Assembly (NCBI GenBank): GCA_964019335.1
Contig: OZ025706.1
Location: 1-64,000, forward strand
From: Diplonema japonicum
Lineage: Eukaryota; Protista; Euglenozoa: Diplonemea
Length of the DNA stretch: 64,000 nt
Direction: 5' to 3'
Part shown: one piece after another, positions 1-64,000 of the stretch
Layout of the letters: each line of letters opens with the position of its first letter
How positions within the stretch are numbered: position 1 is the stretch's first letter
Program-made: the position numbers and the translations under genes
Notes under the pieces: model-generated
Told to the model about the DNA's origin: nothing
The model's input: the letters and a program-made list of their open reading frames with translations, nothing else
The model's database searches: none

Positions 1-740
1 TTTGCGGGTTTGCGGGTTTGCGGGTTTGCGGGTTTGCGGGTTTGCGGGTTTGCGGGTTTGCGGGTTTGCGGGTTTGCGGGTTTGCGGGTTTGCGGGTTTG
101 CGGGTTTGCGGGTTTGCGGGTTTGCGGGTTTGCGGGTTTGCGGGTTTGCGGGTTTGCGGGTTTGCGGGTTTGCGGGTTTGCGGGTTTGCGGGTTTGCGGG
201 TTTGCGGGTTTGCGGGTTTGCGGGTTTGCGGGTTTGCGGGTTTGCGGGTTTGCGGGTTTGCGGGTTTGCGGGTTTGCGGGTTTGCGGGTTTGCGGGTTTG
301 CGGGTTTGCGGGTTTGCGGGTTTGCGGGTTTGCGGGTTTGCGGGTTTGCGGGTTTGCGGGTTTGCGGGTTTGCGGGTTTGCGGGTTTGCGGGTTTGCGGG
401 TTTGCGGGTTTGCGGGTTTGCGGGTTTGCGGGTTTGCGGGTTTGCGGGTTTGCGGGTTTGCGGGTTTGCGGGTTTGCGGGTTTGCGGGTTTGCGGGTTTG
501 CGGGTTTGCGGGTTTGCGGGTTTGCGGGTTTGCGGGTTTGCGGGTTTGCGGGTTTGCGGGTTTGCGGGTTTGCGGGTTTGCGGGTTTGCGGGTTTGCGGG
601 TTTGCGGGTTTGCGGGTTTGCGGGTTTGCGGGTTTGCGGGTTTGCGGGTTTGCGGGTTTGCGGGTTTGCGGGTTTGCGGGTTTGCGGGTTTGCGGGTTTG
701 CGGGTTTGCGGGTTTGCGGGTTTGCGGGTTTGCGGGTTTG
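1..740 (+). repeat. Perfect tandem array (TTTGCGGG)n, 92.5 units, telomere-like; runs off the left edge of the window
   Basis: Directly visible 8-nt period with no variant units seen. It has the T-run plus GGG composition typical of telomerase repeats, but the G-rich strand points inward. Confidence 0.95.
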
Positions 741-1372
741 AGCCCTGCGGCGGCGGCCACCTCCCTCACCCACCCCTCCGCCCCCCCTGGGATCCCCGTG
801 GTGGGGCGCACCTTGGCGTTCGTCCCCTCCCACCGGTACCCGTATTGGAGGGTCTCCCTCCCTGAGTTCCCAGACAGGGCCTCCCACTTTCCTGAAAGCA
901 GGGCTTTCGGGAAGGCAGGGGCCGGGCCCGTCCTCAACCCGGGAGGGTGTTCACCATACACCAGTACCCACCCCTTTTTTTCTCCCTCTTTTCTTCCCTC
1001 TTCAACAATAGCAGGGTCGGCTGCAGGGGTCGTGGTCGCGGCGGTCGTGGCTGCGGCAGGGGCGGCTGCGGCGGTCTCAGTTGCGGCGATCAGGGCGGCA
1101 GGGTCGGCTGCGGCGTTCAGGGCGGCTGGGGCGGCCGTGGCTGTAGCAGCGGCGGTCAAAACCGCGGTCTCTGCTAGTGATTTTTTTAGTTTATTTTGTT
1201 TTTCTAAAGGGGGGTGGGGGGATCTAGGGGGTGGGGGTGGGGATTCATACTGCCCAACCAGATAGTCTGGTTGGGTCGGCCCTGGCGTCGTGTGCAGCCT
1301 GGCGGCCTGTTGGGGTTCCTTCTCCCTGCGGTTTGTGCGGTCACCTCCTCTTGCGTTCCGTCTTGGATCCAT
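740..1372 (-). pseudogene. 3'-truncated ORF (211 codons, MDPRRNARGG...): Pro/Ala-rich N-terminus plus the first half of an AlkB-like 2OG-Fe(II) dioxygenase; runs without a stop into the repeat array
   Basis: Manual translation from the ATG at 1372 ends ...LLSGKWEALSGNSGRETLQYGYRWEGTNAKVRPTTGIPGGAEGWVREVAAAAGL|KPANPQ. This resembles the AlkB W...R..xQ/HYGYxY...IP pattern that precedes the NxY...HxD motif. It is absent from the ORF track because it has no stop codon. Confidence 0.55.
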
Positions 1373-1542
1373 TTTTTATTTTTTTTTTTTTTTAAAAGTG
1401 TGTGTTGGGGGAGGGGATCCTTTCGGTAAGCGGCGGGCAGGCCGACGGGCAAAACAACCCCCCCGGACGACGGCGACGACGGACGACGGACGCAGCGGCA
1501 AACCCAGGCAGAGGCGGCAGGCACCAGCAGAACACGAACGAC

Positions 1543-1581
1543 CAATAAAGTACAGAAACTGTAGCTTTAGAATCGTTGGAT
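1543..1581 (-). ncRNA. Euglenozoan (diplonemid-type) spliced-leader exon, probably a retro-copied SL rather than an SL RNA gene
   Basis: Minus strand reads ATCCAACGATTCTAAAGCTACAGTTTCTGTACTTTATTG (39 nt). The 3' part CAGTTTCTGTACTTTATTG is the conserved kinetoplastid/diplonemid SL core, and CCAACGATT...AAAGCTA matches the diplonemid SL as I recall it. It is followed by GTCGTTCG rather than a GTATG-type SL intron. Confidence 0.9.
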
Positions 1582-1686
1582 TTGACGCCGGGTGGTCAAA
1601 ACAAAAAATTGCGGGTTTGCGGGCCGGCCCCTTGTCCCAAAATATAAAAAACGCGATTTGACGCCGGGTGGTCAAAACAAAAAATT
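1579..1686. repeat. Two identical 32-bp direct repeats (1579-1610, 1655-1686), each a TTTGAC/GTCAAA hairpin, with about 2 units of the TTTGCGGG repeat at 1609-1623
   Basis: GATTTGACGCCGGGTGGTCAAAACAAAAAATT occurs twice, and TTGCGGGTTTGCGGG follows the first copy. Confidence 0.9.
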
Positions 1687-1697
1687 TGAATTAGTCC

Positions 1698-1807
1698 GGG
1701 TTCCGCGGCCTTCGGCCGCGGAACCCTTGTATTGAGGGTATATTATATTTTGCGCGGCCTTCGGCCGTGGTACCCACCCCCCTCTGCGGCCTTCGGCCGC
1801 GGAACCC
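1698..1807. repeat. Three GC-rich palindromes with a TTC/GAA triloop (1698-1726, ~1754-1768, 1786-1807)
   Basis: GGGTTCCGCGGCC-TTC-GGCCGCGGAACCC is a perfect 13-bp stem. The core GCGGCCTTCGGCCG recurs twice more. Confidence 0.9.
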
Positions 1808-2865
1808 GGTATTAGAAGAAACAAAATCTAGTGACTTCAGCAAAACCGACTAGAACATTAGACACATGTAAGTAATTAGAAACAGTTGAACTGTATCTTA
1901 GAGTGTTTGGATTTTTTTTTTTTTGGATTTTTTTTTTGGACCAACATACAATCCACGTCTCTAATTTTAAACAAGAGGCCTTGTTCCTGTAGTTTATCTG
2001 TAGTTTAGTAAAGTTCAGTGTATTTCGAGGTGCTGACTTTACTAAGCAGTAACTCTTAAGCGAACCACGCTGCTCTGAAAGTGATGTAAGTTATTGGTTC
2101 CTTGACCCATAGCTCGACAGTTGCTATGCTATGCTGTCTATTTCACGTTGGAACACTTCCTTCGGTGTAATGCAGACATCTGAAATTTGGTATTTCCCTG
2201 TATGAGGTACAAATAGAAGGCAGGTTCTTTTTTAAATTTTTTCATAGAATTAGTTTTTGGTCTATGGACCATAAACAAAGAAAGAAAAAATCTAAAATGA
2301 TAAGATGAGACACGTGACGTGAAAAACAAATGTTTGTAATGCAAGATGGTAACTGGTCACCAACCCAAAAACAGAACATCTCATGAATAAAATAAAGTAA
2401 TGAATATTTTCCTGAACCACAGATGCAAAATATAAAGATTGCAGTAAAACTGAAAAATTGATTTTTTTGAACGCGAAAGTGGCACAAGTCAAACGGCACA
2501 GACTTCACTGAAATGACTCGCTTAAGGGAGATTACACACCTAGATCCAGAAAAGGTCTTGTTGCCCCTCAAAAAGAAGGAGGAAGAAAAGAGTGGACTGG
2601 CGCCGGCAACACCGCACTCTTTTTGTTCGCACGAACAAAATTTTTAAAAGCTGCGGAAGCTACAAAAATCATTTTTGAAAGATAAATATTTGCAACAAAA
2701 GAAATACGGTACAAAAAAAGAGATAGAAAAGAGGGAAACAGGAGATGGCATATTCAAAAGTCCAATGAAAAATTCTAAATGATAATGAGGAGGGGAAATG
2801 GAGAGAAGATGTAAATATGAAGAAATCTAAAAACCTTTTTTCTCAGATCAGGAAACGTGACAAAC

Positions 2866-5800
2866 CTACTCAACGCGGTTCCAATCTGTGTCCATGGGAG
2901 GCAGGGTCTCGTACTCGCCTTCTGTCGGTGCAACGTGCACCCAACTCGTTGCGTGGTTCTTCAGCTTAATAGTTTGGCTCGCGTACTTTATTTTGATTTG
3001 TTCAAAGCACGCGTCGGTCAGTGAGCTGCCATTCGATTGCAGAATAGCATTGAACCTGTGGAATATCCCAATCAACTTCTCCCAATGAGGGTCGGACATC
3101 AGTGTTCCGATGTTGCCCACCACGAACAACGCAGCTATGGGGCGGCTGATCGCCACATTAAGCCTCTGCGGTTGCTGAAGGAATCCAATGCTCTGCCTGT
3201 GGTCGTTCGGCACTTCATCTGCTTCCTGTGAACGCACGCAGGAAAGGATGATAACGTTTGCCTCACGTCCCTGGAAGGTTTCCACGGAGCACACAGAAAC
3301 AGGCAACTGATTCCTTTTGTAGTTCCACGGCTTTATGAATGGATAGTACCCGGCCTCAAATTTGTAGTGTATCTTATCACGAATCACCTGGCACTGCTTC
3401 AGGTACGGCGTAAGCACCACAATGTCTTCAAACTTGAGCTTCCCGGTGTTCAACAACTCTTCTACTAAGTCAACCACTTTGTAAGCTTCCGCCTCGTTCT
3501 TCCACGATGGTGAGTCTTCCTCACGTGTTTCCTTCCCTGCCACATGGTAAAAGGCAAGTGGGTGAAACTTCTCCGACGGGACAGCAAGGCTATACGGAAA
3601 GAGGGAAGTGCCCTTCAAAAGTTCTCTTTTCGCAAGCGGCGCACGTGCTCGGAGGGTGTTGTTGTAGGTCAGCTCGTTGTACACAGCCATGATGCTCGGG
3701 TGGGCTCGGTAACTGTCTAGAAGCTGCACTGAATGTTGTGGACACGTCTTCATTAGACGCTCCAGAACTGACACTCCAAATCCAAGAACTTGGCAGGGCA
3801 TAGAGCGGAGTACTGGTCCAAGCTGCTTGTGGTCACCAGCAAAGGCGATGACTGTTCCACGCTCCCCGAGCTCAAAGTGAGGACCATTCATAAACTGCAA
3901 TGGCACAAGAAGCTCCGTCTCTGTTGCCTGACCTGCCTCGTCAACCGCAATATGTGTGAAATTCCCCTTCTTAACACCCATTGTGTACAAGGTCCCTGTC
4001 ACCATCAGTGTGCACACGATTAACTCAGCCCCTTCCAGATCCGCTACAGTCAGGCCCGATGCTCGTTTTGCAAACCTTCGAACATCTTTACTGCAACTTT
4101 CGATATTGTAGCTCTCTGCCAGCAGGCGTATATGCTTGGTACCACATGATGCACCTCCACGCTCGACAAGACGTTCAAACAGTAAGTTCGCAGCTTCGTT
4201 GCTTGGTGTGGCCACTAGAATGCGTGGGCGTTCCCAAGATTGCCAACCAAGGAAACCGAACTTTAGTATGCCCTTCACCAGGATTAGATTGATTGCATCA
4301 ACTAGCGTTGTCGTCTTGCCCGTACCAGGTGGGCCATGCAGCAGCACAAGATGGTGTTTGCCACATGGGACGGGTTGCAGGATCCGATTGACGCACTCTT
4401 TCTGCTCTAAGTTCATGTTCGTTTTGGAAGATGCATTGTTGTAGTACTGCAAACTGTCCCATTCGCGGTCGTGACAATCAGCAAAATGACTTTCAATGTA
4501 TCCGTCTGTCAATAGTGGTGCCTCGTCAACTGCGAGGAATTGCTTCCTCCAGTTTGTCTCCGGCATGCTGAAAATTACAAGAAACGTTGTCCTCTCAGAA
4601 GACAGGAAGCCGATGCCAAACTTCACAAGCACATGGTCAAGGTTCACGAAGTGCACGAAACCTAAGTGCCATCTCATGCTCCCGTTGTCTCGCACACGCA
4701 CCTTGTCACCACGCAACACACTGGGACGCTTCTCGGCAAGCCCCTTGCAGTCGATGCGGTACAGCCCATGTTGCCCATCCCGACGAATAGCAGCATTATG
4801 CAAATCATATGCCCGAACATCACTGATGTTCTGCGTGGTTTCAACAGCCAGCAAGTTCTTAAAGAACTGTCTTGCAGTCTGCGGCTTCCCAAGAGCACTC
4901 TCACGTGTCATGTTCCCCTGTCCGATTCCCAGCTTATCAGCAGTGTACAGATCTCTCAGGAATCTTGCACCGTACCATCCTTTCTTTTTCCTCGATTCTT
5001 CTGACGATGCAGCAACACCTTCAAGGAGGAAACGCGGGATGACCATCCGCAACGTAGGGAGGTCCATCTCGTACTCGATCTTTGCCATTACTGGGGGATC
5101 GCCTCTTTGTTCTTGCGTGAATTTGATGTCCATCTGCTGCTGTCTAGTAACCTGTCCTGTTGCTTCGAGGAGAGTGTGCTTCAGATCGCAGAAGGCATTA
5201 CTACATTTGCCTGATAGTGCGAATTTACGGCACCTCATCTCTTCTCTTGTGTGGGCAAACCAGCAGTCTCCCCACATATACTTTCTACACGTATCACCCC
5301 GTTTGCACATTGTAGTCTTCCTCATTAATGAGGCATCAGGTCTGTCTTCGACTTTGACGTTCCAGCACACACCGCAGAACGCCTTTTTTTTTCCCTTCCG
5401 TGCCTCCGCAACCATCCTTTTGCAGCCTTGACAACGCACACGTCTTCCGCTTATACTCGATATGACACCCAGGGGGAGAAGCGAGTTGTTGTAAAAGTTG
5501 GAATTGAGGACGCTTTTGTCAGATACGTCGACCTTCAGGTACGCGTACTTGATGGAGGCGGAACGAAGCCCCCCGAGAGCTGAAGATGCCATGTCGCGAT
5601 TCTTGATAATACTATAATACAAATCCACAAGCAGTGACACATCCTCGGCTGCGTATTCTAAAAGCTTCGCGTCTAGCGGGCGCTCCATCCAGAAGGCGCT
5701 GCCTCCCTCTCGCATCCTCTTCGATACCTCATCTAGGGTGGAGGTGTCGCCCACGGAAAACTCCTTCAGGCACCATTTCAAAGACCTGATGCGTGTACAG

Positions 5801-6159
5801 TAGGGGTTCTGCTTCTCTTTCCTTGACAGTACTTCGAGAATTTGGATATCGAATATGTTCTTGCACACCCTCACACCCCACAAATGCGCCATCGCATCAC
5901 AATCCGACCTGCAGTCGTACATCAGTTTCAAAATCTTTCCGGAAAAGAGAGCTTGCATGAACTGGATGAGAACACCAAGCGAAACCTTCAGCACATCGAT
6001 GACATACAATCCTCGTTCACACGACAACTGAACAAGCGATATCTTCCCGTTGCGTCCTAGGTCTTGCCCTTCCAAGTCAACCGAAACACACCCAGTGCCA
6101 AGCACTACACGCATAGCATCATGCAGCTCTGCCGTTGTCTGGCAGTACTTCATCCTCAT
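2866..6159 (-). CDS. DEDDy 3'-5' exonuclease + zinc fingers + MOV10/SDE3/Armitage-type (UPF1-like SF1) RNA helicase fusion, 1097 aa
   Basis: Exonuclease motifs VSVDLEG, MYDCRSD and LEYAAEDV. CxxC...CxxC and two CCCH-like fingers. MOV10/SDE3-type GLAEKRPSVLRGD. Helicase motifs HGPPGTGKT, ATPSNEAA, VDEAGQ, AGDHKQLGP, YRAHP, SVETFQGRE and RLNVAISR. Confidence 0.88.
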   Translation of the reverse strand: MRMKYCQTTAELHDAMRVVLGTGCVSVDLEGQDLGRNGKISLVQLSCERGLYVIDVLKVSLGVLIQFMQALFSGKILKLMYDCRSDCDAMAHLWGVRVCKNIFDIQILEVLSRKEKQNPYCTRIRSLKWCLKEFSVGDTSTLDEVSKRMREGGSAFWMERPLDAKLLEYAAEDVSLLVDLYYSIIKNRDMASSALGGLRSASIKYAYLKVDVSDKSVLNSNFYNNSLLPLGVISSISGRRVRCQGCKRMVAEARKGKKKAFCGVCWNVKVEDRPDASLMRKTTMCKRGDTCRKYMWGDCWFAHTREEMRCRKFALSGKCSNAFCDLKHTLLEATGQVTRQQQMDIKFTQEQRGDPPVMAKIEYEMDLPTLRMVIPRFLLEGVAASSEESRKKKGWYGARFLRDLYTADKLGIGQGNMTRESALGKPQTARQFFKNLLAVETTQNISDVRAYDLHNAAIRRDGQHGLYRIDCKGLAEKRPSVLRGDKVRVRDNGSMRWHLGFVHFVNLDHVLVKFGIGFLSSERTTFLVIFSMPETNWRKQFLAVDEAPLLTDGYIESHFADCHDREWDSLQYYNNASSKTNMNLEQKECVNRILQPVPCGKHHLVLLHGPPGTGKTTTLVDAINLILVKGILKFGFLGWQSWERPRILVATPSNEAANLLFERLVERGGASCGTKHIRLLAESYNIESCSKDVRRFAKRASGLTVADLEGAELIVCTLMVTGTLYTMGVKKGNFTHIAVDEAGQATETELLVPLQFMNGPHFELGERGTVIAFAGDHKQLGPVLRSMPCQVLGFGVSVLERLMKTCPQHSVQLLDSYRAHPSIMAVYNELTYNNTLRARAPLAKRELLKGTSLFPYSLAVPSEKFHPLAFYHVAGKETREEDSPSWKNEAEAYKVVDLVEELLNTGKLKFEDIVVLTPYLKQCQVIRDKIHYKFEAGYYPFIKPWNYKRNQLPVSVCSVETFQGREANVIILSCVRSQEADEVPNDHRQSIGFLQQPQRLNVAISRPIAALFVVGNIGTLMSDPHWEKLIGIFHRFNAILQSNGSSLTDACFEQIKIKYASQTIKLKNHATSWVHVAPTEGEYETLPPMDTDWNRVE

Positions 6160-6239
6160 TGTTGTGATCCGAAACGAAAGGAGTTTGTTTTTTTCTTTTT
6201 CTTTTCCTGTGTTGCGATGGGTAATGGAAATGGAAATAA

Positions 6240-6288
6240 ATTCACTATGATAGGAACGAAGTGGTTAGCAACGGCCCGCCCAATAAAA
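6240..6288 (-). promoter_or_regulatory. Recurrent ~45-nt intergenic motif, copy 1
   Basis: Minus strand GGCGGGCCGTTGCTAACCACTTCGTTCCTATCATAGTGAAT, near-identical to 57002-57049 and similar to 23228-23274. It lies ~85 nt upstream of the helicase ATG. Function is inferred. Confidence 0.6.
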
Positions 6289-6545
6289 GTAAGCAATTCC
6301 TGTTTCCCGTTTCATCGTTCGTTATTCCTTCACAAGCACAGAGAGCAATTCTAGAGGTGCAGCCATGACCAGCACAATAAATATTTCTGGCCTTCCTCAA
6401 GAAAGCGGAAGACTTCCCGTATCGGGCCTAGTATCTCACTCGTGTAACTTACAGCAAATTCAGAGAGCTGATGGCTGCATTTAGCTTACCTAAGGTGTTA
6501 CTATGAATAGCACTTATTGTTATGAACTAATACAACAGAACACTT

Positions 6546-9500
6546 CTATAGTTTCCAGGAGTCGTCTTGCTCAGAACCAAACGGCTTCGTAGCTTCTGTG
6601 ATGAGCAGCTCACCGCACATTGGGCACTGCCCGCCTAAGATTTCATCCAACTCTTTCTTAAAGTCACGCGGCCTCGGTCCTGTGTCTTGTTCGTCGTCCT
6701 CAACTGTGATGGACCTCTCCAGCTGCCGGTGAATGCCTTTGATACGGTCGCGTGTCTCGAAAGGGACTGCCTCCGACTTCAGCAACACTTGAGTCAGACA
6801 GCTTTGGTGGAAGCCGTGGTCACATAAACCGAAGATGAAGAAGTTCTTAGACAGCAATGGGGCATTGCACGTCTTGCATTTGCTATCGGGCGCAATGAAC
6901 ACACCTTTCCTGTTCTCGGTGTTGACAGCAATTGTCTGTGCCAGAGTCGTCATGTCGTGCATCTCCCTCTTCAGGTTCTCAATTTCAAAATTGTAATCTG
7001 CCAGCGCTTCAAGAATAACATTCGAAAAGTCAGCCACTGTGACAGAGTCCCCGAAGAGCGGCAGGATGTCCTCCAAATGCAACGCGGGGCACTCTTGCAC
7101 CATGTCTATGGCTTTCTTTACCCCTTCAATTCTAGCGTCCATCTTGTCCATCTTGATTGTGTGTTCCACAATCTGAATCCACAACTGCTTCTTCTGCACC
7201 TCGTCGTCTGCGCAGTTTGCGAGCTTCTTAGCCAAAGGTATGTCATCGGACTGCAGCGACAACGTTACAGCATCGCCATGCATGCGCATCGTCGAGTAGA
7301 TCAAAGCAGCTGCTGAATATCGCTTGCCCTGCAAGCACAGCCTTAAGGCGTACTTCTTGTCGAAGGGTTCCGCCTCCTCATAAGCATAGCTGCTGCCATC
7401 AAAGCTTTCCAAGAACTGCAGCAGTTCAGTCTCATCATCGTACTGCTGGACATACACTAAAATCAACATATTGTTTATGGCAGGGTCCTCCGTTGAGTCC
7501 TTCACCAGCCACTTCAGGTACCTCACCGCCTGGTTCTCAGTGTCCCCTGGAGGGTTGTACCGCGGATGGTACAAGAGCAGTGCAGGGATCAGCCTCGATG
7601 GCTCGAGCATATTCGCAGCCTTACCTATCCATGCATCAACAACTTGCACAGGAGTCTTAGTGATGAGGCGCGGGCAGTACACGTACCATAGTTCAAGCAA
7701 GGAAGTCTTCATGCAGTTGTTAATCAAGCAGGTTAGGGCTGCCTGGTACTTTTCGTGCGTCATGTAAAAGGACATCATGCTTTTATAGTCCTTTGTGAGG
7801 CTCAGGAAGTATAGCATCTCATCGGGCATCCCATAGCTGTCGACGATGGGTGCTAGCACACTGGTCACCTTGTCTTGCGTATGATAGATGTCTCGCCTAC
7901 TGATATGGCTGAGGAAAGAGTGGAATTCCGCGCGCATGTCTTCTCTCTCGTTGCTATCCTCGCTTTCAGCGATGATGTCCAGCATCACCTTCGACGCCCA
8001 AATGTACAGGCACACGGTCTGCGACCCCTCCTGCTCCATCGCAAACCTTCTGGATTCGATGAATGTGATTCTCTCCCGTAAATATAGCAACAGTGCCTTG
8101 CGGTCGCCACACTGCACGAACTTCATTGCGGTGTCCTCAAATGCTGCGTTGGTGGTTGCTAACGTCTTCGCTGCTCGTGTGTATTCGCGTTCTTCAAAAT
8201 AATAATCAGCAGCTGCCATTTGTATCTGTTCCTTCCTCTTGGGCTCTGTACACATATCAGCAGCTGCAACGAAGTACTGCCCACGCTCTTGCTCGTCAGG
8301 GTTCATGGCCCGCAGCAGGAAAGACTTCCAGCTGTCGGACGATTGCTCGGGGATTTCCAATTCATGCAACTTGTCGGTGGTCACCAAGTAGGGCTTGTTG
8401 CTGTGCTCGTTTTCGTCGAAAATGAAAGCAAACGCGTTCTGCTGCGACTTGCTAGGGTCCCCAATAAGCCTCTTTTTTAGCTCTTCCGGCTTGATCATGT
8501 CATGGGGCTCTGTGTCGGCACGCCAACGCAGACCTGCTGGTTGTGCGATGATGCACACTCTGCTGTCCAGTAGCACTGTCATTGTGGTCTCACCGAGGAT
8601 GATGTGGTTCACCTTCTCCACTGCAAGCGACTGCGACGACTGGTCGGGTCTGACAGACATCCCCAGCTGCGAGGTGAGCAGCCTCCCTGGGAGGCTTCGG
8701 CCTTCTTTCATCAGTGAAAAGAACGAGCCGTTCTGCAACACTGGATCACCAGGAGAATCGGGCCACGACACGATAGCATGATATATGCCTCCCGCTGAGC
8801 ACCAGGCCACGCTGCACCGGGGGCTGAGCTTGTCATCAACCTTTGGTCTGTGGAGGTACAGATTTCCGGCATGCGGTGACACGTCCTGCGGCACCTGCGA
8901 CCTCACGGTGAAGGGGTCTAATAAGTTCTCCGCGTTGAAGACGTCTTCGAGAGTGGGCCCTCCTGTGAACACACACAACCTCGTGGCTGTCGAGATTAAA
9001 ACCACCAGCCGTTTTCCGACACCCAGTTTTTCAATCCTAATTCCTGTAATGGTGCTGTACTTCTTACTGTCGATCTGCCGCGCAAGGTCATAGGCATGGG
9101 TCAGCACAGTGCAGCCTTCTTTTTTTTCAAACCGTGCGATGTAGACCATCCCTCTGTTGTCGCCTAGCAGGATGTGGCCTGTGCTGCTTTCACGTTTGTT
9201 GTCTCGGTTCCAACCCACTGCTGTCAGCCTACTCTTGATTCTTTCGATCTTCTCGGGTTTGCCTGCCTTGCCCAGACTAGTGTTGATGTACCACGTCTCA
9301 CCGCTCTTGTCAGACGTGAGGGCAAGGAGGATGTGCTGCCCAGTCGGGTCGATGAAAATATTGTGCACATCAGAACCCTTTTTATTTTTCTTGTGCTTCA
9401 CGGGACCGGACCTTGGCTCGTAAACGTCTCCGGAACAAGTGTCGTTGATACGCAGCACCCACCGGTCACTCTGGAGCAGTGCTATTGCAAACACGTCATT

Positions 9501-9662
9501 CCCAACAGCGGCACACAGCACTCTCTCCTCACTTTCGTCGATCGGCATGTAAGCATCGCTCAACTGCAGGTTGGCTACAGGTTTCTCTACCTGAGCCTTT
9601 TCTTCTCGTTCATCATTCTGGATGTATGCATCTGTCTCACGCCACTGAGGCCAGTCATCCAT
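6546..9662 (-). CDS. VPS18: Vacuolar protein sorting 18 (Pep3/deep orange), HOPS/CORVET subunit
   Basis: N-terminal beta-propeller (IFIDPTGQH, TAVGWN), clathrin-like repeats and coiled coil. C-terminal RING-H2: CKTC...FIFGLCDHGFHQSC...CPMCGE. Confidence 0.92.
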   Translation of the reverse strand: MDDWPQWRETDAYIQNDEREEKAQVEKPVANLQLSDAYMPIDESEERVLCAAVGNDVFAIALLQSDRWVLRINDTCSGDVYEPRSGPVKHKKNKKGSDVHNIFIDPTGQHILLALTSDKSGETWYINTSLGKAGKPEKIERIKSRLTAVGWNRDNKRESSTGHILLGDNRGMVYIARFEKKEGCTVLTHAYDLARQIDSKKYSTITGIRIEKLGVGKRLVVLISTATRLCVFTGGPTLEDVFNAENLLDPFTVRSQVPQDVSPHAGNLYLHRPKVDDKLSPRCSVAWCSAGGIYHAIVSWPDSPGDPVLQNGSFFSLMKEGRSLPGRLLTSQLGMSVRPDQSSQSLAVEKVNHIILGETTMTVLLDSRVCIIAQPAGLRWRADTEPHDMIKPEELKKRLIGDPSKSQQNAFAFIFDENEHSNKPYLVTTDKLHELEIPEQSSDSWKSFLLRAMNPDEQERGQYFVAAADMCTEPKRKEQIQMAAADYYFEEREYTRAAKTLATTNAAFEDTAMKFVQCGDRKALLLYLRERITFIESRRFAMEQEGSQTVCLYIWASKVMLDIIAESEDSNEREDMRAEFHSFLSHISRRDIYHTQDKVTSVLAPIVDSYGMPDEMLYFLSLTKDYKSMMSFYMTHEKYQAALTCLINNCMKTSLLELWYVYCPRLITKTPVQVVDAWIGKAANMLEPSRLIPALLLYHPRYNPPGDTENQAVRYLKWLVKDSTEDPAINNMLILVYVQQYDDETELLQFLESFDGSSYAYEEAEPFDKKYALRLCLQGKRYSAAALIYSTMRMHGDAVTLSLQSDDIPLAKKLANCADDEVQKKQLWIQIVEHTIKMDKMDARIEGVKKAIDMVQECPALHLEDILPLFGDSVTVADFSNVILEALADYNFEIENLKREMHDMTTLAQTIAVNTENRKGVFIAPDSKCKTCNAPLLSKNFFIFGLCDHGFHQSCLTQVLLKSEAVPFETRDRIKGIHRQLERSITVEDDEQDTGPRPRDFKKELDEILGGQCPMCGELLITEATKPFGSEQDDSWKL

Positions 9663-9740
9663 GTCAATGTGCTACCTGAGTGGTTTACCTCTTGTTATAT
9701 AAAAGTAAGAAGAAAAGGGAGAAGGGAAATGCTCAACTAC

Positions 9741-9767
9741 GCAATGCAATGCAATGCAATGCAATGC
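9741..9767. repeat. (GCAAT)5 microsatellite
   Basis: gcaatgcaatgcaatgcaatgcaatgc. Confidence 0.85.
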
Positions 9768-10233
9768 CGTCGACATATTGTACAAGCTCCGTGTAGGAAT
9801 CGTTGGTTTCTTTTTCTTTTTGAGTATGTGGCCACGTATTCGCTATTGGTCACGGCTACGCTCAATATATTAAAAAATAGATTGATATTTCCTTGTGATA
9901 AATAGCGAATAAGTGGCCATAGTTCTTTTGTTCTCCTTATCAATGGCTATGATTAAAATCAAAGTAAAATTCTTTCTCGTTCGAAAATGAGCGCGTAAGC
10001 TACCATTAAGGAGCACGACGCACGTGCCCCACCGCTGGTCCCATATTTCTCATTTTAAATACACATTTCAGCATAAACAAAAAAAGCAGATTCAGAAGGA
10101 GTAAAAACGCATAAGCCAGTCCACCTCAGAGCCGTACTAAATCATGAAGACACAATTCGAAGCTTTCTGGGTGCTTGAAATCAAATATCTTCATTCGGGG
10201 TAACAAAAAAAAACCGCAATTCCTCCTAACTCC

Positions 10234-11229
10234 TTAGTGATGCTCCATGAACTCAGCGATCCTGCCTATGGCATGGCTGGACTCAGGGAAGCATCCCGAA
10301 AAGATCGGGAAGGCATGCATCATGTTTCGTGCCATCCACACCTTCACCTCCACACCAGCAGATTCCGCCTTTTCAGCAGTGCGCACCGTGTCTGCACTCA
10401 TGATTTCCGACTCACCCGCAATGAAGAACAACGGCGGCAACCCTTCAAAAGAGCCGTAGTGGGCGCTCCATGTGGCATCCTTCGCGTCGTGGTCGGCAAT
10501 GCGTGCGCCCTGCTCATTGATGTTCCCACACGCCACCTGCCCGATGTGCTTAAGCACCTTTCTCGTCACCATGCAGTCACGGTCCTCGTTCACCATAGCC
10601 AAGTTGTCACCCGACAGATCGGTCAAAGCCGACAGCAGCACTGCACTGCTCGGCATCGAGACACCCTTCTTCTTCAGCGCTTGTAGAAGAAGTAGCACCA
10701 TTCCACCGCCAGCACTATCCCCTGTTAAAACAATCTGATTGGGGTCTACCTTCTGAGCAAGAAGCCCTTCATAAACGTGAACACAGTCCTCAAGGCCAGC
10801 CGGCATGGCGTGCTCAGGTGCCATCCTGTAGTCCACGGACACCACTGTGTAACCTGTTGCCCTGCTGAGCTCAAAGCTGTATCCCATGTGCGACTCAGGA
10901 GAGCCCCCCAGAAAGCCACCTCCGTGGAACTGCAGGATAGTTTTCCCTGTGCCCTGCCACTCCACACACCTGACACCCGCGATGGTTTTCGCTGTGCCAG
11001 GCTTACCAGGGGACATAAGCCTCGTGTTTTCGATGTCAGCGCGCAGCTGCTTGAGGTTGAAGGGCTTCGACTTGTTCCGCTCCTTGTTCATTCTGAATAT
11101 CATGTCGATCGAAATATACTCATCAGAAGGCCATGTGCCCTCAGCCCACGAAAGCTGCTTCACACGCTTTGCCTTCCACACAGTGTAGCTCCGCACCAAC
11201 TGAAGCACATAGTACGATACCTGCTCCAT
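10234..11229 (-). CDS. Hormone-sensitive-lipase family alpha/beta hydrolase (esterase), copy A
   Basis: HGGG oxyanion motif, VDYRMAPEH, GDSAGG nucleophile, acid in AGESE and His in MMHAF. Confidence 0.92.
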   Translation of the reverse strand: MEQVSYYVLQLVRSYTVWKAKRVKQLSWAEGTWPSDEYISIDMIFRMNKERNKSKPFNLKQLRADIENTRLMSPGKPGTAKTIAGVRCVEWQGTGKTILQFHGGGFLGGSPESHMGYSFELSRATGYTVVSVDYRMAPEHAMPAGLEDCVHVYEGLLAQKVDPNQIVLTGDSAGGGMVLLLLQALKKKGVSMPSSAVLLSALTDLSGDNLAMVNEDRDCMVTRKVLKHIGQVACGNINEQGARIADHDAKDATWSAHYGSFEGLPPLFFIAGESEIMSADTVRTAEKAESAGVEVKVWMARNMMHAFPIFSGCFPESSHAIGRIAEFMEHH

Positions 11230-11280
11230 GATACCTGTAGGGGGATGCTGAAGGGGTGTTGCAGCAACCTTAAAAAAGTC

Positions 11281-11345
11281 TAGTTCACATTAATCATGTA
11301 AGGGGTGGTAAGTGTTGGTCGTGTGTCGTCGAAGTGTGGATGAGG
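11281..11345 (-). pseudogene. Decayed relic of the 3' end of the RIIa-domain gene, co-duplicated with the esterase
   Basis: TAGTTCACATTAATCA is identical at 11281-11296 and 13044-13059. The adjacent ~50 nt is recognisably similar to 13070-13125 (FDDTRPT vs LDDSSTI). Confidence 0.55.
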
Positions 11346-11994
11346 ACCTGGAGGGCGCTCAGGGTGCTGCTCGAAAGGTGCGCGTGTCGGGTAGCTTGCG
11401 GAAACTATCGCTATGAGCCGAAGAAAAAGGAGGAATGGTTTCAACAGGGTTACACCGTACGCTGTAAACATGGTAATTACACTGTCGATGACCCAACGGT
11501 GGAGGCTGAGACTTGTTGCTGCCCCTTATAGCAATTGATGGAGAGAAAAAAGACCTAAAACAAAAAAAAAGGGGGGGGAAAGACATTTATTCACAACAAG
11601 TGCCAAATTTATTTCAAAAGACATATAATTCAGTAGGGCGTGAATAAGTGGTTTTATCATGCATGCTGCAGTTATTATATATTCATTCAGTGCCCCCTCT
11701 AAAGGGAAACAGTCCTTGTTTGATCCCGTGAGGGTGTAATATAAGGGTGTAAATGACATAAAACTGAGGGCGGGATAAAATCTTAATATTCTTTTTCAGT
11801 AAACTATTGTTGGAAATAAAACACTTGTAGTCTAAGAGGCTTCATCTGCTGGAAAAGCGCCTCGGAACTTCGCCCCAGATGGGGACCTCAGAGGAGAGAA
11901 AAAAAATAAAGGGTAGATTCACCGGATGCACGGCACTTGCGGATGAACAACACAATAATGGCAAATAAAGAAAGAGCGTAGTTTGTCGCTTAAC

Positions 11995-12990
11995 CTAGTG
12001 ATGCTCCATGAACTCAGCGATCCTGCCTATGGCATGGCTGGACTCAGGGAAGCATCCCGAATAGATCGGGAAGGCATGCATCATGTTTCGTGCCATCCAC
12101 ACCTTCACCTCCACACCAGCAGATTCCGCCTTTTCAGCAGTGCGCACCGTGTCTGCACTCATGATTTCCGACCCGCCCGCAATAAAGAACAACGGCGGCA
12201 ACCCTTCAAAAGAGCCGTAGTGGGCGCTCCATGTGGCATCCTTCGCGTCGTGGTCGGCAATGCGTGCGCCCTGCTCATTGATGTTCCCACACGCCACCTG
12301 CCCGATGTGCTTAAGTATGTTATTCCTTATCATGCAGTCACGGTCCTCGCTCACCATTGTCAAACATTCACATGACAGGTCCGTCCAAGCCGACAGCAGC
12401 ACTGCACTGCTCGGCATCGAGACACCCTTCTTCTTCAGCGCTTGTAGAAGAAGTAGCACCATTCCACCGCCAGCACTATCCCCTGTTAAAACAATCTGAT
12501 TGGGGTCTACCTTCTGAGCAAGAAGCCCTTCATAAACGTGAACACAGTCCTCAAGGCCAGCCGGCATGGCGTGCTCAGGTGCCATCCTGTAGTCCACGGA
12601 CACCACTGTGTAACCTGTTGCCCTGCTGAGCTCAAAGCTGTATCCCATGTGCGACTCAGGAGAGCCCCCCAGAAAGCCACCTCCGTGGAACTGCAGGATA
12701 GTTTTCCCTGTGCCCTGCCACTCCACACACCTGACACCCGCGATGGTTTTCGCTGTGCCAGGCTTACCAGGGGACATAAGCCTCGTGTTTTCGATGTTAG
12801 CACGCAGCTGCTTGAGGTGGAAGGGCTTCGACTTGTTCTGTTCCTTGAACGTTCTGAATATCATGTCGACTGCAATATACTCATCAGAAGGCCATGTGCC
12901 CTCAGCCCACGAAAGCTGCTTCACACGCTTTGCCTTCCACAAATTGTAGCTCCACACCAGCTGGATCGCATAATACAATACTTGTTCCAT
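11995..12990 (-). CDS. HSL-family alpha/beta hydrolase (esterase), copy B (tandem duplicate)
   Basis: Same motifs and length (331 aa) as copy A; the core is identical. Confidence 0.92.
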   Translation of the reverse strand: MEQVLYYAIQLVWSYNLWKAKRVKQLSWAEGTWPSDEYIAVDMIFRTFKEQNKSKPFHLKQLRANIENTRLMSPGKPGTAKTIAGVRCVEWQGTGKTILQFHGGGFLGGSPESHMGYSFELSRATGYTVVSVDYRMAPEHAMPAGLEDCVHVYEGLLAQKVDPNQIVLTGDSAGGGMVLLLLQALKKKGVSMPSSAVLLSAWTDLSCECLTMVSEDRDCMIRNNILKHIGQVACGNINEQGARIADHDAKDATWSAHYGSFEGLPPLFFIAGGSEIMSADTVRTAEKAESAGVEVKVWMARNMMHAFPIYSGCFPESSHAIGRIAEFMEHH

Positions 12991-13056
12991 CTAACCTGAA
13001 GGAATAGGTTTGCAGAACGAATTAAAACGGTTCCAAAACGGTTTAGTTCACATTAA

Positions 13057-13899
13057 TCAGTGTAGCACCCATGCAGGAGGTGGGTCACTGTAGATGGTCG
13101 AACTGTCGTCCAAAGGTGCTGACGAGGGCCGCTGGTCCAGACGTTGACCTGGGGTCATAGGGCGGCGCTCATGAGGGTCGTGGCTGACGATGACAGGTGC
13201 TGCGTGTGTCGGGGGGGGATCGCGTGTTTGTTTGTTTTCCTTTTTAATAATGTGGCGAGTAATGTTATCCAGATCAGGGTAGACCTTGTACAGCAGGTCG
13301 ATAGAAATTTCGCCGCCACCCAAGGAGGCCAAAGATTCGTAAAGCAGAGACAAGCCGTCGCTGTGCTTAGTGTCCAGGCAGATGAAGCACTGCACAGCCC
13401 GTAGCATCGGCTCGAGACGCTTGAGTACTGCGGCGCACGTGCACAACACATCATGCATTCCCTTGGAAGGGATCAGTGATATGCATAGCGCGATGTAGTG
13501 CGCACTATCGATAGTTGTCTCCGCTGTCACGTTCCCCTCATCATCGTTTAGGCCCGCGCTCCGCAGTGCTAACTGTGTCACGCTGTTTATGGTGTCCTCG
13601 TTCAAGCCGATCGACTCTGCCGAAGTAAGCACATGCGCCAAGGACACCTCAGCACCAACCCCCAAAGTGTTCGCCAACTCTAACACCATCTCTAGATCCA
13701 TTCGCTTCTTTCCTCTTGCCCTTCGCTGCTCGGCAAGCTGCTCAAAGTACTCGGCTGCAAATTCACACAACCTCTTGTCATTGTACAGCAAAGGCTCCTC
13801 CCCTTCCACCACAGGGCATTCCTTCAGCACAGCTTTAGCAAAATCTTGTATTATCACTTCCAAACCTTGCGGCAGCTTCCGTTTCTCAGTGTTCGACAT
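13057..13899 (-). CDS. RIIa dimerisation/docking-domain protein (ropporin/Sp17-like; possibly flagellar)
   Basis: N-terminal LPQGLEVIIQDFAKAVLKECP...LCEFAAEYFEQL matches the RIIa D/D pattern. Confidence 0.7.
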   Translation of the reverse strand: MSNTEKRKLPQGLEVIIQDFAKAVLKECPVVEGEEPLLYNDKRLCEFAAEYFEQLAEQRRARGKKRMDLEMVLELANTLGVGAEVSLAHVLTSAESIGLNEDTINSVTQLALRSAGLNDDEGNVTAETTIDSAHYIALCISLIPSKGMHDVLCTCAAVLKRLEPMLRAVQCFICLDTKHSDGLSLLYESLASLGGGEISIDLLYKVYPDLDNITRHIIKKENKQTRDPPPTHAAPVIVSHDPHERRPMTPGQRLDQRPSSAPLDDSSTIYSDPPPAWVLH

Positions 13900-14229
13900 G
13901 CTGTCCTTGTCTTGTAGCGATGTGCATACGTTAAAAAAAAATCAAACGGAATTACTACTCAAAAGATCCTGATTACAACAAATAAGCACGGCTATTAGTG
14001 GTGGTCAATACACACGTAGGACACCGTTGCAACATGGCAAAGGGCCGCGATGCTGTCACATAACACAAAGTCGTATAAGACACGCAATTTCACGTTTCTG
14101 GAGGACACGACCTTTGGTGCGGACACTGCACTCGAAAGCTCACAACAGTAAGCACAAGCACTTGTCGTTTACACGCTCAAACCGTGCAGGCAAGCTGAGA
14201 CACAACAAGAGTTTGCGACCCTTGGGCGG

Positions 14230-15468
14230 CTACCTGTGCGGAGATATGATCTTGGCTGGATGGTTCGCTGTGTTCAGTTTGATAGCTTTACTTCGAACCA
14301 TACACAAGGGAATGACTGGGTTTGACGTCGCACGGGCTCGGTACCCACCGTTCTGGGTCGGTAGGCAGTCCATGTCCTCAGCTGAATAAATCTTCCGTAA
14401 GGAAGACATTGGGTGTGGGTGAGCAACATGAGCCCTAAGAAATGATTTTCGTGTAAACAAAATCGTACCTGTGGGTGTGTGCAGAAGAAGAAGAAGAGGT
14501 GAGGCTGGTGCTCCTGCCTGGAGAGACGGGGCTGCTTGTGTCCCCTGTCAGCGATGAGTAGATGAGCCATCTGACCACGGACATCATCTTGCTGCGTCTT
14601 ATCATTCTGTAGATGCAGACAACCGCAACACAACCGACGCAGAGACGCGCGGCTGCTCTCACAACACCTTGCAGTGTTACAGGAACTGAGCCTGATCCTT
14701 TCTTCAGTGTCTCCTGCCACTCGGCAGGAGCCATGTTGGCCAGCGCGCCTGCTGTGAGCATGTAGCCCAAGTCGGTATGGGTGATGGTTTCAATGCTTTT
14801 GAACAAGGCCCAGGCCTGTGCTGCTTCTTTGCTCGACTTTTTAAGGTCTTGCTTAGCTTGCCTGCTCTGCATGGACTCCACCATGTCGTGCAGCTCACTG
14901 TTCCTCTCGCCAGCCTCGTTCACGCATCTTTGCAGCTCTTTGATGTGATTGACCCCTTCTTCGACAAGCTCTGCTCGAGACTTGCTCTCGCTGTGAGGGT
15001 GAGAGTAAAGCATTTCCACGAAACGGCATACCTCTTGAGCTGAAGCAGTCGCTCTAACTCCAGGAAGCTGTCGGCTATGTGGCTCGACCGCTTTTTGCGT
15101 TCGCTGGCACTGCTGGAGGCACGCTCCCTCCGAGTGACAGGGGCGTCGTCAGGGATGGAAGATCCGTTGTCTCCTTCGGAACCACGCTTTCTGAGGGAAA
15201 GTGGATGCTTCGGCCCAGTGCGGTCCCGCCCTACCACGCCCCTTATGGCTTGGACGGACTCAGTGCTGAGCATGGGGGCTTGCTTTTCTTCGACAGATAC
15301 GGGGGCCATTACAGAGGCTTGCATGAGTGCTTTGTGTGGGTTCAAAGAGGCACTACAGTGCAGAGACGCAGTCGCTGGTGATTGTGTCGACGAGAAGGAG
15401 TCATCTTCACTCAGCAGCTCCTTCATTTCCTCGAGTCGGACCTTGGTCTTATCCTTCTCACCGGACAT
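14230..15468 (-). CDS. Hypothetical coiled-coil/membrane protein, spliced (introns 14991-15031, 14435-14468, possibly one more); 3' end uncertain
   Basis: GTATG...CAG (41 nt) and GTACG...TAG (34 nt) introns join three ORFs in frame starting from MSGEKDK. Confidence 0.6.
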
Positions 15469-15903
15469 GGTATGACCTGAGATGCTTCGTAGAAGGGTAG
15501 GTGGGTGGAGGAAGATAAAATAAATACCCATGGAACATGCTTTGTGAGCAGTAAACCTGGTTTAAAAATGAAATCAAAAAAAAAAAACGGGGAGCGGAAG
15601 ATGGAAACGAAAAAGAGCAAACAACGCAATTATAATGACCCTGAAAAAATAATAATAAAAAAAAGATAATATCCCTGGCTGTATGTTAACTCTTTTGTTT
15701 TCGTTTATGTGATTTCTTTTTATATTTCTTCTTCTTCTTTTTTTTACACCCCCCTTGGTAACGACGCTTTCTTCTGAAACAGATGCATGCTGTTTGCATG
15801 ATCTTTTGGGGCAGTATCAATACCTCGAAAAAAAAGCTACGCACAACATTTACAGTTCTACAAAAAACTTCTTTCTGTTTCTTTTGTTTATCGCCTCTCA
15901 GGA

Positions 15904-17281
15904 TCACTGGCTGACCTCGTGAATCGCTTCGGCGATGTGCTTCACGTTACCAGAGGTGACACCAGCCATCGAGATACGGCCGTTGCCAGTGAGGTAGATG
16001 TGGAACTCCTTCTTCATGCGCTCAACCTTTTTTTGTTTCAAGTGCCTTTGTGCAAAGGGCATACCTGGGGCTTCGAGAGACCAGTGAAACAGAACATCCC
16101 GATCTGCTTCTCAATGTGGCTCCAGTCCTTAGTGGAACCAAGAGCAAGAAGCTCGGCGGTGAGCGCCTACAATAGTACATACGTTCCCACCATGCATACC
16201 TTCCTCATTCCGATAATACGGTCGGCCATCACCTTCACCTCCTTCTCCCAGTCCGCACGGAGCTCCGCATCCTCGAAGATGGTGTGCACGAGCCTCGCAC
16301 CGTAGATAGGGGGGTTCGAGTACATAGGGCGAATAAGGATCTTCAGCTGCGACTCGACATTCGCCTTCTCCGCCTTGTCAGAGCACACGATGTGCATGGC
16401 ACCGATACGCTCGCCGTACAAGCCGAGGTTCTTGGCGAAGGACTGCGTCACCATCATCTCGTGGCCCTTCTCCACGAAGTACCTGATGGCGTAGGCATCA
16501 GTCTCGGGGCACCCAGAGGCGAAGCCTTGGTAGGCAGAGTCGAAGAAGGGGTAGTGGTTCTTCTCCTTCACGACGGCCTCAATCTGGTGCCACTGCTCGG
16601 GGGTGGGGTCCACGCCGGTGGGGTTGTGGGCGCATGCGTGGAGGAGGATGATCGAGCCGTCGGGGATCTCACGGAGGTCCTTCAGCATGGCATCGAGGTC
16701 AAGACCGCAGCTGGTGGGCTCGTAGTATGTGTAGGGCTTCACGTTGAGGCCAGACTCGTTGAAGACGGGGTCGTGGTTGCCCCATGTGGGCGAGGGCATG
16801 TAGATGGTCTTTTCACCGGGGAAGTACTTACCAAGGAACTGGGCAGCAACACGAAGGGCACCAGTGCCGGAGATGGTCTGCGAGGAGCAGGTCCTGGCGT
16901 CCGCAAGGGCGGGGCACTTGTTGCTGAACAGAAGCTCCTGTGCAACCTTCACGAACTTGGCTGTGACGGTGGTATTATTGTTTTATGCACATACGAACAC
17001 CCGTGATCCCAGCGTACTCGTGGTCCATCTGGCCGCAGATCCTCTTCTCTGCCTCCCTCACGCAGCTAAGCACGTACGGCTTACCGGCGTCGTCCCTGTA
17101 GGCACCAACACCGAGGTTGACCTTCTTGGGGTGGGTGTCCTCAGCGTAGGCAACAGACAGACCGAGGATGGGGTCAGCAGGGCCCATCTCGACCTTCTGG
17201 AACACGGGCCTATAGAAATCAGTTTTTAAAAAAGGGAAAGTCATACCTAGGCACATTCCTCAACAGCGTTCTCCTGAGCAT
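15904..17281 (-). CDS. GOT2: Mitochondrial aspartate aminotransferase, 411 aa, 4 introns (17210-17246, 16961-16994, 16167-16199, 16027-16064)
   Basis: Presequence MLRRTLLR, then [45 protein letters not shown] and GRIS. Removing 37/34/33/38-nt GTATG-AG introns restores a colinear protein. Confidence 0.95.
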
Positions 17282-17368
17282 TTTAATAAATTTGTTGACA
17301 CCTGTCGGGCATATTTGATTAGAACACAACGCAAAACACTAATACGTCACAGAAGTGAGTACTATTTC

Positions 17369-18079
17369 TTACTCTTTCCCTCTCTTTGCATATAATTTGC
17401 AGGATGTCGGAAATGCAGCGACTTTTGAAGCATCAGCCCCGCTGCTGATATCGATGCTTGCTGGTCTGGAGGAGTGGCTATGAATTAACAGCATACCTGA
17501 GATGCGGTTGTAACTCCTTCGCAGATCGCAAGGAAGTGAAACAGAAGGTAGCACCGAGGGTAGTTGCTGCGGCTGGGTATCTAGCAGCGGCTGGTGTCGG
17601 GACTGTGACTTTTGTAATTGCGATGCTTGACGCTCTTGCGCAGGCTGTGATGAAGAGAGAACACTTACTGACCTGTGTGTCAGCATGAGTGACATAAGAT
17701 CTTCGTCAGTCTCATGGGGAACTGATGAAGGTAGAACACTGTCGTGCCTTGCAAGGGTCAGTGCCTGTGGCGAAGGCTGCGGCAGGGTTGGGGGTGGTGT
17801 TGGCGTCTGCACGGGAGTCTCCAAGTCCTTGATAAGAGCCTTGTACAGCCTTGTGTTCTTCTCACTGCGCCTTCCGCGTACCCGTAGCTGCAACCTGCCA
17901 CTGTTCTCGTCCACTTTGGGCACGCATGGCGCGTCAGGCATCCTCGCAGTCAATGCGCGCTCTCCTTCTTGGGAGGGCCGCTTCTTTCTGAACGTTAAGA
18001 CCCTACTCTTGCATGACAGCAGCTCGGAATCAGGCTCCCACAACGCCAGGAGCCGATGAGTGCTTACTATCCCATCCAT
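17369..18079 (-). CDS. Hypothetical Pro/Ser/Gln-rich protein
   Basis: 236-aa ATG-initiated ORF filling the space between neighbours on the coding strand; no recognisable domain. Confidence 0.55.
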   Translation of the reverse strand: MDGIVSTHRLLALWEPDSELLSCKSRVLTFRKKRPSQEGERALTARMPDAPCVPKVDENSGRLQLRVRGRRSEKNTRLYKALIKDLETPVQTPTPPPTLPQPSPQALTLARHDSVLPSSVPHETDEDLMSLMLTHRSVSVLSSSQPAQERQASQLQKSQSRHQPLLDTQPQQLPSVLPSVSLPCDLRRSYNRISGMLLIHSHSSRPASIDISSGADASKVAAFPTSCKLYAKRGKE

Positions 18080-18388
18080 TGCATGTTCTCTTTAAAAGAG
18101 TAAGAGCGAAATAAGAAAAAGATTAAAATAAAACCTCAAGTTTCACGTGGCTTTCTTTCTTGCTACTCCCTCCGCAGTCAAAGGGCGCTCCCTTTGCATT
18201 GTCCAGCTGTGATTCATATGTACGCGAAATATTTTTGGCACAAGGCCCATGACATTTACCCCTCCCCCGCCAATATTATGCCACTGTTTTTTGACATTGT
18301 ACCCGGACTTGTAGCTTGTGTAAACCTGTGTGATGTCAAGTCTTGCGGTACACAGGGGGCGGCAACACAACACTATCTCTTTTTCCTT

Positions 18389-18675
18389 TCATCCAAATAG
18401 CAGCGCGAGTAATATCACTACAAGGTTTACGAATATAAGCGGCACTGTCATCACTAGCCTAGAGGATGCAAAAAACTGCACAACCTTAGCCTTTGTAGTC
18501 ATCTCCCCGTTTATCACGTTCTGCTGCGTGCTATCAAGACCATCTGTCAAGTGTTTTCCTTTTTCTTTTTTTCTTATTACAAACATTTTCTAAAAAAGCG
18601 CTTCTCCGAAAGTATTACCACAGCGTTCAAGAACAATACTAGCACCTTCAACAGGTCAACTATGCTCATGCCCAT
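18389..18675 (-). CDS. YOS1: Yos1/IER3IP1 family ER-Golgi membrane protein, 81 aa, one intron (18544-18584)
   Basis: Spliced product MGMSIVDLLKVLVLFLNAVVILSEKRFFRKYGL...KAKVVQFFASSRLVMTVPLIFVNLVVILLALLFG has the NA..IL.E.RF and PLI.VN...LLFG family motifs. Confidence 0.88.
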
Positions 18676-18739
18676 GTTTGTAACCTGCGGATGCTTTTAG
18701 TGTAACTCGCAACTGTATAAAAGAGAAAAGCTAACGATG

Positions 18740-19897
18740 TTAATCCTCCACCTTTCTTCTGAAGTTTCGTTTTTTCCCTGAGGCAGACACCTTGGTTACC
18801 GTGATTGACGAACTCTCTTTTGTGGACACTGTGGGTTCGTCATCGTCCGACATCTCTTGGACCTTACGCTTCTTCCTCTTGAAGGCGATCATAGGCGTTC
18901 CGTCCTCCGCCTCCACTGTTTCCTGCGCCTCATCTTCGATGATGTATGCAGCATCCTTCCTTGCCGCCAGTAGCTGCGTGGTGATACTTTGCATGCTCTG
19001 GTCCCCAGTTGCTTCCAGAGTGTGGGTCACGTCGTGCTGCTTGACAACGGTTGTCTTCGCTTGTGCCACCTCCTGAGGCTCCTCGTCATCACTGTCGACT
19101 TCCTTCACCACCTTCGCAGGTCGAGACCACCCGTTGAAACCAGCGTCTCCAAATACCCTTGCTGCCCCTTCTTCTGTCTTTCTTTCGTGCATTAGTTCAC
19201 GTTCAGAAAGCTTCCTCTTGACTTCTTCCTTTGCTTTGGTTTCTGCCTCTGCTCGCATCCTAACGAAGTCCTCGACAGACAAAGCAGCGGTGGCGTGTGG
19301 TGTGTTCACAGAAGGCAAAGGGAGATCTTGTGCATCAGATGCCATGGGTGGTGGTGCCCCGACAGGTACCATAGGAGGGGGTGCCCCGACAGGTACCATA
19401 GGAGGGGGTGCCCCGACTGGCATCACGTCAGTCCCTCCTCCCTGTTTCATAGCACGTCTTTCCTTCCTGTTGAGGCCCGTAGGTGCTTGCGTGGCCAGCT
19501 TTGGTTCTTTGTTTGCTTTCTCATTAGTACGAGCCATGAGCCCTTCGTAGTAAGAGCCCCCTCCTTGGTTGTTGATGAATTGATCAGTCCTGTTTTTCGC
19601 GTTCCTGTCGATGGGTTTGTCGTGTTCGAAGTCCCCTCCTTCGAACCTCCTTGAGCTGACCATCTGACCCTCGAGGTCTTGCTTCACAAAGCTCCTCGAT
19701 GCCGCCCTGTTGACCCTCGCAAGCTCCCTCTCCACCATTGCCTCTTGGTCGCTCTTCCTCTTGATGTCCTTCTGCTGTCGTTCCAAAAACTTAGCCGCCT
19801 TTTCCTTGTGCTTGTCGCTCCGCTCGTGCATCTCCCGTGCCGCAACATTGTTGTCCACCCATGTGTTGCACACCTTGCAGACGTACTTGTTCACCAT
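18740..19897 (-). CDS. U1/matrin-type zinc-finger protein (WBP4/FBP21-like spliceosomal factor)
   Basis: KYVCKVCNTWVDNNVAAREMHERSDKHK followed by a coiled coil; basic C-terminus (FKRKK, RNFRRK); three (M)PVGAPPP repeats. Confidence 0.7.
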   Translation of the reverse strand: MVNKYVCKVCNTWVDNNVAAREMHERSDKHKEKAAKFLERQQKDIKRKSDQEAMVERELARVNRAASRSFVKQDLEGQMVSSRRFEGGDFEHDKPIDRNAKNRTDQFINNQGGGSYYEGLMARTNEKANKEPKLATQAPTGLNRKERRAMKQGGGTDVMPVGAPPPMVPVGAPPPMVPVGAPPPMASDAQDLPLPSVNTPHATAALSVEDFVRMRAEAETKAKEEVKRKLSERELMHERKTEEGAARVFGDAGFNGWSRPAKVVKEVDSDDEEPQEVAQAKTTVVKQHDVTHTLEATGDQSMQSITTQLLAARKDAAYIIEDEAQETVEAEDGTPMIAFKRKKRKVQEMSDDDEPTVSTKESSSITVTKVSASGKKRNFRRKVED

Positions 19898-20278
19898 TTT
19901 AGTTTTGCTTGCAAACCTTTTGGCAGTTACATGGTCTGTTACAACGAACAATAATAAAAACAGCTTACACTAACCAGACCGACTTTCATGAATGAAGTGA
20001 AAATGGCGAAAGAAAAACGAGAAAAAGGGTAGTGCCAGCATGCAAGAAACTCAAGCACTGATGGGGCCGGCGGGTGTGAGTGGGGACACTAATAAGATTG
20101 ACAAGTTGAGGGCAACTGGAAATAAAAACAAAAAAGAGGGTGGGGGCAAATAAAAAGACGCCTCCAACAGGAGGCTGAGGGCGAGAAAAGCCCTCGTGTG
20201 ATAGGTTCCAATCAATATGTTTGTTACTGCTTTCTTCTTGTTTCCTTTTTTAAAAATTCAGGCTTAATGGTCCGCTTC

Positions 20279-20800
20279 TTATTCCATAGCAATTTTGTGC
20301 TGCGGGTGTGTTTCATTTCCCAGCCCACATAGAAAAAAGCCGACATACCTTCACCAGCAGAGTGTCCATGCACTTTGCGTGGCTCTCAAGGTCGGATTGC
20401 ATCATCTGATAATGTGGTATGTAGAACAAGAATCTTACCTGCTCAAGCCCTCTGTCGATGTCCCTCTTCTCGCCTACCGAAGCACCCCTGATCGAGTTCG
20501 CCTGAAGATATTGGTTGTCTTTCCTCTTATTTCATACATCGTCCTTGTCTACTATCACCTGGTACGCAATGAGAGCGAAGATCAACAAATCGCTCAGCAT
20601 TTTCATGTGCATCATTTGCTTTGCGGGGCTCTTCTTCCACTGCCTCCTGAAGTAGCTGATCACAGGGAACCACCTGTCTTCCGGCAGCCACATACCTGGA
20701 GAAAGAATAAAAAAGTTACTCGCAAATGGGTTAACATACCAGCAGTGTCCCACAGGAGCCACGCGGCAAGGGGGAGCGCAACCATAGTTGATGTCTTCAT
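20279..20800 (-). CDS. Small hypothetical membrane protein, 119 aa, 4 introns (44, 36, 33, 49 nt)
   Basis: Four GT(A)-CAG introns give a continuous frame from MKTSTMVALPL to HKIAME*, with two hydrophobic segments. Confidence 0.7.
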
Positions 20801-20910
20801 TTTCTTTTGTTCTTGATCAAACTGTGTGAGCTTATGAATCAAAGTAGTGAGGGAAAAAAGTAAAACAGATATGCGTGTTAAATCTAATCTACAAAGGGAG
20901 GGAGGTCTAT

Positions 20911-22287
20911 CTATTGCACCATCCTTTTCGCAGCGCTATTGAGCTGCAGTAGCTGCATTTGATAACTTGCCAGCTTTTTCGCAGCAGCGGCCACGTGTGG
21001 CAAATCGTGGCGCAGAGTCGACAGCAAAGTGCTCACATTCCGCGTTAGCTCGGCAACCGCAGCTGGAGACGGGGGCTGTGCTAGCCTTTGCTCTGGGCAT
21101 GCAAAGGTTTTGGATAAGCGCTGCACTGGCATCTCACACGCCACAATCATATCGACAGCATCCTTGTGCACCCCGCACACGGCAGCACCGTAAGCTCTGC
21201 CTAGCAGCTCGTAGTCTCTTTTCACTTGGCTTAAAAGGTCGCCGCCCGCCATTATCATCCCATTGTCATCTTGCACCTCTACCCTCCCCTCCTTCACTGC
21301 CTCGCCAAAGAGGCCTCTCTCCGCCTCACCGGATCTTTGCACCAGTCCCTCACCGCTGGCCACCAAAACCCTGAGCTCCCCTGTTCTATGTTCTATTTCT
21401 TCTTTCTTAGTCTGCATCAACTTCTTTCGCAAATGTGCCATTCTGTAAATCTGCAGCGTGGCAACCTCAGCAGGGGGCACCTTCCGCCACCCTTTGCTCA
21501 TCCTGGACGTGCTAACGGACTTCCCGTCAGCAAGGATTTTGCTCAGGGACTGGGCTGCTGCATCAGGCGGCTTGCTCAATCGCACTGAGAGGGAGGGAGA
21601 AGCGCACCTCGCCGGGGATGACGGCAGAGGTGTTTGGAAGCTGCCGCTCCTACTGCGAGGAGATGGTCGGGGGGACTGCTTGGGGGTTAGGGGCCTTCTA
21701 ATCGGTGTGGCAGGGCGGGCACGCTGCACTGACGGGGCTGTGGATGACTGGGACATTCTTTTCGGGGACGGCTTTGAAGGTGTCAGTTTAGTGGGCACTT
21801 TAACTGGCGAGCACGTCTTTGGACGGAGGTGCGTCTGGTTCTGCCGCAAGGGGGATGGCTGAGGTGACGCTGAGACACGCTTTGCTGGCGCGGGTCTCGC
21901 TATAGGCTTTGGTGAGGAGGTTCCCTTCGGTGCCGACTCACTAATGTTCTGTGTCACCAGAGGTGCCTCCTGCTTGCTCATGGGGGGTGCTGTGCTGGCA
22001 GCTGGTTTGTAAGACGGGAGAATAACAGGGGTGATAGAGGTGTCCCGCCGCATGGGAGACCTGATTGCGCTGAACTGCCTCACAGACAGCGTGTTCACAT
22101 TGCTCTCCTGGAGAGCCTGTCGCGCCTTCATAGGGTCCAAGCATGGAACTTGGACAGGCGCAGGCATTGATGGGGTGCTGCTGCATTCTGCTTGTGCCTC
22201 AGTATGCGGCGGGGCGTCACTTTGTAGAAGAGGTGAGATAAGGGCCCTCTGAGGGGCCATGCGCGTGGTGGGTGCTACTTGCGTCAT
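20911..22287 (-). CDS. Hypothetical Pro/Ser-rich protein with a helical C-terminal domain
   Basis: 458-aa ORF on the coding strand. Confidence 0.65.
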   Translation of the reverse strand: MTQVAPTTRMAPQRALISPLLQSDAPPHTEAQAECSSTPSMPAPVQVPCLDPMKARQALQESNVNTLSVRQFSAIRSPMRRDTSITPVILPSYKPAASTAPPMSKQEAPLVTQNISESAPKGTSSPKPIARPAPAKRVSASPQPSPLRQNQTHLRPKTCSPVKVPTKLTPSKPSPKRMSQSSTAPSVQRARPATPIRRPLTPKQSPRPSPRSRSGSFQTPLPSSPARCASPSLSVRLSKPPDAAAQSLSKILADGKSVSTSRMSKGWRKVPPAEVATLQIYRMAHLRKKLMQTKKEEIEHRTGELRVLVASGEGLVQRSGEAERGLFGEAVKEGRVEVQDDNGMIMAGGDLLSQVKRDYELLGRAYGAAVCGVHKDAVDMIVACEMPVQRLSKTFACPEQRLAQPPSPAAVAELTRNVSTLLSTLRHDLPHVAAAAKKLASYQMQLLQLNSAAKRMVQ

Positions 22288-23227
22288 TCGGACATATTTC
22301 TGATTCCTAAAAAATGTGCGAAAGATAGAAAGAAGACTGCTTCAAAACGTCTTAAATATACTAAAGAAATAAAGAAAGAGGGCTGTCACAGCTGACAAGT
22401 CCGTATGTATGATAACTGATCCGTTTGGCACTGGCTTGATCGATCAGCGCTGGACAGTCGCGAGCTGCAATGAAGGCAGGCCCTGAGTCGTGGGTGGGGT
22501 AACTTTATAAGAAAAGAAAAATGGAAAAGAGCTATGCAGAAAGTATTACAAGGTATAGAATAAGGGGAATGGGAGGGAGGGATGCGTTACTTTTTTTTTT
22601 CTTATTTTTTAAAGAAGAGATTCTTTTTCTTTTTTTCTATTCTTATAGTTCAAAAATACGCTATTTTGTCATTTTGAGACTTATGAAAATAATAAAAAAC
22701 TAAAAGTTTTTTTTTTTTGTTCCCGGAGTTGCGATGAATGAAAGGCGCATTCTGACCACATTCTCCTTTCCTTTTTCTTTCTAAAAGACTACAGAATGGG
22801 CAGCCCTTCTGTCTGCTCTTACATACCCCATTTCTTTCTTCTTCCCTCCTTCTTTTTTGTTCTTGATTCCTTCTCTGAGGTTCAGGAAATAAAAACAAAA
22901 AAGAAGAAAGACCTTTTTAGCTGCACAACACGAAAATGGGTGCCATGCCGGCACCACAATACAAATACACAAAACTGTGGGTCATATGATACAAGGGAAC
23001 ACTACTAGCAAAGAGAGAGGGGGGGTGCACTGTGCTGGTGCTGACATAGCAAATGGGCGATTGCCCACGGGCTTTTATTCAAACCAATCGACAGGCATAA
23101 AAAATAAAAAGAGGGAGAATGGTTAAGTAGCAATAAAAAAAAATATAAAAAAAATAATAACGTAAGAGAAAGTAGGATTTAAAAAAGAAAATAGGAAAGG
23201 AAGAAAAAGAAAAAGAAAAAGAAAACA

Positions 23228-23274
23228 ATTCACTATGATGGGGAAGAAGTGTCAGCAACGACCACCACAAAAAA
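23228..23274 (-). promoter_or_regulatory. Recurrent intergenic motif, copy 2
   Basis: Minus strand GTGGTGGTCGTTGCTGACACTTCTTCCCCATCATAGTGAAT, embedded in A/T homopolymer-rich DNA. Confidence 0.55.
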
Positions 23275-23475
23275 TTAAAAAGAAGAGAAGAAAGAAAACT
23301 AAACCCCACCGAGAGGGGATCGGAGGCGGGATTGAAAAAAAAAGGGGGGGAAGGGTTCAAGTTGACCCCCACCGTCTATTTCACATGGTGAATGGCTTCA
23401 AATGGATGACTTGTCTCCTTGAGTCTCTTTTTTTTCTTTTTTTCCTCTTCATTTAATCCCTATTATTGCAACTGT

Positions 23476-24451
23476 CTATAGTTCTGGCAGAACCCGCGGA
23501 TCTACTTTGGCTGCACGTGTAGTGTATTCAAAAGACGGACAGGCATACCTCCGTTCGGATAATGCTTCACAGCTGCACTTCTGAAAGGCGACTCCTGGGC
23601 TTGCCTGCCGCGAAGAAGGAGACAGTGAGGACGAGCGGTTTGAGAGCTGGTTGTTGATGTAAACGGGGACCTCTGACGTCTTGTTAAGAAGGATGCCCAG
23701 CCGCAGGGACGGTACAGGGACCCGTTTGGTCACCTGGCAGGGTGTCGTGGGTGTCACACGGCGGCCGGACTCACGCTGACTGTCTATAATAGTAGGGACC
23801 TCATGTGGCGAGTGCTCATCGTACACTGGTGTCAACCTATCGGGGGCCGTGCGGTCAGATGACACAGACGACGGCGTTTCCACTGTTTTTCTTTTTCTTT
23901 TCTCTTTTTTTCTCATACTCCGCCCAGACAGCGATCTCGAGGATATCTGTGCAAGGGCACGGTGCAGCTGCAGCGACGGGATGCAGGGCGGCACTAACGG
24001 AAGCGGAGGTACAGCCATGCGGACGCTGACACCACCGCTTCTTGTGGAGTTGGATGAGACGCTGGAGGCAGTTAGTTGCCCTGGGGATACCTAAAGGAGA
24101 TTATTAATTATTATTTGGAAAGAAACACACCGCTAAGAAATTGTTGATATTGTTCAAGTGCAGCTGCGGCACGACAGACCTCTTGCCCTGGACCTTCCTC
24201 TCCCCCATCACGTCGCTGCACATCTGGCATGTCCCGCCCTCGGCTCCGATCTGCTCCAGTACATCGCTCCATCTGTCTTCCTTTACCTTCAGCCAGCTGA
24301 TCGTTTCCTCCTTTTGCTGCACCACATACGCCATTAGCAGCTTCTCTCGCTCCAGTGCACGCTGCAACCTTTCACCCACATCACATGACTCGTCGTCTCG
24401 CAGCTCCTTGGGTGTCTCGAAGTCTTCTATTAATGTCACATCAGATGGCAT
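23476..24451 (-). CDS. Hypothetical protein with a coiled coil and repeated (V/I)PxLxL motifs; intron 24091-24130
   Basis: A 40-nt GTGTG...TAG intron joins MPSDVT...NNFLA to VSPGQ...MAVPPLPL in frame. Confidence 0.65.
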
Positions 24452-24885
24452 TTTCCTGTGCTGTGAACATGAAAATGACAGGCGAAAAACAAGGCAGAAG
24501 GCAGTGTATGTACAGCAACGAAGCGGGGGTCGTTGCCCACTGCAGGAGGCGTGCGTACAGAAGGGGGGGGTATCAAACTGGTTTTTCAGTTTTTCAAAAA
24601 AAAAAAAACGCGTTTCTAAGGCCATTTGACCATATACCTTGACCATGACCCGCCACAAACACCCCCAGACCGGTTTCTACCCGGGGGGGTGAAAACAAAC
24701 AAAATGCGATCGACGGAACAGGAAGCAAAAGAAAATTCGATATTTTAACGTCAAGACGGTGCTGACTACGTTGGAAGACATGGCAAGGATGCGGTTCGTC
24801 AGGAAAACTTTTAAACATAAAAGGGTATCAAGGATCGAAGGGACCAACACGGCAAACCCTTCTTGATTCCTGCTATACTCCACTA

Positions 24886-26565
24886 TCACAACTCACCCCC
24901 CCACGAGGCAGATGGGTACACAATGCCGGTCCTGCACGACTTAACTGCAGGCGCCTCGTCGAGCCACTGTGCGATGGCGTCGAAGGATGCTGTCTGGTTC
25001 ACGTTGAAAGGCACTGCCCACCGAAGGCCAGGGCTGCTCATCTGCGATTTCCAATCTGAGTTGTTTTCCTTCCACAGCCTGAAGGAGTCCTGGTTGTACT
25101 TGGCCACGTCCAAAGAGACGGCCTGGTAAGGGACGACCTTTTCAAGCTCGGCTTGCAGGTGCTTCACGAGGGTGGGGTTAGCCTTCGCAATGTTGTTGGT
25201 CTCGGCCACGTCGCTAATAAGGTGGAAGAGCTGTGGTTCTTCTTCAACACCTGTCCCGAAGACGACTAACTTGTAGACACCGTCTGTGATGAGGTACCAC
25301 GACATGGCGATGTTGCACCCGTGGAACTGACTCACCACGTACTGGGAGTGCTCTACGGATGACGAGTCGTTGACGTACCCCACAAGAGATGTCCCGTCCA
25401 GAACAGAAGGCCACCGCGCGACAGGGACGTTGCCCAGCTCCATGATAGTAGGGAAGAGGTCGATGTGCGAAGTGGGCTTTGTGACGACCCTTGGGGGCTT
25501 GCCACGTGTCCACGGGGCGTTGATGACCAGCGGGACCCTCGACGAGGCGTCGTACTGCACCATCTTGTAGAACTGCTGGTGCTCCATGTTCATGTCCCCG
25601 TGGTCCGAGGTCACAATGAACACCGTGCTGTCCCACGCGCCACCCTCCTTCACGGTTCGCACGTACTCGCCTACCATCGCATCGAACTCTGCGATCATAG
25701 CGTAGTACACACTGCGCACCTCCCTCCTCCTAGACATGCTGTAGAAGCTGTCGGAGTCGCTGTTGGAAGGTGTGCACTTCTTGAGCATCGACGACTGTAG
25801 ATCGCAGGGATGGATGTCCTCAAGTGGCTCCCAAGAAGGCACTGTCACCTTGCTCTGGTCTATTTTGCTCAGCCAGTAGTTGTTTGTTACGTACGGCGGG
25901 TGCACAATGACCATTCCTTGGTAGGCAAAGAAAGGTACGGGGTTTGCGGCTGCCTTCTGCTCGTCGATTTTAGTTTTAATCCACTGCGTGGTGGAGTTCA
26001 CCGCCTGCCAGTCACTGATGTGCACCTCTCTGTTGTTGTTGTCGTGGATGGTGGGCTCCTCGCTGCACATGGTCTCGTCGTACCAGCCGCCTGTCGAGTT
26101 GATGTTGTAAGGGAACCTTGTGTACATGGTCCAGGAGTTCAACCTCACGTTGAGGGAGTGGCCGCCAGTGGACCAGTCTTCCTTGCCCGAGATCATGACG
26201 TGGTAGCCGCTGGCGTTCATGACGTCCATGATCTTCTGGTCGTACTCGACGGGGAGCCCTTCGTAGTTGTTCCAGACGCCTTGCACAGTGAGGTTGGTGC
26301 CCATCTGCTGGTGGGGTATCTTGTGCGGGAGTCTCCCGCTCCACGTGCTTGCGCGTGACGGGCAGCACACAGGCACGTTGGAATAGTGTGTATCGAACTG
26401 CACACCCTCACTCGCCAGGCCCTTGATGTTAGGGATAGGCACAGGAGCGAAGCCCTCCCGGTACGTCCTCCCGTCTGTTGACTCGCAAATCAGAAACACA
26501 ATGTTTGGCGACGCCAATTTTGTGCTGCTCACCGCCAACACCACAGAGGCCACAAGCAGGAGCAT
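24886..26565 (-). CDS. Formylglycine-dependent sulfatase, arylsulfatase-K-like, with signal peptide
   Basis: PNIVFLICESTDG, CCPSRASTWSG (CxPxR), GKEDW, HPPY, TSDHG and RVPL. Confidence 0.9.
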   Translation of the reverse strand: MLLLVASVVLAVSSTKLASPNIVFLICESTDGRTYREGFAPVPIPNIKGLASEGVQFDTHYSNVPVCCPSRASTWSGRLPHKIPHQQMGTNLTVQGVWNNYEGLPVEYDQKIMDVMNASGYHVMISGKEDWSTGGHSLNVRLNSWTMYTRFPYNINSTGGWYDETMCSEEPTIHDNNNREVHISDWQAVNSTTQWIKTKIDEQKAAANPVPFFAYQGMVIVHPPYVTNNYWLSKIDQSKVTVPSWEPLEDIHPCDLQSSMLKKCTPSNSDSDSFYSMSRRREVRSVYYAMIAEFDAMVGEYVRTVKEGGAWDSTVFIVTSDHGDMNMEHQQFYKMVQYDASSRVPLVINAPWTRGKPPRVVTKPTSHIDLFPTIMELGNVPVARWPSVLDGTSLVGYVNDSSSVEHSQYVVSQFHGCNIAMSWYLITDGVYKLVVFGTGVEEEPQLFHLISDVAETNNIAKANPTLVKHLQAELEKVVPYQAVSLDVAKYNQDSFRLWKENNSDWKSQMSSPGLRWAVPFNVNQTASFDAIAQWLDEAPAVKSCRTGIVYPSASWGGEL

Positions 26566-27121
26566 GTTTTTTTAATCCACACCCTACACATGGATCAAAG
26601 GTCGCAAGGAAACGTCGAAAAATACTGAGAGGGGACCAGAAGAATAAAAAAAAGCAACAGCAAAAGTAGAAGGCAAAAGGAAATAATAGGTGAAAACTCT
26701 TTACTAAAAGAAAAGGAAAAAAAGAAAAAGACGTTTCAATTAAAAAGTGTTCCTCCGCTTTTTTTCTTTTTTCTTGTTCTTTCTTTTTTTTTTTTTCATT
26801 TTCCATCTTTGAAAAGGGCTTTTTGTTTTTCTTTTTGTTATTCTTTAGAAGCGTATAGCTCTGCATTCACCGCTTGTCTTAAAAAAAAAAAAAAGAGAGA
26901 ATTGCTCGTAAAAAAAGGAGAAGTAAACAGGGGACATAAGCTAACAGAAATAGAATTCAGAAGAGAAAGGGATAAAATCATGTATTCGACCTATTTTCCT
27001 TTTGGGTGTTATTGTTATTCAGAAATCACCGTTCTCCAATAACCTTGCGATTCCACTGGGAAAAACTGAAAACGTTGTTTCACCCCTTTAAAATAAAATA
27101 AAAAAGAGTGCTAAATTTGCG

Positions 27122-29236
27122 CTAATCTTCTTTTATGCTTTTTTTGCTACTTGTTTGCGCCAACGGGAGATGATGCAGGATGTTGAAGGACACATCGTTC
27201 TTCGCTCTCTTAACGGCAACATGTGCCAGCTCGGGGCTTGAGGCGATAAAGGCGGGGACGTCAGAGCAGGTTGTGAACATTTCTTTCAGAAAGTTGATCA
27301 GGGCGTAGAGCTCGTCATGTGTGTCGTTAGCATGCGGCCCTCCCAAGTAGTCGCGCACCACGATTGCATTGGTGGACCATCCTTCCACAGAAGATGGGGT
27401 GTTGTCAATGATGATGGTAGTATTGAGGTCTCTCCCTAGCCGCTCGAGGTTTTTACACTGCTCATAAACAGTCCGCTGCCATGCTTCCCTTGGCAGCACA
27501 TGAGCTGTGATCCCTGTGGGGTCCACAGCATTCCACATGGCATGCACCGTCTCAGCATCAGCAGCACTCCACACCACCACCTCACACTGATGCTGCTGCA
27601 ACATAACCATCAAATCATGAACCCCGTGCCTTATGCACATGTGATGTGTGTCGTGAAGGTGTCTGCTGTACACCAACGTTTCGTCCAGGTCAAGGACCAC
27701 AGTGTATGTATGCTTCGCATTCTTCGGCGGGAGCAGCACGTCGACGTTAGGCTTGAAGCACAGATGCGGTACGGGCTTCGGTTTCACACGAAAAACTGTC
27801 TTTTCGCTGATTGGAACCAGTACCTTCCTATATACCACATCGAAAGCCTTATTGAGTGCTTTGAACAGCACCTTGTCCAGCTTCCGTTTAATCTTCCTAC
27901 AGCTGTTGTCTGTTGTCATTTTACCGGCCCAGCTGCTCGACTTCGTAGACGATGCACTCGACGAAGGCAGCAAGCCCAGGGCAAGCTGCAGGGATGCGTG
28001 GGGCAAGGTGTCAGGGGTTACGGTGCTCTGTTCATTATTCAACTCTTTTTGGAGAACTCCGTCCTTTTCGGCTCCGGGTGCTTTGGGATGATTTCCATAA
28101 CCCTTTTGATGAGCACACCAATACAGTAAGCAACGGAAGGCGTCAGGGTTCAGAGAAGGTTCCAACTCGAACCGGGGCACCAGCGAGAACATGAAATGTT
28201 TCTCAGTTATCTCGGACACCCCGACGCAGGGCAGCAGCACCTTGAACCTGTCGCCCGAGACAACAGTGCTGCCCTCCTCATACTTGATCTGCAAGTCATC
28301 AAAACTCGAGGTGTTGATGCCACGTGCATCCAAACGGTCGCATGGATCGTCGGTTTTAAAGTTCCTAATCGTCTGCACGCTATTCGGCAGGATGACGTAC
28401 ACATTGGGAAAGGGGCCACTGTCTACTGAGATCGTTCCTTGAAACACGTAAGTGGTTGCGCCTTGTGCTTCTTCTCTAACTTCATCCTTGATGAGGCACA
28501 CAGGACTTGCCGCGCTTTCCGGTAAGATGAACTGGTTGTCGTCTAGCTGCCTGGGGTGCGTACCGAGAAGCAAGACGTTGAGACCATTCCCCGAAAGATA
28601 GCAGTGGTGGGGGCCATATGGCTCTATAGTGATGTCGCTGAGGGACACGACGGGGAGGGCCCGCAGGTCAAGTAGGCCCTCCTCTGGGTTGAAGTCCGTC
28701 ACGACGTGCGGCTTGGAGCACTCGTCCTTTGGGAGGAACATGAAGACATTGCGCCCGCTACCCCCTGTCACCACACTACATTCGTCTTCAAAAATAAAGT
28801 GCTCAGCAACATTGGTACCCTCAGTCAGGCCCCCTGTCACGCAGATTGCTCCATTCGACATCTCACCCGAGAACAGCAATTCTTCCACAAGACACTTGTC
28901 TATTCTGGACTTGGGTATCATGAGATGCTGCAGCATGAACGGCAGCAGGTCGGACGTGTCTTCGTTTTCATAGCTTCCATCAGCCTTCAAAACCTCTTTA
29001 AACGCCTCTGGTGTCAGCCCCAAAGCGTCGGCGACAGCACTTACCTCAGCGACCAGCTCGCCGATCACATCAGGGGACAGCTTAAAAGCGCCACATACCC
29101 CCAAAGCTACCTCCTCAACCTCGCTGGGGTGCCTTCTGAACTGATGAACATGTTTTTGCGATGCAGGCTTTGCGTTGCCTTTGGCTTTGGTCCCCTTGTT
29201 TAGTTGCTTAGGTGGCTGCGACTGCGTGCAGCCCAT
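27122..29236 (-). CDS. N-acylated NIF/FCP-SCP (HAD) phosphatase with two RTX/serralysin C-terminal-like repeats
   Basis: MGCTQS acylation motif; TVVLDLDETLV, VVWSAA, KNLERLGRDL and IIIDNTP; central GGSGRNVFMF...VTDFNPEEGLLDL. Confidence 0.8.
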   Translation of the reverse strand: MGCTQSQPPKQLNKGTKAKGNAKPASQKHVHQFRRHPSEVEEVALGVCGAFKLSPDVIGELVAEVSAVADALGLTPEAFKEVLKADGSYENEDTSDLLPFMLQHLMIPKSRIDKCLVEELLFSGEMSNGAICVTGGLTEGTNVAEHFIFEDECSVVTGGSGRNVFMFLPKDECSKPHVVTDFNPEEGLLDLRALPVVSLSDITIEPYGPHHCYLSGNGLNVLLLGTHPRQLDDNQFILPESAASPVCLIKDEVREEAQGATTYVFQGTISVDSGPFPNVYVILPNSVQTIRNFKTDDPCDRLDARGINTSSFDDLQIKYEEGSTVVSGDRFKVLLPCVGVSEITEKHFMFSLVPRFELEPSLNPDAFRCLLYWCAHQKGYGNHPKAPGAEKDGVLQKELNNEQSTVTPDTLPHASLQLALGLLPSSSASSTKSSSWAGKMTTDNSCRKIKRKLDKVLFKALNKAFDVVYRKVLVPISEKTVFRVKPKPVPHLCFKPNVDVLLPPKNAKHTYTVVLDLDETLVYSRHLHDTHHMCIRHGVHDLMVMLQQHQCEVVVWSAADAETVHAMWNAVDPTGITAHVLPREAWQRTVYEQCKNLERLGRDLNTTIIIDNTPSSVEGWSTNAIVVRDYLGGPHANDTHDELYALINFLKEMFTTCSDVPAFIASSPELAHVAVKRAKNDVSFNILHHLPLAQTSSKKSIKED

Positions 29237-29302
29237 GTTACCTACGTTGGAGTTAATGCTGCTGTGTGCAAAACACTGGAATACACTTAAATGTTACTTA
29301 CG

Positions 29303-31294
29303 TCACGAACGGGGGAAGAGACACGAGTTGCGCTCCTCAGCAGAAGTGACCACTGTGGTGAGGCTGGACGACTTGCTGAGGAGTTTGTCAGTGTAATTGA
29401 TGACAGAGTTCTGTGTGGGTGATATGGCTAGTTGACTGATATACCTCGTGGTCAAGGCCGATGGCCGACAACATGGTGGCTACCTTTCGGAAGGTAGCAT
29501 GGGGCTGGTCTATGCTGAGAAGCACGTTGCGTAGAGCAGCATACTTCAGGGTCTGCTTGTGTTTATTGGGGCAAATTGCGGCACACCTCTGTCCTCTTCT
29601 CACCTTTGTGGAGGGGCCTGTCAAAGTACCCGAAGGCCTCCAGCATGTTGGTATTTGTTACCTCGGTCGTTGTTTTGGTCCTCTTCACGACTACAGGTGC
29701 CTGCCCCTCCATCACCTCCTCGTTCTCATCCTCCTCTCGCTTTCTCTTCAGATTGTTGAAGTCGCTCAGGATCTCATAGACCTTCTCACCGAACCTGCAC
29801 AAATAGCTTTTTCATGCATGTAAATACCTTTGGTTCATCATCTCTTCGAAACAGTAGGCCATCATCTCGAACACAGGTGACAGCACAGGCACAGACGGAT
29901 CTTTCATGTTTGTCACCAAGCACAAGAAGGGTATCTTCATTGCTTTCTGTAAAGTGTTCAAAGGGGTCCCAGTGTCTCCATACCACGATGCGCACTTTCT
30001 TCTCTTCAATCTCTGTTTTCTTTACCATCCTCTTGACTGTTTGCGTTTTGGGCTTCACATCTTCATCACTGCCGTCTTCTTTCTCTTTGTCATCACCATC
30101 TTGTGCTTCCTCTACTGGCTCTTCCACTTCTTCCTCTACCTCTCTCACAACCTCGTTCTTGGATATTTCCACAATGTCCTGAACCACTACCGGCTCCTGG
30201 AATGAAATGGTGGTGAGGTTTACAAGCATACGCAGTCGGTCAAATCACACAGAAAGTAGGTCTCTGTGTGGAGGTCGCTGTTCTTTGCGTACTGCACGTC
30301 CATGAATCTTCTGAAACGCGCGTCGCGGGGTATGGAGGTGTTGGTCATGTCTTCAAAGTGCCTCTTGATCACCTTGATCAGAACCTCCTCGTTGGCTGGG
30401 TCACCCCCGTCAATCTGCTCATCCCAAGGCCCCCCGTAGCACGTAAGCTCCCTGTCGTTAACCAGCGCAGTGAGAAGGCTGAGGCGGTGGTGGACGTGCT
30501 GCTGCGAGGAACCCTCTAGGGAAACGATGATGACCTTCGCCGTGTGTTTTCCCGTGCTGGGCATGTACATCTCATTGCACTCGCCCTCAAGAACAACAGA
30601 ATTGGTTGCCAGCTTCACGCTGTCTCGTTCCCAACTCGGCCAGTGCACTTCAGCCTGCTTGAAGTTATCATGCAGTTTTACTTGTGGGAATCGTGTTTTG
30701 CACTCGAACTGGTCTCGCACAGGTGTTGCGTACGGTCGCGAGCGGCAGCTCTGCAAGTTGGTTTTCATTAAAGCCAGGCACACCTTGTTGAGCAAGACGT
30801 TGCCCGATGGCATCGCACGAGGCAGCTCGGTCCCTGTCACCACGCTCCTGTGACAGGCTGCTTCACTCTCAGCTCGCATCCTCACAGCGTTTTTCATCTA
30901 TATGTTATATGAAGGTGTCATCATCGTACCTGCTCAGCGACATGCTGCTTCAAAGGGATTGCCTGCAAGCTCTGGCGTATGAGATCTGCCGCAACGCCGC
31001 CAATCTTCTGGATCTTCAGGTTCACCTCTAACTGTGCCTTATGTGCCATGTGTTCCTTTGCCTGCAATTCAGATTGCCGCTGTCGTACCTTGTGCTCTCT
31101 CGATATCTGGTCTTGCCTCTGTGTGCGAGTAATTCATGATTCCAGATGCATACCCTGTCGTCCAGCTGCTTCCTTTCTGCCTCTAGTTTCTCCCTCTGGG
31201 CCTCATTGTCGGCGCGTAGTATGTTTGCCTTTTCTTGCGTCTCCACCAGACGCTGCTCCGTCTCCCGAATGAGGTTCTGCAAGTGCTCAGCCAT
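29303..31294 (-). CDS. CCAR1/DBC1 family protein, about 7 tiny introns
   Basis: DBC1-domain motif [14 protein letters not shown]...VLIK...FRRFMDVQY; spliced [10 protein letters not shown]; EF-hand-like EAFGYFDR. Frames are joined by 32-37-nt GT-AG introns; the last exon is less certain. Confidence 0.75.
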
Positions 31295-31352
31295 GTTGTT
31301 CTTCTGTGATGAAATGCGTCGGTACGGCTGAGAAAAATAAACTCAGACTTCA

Positions 31353-32577
31353 TTAGAAGTTCATGATAAGACCCCCCTGGGAGATTCCCTTGAATACCCC
31401 CCAAGACCAGCCGTAGAGTACCTGAGGTAGTGAAAGTGGCAAGAAAACATACCACGACAGAGGTCAGCAAGCCCACCCCGGATGTGGTGCAGACGGTCGC
31501 GTACTTTATCGCCTGTGGCAGCAACGGGGCCGTGTCACTCATCTCTGAAACAGACTCGTCCCCCTCCATGTCCTGGAATTGTGTGTCGGTCTCCGGTTCA
31601 GGGGGAGCATGTTGTGCCTCAAACTCGTGTTCTTCCAGCCATGCATCGTAACATCTCCGTTTCCTCTCGTCACTCAGGTGCGTGTACGCGTTCGTAATCT
31701 CCTTCATCCTCTTCTCATTCTCCGCTTTCACTTCCGGCGTACGTGTTGTGTTTCTGTCAGGGTGATATGTCAGCGCCAGCTTTCTGTACGCTTTCTGAAT
31801 CTCCTTAAAATCTTCGTTCCTGTCCACACCAAGCTCTTCATACAGGCTGCCCCCTGATGCTGTCTTGAAGTTCCCCGAATCCATGTCCTCTTCCTCTCCT
31901 CGCCGTTCTTCTATATGAAGGTAAGCACGCAGAGTTACTGCCCATACACAGTAAGCAATCATGCCACCCCAGTATGAACCGTAGCCTTTGTACCTACACA
32001 CAAGGTGCCCCACAAAAGCTCCTACTGACCTCGCAAGTGTTGTGCCAAGCACGTCAAAGAAAGTGCGCTTGTAGCTCACAGACCGCTGACCGAAGAGGCG
32101 GTCTATAGTTGGAGCGGCAAGGGAAAAGAGCAGGGACGACGTTGCGGGCACCAGATACCTGCTCAATGTTCGCATGAAAGCAGCCGTTGCAGTGCAAGGA
32201 CTGATGCTGGAGGAGACATACTCTTCTGCAAAGTCTGCACCTCTGCCAGGAGCGAAGCAGCGCAACATGGCTTCCGGAACTATGAAAGACCCCACATATA
32301 AGCACAACCTTGTGGACCAAAGCCGTGAGAAGTAATAACTCTCCAACCACTGGAGAGACATAGCATCTAAAGTCACTTTCACGTTCCCACCCTCGAAAAT
32401 CAGCAGCAGGTATGTCAAGCCTTTCGTGAGAAGCTTCTTCAAGGCGTACGTAGCAAGCCCGTGCGCAGCGTTGGTCTTGTTGTTCATCACCTCCAACAGG
32501 CTGACGGTGCCCGCAAGCACTTCATCATCCCACTCGTCCGCAAGCATGTCCCACACATCATTGGCAGCGACATTCAT
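31353..32577 (-). CDS. Membrane protein with a C-proximal J-domain (DnaJ co-chaperone); 31-nt terminal intron
   Basis: LYEELGV...[17 protein letters not shown]...[16 protein letters not shown]. Splicing out GTATGTTTT...CTCAG ends the protein at IMNF* and removes the apparent overlap with the next gene. Confidence 0.8.
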
Positions 32578-32665
32578 ATGTGTGAGACCTTGTAGGAATC
32601 CCAAGTTGTGCAGCAACCTTAAAAACCTCAAAACTAACCACCACCCGTGTAAAGAACTACTACAA

Positions 32666-33006
32666 CTAGTACACAGCCTTTGTTACTGTCGGCCGCTGTT
32701 TTATCGATGCGTTGATTTCTGTTGTGTTGGGTAAGATGTCACGTGGCGCACACCTGCTTTCGTCACGGAATGCTTGAATCCCGGCACCACTCCTTTGCTC
32801 ATCTTGGGTATCCCCCACACATGTGGACTGTGTTTCGTATATCACTGACTGCAAGGTGCATACTTGGGCAGCTTATCTGCATCGCGCATCAGGTCGTTCA
32901 AAAATCTGTCTTCATTCGCCTGCGAACGTTTGTATATCTTCCTTGCCTTCTTGCCCTGGGGGAACAGGTTGGGCCCTGACCGTGCCACCTGCGCCGCGCC
33001 GCTCAT
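32666..33006 (-). CDS. Small basic hypothetical protein, 89 aa, introns 32828-32863 and 32719-32753
   Basis: Spliced frame [89 protein letters not shown]. Confidence 0.6.
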
Positions 33007-33082
33007 ATCGCCGCCTGTGCTGCAAAGTAACCATTAATGTTGTTAGCAGACTTCAAAATCGTTTATTGACAATACAAAAAAT

Positions 33083-34516
33083 CTATTTCTTATCTAAGGC
33101 TTCGAGGTCAAGCCACTCTACACTAACTTGCTCCCAAATAGGTTTTTTCTGGTTGGGTACCCGCGTCACTGTGACCTCCATGAATTGGTGCTTGTTGCGG
33201 TTCACAGGAGACGTGAAGTTTCCCGGATTGAGGGCCACCTAGATAGAGGTAAACTTCTAAGGTATACATACCACTTTGTCTGTCCTGTCACGCTCGTTGA
33301 GGATGACCGCCTCGGCAAAGGGTTGCAAGGCGGGTAGGATAAGCACGTCAGGCGTGGAAGAAGTGAAAGTGAGATGCTCGGCAAGAGAAACATCAAGAGG
33401 GACACTCGAGTTGGGAGGGAGCGATGGGTAAAGCGACCCTGCTGCGAGGATCTCATCCAAAGCCATTTTCTGTGCAGGCTTCATAGAGGTCGGGTCGGAT
33501 GCATCATAAGGAGAGAAGACGCCCACATTGGTGTCGGAGCCCACGTTATGCGTCATGTCCTGTCGCAGTGCTTTCAGAACGTCGAGAGAGGTGACTGCCA
33601 CATCGACGCCGTTGATGTTAAACCGCCCAGGGTTGTTCAGACTGAAGACGCCCTCTGTGCTGTCGAAGGTGTACCCCGGCTGTGGATACACGTACTCATT
33701 GAACGGGTCGTCAAGAGACGGTACGAAAATAAGTTGTGGCTTCTTCCCCTTCAGTTCCTCAGGGAAATATGAAAGAGTGTCGTCCTCCTCCAAGAAGCCA
33801 ACATCATCTGAGTCACGTTCCAACGACAAAGGCCCCACGATCAGCAAGGCACCCGTGCCTCTAGCGTTGCTGTGGTGGATCAGACGCTTTACGTACTGCA
33901 GGGACTTCGAAAGGGACTGGTCGAAGGGCCCCGCAGCCACCATCATCTTGAACGACGACTCGTTGGCGGGGGCAGTACCTTCCGTCCTAGGTTTCTTCTT
34001 TGCGTGCATGGCTTCCGCGAAGTCTGCTTCCTTTTTCGCACCCGACGACATGAGGGGGGTGGGGTTCGTCACACGAACCCCTTTGATGGTCCCTTGGCCA
34101 TGGTATTTGAACTCACCTGTAAGCCCGAAGACCTTGCCAGGGTACATCGAGTAGGGCGTGGCTCTGCGATCCAGGGTTACGTCGCTAACTCCATATTTCT
34201 CCTTGCAGCCCTCAACACGTACCCAGTTCACATCGTCTTTGTCCATGTTCTTAACGCGCACCAGGTGCTTCTGCGCGTCCTGGCTCACACCACCCACAGC
34301 CACTGTGTTCTCCACCGAGAATTGCTCCATGCACCGCACACCTAGCTCTTTCATCCTCTCGTTGACGTAGATGCTTCGCACCTCTGGCGTGTCGCCGTTG
34401 ATGGCGCGTACCGGCTGCTTCAACGGCCTCACTGTGGGTATGCCGTTCATCTTATCGAGCTTCGTGTGCTGTGAAAACTGCTTCACATTACTAACAAAGG
34501 GCGTCGGCGCGCTCAT
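33083..34516 (-). CDS. POLA2: DNA polymerase alpha subunit B (Pol12), 466 aa, intron 33239-33271
   Basis: YSMYPGKVFGLTG, MVAAGPF, LIVGP, FVPSLDD...YPQP, NPGRFNING, LYP and PDVLILP; the spliced last exon restores VALNPG. Confidence 0.85.
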
Positions 34517-34695
34517 ATTGTTTTTTTTAATTTCCTGTAGTGGTGAACAAGTTGCATATCTGTCATGTGTATGGCTAGGGTCGCTGCAGTACAACAATTC
34601 AATGGATGTGAAGTCGGCGAAGCTCGAGATGACAGAACAAAATGGTATGCGGTGGATAGGCAAAGCAGAAGTAATAACGGTAGTAAATCTATACC

Positions 34696-36046
34696 TCAGC
34701 GAACCTCGTACCCCTTGTCCATCAGCATTTTGAAGCAATCCCTTAGTGCGTCCATGACCACAACTGTAGGGCTGGACGTCTTCACCTGTTGCAGCCTCTC
34801 GGTGAGCTGCTTCTCCTCGATGGTTGCTCTTACCTGCAGTATGTTTGGCTCCTCGATGTGCAGTACCTTTTTGCCCCACGCCCCGTGGTCTGTCCCGCTG
34901 CAAAATGCCAGTGCTTTCACTAGCTTGATTGCTGATACCTGTGTGTGTTGCAGACTTTATTTCCTCAAATGACAACACCACCTTCACGTTTTCGGCGCTG
35001 GACTTCAAAGACTTCTCCGCTAAATCCATTAGGCACGCTGCGTCTGTGCGCAGCCACTGCGCTGTCACGACCTTGTCGGGTTCTTGTGGCGAGTTCAAAA
35101 GCTCTACTGCCACTTTGCAGCAGTGATCTTGGATGACCACAACGTCCTTCGGCGCTTCCCTCAGTTGGAACTGTGCAACCTCCGTCAACAGCACGCGCAA
35201 TCTTTCATGTTTTCTCAGCTGCTGTCGCTTTGCAGCAGCCACCTTTGCTAATATTCTCACATTCTTCACCAGCCGTTCTCTGTTTTCTGCAGCGATCGAT
35301 AAGTCCATGTTATCAAGGGTCACAGGCACCTTGTTGGGCTTCTCCACCTTTTGCTTCTTGGCATCCTGCTCTTTTTTCTTCATTAGGTCCTCCCTCACCC
35401 GTTTCAGCCTCGCAGCGCCTGCAGCGTCACCAGTCTTGGGCTCAGGGGGTTTTGTCACTTCTACCTTAGCCTTCTTCTTGGAAGCAAGAGTGTCCTTCGT
35501 GATCAAAGGCGTCGGGTGCCTTGCTGCATGTTCTTCCATCTGACGCAGTCTTTCAGCAGCTGCCTTCTCCATCTCTTCCTCTGCTTTGCGTCTCTCTTCT
35601 CTGGCCCTGTTGAAGGCTCTGTCGCAAGCGTTGGCTTCATCCTTCTCCATTTGGCCCTCTGCTGCGCGTTGCTCCTTGTAAGTGAGCACTAGCTCATCTG
35701 ACACAGGCCTGGCCTCCCCGCACCTGTTGCACTTGAATCTATGGCCCCAGTTCACGTTTTGACACTCTTTACATTCCCAGTCCTTTTCAGTCCTTGTATG
35801 GTTTGAGTTCTTGGGTATCGACGCATTGCCAGTGGGACCATGTTTTGCTTTTGTGTCTTTCATCTCGTAATTGCCTGATGCGCCGGACTCTGTGTGCGTC
35901 CATGCTTTGTTGTCGTCACTAAGCTCTACCCCGAGCGTGAGCAGCCTTTCCTTCACCCGATCTGCCTCGGCCCAGTCCCTGGAAAGCCTGTGCAGCTGCC
36001 TTTCTTCACATAGTGCCTGTATTTTCGACCATTCAACCTCTTCCAT
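34696..36046 (-). CDS. Putative RNA-binding protein: CysRS C-terminal-like helical domain + RanBP2-type zinc finger + coiled coil; one intron near 34940-34980
   Basis: IQALCEERQLHRLSRDWAEADRVKERLLTLGVELSD and DWECKECQNVNWGHRFKCNRCGEARP. The frame switches to the 34696-34920 ORF after a ...CACAG acceptor; the exact donor is uncertain. Confidence 0.65.
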
Positions 36047-36144
36047 GATAACCTGTATGACCTTTGGGGGTTGTAGCAATTTTGACTAACGTTACGCGAG
36101 TGATACATCTGCTAAGTACTCTCGCCACTCTCTTTTCAGTTTCT

Positions 36145-36825
36145 TCACTGCTCGCTCCTCTTCGTCGGAAAGCTGTGCGGTAGATATGGTGGATAATGGT
36201 TCATTAGACACACCTCTAAGTTGTGTGCAGTGTCCACCATCCGTTGGTACGCCACGTCAAGCCCCACTGCAAGGGATTCGAACTCTGCGGTGTACACAGA
36301 GTCGCGTGCCTTGCTGAGGTGGGCTACAAAATCGTTAATGTCACTGATGAGCTCGCTGCCCACTTGTGGCGCCTTTGAAGCAAAGGGTGTGGCATGTCGA
36401 GTTGCAGTAGCCGAAGGCGCTGAGGTGGATGGAGGCACGGGTGCACGTTCAGCGGCCGTCGTGTGCATGTGAGGAGGGTGAGGCACCCCAGGCACATGCT
36501 CCGCGAGATGGCTGGCACCCTGTGGTGGCTGGTTCATGTAATGCACATAGTGATGGATATGGATGACTCTTGGTGATCGTTTGGCCTTTTTCTTGGTTTT
36601 CTTCACTTCTTCTGCTTCGCTCGTGACTCCCCCCCACTGCTGCATCACCTGCTGCTGCAGCGGGTGGAGCTGCTGCGGCTTTGGTTGCACAGGCGGTATT
36701 TGCAACTTGAGGGCGTCAAGCGACGGCGTCTCGTCTAGCGTGAGATTCCAGTCTTCTGTCCAGTCTATGTTCCCGGTGTTCGAGCGTCTGAAGGCCCGAC
36801 AGAGGGTTCTCGGGAGTCGGTTCAT
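36145..36825 (-). CDS. Hypothetical protein, possibly mitochondrion-targeted; start uncertain
   Basis: 226-aa ORF starting MNRLPRTLCRAFRRS, with an IHIHHYVHY motif; overlaps the upstream DnaJ ORF by 110 nt. Confidence 0.55.
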   Translation of the reverse strand: MNRLPRTLCRAFRRSNTGNIDWTEDWNLTLDETPSLDALKLQIPPVQPKPQQLHPLQQQVMQQWGGVTSEAEEVKKTKKKAKRSPRVIHIHHYVHYMNQPPQGASHLAEHVPGVPHPPHMHTTAAERAPVPPSTSAPSATATRHATPFASKAPQVGSELISDINDFVAHLSKARDSVYTAEFESLAVGLDVAYQRMVDTAHNLEVCLMNHYPPYLPHSFPTKRSEQ

Positions 36826-37324
36826 ATTGCGGTGTAAGGTAACACAAACCCAATATGCCTACAATAAATGCTGCAAGAAAGGCCCCCCCTAAGGCCCGTT
36901 CTTCGTCAGCTTCCCTCCCGATGTCTTTCACGAATGACTCCTGGCCGCGTTTCAGGACTGAGCTGGCTTGGAGCCGCCGACCGCCTTTGGAGTCAATCTC
37001 CCATTTTTCAGCAAAATCCCATGTTTTGGGGTTTCTGGGCCGTCTTTTGGTGCTATGGGTATTGCTTGGTTGGTTGGTTTTGTATAGGTGGTTTACCGAG
37101 CCAAATTGCCCCTCCGCTTTGCTTGCGGTCTCCTCTGCAAGGAGCACCGTCTGGTACGCGCGCTTGATCTTGAGAAACTCCTCTGCACTACCCCCAAGAT
37201 CAGGGTGGTGCCTCAACACCTGCTTCTGATACGCCGCTTTGATCGTCCTTTTGTCGGCACCCTTATTCAACTTCAAAATAGCCCATGGATCGAGCTGCTT
37301 CAACACCCGCAGCTTTTTGCTCAT
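36716..37324 (-). CDS. Small J-domain protein with a C-terminal transmembrane helix
   Basis: DPWAILKL...IKAAYQKQVLRHHPDLGGSAEEFLKIKRAYQ; TM segment ALGGAFLAAFIVGILGLCYL. Confidence 0.8.
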   Translation of the reverse strand: MSKKLRVLKQLDPWAILKLNKGADKRTIKAAYQKQVLRHHPDLGGSAEEFLKIKRAYQTVLLAEETASKAEGQFGSVNHLYKTNQPSNTHSTKRRPRNPKTWDFAEKWEIDSKGGRRLQASSVLKRGQESFVKDIGREADEERALGGAFLAAFIVGILGLCYLTPQYEPTPENPLSGLQTLEHREHRLDRRLESHARRDAVA

Positions 37325-37452
37325 ATTGGGCCTTAAGGAACGCTGGGTAAGAACAACACAAAGAAAAGAAAGGAAAACAAAACTGCGACCGACACGAATA
37401 TATAAAATGTACACTAGACGGGATCAAAAAGAATATTTCTTTTCTTTTTTTT

Positions 37453-39495
37453 CTATTTTTGCACAGTTTGTTCCTCTTCTTCTTCTTCTTCTTCTTCTTC
37501 CTCTTCGACTGGTATTACGGACACGGTAGTCAAGTCGTGAGTGTGTTGTGTGTCCTGCTGCGACTCTTCAATTTCCTTCGCGATCATCTCCTCTTCTTCT
37601 TCGTCATCGCTGCCTCCACATGGGAGGTATTTCTTGAGAACGTAGTATAACAACAACAACAATACGAAGATGAAGGCGACGAAGTCGAGGATAAGCGCAG
37701 CGACGGCGTACTCAGAAGTCTTCATGCACTGATCGATGTTAGACGAGAACAGCCAGTCGAAGCCAAGAACGATCAATACGACACGTGTGGCAAGAGGGAG
37801 TATCAACCACTTCGTAGATTTGCCTAGAGAGGCAAGACCTTTTCTATTAATCATGAAGAAGACCCCGAACAATACACAAGTCAGGAGCAGCTCACCCACG
37901 AGCCAGTATGCATATTTATCACCACAGTTATTATGCCCCATGCCCACCACCAACGTGAACGTGTGGTACATTAGATAGTACACCAATATCACTAAGGTGA
38001 ACCTCACTGTGCGGGCAGGCGGTGCGTATGGCGGGTACGAAAAGGTCCTCTTCATCCCCCACACTGTTGAGTTCTTCTGGATGATCAGGTTCCACAAAGA
38101 TGATATAATAGCACGCGCTACGTTTACCAAAGCTAGATGAACAGCCAGCAGCAGGTACCCGTCATTGTACTCGCCGCCTTTGAGCTGATGCTGGTGAAGA
38201 TACGCGTTGAAAAGCGCGAAAGGAAAAGAAACAAACATGGCGTGCAGCTGCCGGCAGAGATGGAACAACTGGCGCAGATCCCACATAATGATAAATTTAT
38301 CGTTCTCCAGCTGGTACTCCGTTGGCCACCACAAAGACCTTATATATATCCAAGCAGAGTTAATCTCCAGAAGTGGGAGAGCAGGGACGGCCTTGAGCCA
38401 ATACATAGGTAGGATGGGGAGGGACTTCGCGTTGGCGTCCTGCATCTCGCTGTATAGCTTTGAAAGAACTACGAACTCGATGAAGCCACCCGACAGATAG
38501 ACCAGACCAGCGTAGTTGGACCACATCGTGTTGCCTTCTAGACGTAAGTCGAAAATGTGAAGCCCTGCAACGCCTACCTCAAGAAGCATGAAGACAATGG
38601 CGACAATGAGGACCAGGGGATGGTTGTATGTCTCGGCGAGGATTTCCGAACAGCTGCTGGGCTGCTCGTCGTGCACGTGGGGGTGGTCGTGAAGGAGTTG
38701 CTCCCACTCAGCTCCGAGGTTTGCAAGCTTTTCCTTGTCCTCCTTCGATATATTGATCTCTTTCATGGCGAAGCACCAATCGAGAAACTCCAAGTTCCCG
38801 TCCCTCCCGCTCTCTGGTGCACAGTCACCGCCTGTCTTCGACGGGTCGTTGCTCAGCTTCGCGTTAACGCTCTTCTGGATATCGGCGCGGAGGTGCGTCA
38901 GCTTGTCGACCCCCGCCTCCTTGATGATAGCGACCATGATGTGCACGTTGGGACAGGAATGAGCTGCCCTCCATATCCTCTTCGTGATCATCTGCTCCTG
39001 CAGGTAATTGAAGATTGCGTGCTGCGCACCCCGCAGACTGGCATCTTCTCGCCCGATGAGCCCCACCACGTCCACCATGTTGGGGTCCAGCCCTTCCCGC
39101 ACGATGGTAGAATACTCCTTGATTGCCTGCATCACCTTGCATCGTTCTTCTTGGCCCTTTTTTTTTAGCTTCTGCTTTGGTTGTTCTGCCACAGGTTCTG
39201 TAGGTGCGACCTCTACAGGTACCCCTGCGACCTCCTCTTCAGCAGGTTCCCGCCTACCTGTCGCCACCGAGACCATCTTTCCATACGCCGTTTTGACCAA
39301 TGTTGAGAATCCCTGTAACCACCCCTTCGTTTTGTTTCCCCCATCGCTCTTCACCTCTTCGGACCTTCTGTCGGATGTATCGTCGGAGTCCCTCCTCGAT
39401 GTCACTTCGGTTGCCTCATCGTTCTCGTTCACGTCGGCGACGGTACTTTCATGACGCTCCGCAGGCTGTGAAAGGTGAATGTGTGGTGTGTGCAT
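37453..39495 (-). CDS. Hypothetical multi-pass membrane protein
   Basis: 680-aa ORF with a soluble acidic N-half, about 9 hydrophobic helices and a Glu-rich tail; start uncertain. Confidence 0.7.
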   Translation of the reverse strand: MHTPHIHLSQPAERHESTVADVNENDEATEVTSRRDSDDTSDRRSEEVKSDGGNKTKGWLQGFSTLVKTAYGKMVSVATGRREPAEEEVAGVPVEVAPTEPVAEQPKQKLKKKGQEERCKVMQAIKEYSTIVREGLDPNMVDVVGLIGREDASLRGAQHAIFNYLQEQMITKRIWRAAHSCPNVHIMVAIIKEAGVDKLTHLRADIQKSVNAKLSNDPSKTGGDCAPESGRDGNLEFLDWCFAMKEINISKEDKEKLANLGAEWEQLLHDHPHVHDEQPSSCSEILAETYNHPLVLIVAIVFMLLEVGVAGLHIFDLRLEGNTMWSNYAGLVYLSGGFIEFVVLSKLYSEMQDANAKSLPILPMYWLKAVPALPLLEINSAWIYIRSLWWPTEYQLENDKFIIMWDLRQLFHLCRQLHAMFVSFPFALFNAYLHQHQLKGGEYNDGYLLLAVHLALVNVARAIISSLWNLIIQKNSTVWGMKRTFSYPPYAPPARTVRFTLVILVYYLMYHTFTLVVGMGHNNCGDKYAYWLVGELLLTCVLFGVFFMINRKGLASLGKSTKWLILPLATRVVLIVLGFDWLFSSNIDQCMKTSEYAVAALILDFVAFIFVLLLLLYYVLKKYLPCGGSDDEEEEEMIAKEIEESQQDTQHTHDLTTVSVIPVEEEEEEEEEEEEQTVQK

Positions 39496-39620
39496 ACTGC
39501 ATAGGTTTCCTCACTAGAGTCGTCGAACGGGTCATGCACGCTAGAAGCACGCTTGGAACCCACCATGTATCCTGTGTGAGCTAAGTGGCATGGAGGGAAA
39601 GTGTCATATAACCCAACTCT

Positions 39621-40487
39621 TTAGAGACCTAGAGTTCTCTGATTCAAGACAAAGTACCAAAAGCCAGCACCAAACAGACCGCCACCCACACCGTCGGCGC
39701 GGCTAGACCCGGTAAGCGACATCAGGATCTTGAAAGCATCATAGCCGATTACAAAGTACCCAATGTGCAAGGCCTTGGCGGGGACGAAGAAGAACATCAT
39801 CTGCATATTGGGCTGCATCAAACAAGTAACGGCGATCAACGACGAGCAGCAAGCGTGCGCACCACTCTGCACGCTGTACACAGGCATCCAGCCCTTCTGG
39901 GATGCGTTTTCGTGTATCACAAAATAGACATTAGAAGCCACACCAGCACCCACCGCAACCTGCCAGAACCTGGCCCTTCCAAGGTTCACCATCACGACAG
40001 GGGCCAGCGAGTACAGGATGAGGCATGAAAAGAGCAACCCGAAGATGTCAGTATGCAAGAGCAGGGATGTGACGAAGGGGTACACCCGTCCAGCATTGCT
40101 GCTGCTTAGCATGAAGTTCTCGGACAAGAACTTCTTCCCGCTCCCTGGCATGATCAGGAACAGCAGCCACAGGATGAGCATCAGCGAGATGACATACCTC
40201 AGCGCGTCTATGTCCTTGTCGGTAGTCTGCTGGGGTGTGAACCCAAACTCTGCTAGCTTAAGATCCAGCTGCCTCCATATGCCGTCCATCTTCACCTTTG
40301 CATTTTGGTATCCGTCATTCGAGGTCAGTTTCTTCAGACCTTCCTGCGCGGCCTTCTCCAGCTTGTTCTTGTCAAATCCTCCTTTCTTGTCCAACAGCGT
40401 GTTACATTTGTGCAGGCACCGCATCTGCTTTGGCAGTCTGCCCCCCACCAGCAGTGCTGTCCCAAACTGGGTCACTGCTCGATTCAT
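39621..40487 (-). CDS. Mitochondrial rhomboid-like protein lacking the catalytic Ser/His
   Basis: Presequence-like N-terminus, GRVYPFVTSLLLH and LGRARF. QSGAHA replaces GASG, and ADGVGGGLFG replaces AHLGG..G. Confidence 0.75.
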   Translation of the reverse strand: MNRAVTQFGTALLVGGRLPKQMRCLHKCNTLLDKKGGFDKNKLEKAAQEGLKKLTSNDGYQNAKVKMDGIWRQLDLKLAEFGFTPQQTTDKDIDALRYVISLMLILWLLFLIMPGSGKKFLSENFMLSSSNAGRVYPFVTSLLLHTDIFGLLFSCLILYSLAPVVMVNLGRARFWQVAVGAGVASNVYFVIHENASQKGWMPVYSVQSGAHACCSSLIAVTCLMQPNMQMMFFFVPAKALHIGYFVIGYDAFKILMSLTGSSRADGVGGGLFGAGFWYFVLNQRTLGL

Positions 40488-40578
40488 CTTGTTGTTATCA
40501 CTCTGTTGTGTGTTTGTCTCCGGCACAATAACAATGATGTATTAATACTGTGGAAATGTAAATGTATTTGTGTAAAGA

Positions 40579-41643
40579 TCACTCGTTATCAAAGCTTGGC
40601 GCCTTTGAGACAAAGCTCTTGAGCTCTTCTTCATCAAGCTCGTCGGCCATCTTACCGAACTTGTCGATCTCCGCCTCCCTGAACTTGCTCCACACCTCCT
40701 GCTGGTAGGCAACGTAAAGTGAAGCGCAAGCTGCGGCCATGAAGTTTGTGCCGACAATGACGAAAGGCGCCACCTGATTGGCTCGGCATAAACCTGCCGG
40801 CAGGGCACCCAAGGGAAGGGTTTGTAAGATAGACGATCTCTTTTGCTGTGCAACCTTGCTATCTATGTCCATAGGAACCCTTCCAAGGATCTCCTCGCAC
40901 TTGACGCCTGCTTCGATGTTCAGTGCTGTACAGTAGAAGAACCCTGGTGTGATGAGCATCCCGGAGTAAAACAGATGCGAGCCTGTGACATGCGCAGGCA
41001 GCCATGGAGTGCAGGCCAAGGTGATGGCTACGAAGTTTGCGAATCCCTGCCCCACGGTGGTCGACAATGTTTGGATGTGGTCTACCGTGGGGCAATTATT
41101 CACGACCGTTTTGTTCCTTTGGTAGTCAGCAAATTTGTTCGCAAACACGAACAGGGACGTTGCCACCAAAGTGCTTCCCACATCGCGAATCACACGTGCG
41201 ACGTACGACACCTGTGTGAGGCTCGCAGGGCCCATCATCGTTGTTTTGATGATGATATCGCACACAAGGTACCCACCTGCAACTGTAAATGCCGTCCTCC
41301 CAAAGTATGAAGGGAGCCTTGACTCAATGTGCTGGCTGGCGCCACCCAAAATCGACAAATGCAATGGCAGCCACACAGCCTCCGTCCACAGTATGGTTGG
41401 GATGATGATGGGCTTGATGTGCTTCGCAACATACTTGCAGTACACAGGGACTCCTATGAGGTTGCCCAGCACAGTGCCCACAGCAAAAGCCTTTATCATC
41501 TCCTTTGAGCTAATGGGCAATCGCTCTTCTCGCTTTTTAATTGCTTTCTTACGGACAACCTGGAGAAAGAAGTCACCGACACACATCGCAAACCCCGAGC
41601 TGGCGCTGATCTTCAGCGCTACTATCGCTAAAGGCAGTGGCAT
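40579..41643 (-). CDS. Mpv17/PMP22-like membrane protein with a C-terminal extension
   Basis: LKISASSGFAMCVGDFFLQ...FAVG...P.Y...EAVWLP pattern; several hydrophobic helices. Confidence 0.5.
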   Translation of the reverse strand: MPLPLAIVALKISASSGFAMCVGDFFLQVVRKKAIKKREERLPISSKEMIKAFAVGTVLGNLIGVPVYCKYVAKHIKPIIIPTILWTEAVWLPLHLSILGGASQHIESRLPSYFGRTAFTVAGGYLVCDIIIKTTMMGPASLTQVSYVARVIRDVGSTLVATSLFVFANKFADYQRNKTVVNNCPTVDHIQTLSTTVGQGFANFVAITLACTPWLPAHVTGSHLFYSGMLITPGFFYCTALNIEAGVKCEEILGRVPMDIDSKVAQQKRSSILQTLPLGALPAGLCRANQVAPFVIVGTNFMAAACASLYVAYQQEVWSKFREAEIDKFGKMADELDEEELKSFVSKAPSFDNE

Positions 41644-41719
41644 CCTAGTGTAATTGCCTGTAAACAAAAGATTACTGTAGAGCGCACGTCAGAGAAAAGA
41701 AATTCGAACGGTACAATGC

Positions 41720-43036
41720 CTACAGCTTAGCCTTAGCGATCTTCATGACAGCTGCGCCGAGTGCTTTGGCATCGTCTAGTTTGTTATAACAGAAGACAGA
41801 GACTCTCATGTAGAGCACGCCGTCCAGCTTCTTCACAGGGCACTCTATGGCGTGCTCATGGTGAAGGATGTCCTGCAGCGCAGACGGGTCGCTGTCCTTG
41901 AAGGCATGCTGCACGTGCGACGGGAGCTCGATGAGTCTGAAGATGGGTGCTTGCAAGAAGGACGGGTACACTGGTGAGGTGCCCCACTCATTGCATAGGT
42001 GTGCTTCACATTCGTCAGTCAGGTCCTTCAGGCCGTCTACAAGGGTGGGGTTCGCTTCCCACAGGTCAACAGCCCACGGTATGGTAAGCCAGGAACTGTA
42101 GTCCACATGCCCGTGCCAGATGGTTCCCGAGGTGATGGACTGCTGGCTGCCATGTGACACGATGAGGGGGTTTTTCACAGTTTTTTCAAATCCGCTCTTC
42201 ATGACGACGACCCCCACGCCGCTAGGCGTCCCGAACCACTTGTGCCCGTTGGTCACCCAAGCGTCTGCAGCCATGGTGCTGAGGTCCTTCTTGAGCATGC
42301 CCAGCTCATGCGCTGCGTCGATGATGACAGTCGAGTCGGGGGCGTGCTGCTTGATGTGCGCGGCCATTTCGTCTGCCGGCCATTTGATGACACTATTGCT
42401 GCTGATGCCTTCGAGCAGGACAAGCGTGTCGTGAGCGACATGCGGGACGACGTGCGCATCGAGCCACGACAGCACATCGCGTGCAGAGGTCCATGTCTTG
42501 ACCACAGCGATGGGGACGTCCACGAGATGGACAGCAGGCGTGTAGTGGTGGGCCATCTTCTTCACAGAGCCGTAGGTGGTGGTGAATATGATTGTTTTAC
42601 GGATCTTTTTCTCGGCTTGAATATTAGAAAGGAGGCAATTAAGTCCGTAGGTAGCATTTGGGAAGAGGAGGAGCGACTGCTGCGGGCAGTGCAGGTACCG
42701 TGAGAGCCTGCGAACGGCGAGGACGGCTGTCGGAAGCAGCAGCCTGTCGATGAAGAGAAGCGGCTGCCTCCTTTGCACTGCACGCCACTTGTCTGCGATA
42801 ACCTGCAGACAGTCGAATGACCCGCCAAAGGCGCCATGGTTGAGAAACACAAAGCCAGATTTTTGTACTTCTTTGTGGCCTAAATAAACCCCCTGCTTCG
42901 CCACCTCCTGCAGGATTGCCTCGTTCAGTCCCGCCTCTTTCAAGTACTCAATGTCGTCAGATGGGCTTTCGTTCTTGTATCTGATCAACACTTCAACAGG
43001 TTTGTTGAAGAATGACCCAAACTGCTGGACAGCCAT
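41720..43036 (-). CDS. PLP-dependent class-V aminotransferase-fold C-S lyase (L-cysteine desulfhydrase / Egt2 / isopenicillin N epimerase family)
   Basis: FLNHGAFG, PNATYGLN, IDAAH, TNGHKW (PLP lysine) and RVS...YN. The Phe-rich N-terminal 84 aa of the listed ORF is low-complexity UTR. Confidence 0.85.
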   Translation of the reverse strand: MAVQQFGSFFNKPVEVLIRYKNESPSDDIEYLKEAGLNEAILQEVAKQGVYLGHKEVQKSGFVFLNHGAFGGSFDCLQVIADKWRAVQRRQPLLFIDRLLLPTAVLAVRRLSRYLHCPQQSLLLFPNATYGLNCLLSNIQAEKKIRKTIIFTTTYGSVKKMAHHYTPAVHLVDVPIAVVKTWTSARDVLSWLDAHVVPHVAHDTLVLLEGISSNSVIKWPADEMAAHIKQHAPDSTVIIDAAHELGMLKKDLSTMAADAWVTNGHKWFGTPSGVGVVVMKSGFEKTVKNPLIVSHGSQQSITSGTIWHGHVDYSSWLTIPWAVDLWEANPTLVDGLKDLTDECEAHLCNEWGTSPVYPSFLQAPIFRLIELPSHVQHAFKDSDPSALQDILHHEHAIECPVKKLDGVLYMRVSVFCYNKLDDAKALGAAVMKIAKAKL

Positions 43037-43551
43037 CGGAAGGTGTGTCTGTGCGTGTTGTCCCCCAGAGATACCAAGCAAATTAAAAAAAAAAAAGACG
43101 AAAGAGAAGAAAAAGGGAAAAAAAAAAAGTATGAAAGGGTAAAAAAAAGAAAAGAAAAGAAAAGAAATAAAAAGAATCGAAGTTTTCATTTTTCTTCTTC
43201 TTTTTGTAAGGATACAAAAAGGTGGGGAAAAGGGGAAACAGGAAATAAAAAAAGGGGGGGGGCACGGGGGTATGGGTGGGTAGAACAATGAGGAGAAGAA
43301 GAAAAATAAATAAAAAATAAGAAACAGAGAAGTAAAATCTACAATACCACTGTTAGGAATTATTAAAGGTACTAATTTAGGTTCTTTCTAAAGAAGAAAA
43401 TTGGTCTGAGAGATTTATTTGATGCCTTACCAAAAGAGGAAAAAAAAGCACTTACCTTAGCCTCATATTTCACGCGCCGGGGAGAAGCCCGGAGAAGTTT
43501 CTAAAGTTCACATAAATCGTGTCGCAAGCCAAACCCGTTCTTTATTGCCTT

Positions 43552-43590
<39 letters not shown>

Positions 43591-44667
43591 CTAAATTCTT
43601 AAAAATGCCCAATGTAATCTTAATTAAAACTGCTAGAAGTCCCCTTTGCCTGTGGGTGCCCTGAGTTCGCTTTGGACATTTAGAGATATGAGGCAATTTA
43701 TTCTCTCGTTTTTCCCCCATTCTTTTCCTTTTTTTCCCTCAAGATTTTCTTAAAAATTAAAAAGGGGGGAAGGGGTTTGTGTTATTTAAAGCGATGACGG
43801 AGGGGGAAAAAAATATAAGAGGTAAAGAAGGGGGGGGGGGGGGGAAGCGGGGGGAAATTTTCACTGTTACAATGCCCCCTCTCTTTTTTTTTTCCCAAAG
43901 AAGAATCATAAGAAAAAAAAAGGTTTTTCCCTTCTTTTTTGTTTTTCTTGTTTTTTCTTCTTTTTTTTTCCCCACTCTCTTATACATATTCGGACTTTCT
44001 TTAAAATTCTTCATTCTTCATTATTTTTCCTCCTCAGGTGGGGGGGAGGGGGGGGTGATAAACAGGTACCGTGCCGTTCGGCAATTCATGTCAAAAAAAA
44101 AAGAATATAATACAGGTAAACAAAAAAAAAACAGTAAAGGAGGGAGGGGACGTACCAATAAGGGAGTATTAAATCGATTTGGCCTTTCAAAAAAAAAAAT
44201 AATGGACAAAACAGGAGGAGTCACAAAAATAAATATTGAAAGGATAATCTCGTACTTTTTAAGGGGAATGAAATGGGCACTGCACTAAAAAAAAGGGGGG
44301 GGGAAGGGGGGAGGATGGGAACGGGAGGATAAAAAAAGGGCGAACTTATGTGTTTTTTTTTTCTTAAAGAGGTGTTATTTTTAGTCCCTTTTTCTTTTTC
44401 CCTTCTAAACGGAGGGGGGGAGGGGAGAACAATGGGGATCGGACAGAATACGGGGTGGGGGGGTGGGTAAAAAATATTATTTTGAACTTTGTTCCCCCTT
44501 TTGTTTCCTCGTTTTTTTTTTTTTTTTCTTCTTTTTTTTTCCCATCATTTTCTTAAAGTCGGTGCGATGTCTTCTTTCTTTTTCTTTCTCTTTTTTTTTG
44601 CGGAGAATAAAAAAAAAAAAAAAAAAAAAAAAACACTTATGTGCCTCGAGGATACATTCCTTTTTCC

Positions 44668-47600
44668 CTATTTTTTATTCATGTTGAATATCTCCATCAC
44701 AGTGTCGACGATAGCTCGACGTTTCTCAGACAAGGGGGAAGCTGCGGGCGACATGTCCCGTTGGGTTTTGGTCCTGTCGTAGCTCTGCCTGGACAAGGGC
44801 GCCGTTTTTTTCGCCTGCGTGAAAGTGATGGAAGGCGACGCTGGCGTGGGCTGTGGTGTGGGCCCAAGAACATTGCCGAAACCCCTGCACTCTATCCCCG
44901 CGTTGACCGCTAGCGCAGCAAGCTTTGTGATGAACGTCCTGCGGTCCCTTACATCAGAGTACTCCGGCAGCTGCCCACCAGTGCCCCTTACGTCGTCTAC
45001 CTTATAAGCAACAAGCTGGTTTCTCTTCGGGTCGTACTTCAGAGCGACTGCCTCCAGTAATGTCACCCCGCTCACCTTGAGAGCCACGTACCCGACATGA
45101 GCCACGAACTCCACCAGCTCGTTGCCGCCTGATATGAAGGACACCTCACGTGTTGCACTGTAATCCTCGATCTCTGCTGTGTGTTTGCTTCTGCCGTTTC
45201 TCGCTTCTTTTTTCTTCGCTAGATCCATAGTCGGAGATCTCTTGAAGGTCTTGGCAGGCGCTGTTGCGTGCCTCTGGAAGGATCTCCCCTCGTCGCTCCT
45301 TGCGGACAGTACTCCGTTCGTGGATGTGGACGCTGTTGACAGTGGTGACATGACACCCTTCGTTTTGCTTTTCTTCGGTTCTTCGTTTTGGTCGAGCTTT
45401 CCGCTGCTGCGTCGCTTGATGAGCTCCATGTCGACGCGTGGTCCTATGGACTGTGCCCGTGCCCTCCGTGTCATCGGGACACCGTTCCTTTCCCCTACTA
45501 CCGTGTTCCGTCTTTCCCGCATGCCGCCTCCCGGCGATGCTTCCCTCACCATGGTTTTCTTCACCACCGTCTCTGGCTTGTCTTTGGCCACAATCGCCGC
45601 CGCCATTGTCTCTGGTGCACTGCCCCGCCTTTCCTTGTTGTGCACTGGTGTATCCCCAAAACCGCTGTGGTGGATCGAGCCCCTTCTCTTAGCCGGCGAC
45701 ATCCCAGCCGCCTCTTTCATTTCCCGTTCTTTGTTCAAAATCGCTTTCCGTTGCAGCCAGAAATTCTGCCTCGCCAGCCCCGACCCTGTTGTCGGTGTAG
45801 GCTGTGGCGTCTCGACGACACGCGGTGTGGGGTCGCTGTGAGGTGTGGATGCAGCAAGGAGGACATACATCTCGATCTTTGTGGTGGACTTCCTCCTTGC
45901 TGAAATGTTCCCTTGACTGGGAGACGGCTCGGCCTGCCTCGTGTTGACCACCTTGACGCTGGTCTCATGGTCAGTCCGCCTGTGCTGTGTTACAAAACCA
46001 AGGAAGCATACCTTTCGTATCCCCCGGCTGGTGTCCGCACCAAGGCAGGAGTGATGGTAAGCGGGTTGGGTTGGGCGGACTTCGGAAGAGTCTCCAACTG
46101 TCTGCGCTCCACAAGCGACGCAGTCGAAGTCTGGCGCGTGATGCTCTCGCTTGTTTCGCTGGCGACCCGCCTCTGGTCATCAACTGTCATTGGTGAAAAG
46201 AAGCGCTGGACGCCTTTCTTGCTCTCATCCAACCGGCTGTTGCTCTCTACACTCCTGTGGCAATGTGTGGTGTGATGTGCTGCATACTGTGCTGTCTCGT
46301 CATCGCTCACGGACTCACAGACGCTGACTTCCAGTAGTCTCTTATCCAGCCCCTTGGGCTTTTCAGTCTGCGGGGAGGTAAGGGAGTCCGCGGAGGGCGC
46401 AGTGTGAATGCTGGGGACTTTAGGGATGGAAGAGAAGGGCTGGGGATCCAATGCTTGGACGACCGGATGGTCTGGGTCTGGGTCTGGGTCAGGGTCAGGG
46501 TCAGGGACTGGGTCAGTGACGGGGGACGTGGTGTCAGCTGGACCACGGAGTGGGGACATTGGGGGCTCCTCGCTTTCAGGGGGTGGGCACGGTGCGGGGG
46601 CCACTAAGGGGGATGCGGCGCCGTCGAGCTGTGACTTCTGTGAAGATCGCAGTCTTCGCATGCTGCTCCTGGGCGATGGAGAACACTCCCTCATGGAGAG
46701 CGAGCCCTCTTGTAGGTGCTCGGACAAACACTTGCACAGATGGATCAGCTGCAGGTTGGACGTCCCTGGGTAGTCGTTTTCATAGTCATCGACGACGAGG
46801 TTCAACAGCTCCGCCAAGAGCTCGAAATCTTTCATGCTGGCGTAGTCTGTCAGGAGTGAAAGGTCAGGGTTGAAGGGCATACCGGTCGAGTCGGCGTTGT
46901 CTAGCCACACGTTGGCTAGCTCTAGATACTTGCTTATTTCACTAAGGGTCTTCTCCAGGTAATCCAGATCAATCTCTTCTGCTCGCAGGTATGCTTCCTC
47001 TAAGCAATTCCGCTTCTCAGCCATTTCTTCGAGTATTCTTCGTTGTTCTTTCACTTCTCGTATCTCCGTCTCAAGCACCTCCGTACCTTTCTCATCTAAC
47101 ACCAGTGCAGACGCTTGCTGTACATAGGGAATGAAGAGGGGTATAAAAACAATGGATAACACACCTTCACAGGCAGCGGGCAAAACGGCACGTTGTCCGT
47201 CCTAAGCATCCACTCCTGCTTTTCCAACCCTTTAACATTGCAAAGGACAGTCACCTGTGTGCATAGATAGTGGGAGGTGCAGTCATACGCTGCTATCATT
47301 CTCTGGAACAAGACACCCATCTAAAGGTGGCTGTGAGGGGGATAGGGGTGTGTCGTTGATGGCATTCGTTATTTCTTCCTAGATAGAAATTGCTTTTTTT
47401 ATTATGTTTGTTGCACACACCTCTGATATAGTACACTCACTGCCATTTCGTTGGCAGCTTGTAAGTTGCGCGAACATAGTAGTGGCTCCCTGTTGTGTAT
47501 AATGGTGCAAAGGACTGGTACCTCACGTAGCGTGTCTCGGATGTCATTTCTGAAGACTGGGACTGGTGGCCTGCACGTGTTGTCCTTCGTCCAGTAGTTG

Positions 47601-48712
47601 AAAGGACTTGCTGTTGGGTTGCACAATGTGTCTCTCTGATCCTCTGGGTCCCACCGCGCGCATCCTTTTACGCAGCTGTAGTCGTAGTCCATGACCTCGA
47701 TGGCGATGTTCATTCCCCTGCCCCCACCGTTCTGAACGATCTCGCGTACGCTGAGCATCCTCCCAGCGCCACCGACGATGAGCGCAACGGATACGTCCTG
47801 TGTTGATGGGTATCCGTGATGGTGGTACCATACCGGATGTGCTGCCGTTAGGTGGCTTATCATGGCTCTCAGCTTATCGAGGAAAGGCTTGGCCCCCTCG
47901 TGCAGCTGCTCTCGAGTTACGCTGACCTTCGCACCGCTGAGTTCTATCACAGCCTCTCGTAGGGATGAAAGGTCTTTCTTCGCCTTTTCCACCGCCGCGT
48001 TAAGCGTGACAGGGTGGTGCAGGTACACGTTCGGCACGTCAACGTTGTTGAGGAACATCTTGTCGATATCGTAGCCGCCCAAGCGCATTGCCTTTGTGGC
48101 CACGATTTCTGATTTGTACTTGCTGACCTCCACGATGGACGCTGAGGTGAACCTGCACCCTACGTCCACCACAAGGCAGCGCTGTGCTTTGGCGGATGCT
48201 TTCAGAGACTGCGATCTGCTGTAGTGCATCGCTGCAGCAAGCGTGCTGTAATAGATGTTGAAAATACAAGATTTAAATACACACCTTGGGATGAACGTCA
48301 CATTTTTCAATCCAGCAGCAAAGGCAGCAGTTTTAAGCCTTTCAAGCTCCATCCCCGATAGGCCTGCAGGGGCCGACACCACACACGACTTGATGGCTCC
48401 GTGAGAAGAGATGCTCTTTTTCAATTTGTCGAAGATCATTGCAAGGGCAAGTTCCACACTCACTTCCTTCTCCCCCCTGCGGTGGCATAACTTCGCGCGT
48501 CGTCTCGCCTTCAGCGAGGCGGTGAGATGCCGCAAAGTGTTGCAGTGCCTTGTTTCAAGCTCTCGGCACGCATCTTTGCCGACCAGCAACTGGTCGGTCA
48601 GCGCCACAACGGTCGGGGTCACGGTCGAGGAGGAGGGCTCTGCCACTCTGCCATCGACGCAAACAGTTACCCTGCTGGTCTGTGAGCCTACATCAAACCC
48701 TGCTACGACCAT
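44668..48712 (-). CDS. Atypical Hsp70/Hsp110-like protein with a long disordered tail, about 8 tiny introns
   Basis: GFDVGSQT, TPTVVA, PSTLAAA, VVDVG, GGYDID and VGGAGRM. GT-AG introns (e.g. 48246-48284) join ORFs 47402-48712, 47096-47320, 45990-47183 and 44668-45951 in one frame. Confidence 0.7.
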
Positions 48713-48784
48713 TACTTCTTAATATGTGTTGTGGCATTTACTGTGATAAAGTTAAGGTTGGTTCACTTTAAACGATAAATGCAA

Positions 48785-50847
48785 CTATGCCTGGTCAGAC
48801 CCCGACCCAAACCAGCAGCGCCCAAGGAAGCCTGCAAAAAGGACGGGGAGAGCGAAGAAAGCAACACGTTTGTAGCTCGAAATAGGAGGTTCCACACAGA
48901 TCGTGTCTTGTTCTGTTGCCATCTGCTTCACGATGATATTCCTGACTGAAGTCTCATCAGTGCTGGCCATGTGCCTCATTGCTTCTTCTTCGAAGACGGC
49001 CAACTCCAGCAGAAGCGAGCACATAATGCCAGTCTCCTCTGAAACAATGGTCTTTGCGATGGCAGTGCGCTCTTCATCCAATTCTGCAAGTAGCTCTGCA
49101 GTGCTTCTGAAGTACTTTTTGTCTAAGCCACTCTCCAGCTCTGCGGTGTTACTCTCGGTTCCCTCCTCGAAGGCATCCACTAGACTGTTCACAAGCTCTA
49201 TCATCTGCGCCATGTCAAGCACCATGTCTACGGTGGAGTGCTTCACCCACTTGTTCGCTAAGTCCAAGTATTTTAGTTTGTCAGGACACGCAGCTTCAAA
49301 CTCCTCGGGGTTGTCCATGCACTCAACGCGCAGCGTCGCTTCTTCAAGATCGTTGCGCCGCTCTTCCAGTTCCTTCATCATTTTGTTATGCTCTTGCAGC
49401 TTGTCCATCTTCGCCCGAACCTTCTTCGAGCATCCGACCAGCGGGGAATACACTTCTGCGTCCCCCTCAGGTCCACCAATTCCTAATGCTATCTCCTTAC
49501 CCTGCCCCGTCAGCTTGTACACCACCGTCACCTTGTGATCGCTGCTGTCTAGAGAACCGTGTAAAGGGGGACTCTGTGGAGGCAGAGGTGTTGCCTCGTC
49601 GTGTGCTAGGAGCAGGTCCTATGGTGATTGAACAGGCGTTCTGGCATACCTCGTGGCTCACTTTATGCTCCTTGTCGTCGATACCTTTCAGATGTTCATA
49701 TACAAAACTGCTCCCCTGGTTATTAGTGGCACGCAAACTGGTTACCATACCTCTTCCTCCTTCGTATGCGTTACGCTATCCCTGAACACCATGACAGGCT
49801 CGTCCCCTTTCCTTGTCCAGTAGGCAAAGGGGCGTTCGCGTGGCTTCGGTAGCTCAGATGAGCTGCTGCTCACTTCTTGCCATTTTGCACACCCCTGGAC
49901 AGAACTGTACTCAGGATCCATGACCTCGATGGTGATCTTTCTGCCTGCACCCCCACCGTTTTCAACCACGTCGCGTACACTGTGCATCCTCGCGGCACCC
50001 CCAACCAACAGTGCCACGACCACCTCCTGATGGTGTGATTTATACTGATTACATTACGGCATACCGAGTGCTCGATAACTAGCTGGCTGACCATAGTCTT
50101 GAGCTTCTCCAAGAACGGCTTCGAAGCCTGTTCAAGCTGATCCCTGTTCACAAACTGCACGTGGTTTCTCAGCTCCAGCTTTGCCTCGGGCATGACGGCA
50201 AGGTTCTTCTTGGTTGTCTCCACCGCGGCCAGCAGAACGTTCGGGTGCGTGCCCTCAGCAGAGAGCTTCAGGAAGTCAAGGAACAACTTGTCGATGTCGT
50301 GGCCGCCCATGCGCATGGCTCTGGTGGCTATAATCTTTGACTTATGCTTGCTGACCTCCACGATGGATGCCGAGGTGAACCTGCACCCTACGTCCACCAC
50401 AAGACATTTAGTGTCCGGAGTAACACAGTACTTAGACCACGCGATTGCTGCTGCAAGTGTGCTCGGGATGAACGTTACATCTTTTAATCCTGCTGCAGTG
50501 GTGGCAGTACGGAGCCTCTCCACCTCCATGCGCGACAAGCCATCCGAAACGGAAATCACAGTGGTGTCTTCACCGCTCATATTCAGCTTTTTCAGGATCA
50601 TCGCCAGCGCCAGCTCTACGCTCACTTCCTCCTCGCCTCGGGGATGCTTCAGCTGTACGTCATGCCTCACCTTCAGGGCTGCAGGGAGATGTTGGACCGT
50701 GTTCAGATGCCTCGTGCTAAGCTCTTTCACTGCTTCATCAGTCAGAAGCATTTTATCTGTGTAGGCTATCACCGCAGGGTGACTGCTCGACTTCTTCCCA
50801 TTGTTAACCTTGATGCTCTGCGACCCAGCATCGAAGAAGATCGGCAT
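48785..50847 (-). CDS. Atypical Hsp70/Hsp110-like paralogue with a C-terminal transmembrane anchor, 3 introns
   Basis: FFDAGSQS, PSTLAAA, CLVVDVGCRFTSASIVEVSK (identical to the neighbour) and VGGAARM; ends KRVAFFALPVLFAGFLGRCWF. Confidence 0.72.
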
Positions 50848-50907
50848 TGCTCCTGTGTGTGGGGGTGGGCGTGTTGGGCAGTAAAACTAACGATCGATAC
50901 TAAAAAA

Positions 50908-52392
50908 CTACGCAAGCAGATCAAGCAGGTCATTGATCTGCACGTCCTCCAGGCCCAACCTTCCGAAGAAGTCGTTGGCAGGCGCCACAAATGATGGATG
51001 GAAGAAGCGTGCGATGAGCAAGCTCAAGGCCGTGGCGGCTCTTTTGCTCAGGGTGTTGACTTTCTGTGCAGGGGCAAGAGTCTCGTACACCTGGTTGAGC
51101 CACGTCACGAAGGTAAGGCGTGTTGTATGGGCAGCGGCGAAGGACGGGGAGAGAATGATGGTGATGTCGGAGGTCACCGCTTGTAACTGCTGCAAGGCTA
51201 AGGCTTTGCGCCGCATGGCTGCTTCCTCGTCACCCGAGTTGATACCCATCGATGCCTCGTCGCCTTCCTCAGGAGCCACGACGTCTTTCCCGATACCATG
51301 CATCACCACTTCGGAGCTGGCTACTCTCTTGCATGTCTCAGGCGTCACCCAGCTGCCGAGGGTCTCATAGACTTGCGTGTAAACGGGCCATTTCTCGAAC
51401 AACCACGCATGTGCCTCAGCAAGGCACGCCGCAGGCTCCTCTTCGTCCTCGTCCTCCTCTTCCTCTTCCTCTTCTTCCTCTTCCAATTCCTCGTGATGTG
51501 CAACCTGTTTGTTTTGAACAGCAGCCTCGTACTCTTTCCACAATTCTTCTTCTTCTACTTCTTTGGGGACACGTTTGTCGAAGTCCTCTTTTCTCCGTGG
51601 CTCCACAAGCTGCTTTCCTCTTGTGGGTTTAAGCAACCTCGCGGGTTTTTCCTCCGTAAGCTCAATTCCTTGGGGAGTTTGTTCTTTTTTAACTGCTTTT
51701 GGTTGTTCCGTCTCTTTTTGTGTCTTGCTTTCCTTCGGTTTTACGGCTTCGGTACTTTTCTTGATCGGGGTCAGGGTATCACTGGCAACCACGATACCAA
51801 CGGGTGCGCCAGAGTTGGCAGGCCGCTCTCCTTTCAGGCGGATGTCCTTGTTGATGGCTCGGAGGTCGTCTACTGAGAGCTGTGGGAAGAGAGACAGCAG
51901 GGTTGCCACGATGTCGCTGTTGGTAACGTAGATGTTGTACGTGGGGAGCGTGGCAGCGAGCATGGAGGATGCTTTGTGGCACTCGCGGCTGCAGAAGAGC
52001 TTGCGCGTAGTAGTCTCGTAGACACGCTGCTGCTCAAGGGAAATGCGGTACGTCTTCTTATCAAGATCGAAGTCTGGGATCTTCTTCCCACAAGCAACGT
52101 ACCCACACATCAGCCCAGCTGTGCGCTCCTCCACTATGTCCGCGTGCTTGTGCGCCGTCACCAGCGGCTTCACCATCTCAACGAAGGCGAGGGTGCACTC
52201 CCCCTGCAGCTTCTGCTGAACCCGAAGCAGCGCTTGGTCCACAAATCTCTTCCATGAAATCTCCGATTTGTCCGTTCTCTCAGGCGTCACTTTCACGATT
52301 TTTTTGACTTTCTTCCTTTTCCCTTTCTGCGCTCTTGCCGTCTCTGATAGCCCCATCTCTGCAGCGAGGTATCCTCGCCCGGATTGCGACAT
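50908..52392 (-). CDS. RPAP2: RNA polymerase II CTD phosphatase Rtr1/RPAP2 homologue
   Basis: DIVEER...CGYVAC...YRISL...VYE...FCSREC..AS zinc-finger domain; the likely start is MSQSGRG. Confidence 0.85.
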   Translation of the reverse strand: MSQSGRGYLAAEMGLSETARAQKGKRKKVKKIVKVTPERTDKSEISWKRFVDQALLRVQQKLQGECTLAFVEMVKPLVTAHKHADIVEERTAGLMCGYVACGKKIPDFDLDKKTYRISLEQQRVYETTTRKLFCSRECHKASSMLAATLPTYNIYVTNSDIVATLLSLFPQLSVDDLRAINKDIRLKGERPANSGAPVGIVVASDTLTPIKKSTEAVKPKESKTQKETEQPKAVKKEQTPQGIELTEEKPARLLKPTRGKQLVEPRRKEDFDKRVPKEVEEEELWKEYEAAVQNKQVAHHEELEEEEEEEEEEDEDEEEPAACLAEAHAWLFEKWPVYTQVYETLGSWVTPETCKRVASSEVVMHGIGKDVVAPEEGDEASMGINSGDEEAAMRRKALALQQLQAVTSDITIILSPSFAAAHTTRLTFVTWLNQVYETLAPAQKVNTLSKRAATALSLLIARFFHPSFVAPANDFFGRLGLEDVQINDLLDLLA

Positions 52393-52474
52393 TTTTTTTT
52401 CTTTTTTCCTTGGTGTTCCCTTTCGTTTCCTTACTTGCAGGGAAAGGGGTAAGAATGTTAAAAAAAAAAAAATG

Positions 52475-53191
52475 CTACAGCCCACCCCCGTACCCTGCCT
52501 GGCGTAGGATGCGCTTTTCATCCTCGATGAAATTGATCCCCCCTGTGCTTTGCATGCCCTTTGCTCGCTTGCGCTTTTCTTTGTATTGAAAGCTCTTCGG
52601 GTCGCTGCTGGCACCTTCTTTCGAACGGGGGTTGAGCCTCTCTGTCCAGTCTGTGTCACGCCACTCAGCGTACCGTTCTGCAGCAGTCTTGCGTTCTTTA
52701 AGAGCAGGTTTCTTTGGGGAGGCGGTGGTGGGGGTGGGGGCGGCGTTGTTCTTTGTTTTGTAAGAGTACCCACTTGCCCATTGGTTGAGCGTCTTAGCGT
52801 CTTCTTGTGTTTCTTGCTGCTGTTGTGATTGCTTCAAGGTGGCAGCTGCTGCCGCACGCATTTGAATCTTGAGGTCGTTGTTTATCTTCTGTTGTGCTTC
52901 CTGTTCTTCTTTTTCGGCGCGATGTGCTTCCTGTAAGCTATCTAGCTTTTCTTCTAAATGCACCTCTGCAACCTCAGCCTCGGTGGCACGTGCCGACCGT
53001 ACCAGCTGGCTGAAAGGAGAGTCTTCTGCTAGTTGTTGCTGTATGTTCAACCCACCTTCCAAAATATCAAGCGGCACAGCCGGAACCTTACTCTCCTGAC
53101 CACCCTTCTTTTTTGCAACTTTTCGCTTCTTCTTCTTCGGTTCCTCCCTTATCTCTCCTATGAAGTTCCCTTCACTGTCGTAGTCCGACAT
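52475..53191 (-). CDS. Hypothetical charged nuclear protein
   Basis: 238-aa ORF with an NLS-like PKKKKRK; the C-terminus KEKRKR...NFIEDEKRILRQ looks conserved but I cannot name the family. Confidence 0.7.
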   Translation of the reverse strand: MSDYDSEGNFIGEIREEPKKKKRKVAKKKGGQESKVPAVPLDILEGGLNIQQQLAEDSPFSQLVRSARATEAEVAEVHLEEKLDSLQEAHRAEKEEQEAQQKINNDLKIQMRAAAAATLKQSQQQQETQEDAKTLNQWASGYSYKTKNNAAPTPTTASPKKPALKERKTAAERYAEWRDTDWTERLNPRSKEGASSDPKSFQYKEKRKRAKGMQSTGGINFIEDEKRILRQAGYGGGL

Positions 53192-53333
53192 TATTTTCTC
53201 TCTTTTTTTTTCTTTCTCGTGTTGTTGCTGAAGAATATGAAGAAAAGAAAAAGTGTAGAATGAAAAAGAAAAGACCGAAGAAAGGGGGGAATGTAAAGAA
53301 AAAAAAGTTGGGCGGGAGGGGGGGGGAGGGGGA

Positions 53334-53364
53334 ATTCACTGATGGGGGAACTGCCCACCAAAAA
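53334..53364 (-). promoter_or_regulatory. Recurrent intergenic motif, internally deleted copy 3
   Basis: Minus strand TTTGGTGGGCAGTTCCCCCATCAGTGAAT keeps both flanks of the 57002 and 23228 copies. Confidence 0.4.
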
Positions 53365-53500
53365 AAAAAATGACACTATTCTTAGAAACATAAAAGAGAC
53401 ACTTGAAGAAGGAAAAAAAAGGGGGGAAAAAAATGTTACAGCGTGGTAGTATAGAAGAAGTAAAAAGAAGAAAAAAAAAAAAAAAAAACAGAGGTGTCTT

Positions 53501-54385
53501 CTACCAAGGCTTCATTTGCGCACCGTCCTGAGTGTGTTTGCATTTTTTCCCCCCTTGTCCTCGTTTAGCATACCACAAGCGGGTCGAATGTGCTAACCTG
53601 GTCGGGAGCGCAACGCAGATCGTTACGGTGGGGGTTGGCGGCCGAGGCGTGTCGGTTCCTTTAAAAAAGATTCTTCCCCCTCTTTAAGACCACATACCAG
53701 TAGTACTTAAAACTCTGATTGAAGAACCTCCCTGTCTTGTGCAGCAGGTAGGAAGGGTGGGGGTCTGCGCGGACTATCTCAGGATTATACTTCGGGTTGT
53801 TCTCGAGGCTCAGTTCGTGAGTAGGAGGGTCGATGCACTGTGGTGGGTAAAGGGAAACACAAAGAAACAACATACTCTTGTACCGGACCCCATCATCCAC
53901 CTACCCTTGAAGGAGTTGGGCCCCCACTTAGACCTGAAAAACATGTGCCCCCAGTTAGGGTCGTTGAAAAGCCAGTTCTTATCGGCGTCGTTGTAGGAGA
54001 GGTGCTGGCGCTTCTTCAGCTGGTGGACCTGGTTCTGTCGGATGAACTCAGCAGTCAAGCACACCTCGTACTCGTGGAAGTAGTGCTTGCAGTCGCCGGC
54101 AGAGCCTGTTCCTGCGTACCTAATGTTTTCGGTAGAAGCGCAGAAGTACCACGGGATGTATTTGTGTGAACAGAAGTCCCAGTTCCCGAGCGGGATCCCC
54201 AGCCTCTCAAGGTCCGACCTCGCCACCGGCGACTGTCTCTGCTGATGCGGCCTGCCGCCAAACTCATACGCAAATTCCTCCTCCGTCATCCCATACTCCT
54301 TCATCATCTTCCTGTTCCCCTCGCTGTACACAAACGGGTTCGTTTCCTCATTGGGGACCACACCCGCTGCATCCCGATACGCCAT
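53501..54385 (-). CDS. NDUFB7: Complex I accessory subunit NDUFB7 (B18) with a C-terminal extension, 3 introns
   Basis: LERLGIPLGNWDFCSHKYIPWYFC...CKHYFHEYEVCL (twin CX9C). Three GTATG-AG introns extend the frame to AQMKPW*. Confidence 0.8.
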
Positions 54386-54600
54386 GGTGTCCTGTTGCTT
54401 GGTGGTGATATACTACAGCTCGTCGATTTATTTCGCATAAAATGAAATAAAAAAAGACTCTAAAAGGGACAGTTGAGGGACTAACACGGGGGGTGGAATG
54501 GGATATGTACACAAAAACCGGTCTACACACAAAAAAAAAAAAAAAAAACAAGAAGAAAAAAAAGGGGAAAACAAAGAACTTTCATATTTTTTTTTTCCGT

Positions 54601-56804
54601 TCACTCCAGCGCGTCCAGTGCCGCGTACCCTTGCATCACATGTGCTTTCGTGGACAAGACTTGCAACAGCAACCCTTCGTCCAAGAACCCGCTCAGCTGC
54701 TTTGTTTCGCACAAAGCGTCATTTGTTGCCGCAGCCAGTGCTGTGAGGGGTTGCAACAGGTCAGCTGACGTGCTGCCTGTCTGTGTCAGGTGTGCCTTGA
54801 TCGCTTCAACAGTCAGCTTCCCCTTTGCTACATCTGCCGCCAGCGCCATGTCTTTGCTGTCCATGACCACCCCACTGCTGTTGATATAGGCTTGGCTGTC
54901 CAGCACGGCATCACACAGCTCTCTATAGGTCCTCCTCATGGTAGCTATTTCCTTAGTACTGCCCTCGCTAACATTTGTATTTTCGCTGAGTTTGCCATAG
55001 TCACTCTTTCTCTTCTTGCCTTCTTCTTCCAGTTCGTATTTGTTACTCTGTGGTTATGAATGTCTAGCGTTTTCCAACACACACCTCCTGCTGCACAGCC
55101 CGCGTCAACGCGCCGAGCATCTTGAGCTGCTTCATTGCCTGTGCGGTGTATGTCATTGCTGGCTGAATACCTGGTCCAACTGGGCCTTCTTCGCAGAGCG
55201 CAATCTTTTTGCTCTTACCGCCGCACGGAAGGCTTCAAGCTGGTAGACCTATGACGAGTTGCAAAAGTCACGTGACATACCTCCATCTCCTGTACTGTAG
55301 TGGGCAGAACTGACCTGTTGACTACTGTCGCGAGCCTTGAGACAGACGAAGCTGCAGGTGAGCCGGACTCTACACGCCTCCTGACGCTAGGAGGCTGGGC
55401 AGGTGCAGAGGCACGCCCGTGTGCCGATGAGCTGAGGTCGTCAGCTGTGGAGTTCAAGGTAGAAACAGTTGCAGAGGTGCGTGCGGGTGACGATACCCGA
55501 GCAGAGGTGCGTGCAGGCGACGACACCCTCGACAGCACGCCGGAGGAAGTACCCCGAAGGGTTGTGGTCTGCGGCATCCTTCCCAGATTCCGTGGGTTCC
55601 TACTGCTCGCCACACTCTGGTGCGGGGACCCCGTGCGAGGAACAACCCGCTTCACGCTCGCCACACTCTGATGCGGAGACCCAGATCTGACAACAGACGG
55701 CGACTGCGTGCGTGTAGTAGTGGCAGGCGAAGTACCACGTTTCGGTGATGAGATGTGTGCAACGTTCGGACTTGGGGAGAGAATTCTCTTCTTCAGTGCA
55801 GGGCGCTCTACTGGCATGTGCACCTTTGGTACCGACTGTTTCTGGAGATACTTCGACTGCACACCTGTCAGCCGTGAGGACGTCTTCTTCGGCGCCTTTT
55901 TGCGCTGGAACTTGACCACCCATTTCTCGTCGTTAGAGCTTCTTGTGCACGTGCCGGTGATGGCAGTGCCGCCCTTCGTTGACACGAGTGACCCCTCGAA
56001 GCTTGTGTTCCACTCGACGAAGGTCCACTGAATGACGGTGTCGTTCACACTGCCGCGTATAGTGCACGACGGGTTGCTTTCTGTGGTGTGCGTACCGTGC
56101 AGCACTTCGCCCTCCTGCCACAGGGCGAGCCTGCCTACCTCCGATTCCCTGCTGTCTTCTTTTTCCCAGACCTCCACCCAGTCACCCGTGAGCCCCTGAT
56201 CTTTCAAAGTTGCTGTCGAGAGGACAGAACCTGATCTGTGCGCGGAACCAGATCTGCTTGCCATTGCACCGGGTCCCGATCCTGACCTGCTTGCTGCTGC
56301 GCTCAGCCGTCGTGCGGAATCTGATCTGCTGCTCTCAAGCCCGGGCTGCGATGACTTGCTTGTTGCGCCAGGTGTTGCGGATGTTGTAACACTACTGGGT
56401 GCTTTTGTGAATGCGGCCACACTAGAACTAGGTGCTGTTGTACTGGGGGCTGTCACACTGAGCGCCGTTGCGCTTGGTGCATGTGACGATGCAGACCGCG
56501 CCGACCTCGCAGGGCTGCTGGCCACCTCCCTCCCTGCCCGTAGCAACGCTATGTTTCTCTTGTGCAGCGAATCAGCTCTTGTTTGTGCCTGCTTCAGGAT
56601 CTCCCGTTGCCGCTCGCTCTCCCTTCTCTCTTCGTCCAGCCTCTCAAGGCGCTTCTTGTGCCGTGCTTCCGACAAGGCAGACTCCGAGGCCACCCTAGTG
56701 GGGCTTACCGAGCGTTCCTCCGTCCTGTCACGAGTGGGAGAGGTACCGCACGGCGCAGGCACCCAAGGTGGCCATTCCGCACTCCCTCCTTCCGTTGACC
56801 CCAT
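54601..56804 (-). CDS. Hypothetical Ser/Arg-rich protein with a small beta-barrel-like domain, 3 introns near 55045-55280
   Basis: Introns with GTATG, GTATT and GTGTG donors join ORF 55215-56804 to 54601-54939 in frame. Confidence 0.65.
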
Positions 56805-57001
56805 ACTGTGAAAAGGTTAGAAGGTTGGAGGACAATAGACAGCAAAGGAAAAAAAGAATACAGAATAGTAACTTTCCCCCATGGCATTGTCAGCAAAGGG
56901 AATGGTGCGTGTGTTTGTGTGTATAAGAAAAACTGTTAAAAAGGAATGTATGAATTAAAGGATATCTTTGTGAGACACCCCCTTTGTAAAAAAAAAAAAA
57001 G

Positions 57002-57049
57002 ATTCACTATGATAGGAAACGAAGTGGTTAGCAACTGCCCCACCAAAAA
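57002..57049 (-). promoter_or_regulatory. Recurrent intergenic motif, copy 4
   Basis: Minus strand TTTGGTGGGGCAGTTGCTAACCACTTCGTTTCCTATCATAGTGAAT; the ~33-nt core differs from the 6240 copy by one T. Confidence 0.6.
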
Positions 57050-57094
57050 GGAAAAAAAAGAAGAAAAGAAATACTGACTGTTTAACTCTATCTG

Positions 57095-57126
<32 letters not shown>

Positions 57127-57139
57127 TAGTTTACATCTT

Positions 57140-57727
57140 CTAGACGAAGGGGGTCGAGGAGTCGTCGGGGTTGGTTGACTTGAAACTTGACTTTGCTTTC
57201 CGAACGCAGAACCGAAAGCGCCGCACCATGTGGAAGCAATAGTACAGCGTGGTGATGACAAGAACGGCTATCGGGATATAAAATCCGACTTTGTAAGAGT
57301 GGGTAATGGAGGTGGAAGAAAATACATGTGCACTCCATATGTAGCTACAAAGTACAGTGCTGAGGGCTATGGGGAGGATGGTGGGGAGGTATAGAACCCC
57401 GAAGGAGGCGAGATTGCGGGGGCCCATGGCTGTTAAACACCAGGCAGCACAGTTGCAAAGCATGTTGGCCAGCATCACCGTGATCACGAATATCAAGGAG
57501 TACCTCAAGGAGCTGAATGCCGGTGATTTCTCAGTCCAGTCCCTGTTCCGCAGCTGGTTCAACGTAAACGTACCATTCCTCGTGATCCCCTCCTCTTCCC
57601 ACTTTGACTCTCCATAGTCTATGTTAATCGTGGCTATGCACAGCCCCACTACAGTAAGGCCCACCACTGCACACGTCACTATATCGGTCAGCTCATGCTG
57701 AGAATCTTCCTTTGGTAGAAGAAACAT
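57140..57727 (-). CDS. Four-transmembrane protein (amastin/claudin-like topology)
   Basis: Four hydrophobic helices, with a YKVGFY motif before the last; start uncertain. Confidence 0.55.
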   Translation of the reverse strand: MFLLPKEDSQHELTDIVTCAVVGLTVVGLCIATINIDYGESKWEEEGITRNGTFTLNQLRNRDWTEKSPAFSSLRYSLIFVITVMLANMLCNCAAWCLTAMGPRNLASFGVLYLPTILPIALSTVLCSYIWSAHVFSSTSITHSYKVGFYIPIAVLVITTLYYCFHMVRRFRFCVRKAKSSFKSTNPDDSSTPFV

Positions 57728-58678
57728 ACTACCTATGAGAATGAATGATGGCCCAGAAAGAGAGGGGGGATGTAATAAATGCGCGCAGAGAGAAAATTAA
57801 AGATGGGAGTAGGGAAGGGAAGGGAAGGGGGGACACAACATATCGAATTCTTACTACACTCCTCTCAATCTTTTTACTTCATTCATTGCACACCTTAATC
57901 TTTTGTGTGATTGGTACCGCCAGTAAAAATGTGGTCAGGGCTCGATGATCTTTTTATGACCGTGACTCGATTTCTTTCGTATTTTCCGGTTTTGTGTCAA
58001 AATGTGACCTTTTTTAGGGATGAGTGAATGAAGTAAAAATTGAGGAGAAAGAAGTGAAGTAAAATAAAACCACCTTATTCACGCCCAATGCACCTTCTGT
58101 CACTCTCTTCTCGTGAATTTCTTATTTCACTCGAGTGACAGAAAATTCATTTTTCGTTTGTGAATTATGCAAAAAAAAAAAAGGGGGGCTGCAAGCTAAT
58201 GCACCCTCTGGGGGAAAAAAAAGGAAAAATAAAGAAAGAGAAGGAAAGGGGGAGGGGGAAAAGAAAGAAAAGCTCTTCTTCTTCTCCATTCTCCACTTTC
58301 CCCTTTTCTTTTTTTATTTTGCGTCCCTTTTTTCTTTTTCCTTTTCTTTTGAAGTTTGAAACAAAAAGTCTCTTTTTCTCCTTTTTTTTTTTTTCCTCTT
58401 TGCGTTTTCATAGGCAGGGGAAGGGGGGTATTAGGGCAGTACACTTACAAACAATAACTCGCTCTTTTTTTCTTTTTTTTTTTTTTCTCGCTCCCCCTCT
58501 GTGAGGTTTCTTTCCTCAAAAAATGTAAAACTGCAATCTGGGGTAAAGTGCAAACGTGGTTCGCGCTAGCACTGTGCCTCACAGTGTCGAAAAAAAAAAA
58601 AAAAAAGAGAAAAAAAAAAAAGTACAATATAGGAATAAACGTTGAATTTGTATAGAATTCTTTTTATCTCTTCACTTC

Positions 58679-61139
58679 TCAGAACTGCCTCACGCCACCA
58701 CCAGCAAGATGCGACACGTGGTGGACGGTGTTGTTAAACTGCTTCTTACAGGAGTGATACGCGCCATCCTATTATTATCGTTTCAAACATAAAATCAAAA
58801 AAAAAAAATTCTTTCAAACATACACGCAAGTCTGGTGTAGGGCAAGGCCGCCTGGTGGGCTTCACATCTCCATCGTTACCATAAATGGGATGAGATGAAG
58901 TGCCGGCACGTGTTCCAGGTGGGGTGGCTGAACGGAGCTTTCGATTACCGTGTAGAAACGCTGTTTCATCATTCGTCTGTTTGTTGTGAGGGGAGTTGAA
59001 CATGTGAGACCGTGGCAGGGCCGAGGGTCCTGTAGCGACCCCATTCTCTATGTGTGAGATGTTGTTGTTGGTGGTGTTGCTGGGGGGGAGGCTTGCGAAA
59101 TGCTTGTCTCCTTCAATCCTCTCGATGCTTCTTGCCCTCATGTGGCGCGTCTCCCCTTCACGGCCTATGTTATCGTTTGGGTTGCTGGCTGCCATAACCT
59201 GCAGCACGCTGGCGCCCTTCCGTGTGGCGGGTCCACCTGCTTCCATCCAGCCCGCACCGTTGGGGTCCGACCCAGCTACACCAAGGTCCTTGACGTGCCT
59301 CCCACGCAGCTTGTTCTGCTGCATAGCCATGCTGATGGGTGACGCCGTCCGTGTCGACATTGTGAGGCCTGTGATGTAGCTTGTCCCCGCCTCGTTCGGG
59401 TTGCTGTACGCTGGCACCGACCTGCTCCTGTTGTTGAGCAGCCCCCTGGGAGACAGCTCTAAGTCCTGATGTTAATGAAGGGAATTTGAAAACATGTCTC
59501 ATACCACTGCCCTCCCGTCGTGCACATTCGGGTTGCTCGGCGACGCTTGCCACTGCTTCCCCACCATTGCCCTGCTCGACGCTGCCCCCCTGGTGCTGAT
59601 CTCTCCCACCGTCGTTGACCCCAGCACCCCTTGCCTGCCCTCAGACCTCTTTTTGTGGCCTTTGTTGACCAGCCCGCCTTGCGTCGTCTGCATGTCCATC
59701 TCCCGTGTGGTGATGGCCTGTATGCTGCCCTCCTCCTTTCCGTAAAACTGTGATTTAACCCTTGGGATGGTGTTCGGGTCAGCTTTCCCGATAGGGGCGT
59801 CCTTCCTGTACACCTTGGGGGTTCCCTGTGTTATGTTATGAAACAGTTAAAAGGTCAATTCCCACACCTGTCCCTCCCCGATGGTGTCGGGGTTCACCCG
59901 CGCGCGTGGGCTGGGGGTGCGGTGGGGTGTTGTGCCCCTGGCTGCCCCAGGGGACCGTGACACGTATTCCTGTCATGTTTTGTTCAAAAAAAAAAAACTC
60001 ATAGTAAAAGACAATCCCTCTGGAGGACAGCCTCTTGTGGTGTGAGTTCCTATCTATTAATGCTCCCCTTCTGGAGCATAGCCTTCGTTCCTATTGTCGC
60101 CCTTAAAGCTTTTCGTAGTTTCGACACACGGTCTTTCTTGTATGTCCCTTTCAACTCCTGTAGCTTTTGCGCTGTCTGTCTTGATGCGCCAGTGACTTAC
60201 CGGTCGTCTCCTCGAAGTCGATTGCAAGTTCAGCTGCTCCTCCGAGTCGGTGTCGCCCTCTACCCACCGCAGTGGTTCCCCGAATTGCTCCAGCAGTCCC
60301 ACCACCGTTCCCAGCTGTGCTGCCGTCGGTCACCGGTGTCACCTTGCCTGTCACTTCCCGCTCCCATGGCAGCTTCTTGTTGCCGCCTTCTGCCTGCATC
60401 AGCCCTTCGTCCCGCTTCTCCACCACCATTGCAAGGTATCGCTGCAGCTTCTCTCAAAAAAAAAAAAAGAAAAAAAAAACAGAAAGTAAAAGCGCACCTG
60501 TCGGATACACGTTCTGACATTGTTCTCAGCATCGACCCCCTCGATGTTGGGCCGCGGTAGCTTCCGTGGTGTGTAGGGGTCATGAAGGGGCTTCTGCTTC
60601 TTGGGACTGGGTTTGGGTGAGTGCTGCTTTGCAGGAGAAGGAGAAGGCGACGCAGAAACGCGTTTGGGAGACGGAGAGTGCGACAGGAAGTGGTAGTAAG
60701 GCTCAGTCCCTGGTTTGGGGACACGAAGGCCATGCAACTCTTGCCAATAGAGCTCAATTCTGGCGCTCTCAATCGGCCTGCTGTCGAAACCATAGAGGGA
60801 CAGAAGCTTCTTTAAGGTTTCGTAAGTGACACATTCTAACTCCTTTGGAGTGAGCTCTCTTCGAGCCTTCTTGCAGAGCTCATGCCAAGCCTCTTCCCGT
60901 TGCAGCCTGTTCCTTTCCTCCGTTGCTTCTGACCCTTGTCGAGGGTTTGTCCTGTTCTCTATCCAGAGGCCTGTCTGCATGTCTCTTCCGTCCTTTTCGC
61001 CCCCTGCTGGTGACCAGCTCCTACTGTCCTTTTCTCCATCCTCCCATTCTGCCTCTTTCGCTGCTAGACTTTGTTCTAATTGAACTACCTTTGATTGCAG
61101 ATTCTTCAAATATTCTAAAGTGCTCCCATGTTCACCCAT
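58679..61139 (-). CDS. Multi-exon hypothetical protein(s); one or two genes, junction near 59970-60200 unresolved
   Basis: Successive minus-strand ORFs are joined by GT-AG introns (e.g. CIRQ|LQRY, GEGQ|GTPK, PDLR|DGAY), and the last exon ends VRQF*. Confidence 0.55.
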
Positions 61140-63486
61140 CTCCTCGCACCTCCTTTTGGTTTTTTGTTGAAATTAGATTTAAATATTGAATTTATCGATA
61201 AGAATAATAAAAAAGGGGGAAAGGATAAAAAAGAAAAAAAATAAGAAAAAATCTTTGTTTATGCAAAAAAAAAAAAAGTGAAGAGGGAGGGTAAAGAAAT
61301 AAATGAATAAAAGAAAAAAAGTGTATTAAGAAAAAAAAAATAATAATAAAAAGGGAGCTTTAAAAGAATGAACTTTCCTTTTTTTCTTTTCTTTTTCTTT
61401 CTGCAAGTTAAGTTCTTAAAAAAAAGAAAACTGAAAAGGAAAGAGGGAGGGGGAGAAAAAAAATAAAAGATAAAAAAAAATAAAATGGGAAAGAAGCTTG
61501 ACAAACGATTTTACCAACAAAGGGAAAGGGGGGGAACGAAAGTGCAGGAGGTAACGCCAAAATAGTGTAAATCACAGAACAGGGGGGGGGATAAATAGCT
61601 ATTAATCCGTGTAGCTGTGGCCAATGCCACTCTTTTCAGAAAGCTGAACCCCCCCCAAAAAAAAGAAGATCTTTTAAAGGCTCTTCTACTAACCTTCCCC
61701 TGCTCACAGTGGCACAAAAGAAGAACTTTGCTTTTTCTTTGGAATGTCCCCCACTTGTCTTGAAAAGAAAAAATGGGAGGGAAGAGGAGAAAAAAAAAAG
61801 AAATCCAGGTGGTCTCGTAAGAGATCCGCGGCGTGGCATTCTTCTCCCCCCTCCCCCTATTTTTCCCCTGCTCCCTTTTCTTCTTTTGGTTTTGTTTATC
61901 GCTTGACACGCACTTCGTCTTGCTTTTTTGTTCTCCCTTTTTTTTTTTTCGTTGACTCTCTGGCCAGAGAGTGGCCATCTTCAAGAAATTCTAACAAAAA
62001 AGAAGAAGAATTTTACGCCTCATATCTCTAAAACCCCGTTTTAGCATCCCCTCGTGTCGGAGGGCACAGAAATTACCATTTCCTTCAAAAACAATGAAAT
62101 CGTTTCGCAACACTTCAACAATAGTTCGCTGACTTTCGTTTTCGAAAAGTACAGGATTGACTAGAGATACAGGGCGTGAAAAAAAGGGGGGGATGAAACA
62201 TATGTTCAGGAGGTGTAAGGTGTTGTTCCTACCCTTCCCTGCCAGCCATCATTTGCTGATAGAAAAAAAAGACAGATAGAAAAAAAAAAAAAAAAACCTC
62301 AGAAAAGACGAAAGGTTAAATTAGGCCCATCACTTGGTCCAAAAAAAAAAAATAAAAAAAAAAGGAAAACAAATATATGAGTTAAAGGAAGTCTTTGTGA
62401 GACGCCCTCTTGTTCTCATGTTCTACCAAACAAATAAAAGAGTTAAAGGAGGCCGGTGTTTGCGGCGCCCTGCACAAAAACTGGCGATGACCGACGAGGA
62501 GGTTCTTTATCCCCACCACCTGAAAAAAAAGGGGGGGGGGAACACCCAGTTTCCCCTGCCACTGTCCCCACTATATCTCAGCTTCTACGTTTTGGGAAGA
62601 GAACGATAAACCAAAGCACTGGAGTGCTCTTCCCACAGTGCCTTCGGCCTTAGCATGGGAGAAAAAGGGGAAACAAAATAAACATTTAAAGTTTGCGTTT
62701 TCGCGCTCACCAGCATGTCCCACGGCTAAAAAAAGATGAAAGATGAGATAAAGGAGGTTCCTGCCTTTTGGGAACGCCCCCCTTTGTCCCTAATTATCAA
62801 CCCAAATAAAAGTCCGCTCTAACGTACTGTGTCAGGCAGTGGTCCCTATGAGGGGGCCTGTGATCAACGAACTGCGCCGCCTCTTAAGGCAGTAATGCCT
62901 CATATCTCTTAGCAACACGGCGGCCCACATAACATTTTCCTTTAATATTTTCAAAAAGAAAATTACATTTTTGTGAAACTTTTGCATGTTCCCTTTCGCC
63001 TAGCCCTAGCGCGAATTCAGCAACGAAAAAAAAAAAAAGAAGGAAAAAAAAATAGTAAAAATAAAAATAAAAAGTACAGCTGGCACTTTTAATTCTATAA
63101 AAAAAAAGGACACCTCTCTCTATAAAATCTCTGTAAACACATCTTTACCTTTTCAACTGCATTTTCCAATACAACTTATTGGCGCTCCACTCAGGCCGTC
63201 GTCTCTGTGCAATAAAAAAAATATATAAAAAAAAGGAGGCACGTTACGTAAACACGCACGTTGGTGTGAGCTTTAAAGGTGAAGCTGAAACGCGTCTCAG
63301 ACTAGGCGGGGCCACACACCCGTAGGCATCAGATCTGGGGGTGGGCCTTTTTTTTTTTTTTTTTTTTTCTTCTTATTTTCGCCCGTTAACTAAAACGTAC
63401 ACGGCTTCCGGGAGTAATAAAAAAAAAAACGATTTTCGTTCTTTACCTCTTCTTTTTCTTTCCTTTTTTTCCCCCCTTTTTTCTTT

Positions 63487-63888
63487 TTAAAGGTGTGTAT
63501 TGATTAAGAGGGCGGTTAGAACAAAAATAGCGATGAGGAGGAGGAGGATCAAAATCTTTTTCTTATGTCCCTTGACGAATGTAAGGAGGCCTGACTCCTC
63601 CTTCATGAAAGGGATGACGGGGATGGGCTTATCATCGGCAATATCCAACATGGGTGCAGGAGGGGTGGTCTCTGCGGACCCCGGGACACCACTGTCAATT
63701 CTACTCACCATCGTCTCGTCAGCCGCGTTTACACTAAACGCGATCCCGTTCACAAGGTCGTTCTCGCTGATGGAGTCCGAATGAGGAGTTTCGGCCATTT
63801 CAGGAAGTATATTGATAAGGCTCAGGCAGCTCCCGACAAGGTGCTTCGTGATCTCTCGCTTCTCCTCATTAAGACCCACGTTCTCCAT
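63487..63888 (-). CDS. Hypothetical tail-anchored protein (may be the last exon of a gene starting beyond the window)
   Basis: Acidic ORF ending KKKILILLLLIAIFVLTALLINTHL*; the frame is open up to a CAG acceptor near 63925. Confidence 0.55.
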   Translation of the reverse strand: MENVGLNEEKREITKHLVGSCLSLINILPEMAETPHSDSISENDLVNGIAFSVNAADETMVSRIDSGVPGSAETTPPAPMLDIADDKPIPVIPFMKEESGLLTFVKGHKKKILILLLLIAIFVLTALLINTHL

Positions 63889-64000
63889 TGTGCCCGGCTT
63901 GCTCGCTGCGATTCTCTTGCTGCCCTGTATTTTTTTTTTTTTTTTTTTTTTTCCCCTTCCTCCCCATTCAACACACCACTGATTTTCGCGATTTGTTCGT

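What the first reader, a model, noticed from the sequence alone, without database searches (positions are those of the whole stretch)
1..740. Unfamiliar 8-mer telomere-like repeat (TTTGCGGG) in inverted polarity
Seen: a flawless 92.5-unit array at the end toward which all genes are transcribed. Established: kinetoplastid telomeres are TTAGGG, and at a left chromosome end the + strand should start with the C-rich repeat. Here it starts G-rich, so if base 1 is the terminus the 3' end would be (CCCGCAAA)n. Inference: this is (a) a new telomere motif with reversed strand asymmetry, (b) an internal or fusion array, or one rebuilt by retro-insertion, or (c) a subtelomeric satellite inside ordinary telomeres. 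I cannot tell whether the window starts at a contig end.
Basis: partly seen in the sequence, partly recalled or inferred. Interest (0 to 1): 0.8.

Follow-up and report, generated by a model that had tools for sequence, protein, structure and literature searches.

The report
Likely reversed-polarity telomere in Diplonema
A stretch of DNA from a marine Diplonema flagellate begins with 92 perfect copies of an 8-base telomere-like repeat that cut through a jumping gene and face the "wrong" way, so if this is a chromosome tip, as seems somewhat more likely than the alternatives, its C-rich rather than its G-rich strand would run out to the end.

Summary
In detail: (TTTGCGGG)92.5 at 1-740 is perfect, with the G-rich strand on +, and every gene with a Pfam match above cut-off points toward it. 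The organism is a Diplonema, not a kinetoplastid. Its ORF is cut at 740 by the array, and a 15-nt piece of the same repeat, in the same polarity, lies on its inner side (1609-1623). The scan met what is probably this element and repeat before, on another piece of this genome (e1-10630253). Public runs show five more DNA junctions where the array caps the element's 3' side, none capping an internal 5' break, and 2 of 2 long non-repeat flanks in the window's polarity. Best reading (0.48): a chromosome end whose C-rich strand carries the 3' terminus, with a MoTeR-like insert broken and re-capped. Rivals: an internal satellite at an assembly break (0.27), or an inverted relic of an ordinary-polarity telomere (0.22). 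Not shown: that base 1 is a physical end, other chromosome ends, TERT or its RNA. No paper found gives a diplonemid telomere sequence.

The parts
1..740 (+). Perfect (TTTGCGGG)92.5 array, G-rich on +; on the minus strand it reads (CCCGCAAA)n toward base 1
741..1579 (-). 5' 839 nt of a multicopy spliced-leader-headed element, pointing toward base 1 and cut off by the array; other copies continue past 741 with at least 255 non-array letters
   Evidence: contig depth 274-880 against 17.7 for unique DNA in X3, 3220-4841 against 331-403 in X5; loose ends before 738/740 in X1 and X3; ratios (rough, depth is not a copy number)
740..1372 (-). Truncated ORF (211 aa, P0006): Pro/Ala-rich N-terminus, then a stretch resembling the start of an AlkB-type domain (recalled motif, not confirmed by search); it runs without a stop into the array
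   Evidence: no confirming hit
1543..1579 (-). Spliced-leader exon lacking its first 2 nt; 35 of 37 letters match the published 'Euglenozoa 14' leader
   Evidence: PMC3795323 passage
1579..1610 (+). 32-nt exact copy of 1655-1686 at the element's 5' junction, sharing 1 nt with the leader and 2 nt with the repeat remnant; inferred locally templated insertion
   Evidence: family D6; overlaps read from the sequence
1609..1623 (+). 15-nt remnant of the same repeat in the same polarity; inferred original boundary between array and unique DNA
1655..1686 (+). Second copy (inferred template) of the 32-nt duplication; depth falls to near unique-DNA level from 1687 on
2866..6159 (-). Last gene of a unidirectional gene cluster that points at the array (3'-5' exonuclease plus MOV10-like helicase)

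Best explanation
The window likely starts at a chromosome end of a Diplonema whose cap is a perfect 8-base repeat in reversed polarity, so that the C-rich strand (CCCGCAAA)n would carry the terminal 3' end, and a retroelement that likely inserted into this cap was cut short and likely re-capped with fresh repeats. Steps: (1) Shown: unique DNA is followed, on the strand that reads toward base 1, by 15 nt of CCCGCAAA repeat, a 32-nt local duplication, a spliced-leader-headed element and then the long array. (2) Inferred: a repeat-targeting non-LTR element inserted by target-primed reverse transcription 15 nt into an existing array; the leader records a trans-spliced RNA copied almost to its cap, and the duplication records templated joining of the 5' junction. 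(3) Shown: this copy, and at least five others in public runs, end at different points on their 3' side and pass straight into the repeat. Inferred: these are breaks or erosion on the outer side, healed by repeat addition, the mirror image of MoTeR. (4) Untested: base 1 is a physical end, and the adding enzyme is a telomerase whose RNA template is G-rich (recombination copying from other arrays is the alternative).
For: 92.5 units without one variant, as expected of templated synthesis (established knowledge). The motif has the T-run plus G-run form of telomere motifs (my recall). A 62-kb one-way gene cluster ends at it. The inner remnant and the outer array share one polarity, and the 32-nt duplication is copied from the unique side, so the polarity predates the insertion; 6 of 12 joints join array to the element's 3'-cut side (to 879, 1062, 1154, 1190, 1545, and 1542 with 31 other letters between); 0 of 12 join an internal element position to array on its 5' side. 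The four seen in X5 lie at 0.7-1.5 times unique depth; in X1 three of four lie at 0.5-1.5 times and one at 4-7 times. In MoTeR the truncated side is the side facing the terminus (10.1101/845669 passages); 2 of 2 long non-repeat flanks in X2 lie 3' of the G strand, as in the window; an 11,520-nt contig of X5 also carries the element's 5' part with long other DNA on the leader side. The repeat totals at least about 9-14 kb in X2 (depth 25000 against 14-22; rough), so it exists far beyond this one array.
Against: Base 1 is not shown to be a contig or chromosome end, and no other chromosome end was seen. I recall no telomere with a C-rich 3' strand, and none appeared in a search listing, so the prior is low. 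The repeat also follows the leader end in other copies (5 of 12 shown rows of table 5c), so internal arrays exist, and both junction types fit ordinary-polarity priming equally well. The joints have only 22-27 letters on the short side (the tool warns below 30), come from two samples of one study (3 of 5 in both), and none of the five appears in X3. Junction microhomology (1, 2, 4, 3, 0, 0) is not clearly above chance (P about 0.07). The 2-of-2 flank count is weak: only 8 of 23 pieces were shown, 14 of 23 fit two places, and common junctions collapse into 31-mers with no visible flank. Only the 5' 839 nt of the element was probed. No TERT or telomerase RNA could be sought.
Confidence: 0.48

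Rival explanations
1. The array is an internal or subtelomeric satellite that serves as the target of the retroelement. The window starts where the assembly broke inside it (or the window is not at a contig start), and the real telomeres are something else, possibly TTAGGG.
For: The repeat flanks element copies on both sides elsewhere (tables 5 and 5c). Another window of this genome was first read as 'satellite-targeted' (e1-10630253, unchecked note). Euglena keeps TTAGGG. Base 1 is unverified.
Against: No variant unit in 740 nt. A long internal array should leave kilobases at a long-read contig end, not 0.74 kb (inference; the read type is unknown to me). Internal arrays predict unique flanks on both sides, but 0 of 2 long flanks lie 5' of the G strand. 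Repeated 3'-cut, repeat-capped copies need an extra deletion mechanism.
Confidence: 0.27
2. TTTGCGGG is this organism's telomere motif in ordinary polarity. The G-strand 3' end primes reverse transcription inside leader-capped element RNA, the cDNA runs to the cap and is re-capped. The block 1-1623 is such a chromosome tip that was later joined, pointing inward, to this gene cluster (a MoTeR-relic-like fusion), and base 1 is an assembly break.
For: Both junction types (repeat to 3'-cut fragment; leader end to repeat) are what this predicts. The element's sense strand is the C-rich strand, as for FoTeR, whose 3' ends are followed by TAACCC. Internalised, inverted relics with interstitial telomere tracts occur in Magnaporthe. 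It keeps the general G-strand rule.
Against: It needs a fusion plus an assembly break at this very spot. The 32-nt duplication comes from the unique side and lies between the leader and the remnant, which is simpler if the array already adjoined the unique DNA. Every long flank seen (window, two in X2, one via the element in X5) is in the inverted arrangement, and none is in the ordinary one. MoTeR relics keep 3' ends and lose 5' ends, the opposite of what is seen here.
Confidence: 0.22
3. The array or its orientation is a sequencing or assembly artefact.
For: The exact 740/741 junction is not shown bridged by any listed contig.
Against: The repeat is abundant in both runs laid on a neutral probe, one with adapter read-through. 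The same repeat-to-element polarity recurs in 6 joints. Reversing a contig cannot change the polarity of a repeat relative to its attached DNA.
Confidence: 0.03

Closest known systems
Telomerase-made telomeres, TTAGGG in Euglena and trypanosomatids (PMC3622300, passages read; trypanosomatid motif recalled)
   Same: Short, perfect, strand-asymmetric T/G repeat at the downstream end of a one-way gene cluster in a euglenozoan.
   Different: An 8-mer with a CG in place of TTAGGG. If base 1 is the end, the G-rich strand points inward. Terminal position and telomerase are untested.
MoTeR1/2 of Magnaporthe oryzae (10.1101/845669, passages) and FoTeR of Fusarium oxysporum (PMC12857005, passages)
   Same: An element sits inside a telomere-type repeat, leaving a short interstitial tract. 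Truncated copies are capped directly by repeats. The sense strand is the C-rich strand.
   Different: MoTeR and FoTeR point their 5' ends at the terminus, and MoTeR is 5'-truncated with relics keeping the 3' end. Here the 5' end, which carries a spliced leader, faces the genes and the cuts are on the 3' side. The RT and REL domains are not in this window.
SLACS/CRE/CZAR and TATE elements of trypanosomatids (recalled; named for D. papillatum in PMC10161547 passages)
   Same: Euglenozoan site-specific mobile elements tied to spliced-leader sequence (SLACS/CRE) or to telomeric repeats (TATE).
   Different: Here the leader heads the element and the flanking sequence is an 8-mer repeat, not a leader gene array. 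No protein homology to these was tested or found.
Endonuclease-independent priming at telomeres (Athena/Coprina Penelope-like elements, L1 at uncapped telomeres; recalled, not read)
   Same: The G-strand end primes cDNA, giving 3'-cut fragments next to telomeric repeats. This is the basis of the second rival.
   Different: It predicts unique DNA on the repeat's 5' side; here it lies on the 3' side.

Membership tests
Telomerase-type telomere | Homogeneous short tandem repeat with G/C strand asymmetry | tested here: met
   92.5 perfect units
Telomerase-type telomere | Lies at a physical chromosome terminus | not testable with these tools
   No genome held; only contigs, no raw reads
Telomerase-type telomere | G-rich strand runs 5' to 3' away from the attached chromosome DNA | tested here: not met
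   Window, inner remnant and 2 of 2 long flanks in X2 have the unique DNA 3' of the G strand
Telomerase-type telomere | Same motif at most chromosome ends | tested here: inconclusive
   At least about 9-14 kb of repeat in X2 (rough), but positions unknown
Telomerase-type telomere | TERT and a telomerase RNA with a matching template | not testable with these tools
   No genome or query sequence on hand; Rfam scan of 700-2900 gave one chance-level hit
MoTeR/FoTeR-type telomeric retrotransposon | Inserted in the repeat in one orientation, sense strand on the C-rich strand | tested here: met
   Window plus 6 of 12 joints and 5 of 12 shown 5c rows, all in one orientation; no strand-changing joint listed
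MoTeR/FoTeR-type telomeric retrotransposon | ORF with RT and restriction-like endonuclease | not testable with these tools
   ORF cut at residue 211; no homolog found; RT only from the unchecked note e1-10630253
MoTeR/FoTeR-type telomeric retrotransposon | 5' end toward the terminus, truncation from the 5' side | tested here: not met
   5' end faces 62 kb of genes; 6 repeat-capped 3'-side cuts (window plus five joints), 0 repeat-capped internal 5' cuts within the 839 nt probed
Interstitial telomeric sequence or satellite | Non-repeat DNA on both sides of the array | tested here: inconclusive
   True for the 15-nt remnant; unknown for 1-740; 0 of 2 long flanks on the 5' side
Interstitial telomeric sequence or satellite | Degenerate units accumulate | tested here: not met
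   0 variants in 740 nt; variant units do occur next to other copies (table 5c)

The most novel reading that the evidence does not exclude
This Diplonema caps its chromosomes with telomeres of reversed strand polarity: the 3' end is (CCCGCAAA)n, written by a telomerase with a G-rich (inverted) RNA template or by a telomerase-free route, and a spliced-leader-headed retroelement inserts into these caps 5'-end inward and is eroded and re-capped from its 3' side.
Probability: 0.45. Interest if true: 0.92.

Novelty: new variant of a known kind. Interest (0 to 1): 0.68.

Why it matters
A G-rich 3' strand is treated as a near-universal feature of telomerase-made chromosome ends, and it underlies models of end protection by single-strand binding proteins and G-quadruplexes (established knowledge; budding yeasts relax G-richness, PMC12449055 passage). 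A eukaryote with the strands swapped would test directly whether that rule is a biochemical need or a historical accident, in a culturable group. One table of scaffold ends could settle it. Even under the rivals, this would be a candidate telomere or satellite motif for diplonemids, for which my searches found none, a departure from TTAGGG in Euglenozoa, and a repeat-targeting element with an unusual pattern of 3'-cut copies.

Tried and rejected
Whole-genome tabulation of ends: impossible, no genome held. Collection scans for the repeat: 28 metagenome stretches, none with a spliced-leader core, a doubled TTAGGG unit or similarity to 741-2860, so unrelated; 0 in viral contigs. AlkB identity of the cut ORF: not confirmed. 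Pfam gave nothing relevant. Two homolog searches gave 0 hits. The representative search gave 4 unrelated repetitive proteins. The Atlas gave no usable hit, the PDB one chance hit, and the one viral locus was a 33-residue local match in an unrelated 860-aa ORF. Rfam gave one hit at E 0.22, and there is no tRNA in the window. Expression: no RNA holder listed. Counting chromosome ends from the non-pure repeat depth in X2 (3,856 summed): dropped, because variant or error k-mers cannot be told from junctions. Pieces 6 and 8 were dropped for the same reason. A fixed priming register at the junctions: rejected, since no single register fits all six and the pattern follows from base composition. Lack of cover at 1687-2243 in X6: not used. 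Look-alike findings by sequence or relatives: none.

Full report
Observation. The window opens with a perfect array of TTTGCGGG, 92.5 units, 1-740. It holds no doubled TTAGGG or CCCTAA unit. 38 of 50 long ORFs lie on the minus strand. 16 of 28 minus ORFs scanned have Pfam hits, and 0 of 12 plus ORFs reach a cut-off, so the gene cluster points at the array. No genome is held, so whether base 1 is a contig start is unknown. I judge it likely, because a random tile boundary rarely falls in such an array (inference).

Organism. The Vps18 gene at 6546-9662 had 5 hits, itself included. Three of the four others are named: Diplonema ambulator 71%, D. papillatum 40%, Lacrimia lanifica 35%; P0003 (41%) is unnamed. 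The window is therefore from a Diplonema, not a kinetoplastid. I place it to genus only.

Anatomy next to the array. Read on the minus strand toward base 1: unique DNA; 15 nt of the same repeat (1623-1609; longest match in 741-64000, against 13 or less in 100 of 100 shuffles); a 32-nt exact copy of 1655-1686; a spliced-leader exon at 1579-1543 matching the published 'Euglenozoa 14' leader at 35 of 37 letters (PMC3795323 passage); a 5' untranslated part; and an ORF from 1372 that has no stop before or inside the array. Laid contigs show 741-1580 is multicopy, roughly 15-50-fold in X3 and 8-15-fold in X5 against unique DNA (depth is only a rough guide). Other copies continue past 741 with non-array sequence (loose ends). 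Read by eye, the ORF end and that continuation resemble the start of an AlkB domain. The motif is recalled, and six searches did not confirm it. An earlier, unreviewed note on another piece of this genome describes an SL-headed AlkB/OTU/RT retrotransposon that likely inserts in an 8-base telomere-like repeat (e1-10630253). I take this fragment to be its 5' end (inference; sequences not compared).

The same pattern elsewhere in the organism. Of 15 runs listed, 9 hold half or more of the words of 741-9700. I laid 4 of them on 677-3700 and 2 on a neutral probe, 5 different runs in all. In one search, 6 of 12 joints connect the array to the element's 3'-cut side: at 879, 1154 and 1545 in both X1 and X5, at 1062 in X1, at 1190 in X5, and at 1542 in X6 with 31 other letters between. 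The X5 joints lie at 0.7-1.5 times unique depth. 0 of 12 connect an internal element position to array on the 5' side. 5 of 12 shown rows of table 5c join the leader end (1579) to repeat, so other copies have repeat on both sides; 3 rows were hidden. Caveats: the short sides are 22-27 letters, X1 and X5 are one study, X3 shows none of the five, counts were incomplete for X1 and X5, and one holder may be the window's own source. On a probe with 35 nt of repeat between foreign flanks (L017), X2 gave 23 contigs. Both loose ends with long non-repeat flanks (median 255 letters; one contig is 1,763 nt) lie 3' of the G strand, as in the window, and none lies 5'. Only 8 of 23 pieces were shown and 14 fit two places. 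X3 gave one non-repeat loose end, which I recognise from memory as an Illumina adapter. Six pure-repeat contigs at depth 25000 explain the X2 profile and give a rough floor of 9-14 kb of repeat. Microhomology at six junctions is 1, 2, 4, 3, 0, 0 (four computed, two read by eye), P about 0.07 against random joins.

Mechanism. The simplest history has four steps. An array adjoined the unique DNA at 1623 with the C strand reading outward. The element inserted 15 nt into it, the duplication being copied from 76 nt upstream while the 5' junction was closed. The outer part was lost inside the ORF. Fresh repeats were added. In MoTeR, elements always point 5' toward the chromosome end, truncations are 5' and are capped by de novo telomere, and relics keep 3' ends (10.1101/845669 passages); FoTeR has the same orientation (PMC12857005 passages). 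By that logic the cut side is the outer side, which here is the element's 3' side and the C-strand's 3' direction. I put this at 0.48. It is not proven. Both junction types also fit a G-strand end priming inside leader-capped RNA at an ordinary telomere, with this locus an inverted relic (0.22). An internal satellite at an assembly break (0.27) is excluded only weakly, by the array's perfection and the 2-of-2 flank count. The enzyme is unknown.

Literature. Ten searches were run. Listings for TTTGCGGG (20 of 704 papers seen) and for telomer plus CCCGCAAA (15 of 37) showed no telomere-motif paper. Searches for diplonemid or Diplonema with telomere terms, for Euglenozoa telomere motifs, for diplonemid genome notes and for reversed polarity gave no diplonemid telomere sequence and no reversed-polarity telomere in their listings. 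PMC13598402 (abstract, section 8 and term search read) has 0 'telomer' in the served text, yet the search index counts 2 in a longer text that I could not see; this may bear on the claim. PMC12171722: term search only, 0. PMC10161547: passages, plus 7 supplements searched without the motif. Its Additional file 1, with the section on repeats, was too large to read and may bear on the claim. 10.64898/2026.07.29.740908: passages, one-way clusters up to 99 genes in D. papillatum. PMC3622300: passages, Euglena telomerase makes TTAGGG, diplonemids not mentioned. PMC12449055: passages, not all budding-yeast repeats are G-rich.

Verdict. The feature is real, and it is a compound structure rather than a bare array. 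It works like a telomere carrying a MoTeR-type insert, but it fails the polarity test for both families as defined, so I do not file it as a member of either. Reversed polarity is the single best reading and about as likely as the two biological rivals together. A table of scaffold ends would decide it. Interest 0.68.

Noticed in passing
window 1696-1809: Three near-copies of a GC-rich hairpin (GCGGCC-TTC-GGCCGC) inside a 27-nt inverted repeat, in non-coding DNA between the last gene and the element; 1624-1830 folds at z = -3.8, with 0 of 200 shuffles as good. Possibly a termination or end-associated structure.
   Followed up: partly
run X6 on window 739 to 1542 (tables 5 and 5c): A contig reads leader, 31 other letters, then C-strand repeat. 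X6 is very rich in leader-bearing contigs, but its kind is not on record. If it is RNA, this would be a trans-spliced, C-rich TERRA-like transcript.
   Followed up: no
run X1 and X5 joint 736 to 1545: A locus in which the array abuts an almost bare spliced-leader exon (35 nt), at about unique depth in both runs.
   Followed up: no
window 2866-6159 (-): The last gene joins a 3'-5' exonuclease domain, a Cys/His-rich stretch that looks like CCCH fingers (by eye) and a MOV10-like helicase, a likely RNA-silencing or anti-retroelement protein, right next to the retroelement fragment.
   Followed up: no
window 10234-12990 (-): Tandem pair of near-identical 331-aa alpha/beta hydrolase (Abhydrolase_3) genes.
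   Followed up: no
window 47402-50847 (-): Two divergent, partial Hsp70-like ORFs (Pfam E 1e-15 and 1e-7).
   Followed up: no
window 2495-2800: A short multicopy stretch in the 3' region of the last gene: depth spikes in all four runs and many loose ends at 2495, 2672 and 2704. Possibly a small dispersed element.
   Followed up: no
L004, L006, L008 at 10001-10056: Three places in one 567-kb metagenome contig carry (CCCGCAAA)7 with identical 60-nt flanks, so the 8-mer is part of a repeated element in an unrelated genome.
   Followed up: no

Follow-up and report, generated by a model that had tools for sequence, protein, structure and literature searches.

The left end of the analyzed window (64,000 nt, from base 1 of contig C59) very probably holds a terminal, 3′-truncated copy from a family of autonomous non-LTR (LINE-type) retrotransposons found at the chromosome ends of this diplonemid. 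The copy lies at 741–1579 on the minus strand and is the first ~840 bases of the element. Full copies measure ~9.3 kb (about 9–10 kb) and begin with the spliced leader (SL), followed by GT, a leader, and then one polyprotein of ~2,800 aa. The domains of the polyprotein are ordered AlkB-like 2OG/Fe(II) dioxygenase, OTU protease, R2-like reverse transcriptase (RT) and CCHC/restriction-like endonuclease.

The window copy and its family

At least 62 copies were counted in the genome, nearly all within ~20 kb of contig ends and with the sense strand pointing outward. A similarity search with the element returned at least 54 matches, also nearly all close to contig ends, and the telomere association proposed in an earlier sequence-only reading of this DNA was borne out. 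The 62 exact leaders were divided between the minus strand (28, mostly near left ends) and the plus strand (34, mostly near right ends). Chromosome ends were sampled as 8 ends and 11 short loci. At every end seen, the SL (5′) end was proximal and the sense strand ran outward. Element 3′ ends comprised 26-nt repeats and A7, then CCCGCAAA repeats, and where intact always read GCGGG-T7-AAAAAGGGGG, in one fixed orientation. Flanks past the SL end differed in each copy, which places the element boundary exactly at the SL, and copies resided at telomere repeats, satellites or other elements. LTRs and terminal repeats were absent; A7 3′ ends, T44–T50 tracts, truncated copies and internally deleted derivatives (in L014, L016, L017 and L019) were present. 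Some contigs break within element arrays (L016, L018, L019).

The contig opens with a 100% perfect terminal repeat array, (TTTGCGGG)92.5, at 1–740 (plus strand), which meets the element at 740/741 (...GGGTTTG/AGCCC...; a slash marks the join here and below). The 3′-truncated start of the polyprotein ORF occupies 741–1372 (minus strand; 211 codons by translation, including the junction codon), with its ATG at 1372–1370, and the frame is open to 740 and then runs on into the array. It is preceded by a 170-nt leader, or 5′ UTR (1373–1542, minus strand), and by the DNA-encoded SL (1543–1579, minus strand), of which nt 3–39 of 39 are present (37/39 bases, CCAACG...TTTATTG, read from 1579 to 1543) and which forms the 5′ boundary of the element. 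The SL, leader and ORF of the sequence-only reading were confirmed at these positions. So was the break of the ORF in mid-domain at GGGCT/CAAACCCG, which is genuine, as the flanks of 11 other copies were compared and all run on past it as ...GLEVVPNQ.... Identity of the window copy was 98% with the copy in C75 and 84% with that in C9.

On its other side, the SL end meets a 77-bp subtelomeric satellite (1579–1686, plus strand) with a 1-nt overlap. The window has 1.4 units of this satellite, vs. 90 units at the C112 end, and the two repeat units past the SL that had been taken as newly added belong to it: the telomere-like 15-mer TTGCGGGTTTGCGGG at 1609–1623 lies inside a satellite unit, and such a 15-mer is found in each unit. 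A GC-palindrome block of 135 nt (1687–1821, plus strand), common only to the C112 subtelomere, comes next, with chromosome-specific DNA thereafter.

Chimeric joining of telomere, element and chromosome reads during assembly is extremely improbable as the source of this arrangement. The element is about as long as the mean HiFi read, its copies are 98–99% alike, and the contigs breaking inside element arrays are compatible with such joining. However, the same grammar was seen at many ends, the junction 22-mer at 740/741 occurs only once in the genome and is not a repeated mis-join, and sequencing run X4, from an independent study, likewise fuses the SL end to the 77-bp satellite with an identical unique flank. 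The D. japonicum genome note gives a QV of 59.4 (PMC13598402). Runs X4 and X6 were examined as fragmented Logan contigs. For the SL-containing RNA-seq reads that the sequence-only reading wished to see, X6 is a candidate: its contigs cover 738–1568, including the SL/leader junction, but the run only resembles RNA-seq and has no record as RNA.

Pfam gave no AlkB match, and nothing relevant, for the 211-aa window fragment alone. The fragment has an Ala/Thr/Pro-rich, low-complexity N-terminus, followed by the start of the AlkB-like fold (~37 of 125 aligned AlkB residues). It ends 24 aa short of the HxD motif, and none of the three HxD...H...RxxxxxR motifs is in it. The window ORF was nevertheless assigned to AlkB because full-length copies match PF13532 (E 3.6e-13 and 2.2e-14) and, in the PDB, ALKBH8 (AlkB part, E 4e-9), which upheld the truncated AlkB ORF that had been claimed; nor is the ORF single-copy, an outcome that had been named as a possible refutation. 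The full-length copy with an RT ORF and the AlkB motifs that had been sought was found elsewhere in the genome. Full copies carry AHKDD, HHIPSG and RVSITLR, i.e., the HxD...H triad and RxxxxxR, and it is these copies only that are predicted, from their sequence, to belong to the AlkB family of 2OG/Fe(II) dioxygenases. An ESM Atlas search with the AlkB part returned only generic stand-alone 2OG oxygenases from algae and giant viruses.

One full-length ORF of 2,866 aa matched RVT_1 (3e-16), 2OG-FeII_Oxy_2 (3.6e-13) and OTU (5.7e-12) in Pfam. The window copy itself has no RT domain; in the PDB, the best matches of the family RT were R2 proteins (1e-7). C-terminal to the RT, C-x4-C-x11-H-x3-C at aa 1989 is followed by RHD, RPAD and MDVVIV. 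In this CCHC and E...PAD...D...K block, the residues C, C, H, C, E, P, A, D, D and K were invariant across 7 relatives, and the block is a predicted restriction-like endonuclease of PD-(D/E)XK type. The best named relative was the ‘SLACS 132 kDa protein’ of D. papillatum (39% identity, E 6.5e-178), and likeness to the CRE clade is a matter of the database annotation of such best matches. With a LINE RT, the nuclease block and the copying of polyadenylated RNA all found, the element is classed as a non-LTR retrotransposon with a restriction-like endonuclease (R2/CRE supergroup). The endonuclease-deficient Penelope-like element first proposed is ruled out by the R2/SLACS-like RT and the conserved nuclease block, and the AlkB domains mentioned for Penelope-like elements found no confirmation in the literature searched.

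The spliced leader at the element 5′ end

True SL RNA genes (L043) combine a 39-nt SL beginning AACCAACG with a GTACCCAATC... intron, a T-run and a conserved block upstream; they are uninterrupted, and their intron is unlike the element leader. A 5S/SL RNA cluster lies at one chromosome end (C15), and 217 SL cores were counted genome-wide. An Rfam scan of window positions 1–6000 (E ≤ 1) gave one chance sRNA match (E 0.6) and no SL RNA family. In the window, the SL is followed by a donor-like GT (GTCGTT...). This GT and the C15 cluster are what would be expected of a normal SL RNA gene fragment, or an SL/5S array, beside the telomere, but the probability of such an origin is negligible: the leader is unrelated to the true intron (local score 8 vs. 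a shuffle mean of 8.7) and continues into the polyprotein ORF. The combination of upstream block, species intron and T-run was not found with the window SL. The sequence-only reading, which had offered this comparison as a possible refutation, came through it. Its statement that the SL lacks a GTATG-type intron stood as to the leader, which is unlike the true intron, but not as to the donor dinucleotide, as a GT does follow.

The SL head is likely inherited with the element, probably as an internal start or an mRNA mimic. Ahead of the leader, the SL was exact in 60 of the 62 copies and carried a TG insertion in the other 2, those of C65 and C71. None of these long-form leaders has an AG before GTCGTT, and a genome-wide search among them found 0 of the predicted parents that would have an AG acceptor in place of the SL. 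As the AG is absent and the SL always there, the long-form SL is not regenerable by splicing at that site, and addition of the SL to this RNA by trans-splicing, as formerly supposed, is not required. Between subfamilies, the SL was identical at 37/37 positions and the adjoining leader at 66%. The base after the SL was G in 9/9 non-gene SL-headed classes sampled, with GT in 6/9, which indicates a retained donor site and not random acceptors. An internal promoter in the SL head may be inferred from the lack of shared upstream sequence.

Shorter forms of the leader were also seen. A GT...AG-bounded segment that begins at the SL donor position (1420–1542, minus strand) is precisely missing from several copies (SL/GATCC...; L045–L047; query matches 1–680 and 802–839), and a second AG-type leader variant is present in L052. 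In variants of the family, the SL joins the leader at 6 further positions or sequences, which brings the forms to 7 when the long one is counted; of these 6, two lie at AG acceptors (CGAAAG/GATCC and TTTAG/CAAAGG) and two at microhomologies with no AG. In L036, the SL is followed by TTTCTGTACTTTATTG and the leader, a stuttered SL that corresponds to a splice onto the CAG inside the encoded SL. Together, the AG-joined variants and the stuttered SL indicate that splicing of element RNA does occur, and some SLs may be newly acquired. One 123-nt intron behind all short leaders was rejected, as the deletion ends differ (query 650–712, window ~1390–1452) and two lack an AG.

These variants, and the perfect conservation of the SL between subfamilies, also suit a new SL in every copy, gained by trans-splicing of the element pre-mRNA and retro-copying of the mature RNA, as in dinoflagellate SL-relic retrogenes. 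Such repeated gain is unlikely. The 62 long-form copies all have the SL with no AG at the join, cis-splicing from the donor of the encoded SL accounts for the AG variants just as well, two other variants sit at microhomologies, and the G or GT after the SL is that of a retained donor. An inherited SL head is preferred.

Terminal polarity, cDNA junctions and the truncation at 740/741

In the window array (TTTGCGGG), it is the 5′ end of the G-rich strand that lies at the chromosome terminus. The same orientation was found at five further left contig ends (L013, L014, L015, L017 and L020), and two right contig ends (L007 and L010) carry CCCGCAAA on the top strand. This polarity is, to our knowledge, opposite to that of every telomerase-made telomere. 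No (TTAGGG)4 was found anywhere in the assembly, so a canonical TTAGGG array as the ‘real’ telomere past the 8-mer was rejected. A metagenome scan for (TTTGCGGG)4 gave 28 loci, none with similarity to the SL or the element; these are unrelated short tracts, of no use as an independent check of polarity. The literature searched for the 8-mer as a telomere, and for diplonemid telomeres, gave nothing relevant.

As the G-rich strand ends 5′ at the chromosome end, a natural G overhang cannot prime, and priming on a free G-strand 3′ end, as put forward in the sequence-only reading, fails at every end examined. The full proposal was that the mature trans-spliced RNA of an endonuclease-deficient Penelope/Athena-like element was copied, with the natural G-strand 3′ overhang annealed at an internal CAAACCC-like site as the primer, after which telomerase added repeats past the SL. 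It does account for the succession on the plus strand, from G repeats through antisense cDNA to the SL complement and often further G repeats, templates with C-rich telomeric tails do exist, and the microhomology at 740/741 is 1–3 nt (G or TTG, against the parental ...CCTCG or CCTTG before AGCCC). It is very unlikely all the same, as the RT is R2/SLACS-like with a conserved nuclease block behind it, the G strand runs 3′ into the chromosome body and leaves no free G-strand 3′ end at the physical end of the contig, the repeats past the SL are satellite, and the SL-less AG-acceptor parent is absent. In Athena/Coprina style, a G-strand 3′ overhang would be extended and the element 5′ end would lie distally; the proximal SL end and the outward sense strand contradict this.

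Junctions between copies bore out the reading of the insert as an SL-headed retro-copy. On the plus strand of L018, the SL complement runs directly into T7 and the 3′ end of the next element; in L019, a 5′-truncated copy is joined to T44 and a 3′ end; and in L013, a 257-nt fragment is followed by T50, 2.5 telomere units, and T7 with a 3′ end. The SL is doubled in L017. The strand bearing TTTGCGGG is the cDNA strand, templates are polyadenylated and some read through into telomere repeats, and RT template switching is frequent in the family. The T44–T50 tracts are, judged from the DNA, records of real poly(A) tails.

A mechanism can be proposed in which the endonuclease would nick the G-rich strand of the telomere duplex, and the 3′-OH of the nick would prime on an A-run or a C-rich read-through tail in the manner of target-primed reverse transcription (cf. 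Bombyx TRAS/SART). The RT would then proceed to SL nt 1–3, and the cDNA end GGTT would anneal to a repeat or to whatever lies proximal; in the window copy, the SL end would have been joined to the 77-bp satellite. Speculatively, AlkB might demethylate bases of the template, among them perhaps those of the capped SL. Repeat phase at the truncated junctions varied (TTTG/, GGG/, TTT/, GCG/), which is unlike the fixed cut of R2-type enzymes and counts against this mechanism.

For the cut at 741, there is about an even chance that the RT began on telomeric sequence, or switched from it, to an internal CAA site. The junction may instead be secondary, a longer terminal copy having eroded or broken distally (3′) and been recapped, either by recombination or by a telomerase-like activity adding CCCGCAAA at the 3′ end, and this is a real contender, if somewhat short of even. 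The telomere-abutting truncated copies (n = 3; window, L013 and L020) are each the outermost unit, with arrays that are perfect or almost perfect vs. the variant-rich arrays by intact 3′ ends (L014 and L015), the variable phase and short microhomology resemble healed breaks, and with the element 3′ end outward, erosion yields exactly 3′ truncation. Against this, whatever abuts a terminal array is by definition terminal, abundant RT template switching could give an identical product, and the L013 257-nt fragment is easier to obtain by RT hopping than by erosion of >6 kb. G-overhang priming fits less well than a nicked telomere duplex or than erosion and then recapping.

A broader proposal is that chromosome ends are built or renewed by chains of SL-headed G-strand cDNAs, i.e., end maintenance by retrotransposons with a repeat of reversed polarity. 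AlkB would demethylate the SL cap region so that the RT reaches nt 1–3, and the SL head would be a portable start that makes the RNA mRNA-like. This is a long shot.

Comparison with known systems

Telomere-targeting LINEs occur in a few animals, Giardia and algae, and SL-linked LINEs (SLACS/CRE) in trypanosomatids. The present family unites both themes and sits at most ends of ~118 small chromosomes. It is a natural system for testing how a LINE, in a host that lacks gene-specific promoters, gets a defined 5′ end resembling that of an mRNA, and why RNA-based replicators capture AlkB repeatedly. If end-mapping confirms that the G-rich strand is 5′ at the terminus, a rule of all telomerase-made telomeres known to us would be broken. 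Neither telomeres nor these elements are described in the genome note of D. japonicum or the genome paper of D. papillatum, and no report of AlkB or OTU in LINEs, or of the AlkB, OTU, RT and nuclease layout, was found in the literature searched. A full SL as a heritable 5′ end, with AlkB and OTU on an RT-endonuclease core, would be new to transposon biology.

The CRE clade of trypanosomatids (SLACS, CZAR, CRE1/CRE2) is alike in its R2-like RT, CCHC knuckle and restriction-like endonuclease, in its euglenozoan host and in its close link to the SL, and the best named relatives of the element are annotated as SLACS; membership of the family in this clade is putative. CRE-clade elements insert inside SL RNA genes, at SL nt 11/12. 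No such site-specific insertion was seen in the uninterrupted SL RNA genes of L043. The present element lies in or next to telomere repeats, has SL nt 1–3 to 39 as its own 5′ end, and carries AlkB and OTU in a single giant ORF.

TRAS1 and SART1 of Bombyx mori are autonomous LINEs that occupy telomeric repeats, always in one orientation and with the repeats adjoining the A-tail, and their insertion is nick-primed, so that a free chromosome end is unnecessary. They are alike in telomeric-repeat location and fixed orientation. They differ in having an APE-type endonuclease, no SL head, AlkB or OTU, and a host telomere of the usual polarity.

Athena/Coprina Penelope-like elements and rotifer Terminons are also telomere-associated, their RNA 3′ ends carry the G-strand reverse complement and can anneal, and truncated copies are capped by telomere repeats. 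They differ in RT class, in having no endonuclease, in 5′ truncation and in outward extension of a G-strand 3′ overhang, whereas the present element has an endonuclease block, 3′ truncation and an outward sense strand.

In trypanosomatid L1Tc/ingi elements, the 5′ module Pr77 starts transcripts at the first base of the element and binds TBP and SNAP50, which are transcription factors of SL RNA genes (PMC1874656, PMC8190864). Pr77 is distinct from the SL and yields unspliced transcripts, and a promoter in the present SL head is putative.

AlkB domains are carried by plant RNA viruses. They are also found in orchid Ty3/Gypsy elements (PMC9289625). In both cases, as here, AlkB sits on an RNA-based replicator and presumably demethylates its own RNA, but the carriers are LTR elements or viruses and not LINEs.

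Dinoflagellate retrogenes have DNA-encoded SL relics at the 5′ end, with stuttered or partial leaders formed by re-splicing (e.g., PMC12014239, PMC5585692). Those are host genes copied in trans, whereas in the present family the retrotransposon itself bears the leader, which is apparently heritable.

Layout of the window copy and its satellite flank

The genome searched was the 62.5-Mb assembly of 132 contigs, in which the window forms the opening 64 kb of contig C59; a PacBio HiFi assembly of D. japonicum YPF1604 comprises 62.30 Mb and 118 chromosomes (PMC13598402). The contig begins with a terminal array of 92.5 copies of TTTGCGGG, all perfect (1-740). On the minus strand, spliced leader (SL) nt 3-39 of 39 (CCAACG...TTTATTG; 1579-1543) are followed by a 170-nt leader beginning with GT (1542-1373), then by an ATG and a 211-codon open ORF (1372 to 740), which stays open past 740 through the repeat array. 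The sequence-only reading had described this order of SL, leader, ORF and array correctly to the base. Its claim that the ORF was broken mid-domain was also borne out, as the ORF stops 24 residues ahead of the AlkB HxD motif. The label of truncated AlkB held in so far as the domain was assigned from full-length copies; the 211-codon window fragment alone gave no Pfam match. The 22-mer across the 740/741 junction occurs once in the whole genome.

Beyond the SL lie 1.4 units of a 77-bp satellite (1579-1686), each unit including TTGCGGGTTTGCGGG (about two telomere units). The SL end is joined to it with a 1-nt overlap, and the same join was found in contigs of X4, a sequencing run from an independent study. 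Contig C112 terminates at its right end within 90 tandem units of the same satellite (C112:201061-208000; L041, L042), and the 135-nt GC-palindrome block that follows it in the window (1687-1821) also follows it there. The two repeat units thought to have been newly added beyond the SL thus belong to this satellite and, because it is also present on C112, are old subtelomeric DNA and not additions made after reverse transcription. The palindrome-bearing block is common only to the C59 and C112 subtelomeres, with three perfect GC palindromes (GGAACCC/GGGTTCC arms around GCGGCCTTCGGCCGC; window 1695-1810, L041 100-200). Farther in, two short dispersed repeats of ~70-95 nt (2495-2590 and 2665-2730; 77-85% identity, dozens of copies genome-wide) had high depth in all four runs, and an intronless ORF of 1,097 aa (2866-6159, minus) has a 3' UTR that seems, from a contig of run X6, to extend to ~2243.

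The element family and its class

A whole-genome search with 741-1623 as query returned at least 54 matches at 84-99% identity, nearly all ~1-20 kb from a contig end. The SL-side boundary was identical in every copy (...CGTTGG, plus strand), and the flank beyond it differed from copy to copy. On the other side, 11/11 inspected copies carried common sequence past 741, so the window copy is shortened at its 3' end (RNA sense). The full element is ~9.3 kb (for example L015, 622-9952). The anticipated full-length copy with AlkB motifs and a reverse transcriptase (RT) was found, with a single 2,866-codon ORF containing Pfam 2OG-FeII_Oxy_2, OTU and RVT_1. Its AlkB-like part aligned with human ALKBH8 (E 4e-9) and, in full-length copies, retained HxD (AHKDD), the second H and the RxxxxxR motif, from which an AlkB function may be predicted.

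At the left end of C24 (7178-39097), SL cores lie ~10.66 kb apart (7178, 17837, 28496, 39079), which indicates at least four full-length elements in a head-to-tail array. In one copy (L020, C118:227-8903), most differences from related copies are C-to-T changes, such as GTTGTTTGTG for GTCGTTCGTG and CCAATG in the SL; the pattern is suggestive of an old copy decaying through deamination-type changes. Of the 31-mers from window 700-2700, approximately 30% were present in runs X11 and X12 (labelled as two other organisms), and near-identical element sequence may therefore exist outside the strain or species.

The element RT matched R2 proteins (PDB). Downstream of it lie a CCHC knuckle as well as a block whose E, P-A-D, D and K are invariant across 7 relatives, which we take to be the restriction-like endonuclease pattern of R2/CRE-type LINEs; on these motifs, a nuclease is predicted. 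The best named relatives came from D. papillatum and are annotated "Retrotransposable element SLACS 132 kDa protein" (39% identity, E 6.5e-178). Unnamed proteins from dinoflagellates, a sponge and moths ranked next. By its predicted domains, the element is a LINE encoding its own endonuclease. The proposed endonuclease-deficient Penelope-like element was abandoned, given the R2-like RT, the conserved predicted nuclease block and the SLACS-annotated relatives.

Identity and probable inheritance of the SL head

Two true SL RNA genes, 352 bp apart, were located ~1 kb from the right end of C15 (L043, C15:777088-780206), adjoining a 5S rRNA gene and a copy of the AlkB element. Each consists of a conserved upstream block, an exon (AACCAACG...TTATTG), an intron beginning GTACCCAATC and a T-run. 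No similarity was found between the element leader and this intron (local score 8 vs shuffle mean 8.7); an SL RNA gene was rejected as the identity of the window SL, and the sequence-only reading survived this comparison. Other SL RNA genes that have this upstream block are scattered through the genome (L027), and one without the block (L024) may be a retro-pseudogene.

The first 23 leader bases occur exactly 62 times genome-wide, preceded by the exact SL in 60/62 and by an SL carrying an inserted TG in 2/62. The search for an SL-less parent found AG ahead of the exact leader start in 0/62 occurrences, and as the junction of SL and GTCGTT lacks an AG, splicing could not regenerate the long form. 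Between two subfamilies the SL was identical at 37/37 positions and the adjoining 123 bases at 66%, which implies that the SL is under constraint. This evidence makes it quite probable, in our judgement, that the SL head is by now inherited as part of the element. Some copies speak for re-acquisition of the SL: six further leader positions or sequences carry an SL join (two at AG acceptors, two at microhomologies), and one copy reads SL, TTTCTGTACTTTATTG and leader, the product of splicing onto a CAG inside the encoded SL. Splicing at or onto the encoded head thus appears still to occur occasionally in an otherwise inherited SL.

The SL core has 217 genome occurrences, and interior sites head at least nine other retro-element classes (L021-L040, 20 interior SL sites sampled on C1-C34). 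The base after the SL was G in 9/9 of the sampled classes and GT followed in 6/9, so SL heads retain a donor-like site. Upstream flanks of interior SL-headed elements are often T-rich, and two interior classes carry CAATAAAG, complementary to the 3' part of the SL, ~13 nt past the donor.

Depth in X6 was zero over intergenic 1617-2240 and huge on the SL, with a 3,977-nt contig over the 3' part of the neighbouring gene; this run, though not catalogued as RNA, therefore behaves like RNA-seq. Since its contigs over 738-1203, 1234-1288 and 1408-1568 include the SL-leader junction, the family is probably transcribed with the leader retained; these contigs speak for the family and not for any particular copy. 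By analogy with Pr77 of L1Tc (PMC1874656, PMC8190864), the SL head probably serves as a putative promoter, in the sense of a start signal, or as an mRNA mimic.

Probable copying into telomeres of apparently reversed polarity, and known systems

At six left contig ends (the window, L013, L014, L015, L017, L020) the top strand opens with TTTGCGGG, and at two right ends (L007, L010) it closes with CCCGCAAA; no TTAGGG arrays were found anywhere in the assembly. Because of the array orientation at these eight ends, the G-rich strand has its 5' end at the terminus, and CCCGCAAA runs 5' to 3' outward. To our knowledge, this polarity is the reverse of every known telomerase-made telomere. The element sense strand is directed outward into the C-rich strand. 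By coordinates against known contig sizes, ~54 of the 62 leaders (28 minus strand, 34 plus strand) lie within ~20 kb of an end and comply with this orientation.

Copying was read on the strand carrying TTTGCGGG. In L018 the SL complement passes directly into T7 and the following element's antisense 3' end; L019 has a 5'-truncated copy, then T44 and a 3' end; L017 has two SLs separated by six leader bases. L013 has a 257-nt fragment, then T50, 2.5 telomere units, T7 and a 3' end, and its template was therefore element RNA that had read through into CCCGCAAA repeats and been polyadenylated there. Internal-deletion derivatives retain both ends (L014, L016, L017, L019). Such junctions bear the signature of an RT that is processive, extends to the RNA 5' end and often switches templates, and the G-rich strand is the cDNA strand. 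One A precedes CCAACG in most copies (20/27, counted from flanks) and two As in fewer, so cDNAs usually end at SL nt 2. A stop near this position is expected for a capped, modified RNA 5' end; transcription from heterogeneous start sites would give the same picture.

Priming by a free G-strand 3' end, as had been proposed, needs the chromosome body behind that end, but here the body lies ahead. Ordinary target-primed reverse transcription would be the simplest fit: the element nuclease would nick the G strand within the duplex array, the repeat TTT would pair with the A-run or C-rich read-through tail, and the cDNA end GGTT (complement of SL AACC) would re-match the repeat after copying. Junctions like CGTTGG-TT-TGCGGG are common. 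A fixed cut is unsupported, as the repeat phase varies at truncated junctions.

Two routes to the 740/741 junction were weighed. RT may have started from telomeric sequence, either primer or RNA tail, and carried on at a CAA within the RNA, to which we give an even chance; the frequent template switching in the family and the short fragment in L013 are in keeping with this route. Alternatively, a longer terminal copy was eroded from its outward 3' end and then recapped, a plausible course that we lean mildly against. All three such truncated copies are outermost units, and they have perfect arrays, whereas arrays beside intact 3' ends are variant-rich; both points fit erosion and recapping.

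The literature search found no paper on this element family, on telomeres of diplonemids or on the 8-mer repeat, and no report of AlkB in LINEs; among retroelements, AlkB is reported for orchid Ty3/Gypsy elements (PMC9289625). Of all these findings, the reversed telomere polarity holds the most promise. By annotation of the top relatives, SLACS/CRE-type elements are nearest to the RT-nuclease core, but the defining habit of CRE elements, residence inside SL RNA genes, is not shared by the element here. Its DNA-encoded leader recalls the SL-relic retrogenes of dinoflagellates, and in its working it is likened to TRAS/SART of Bombyx, as a telomere-repeat-specific LINE.
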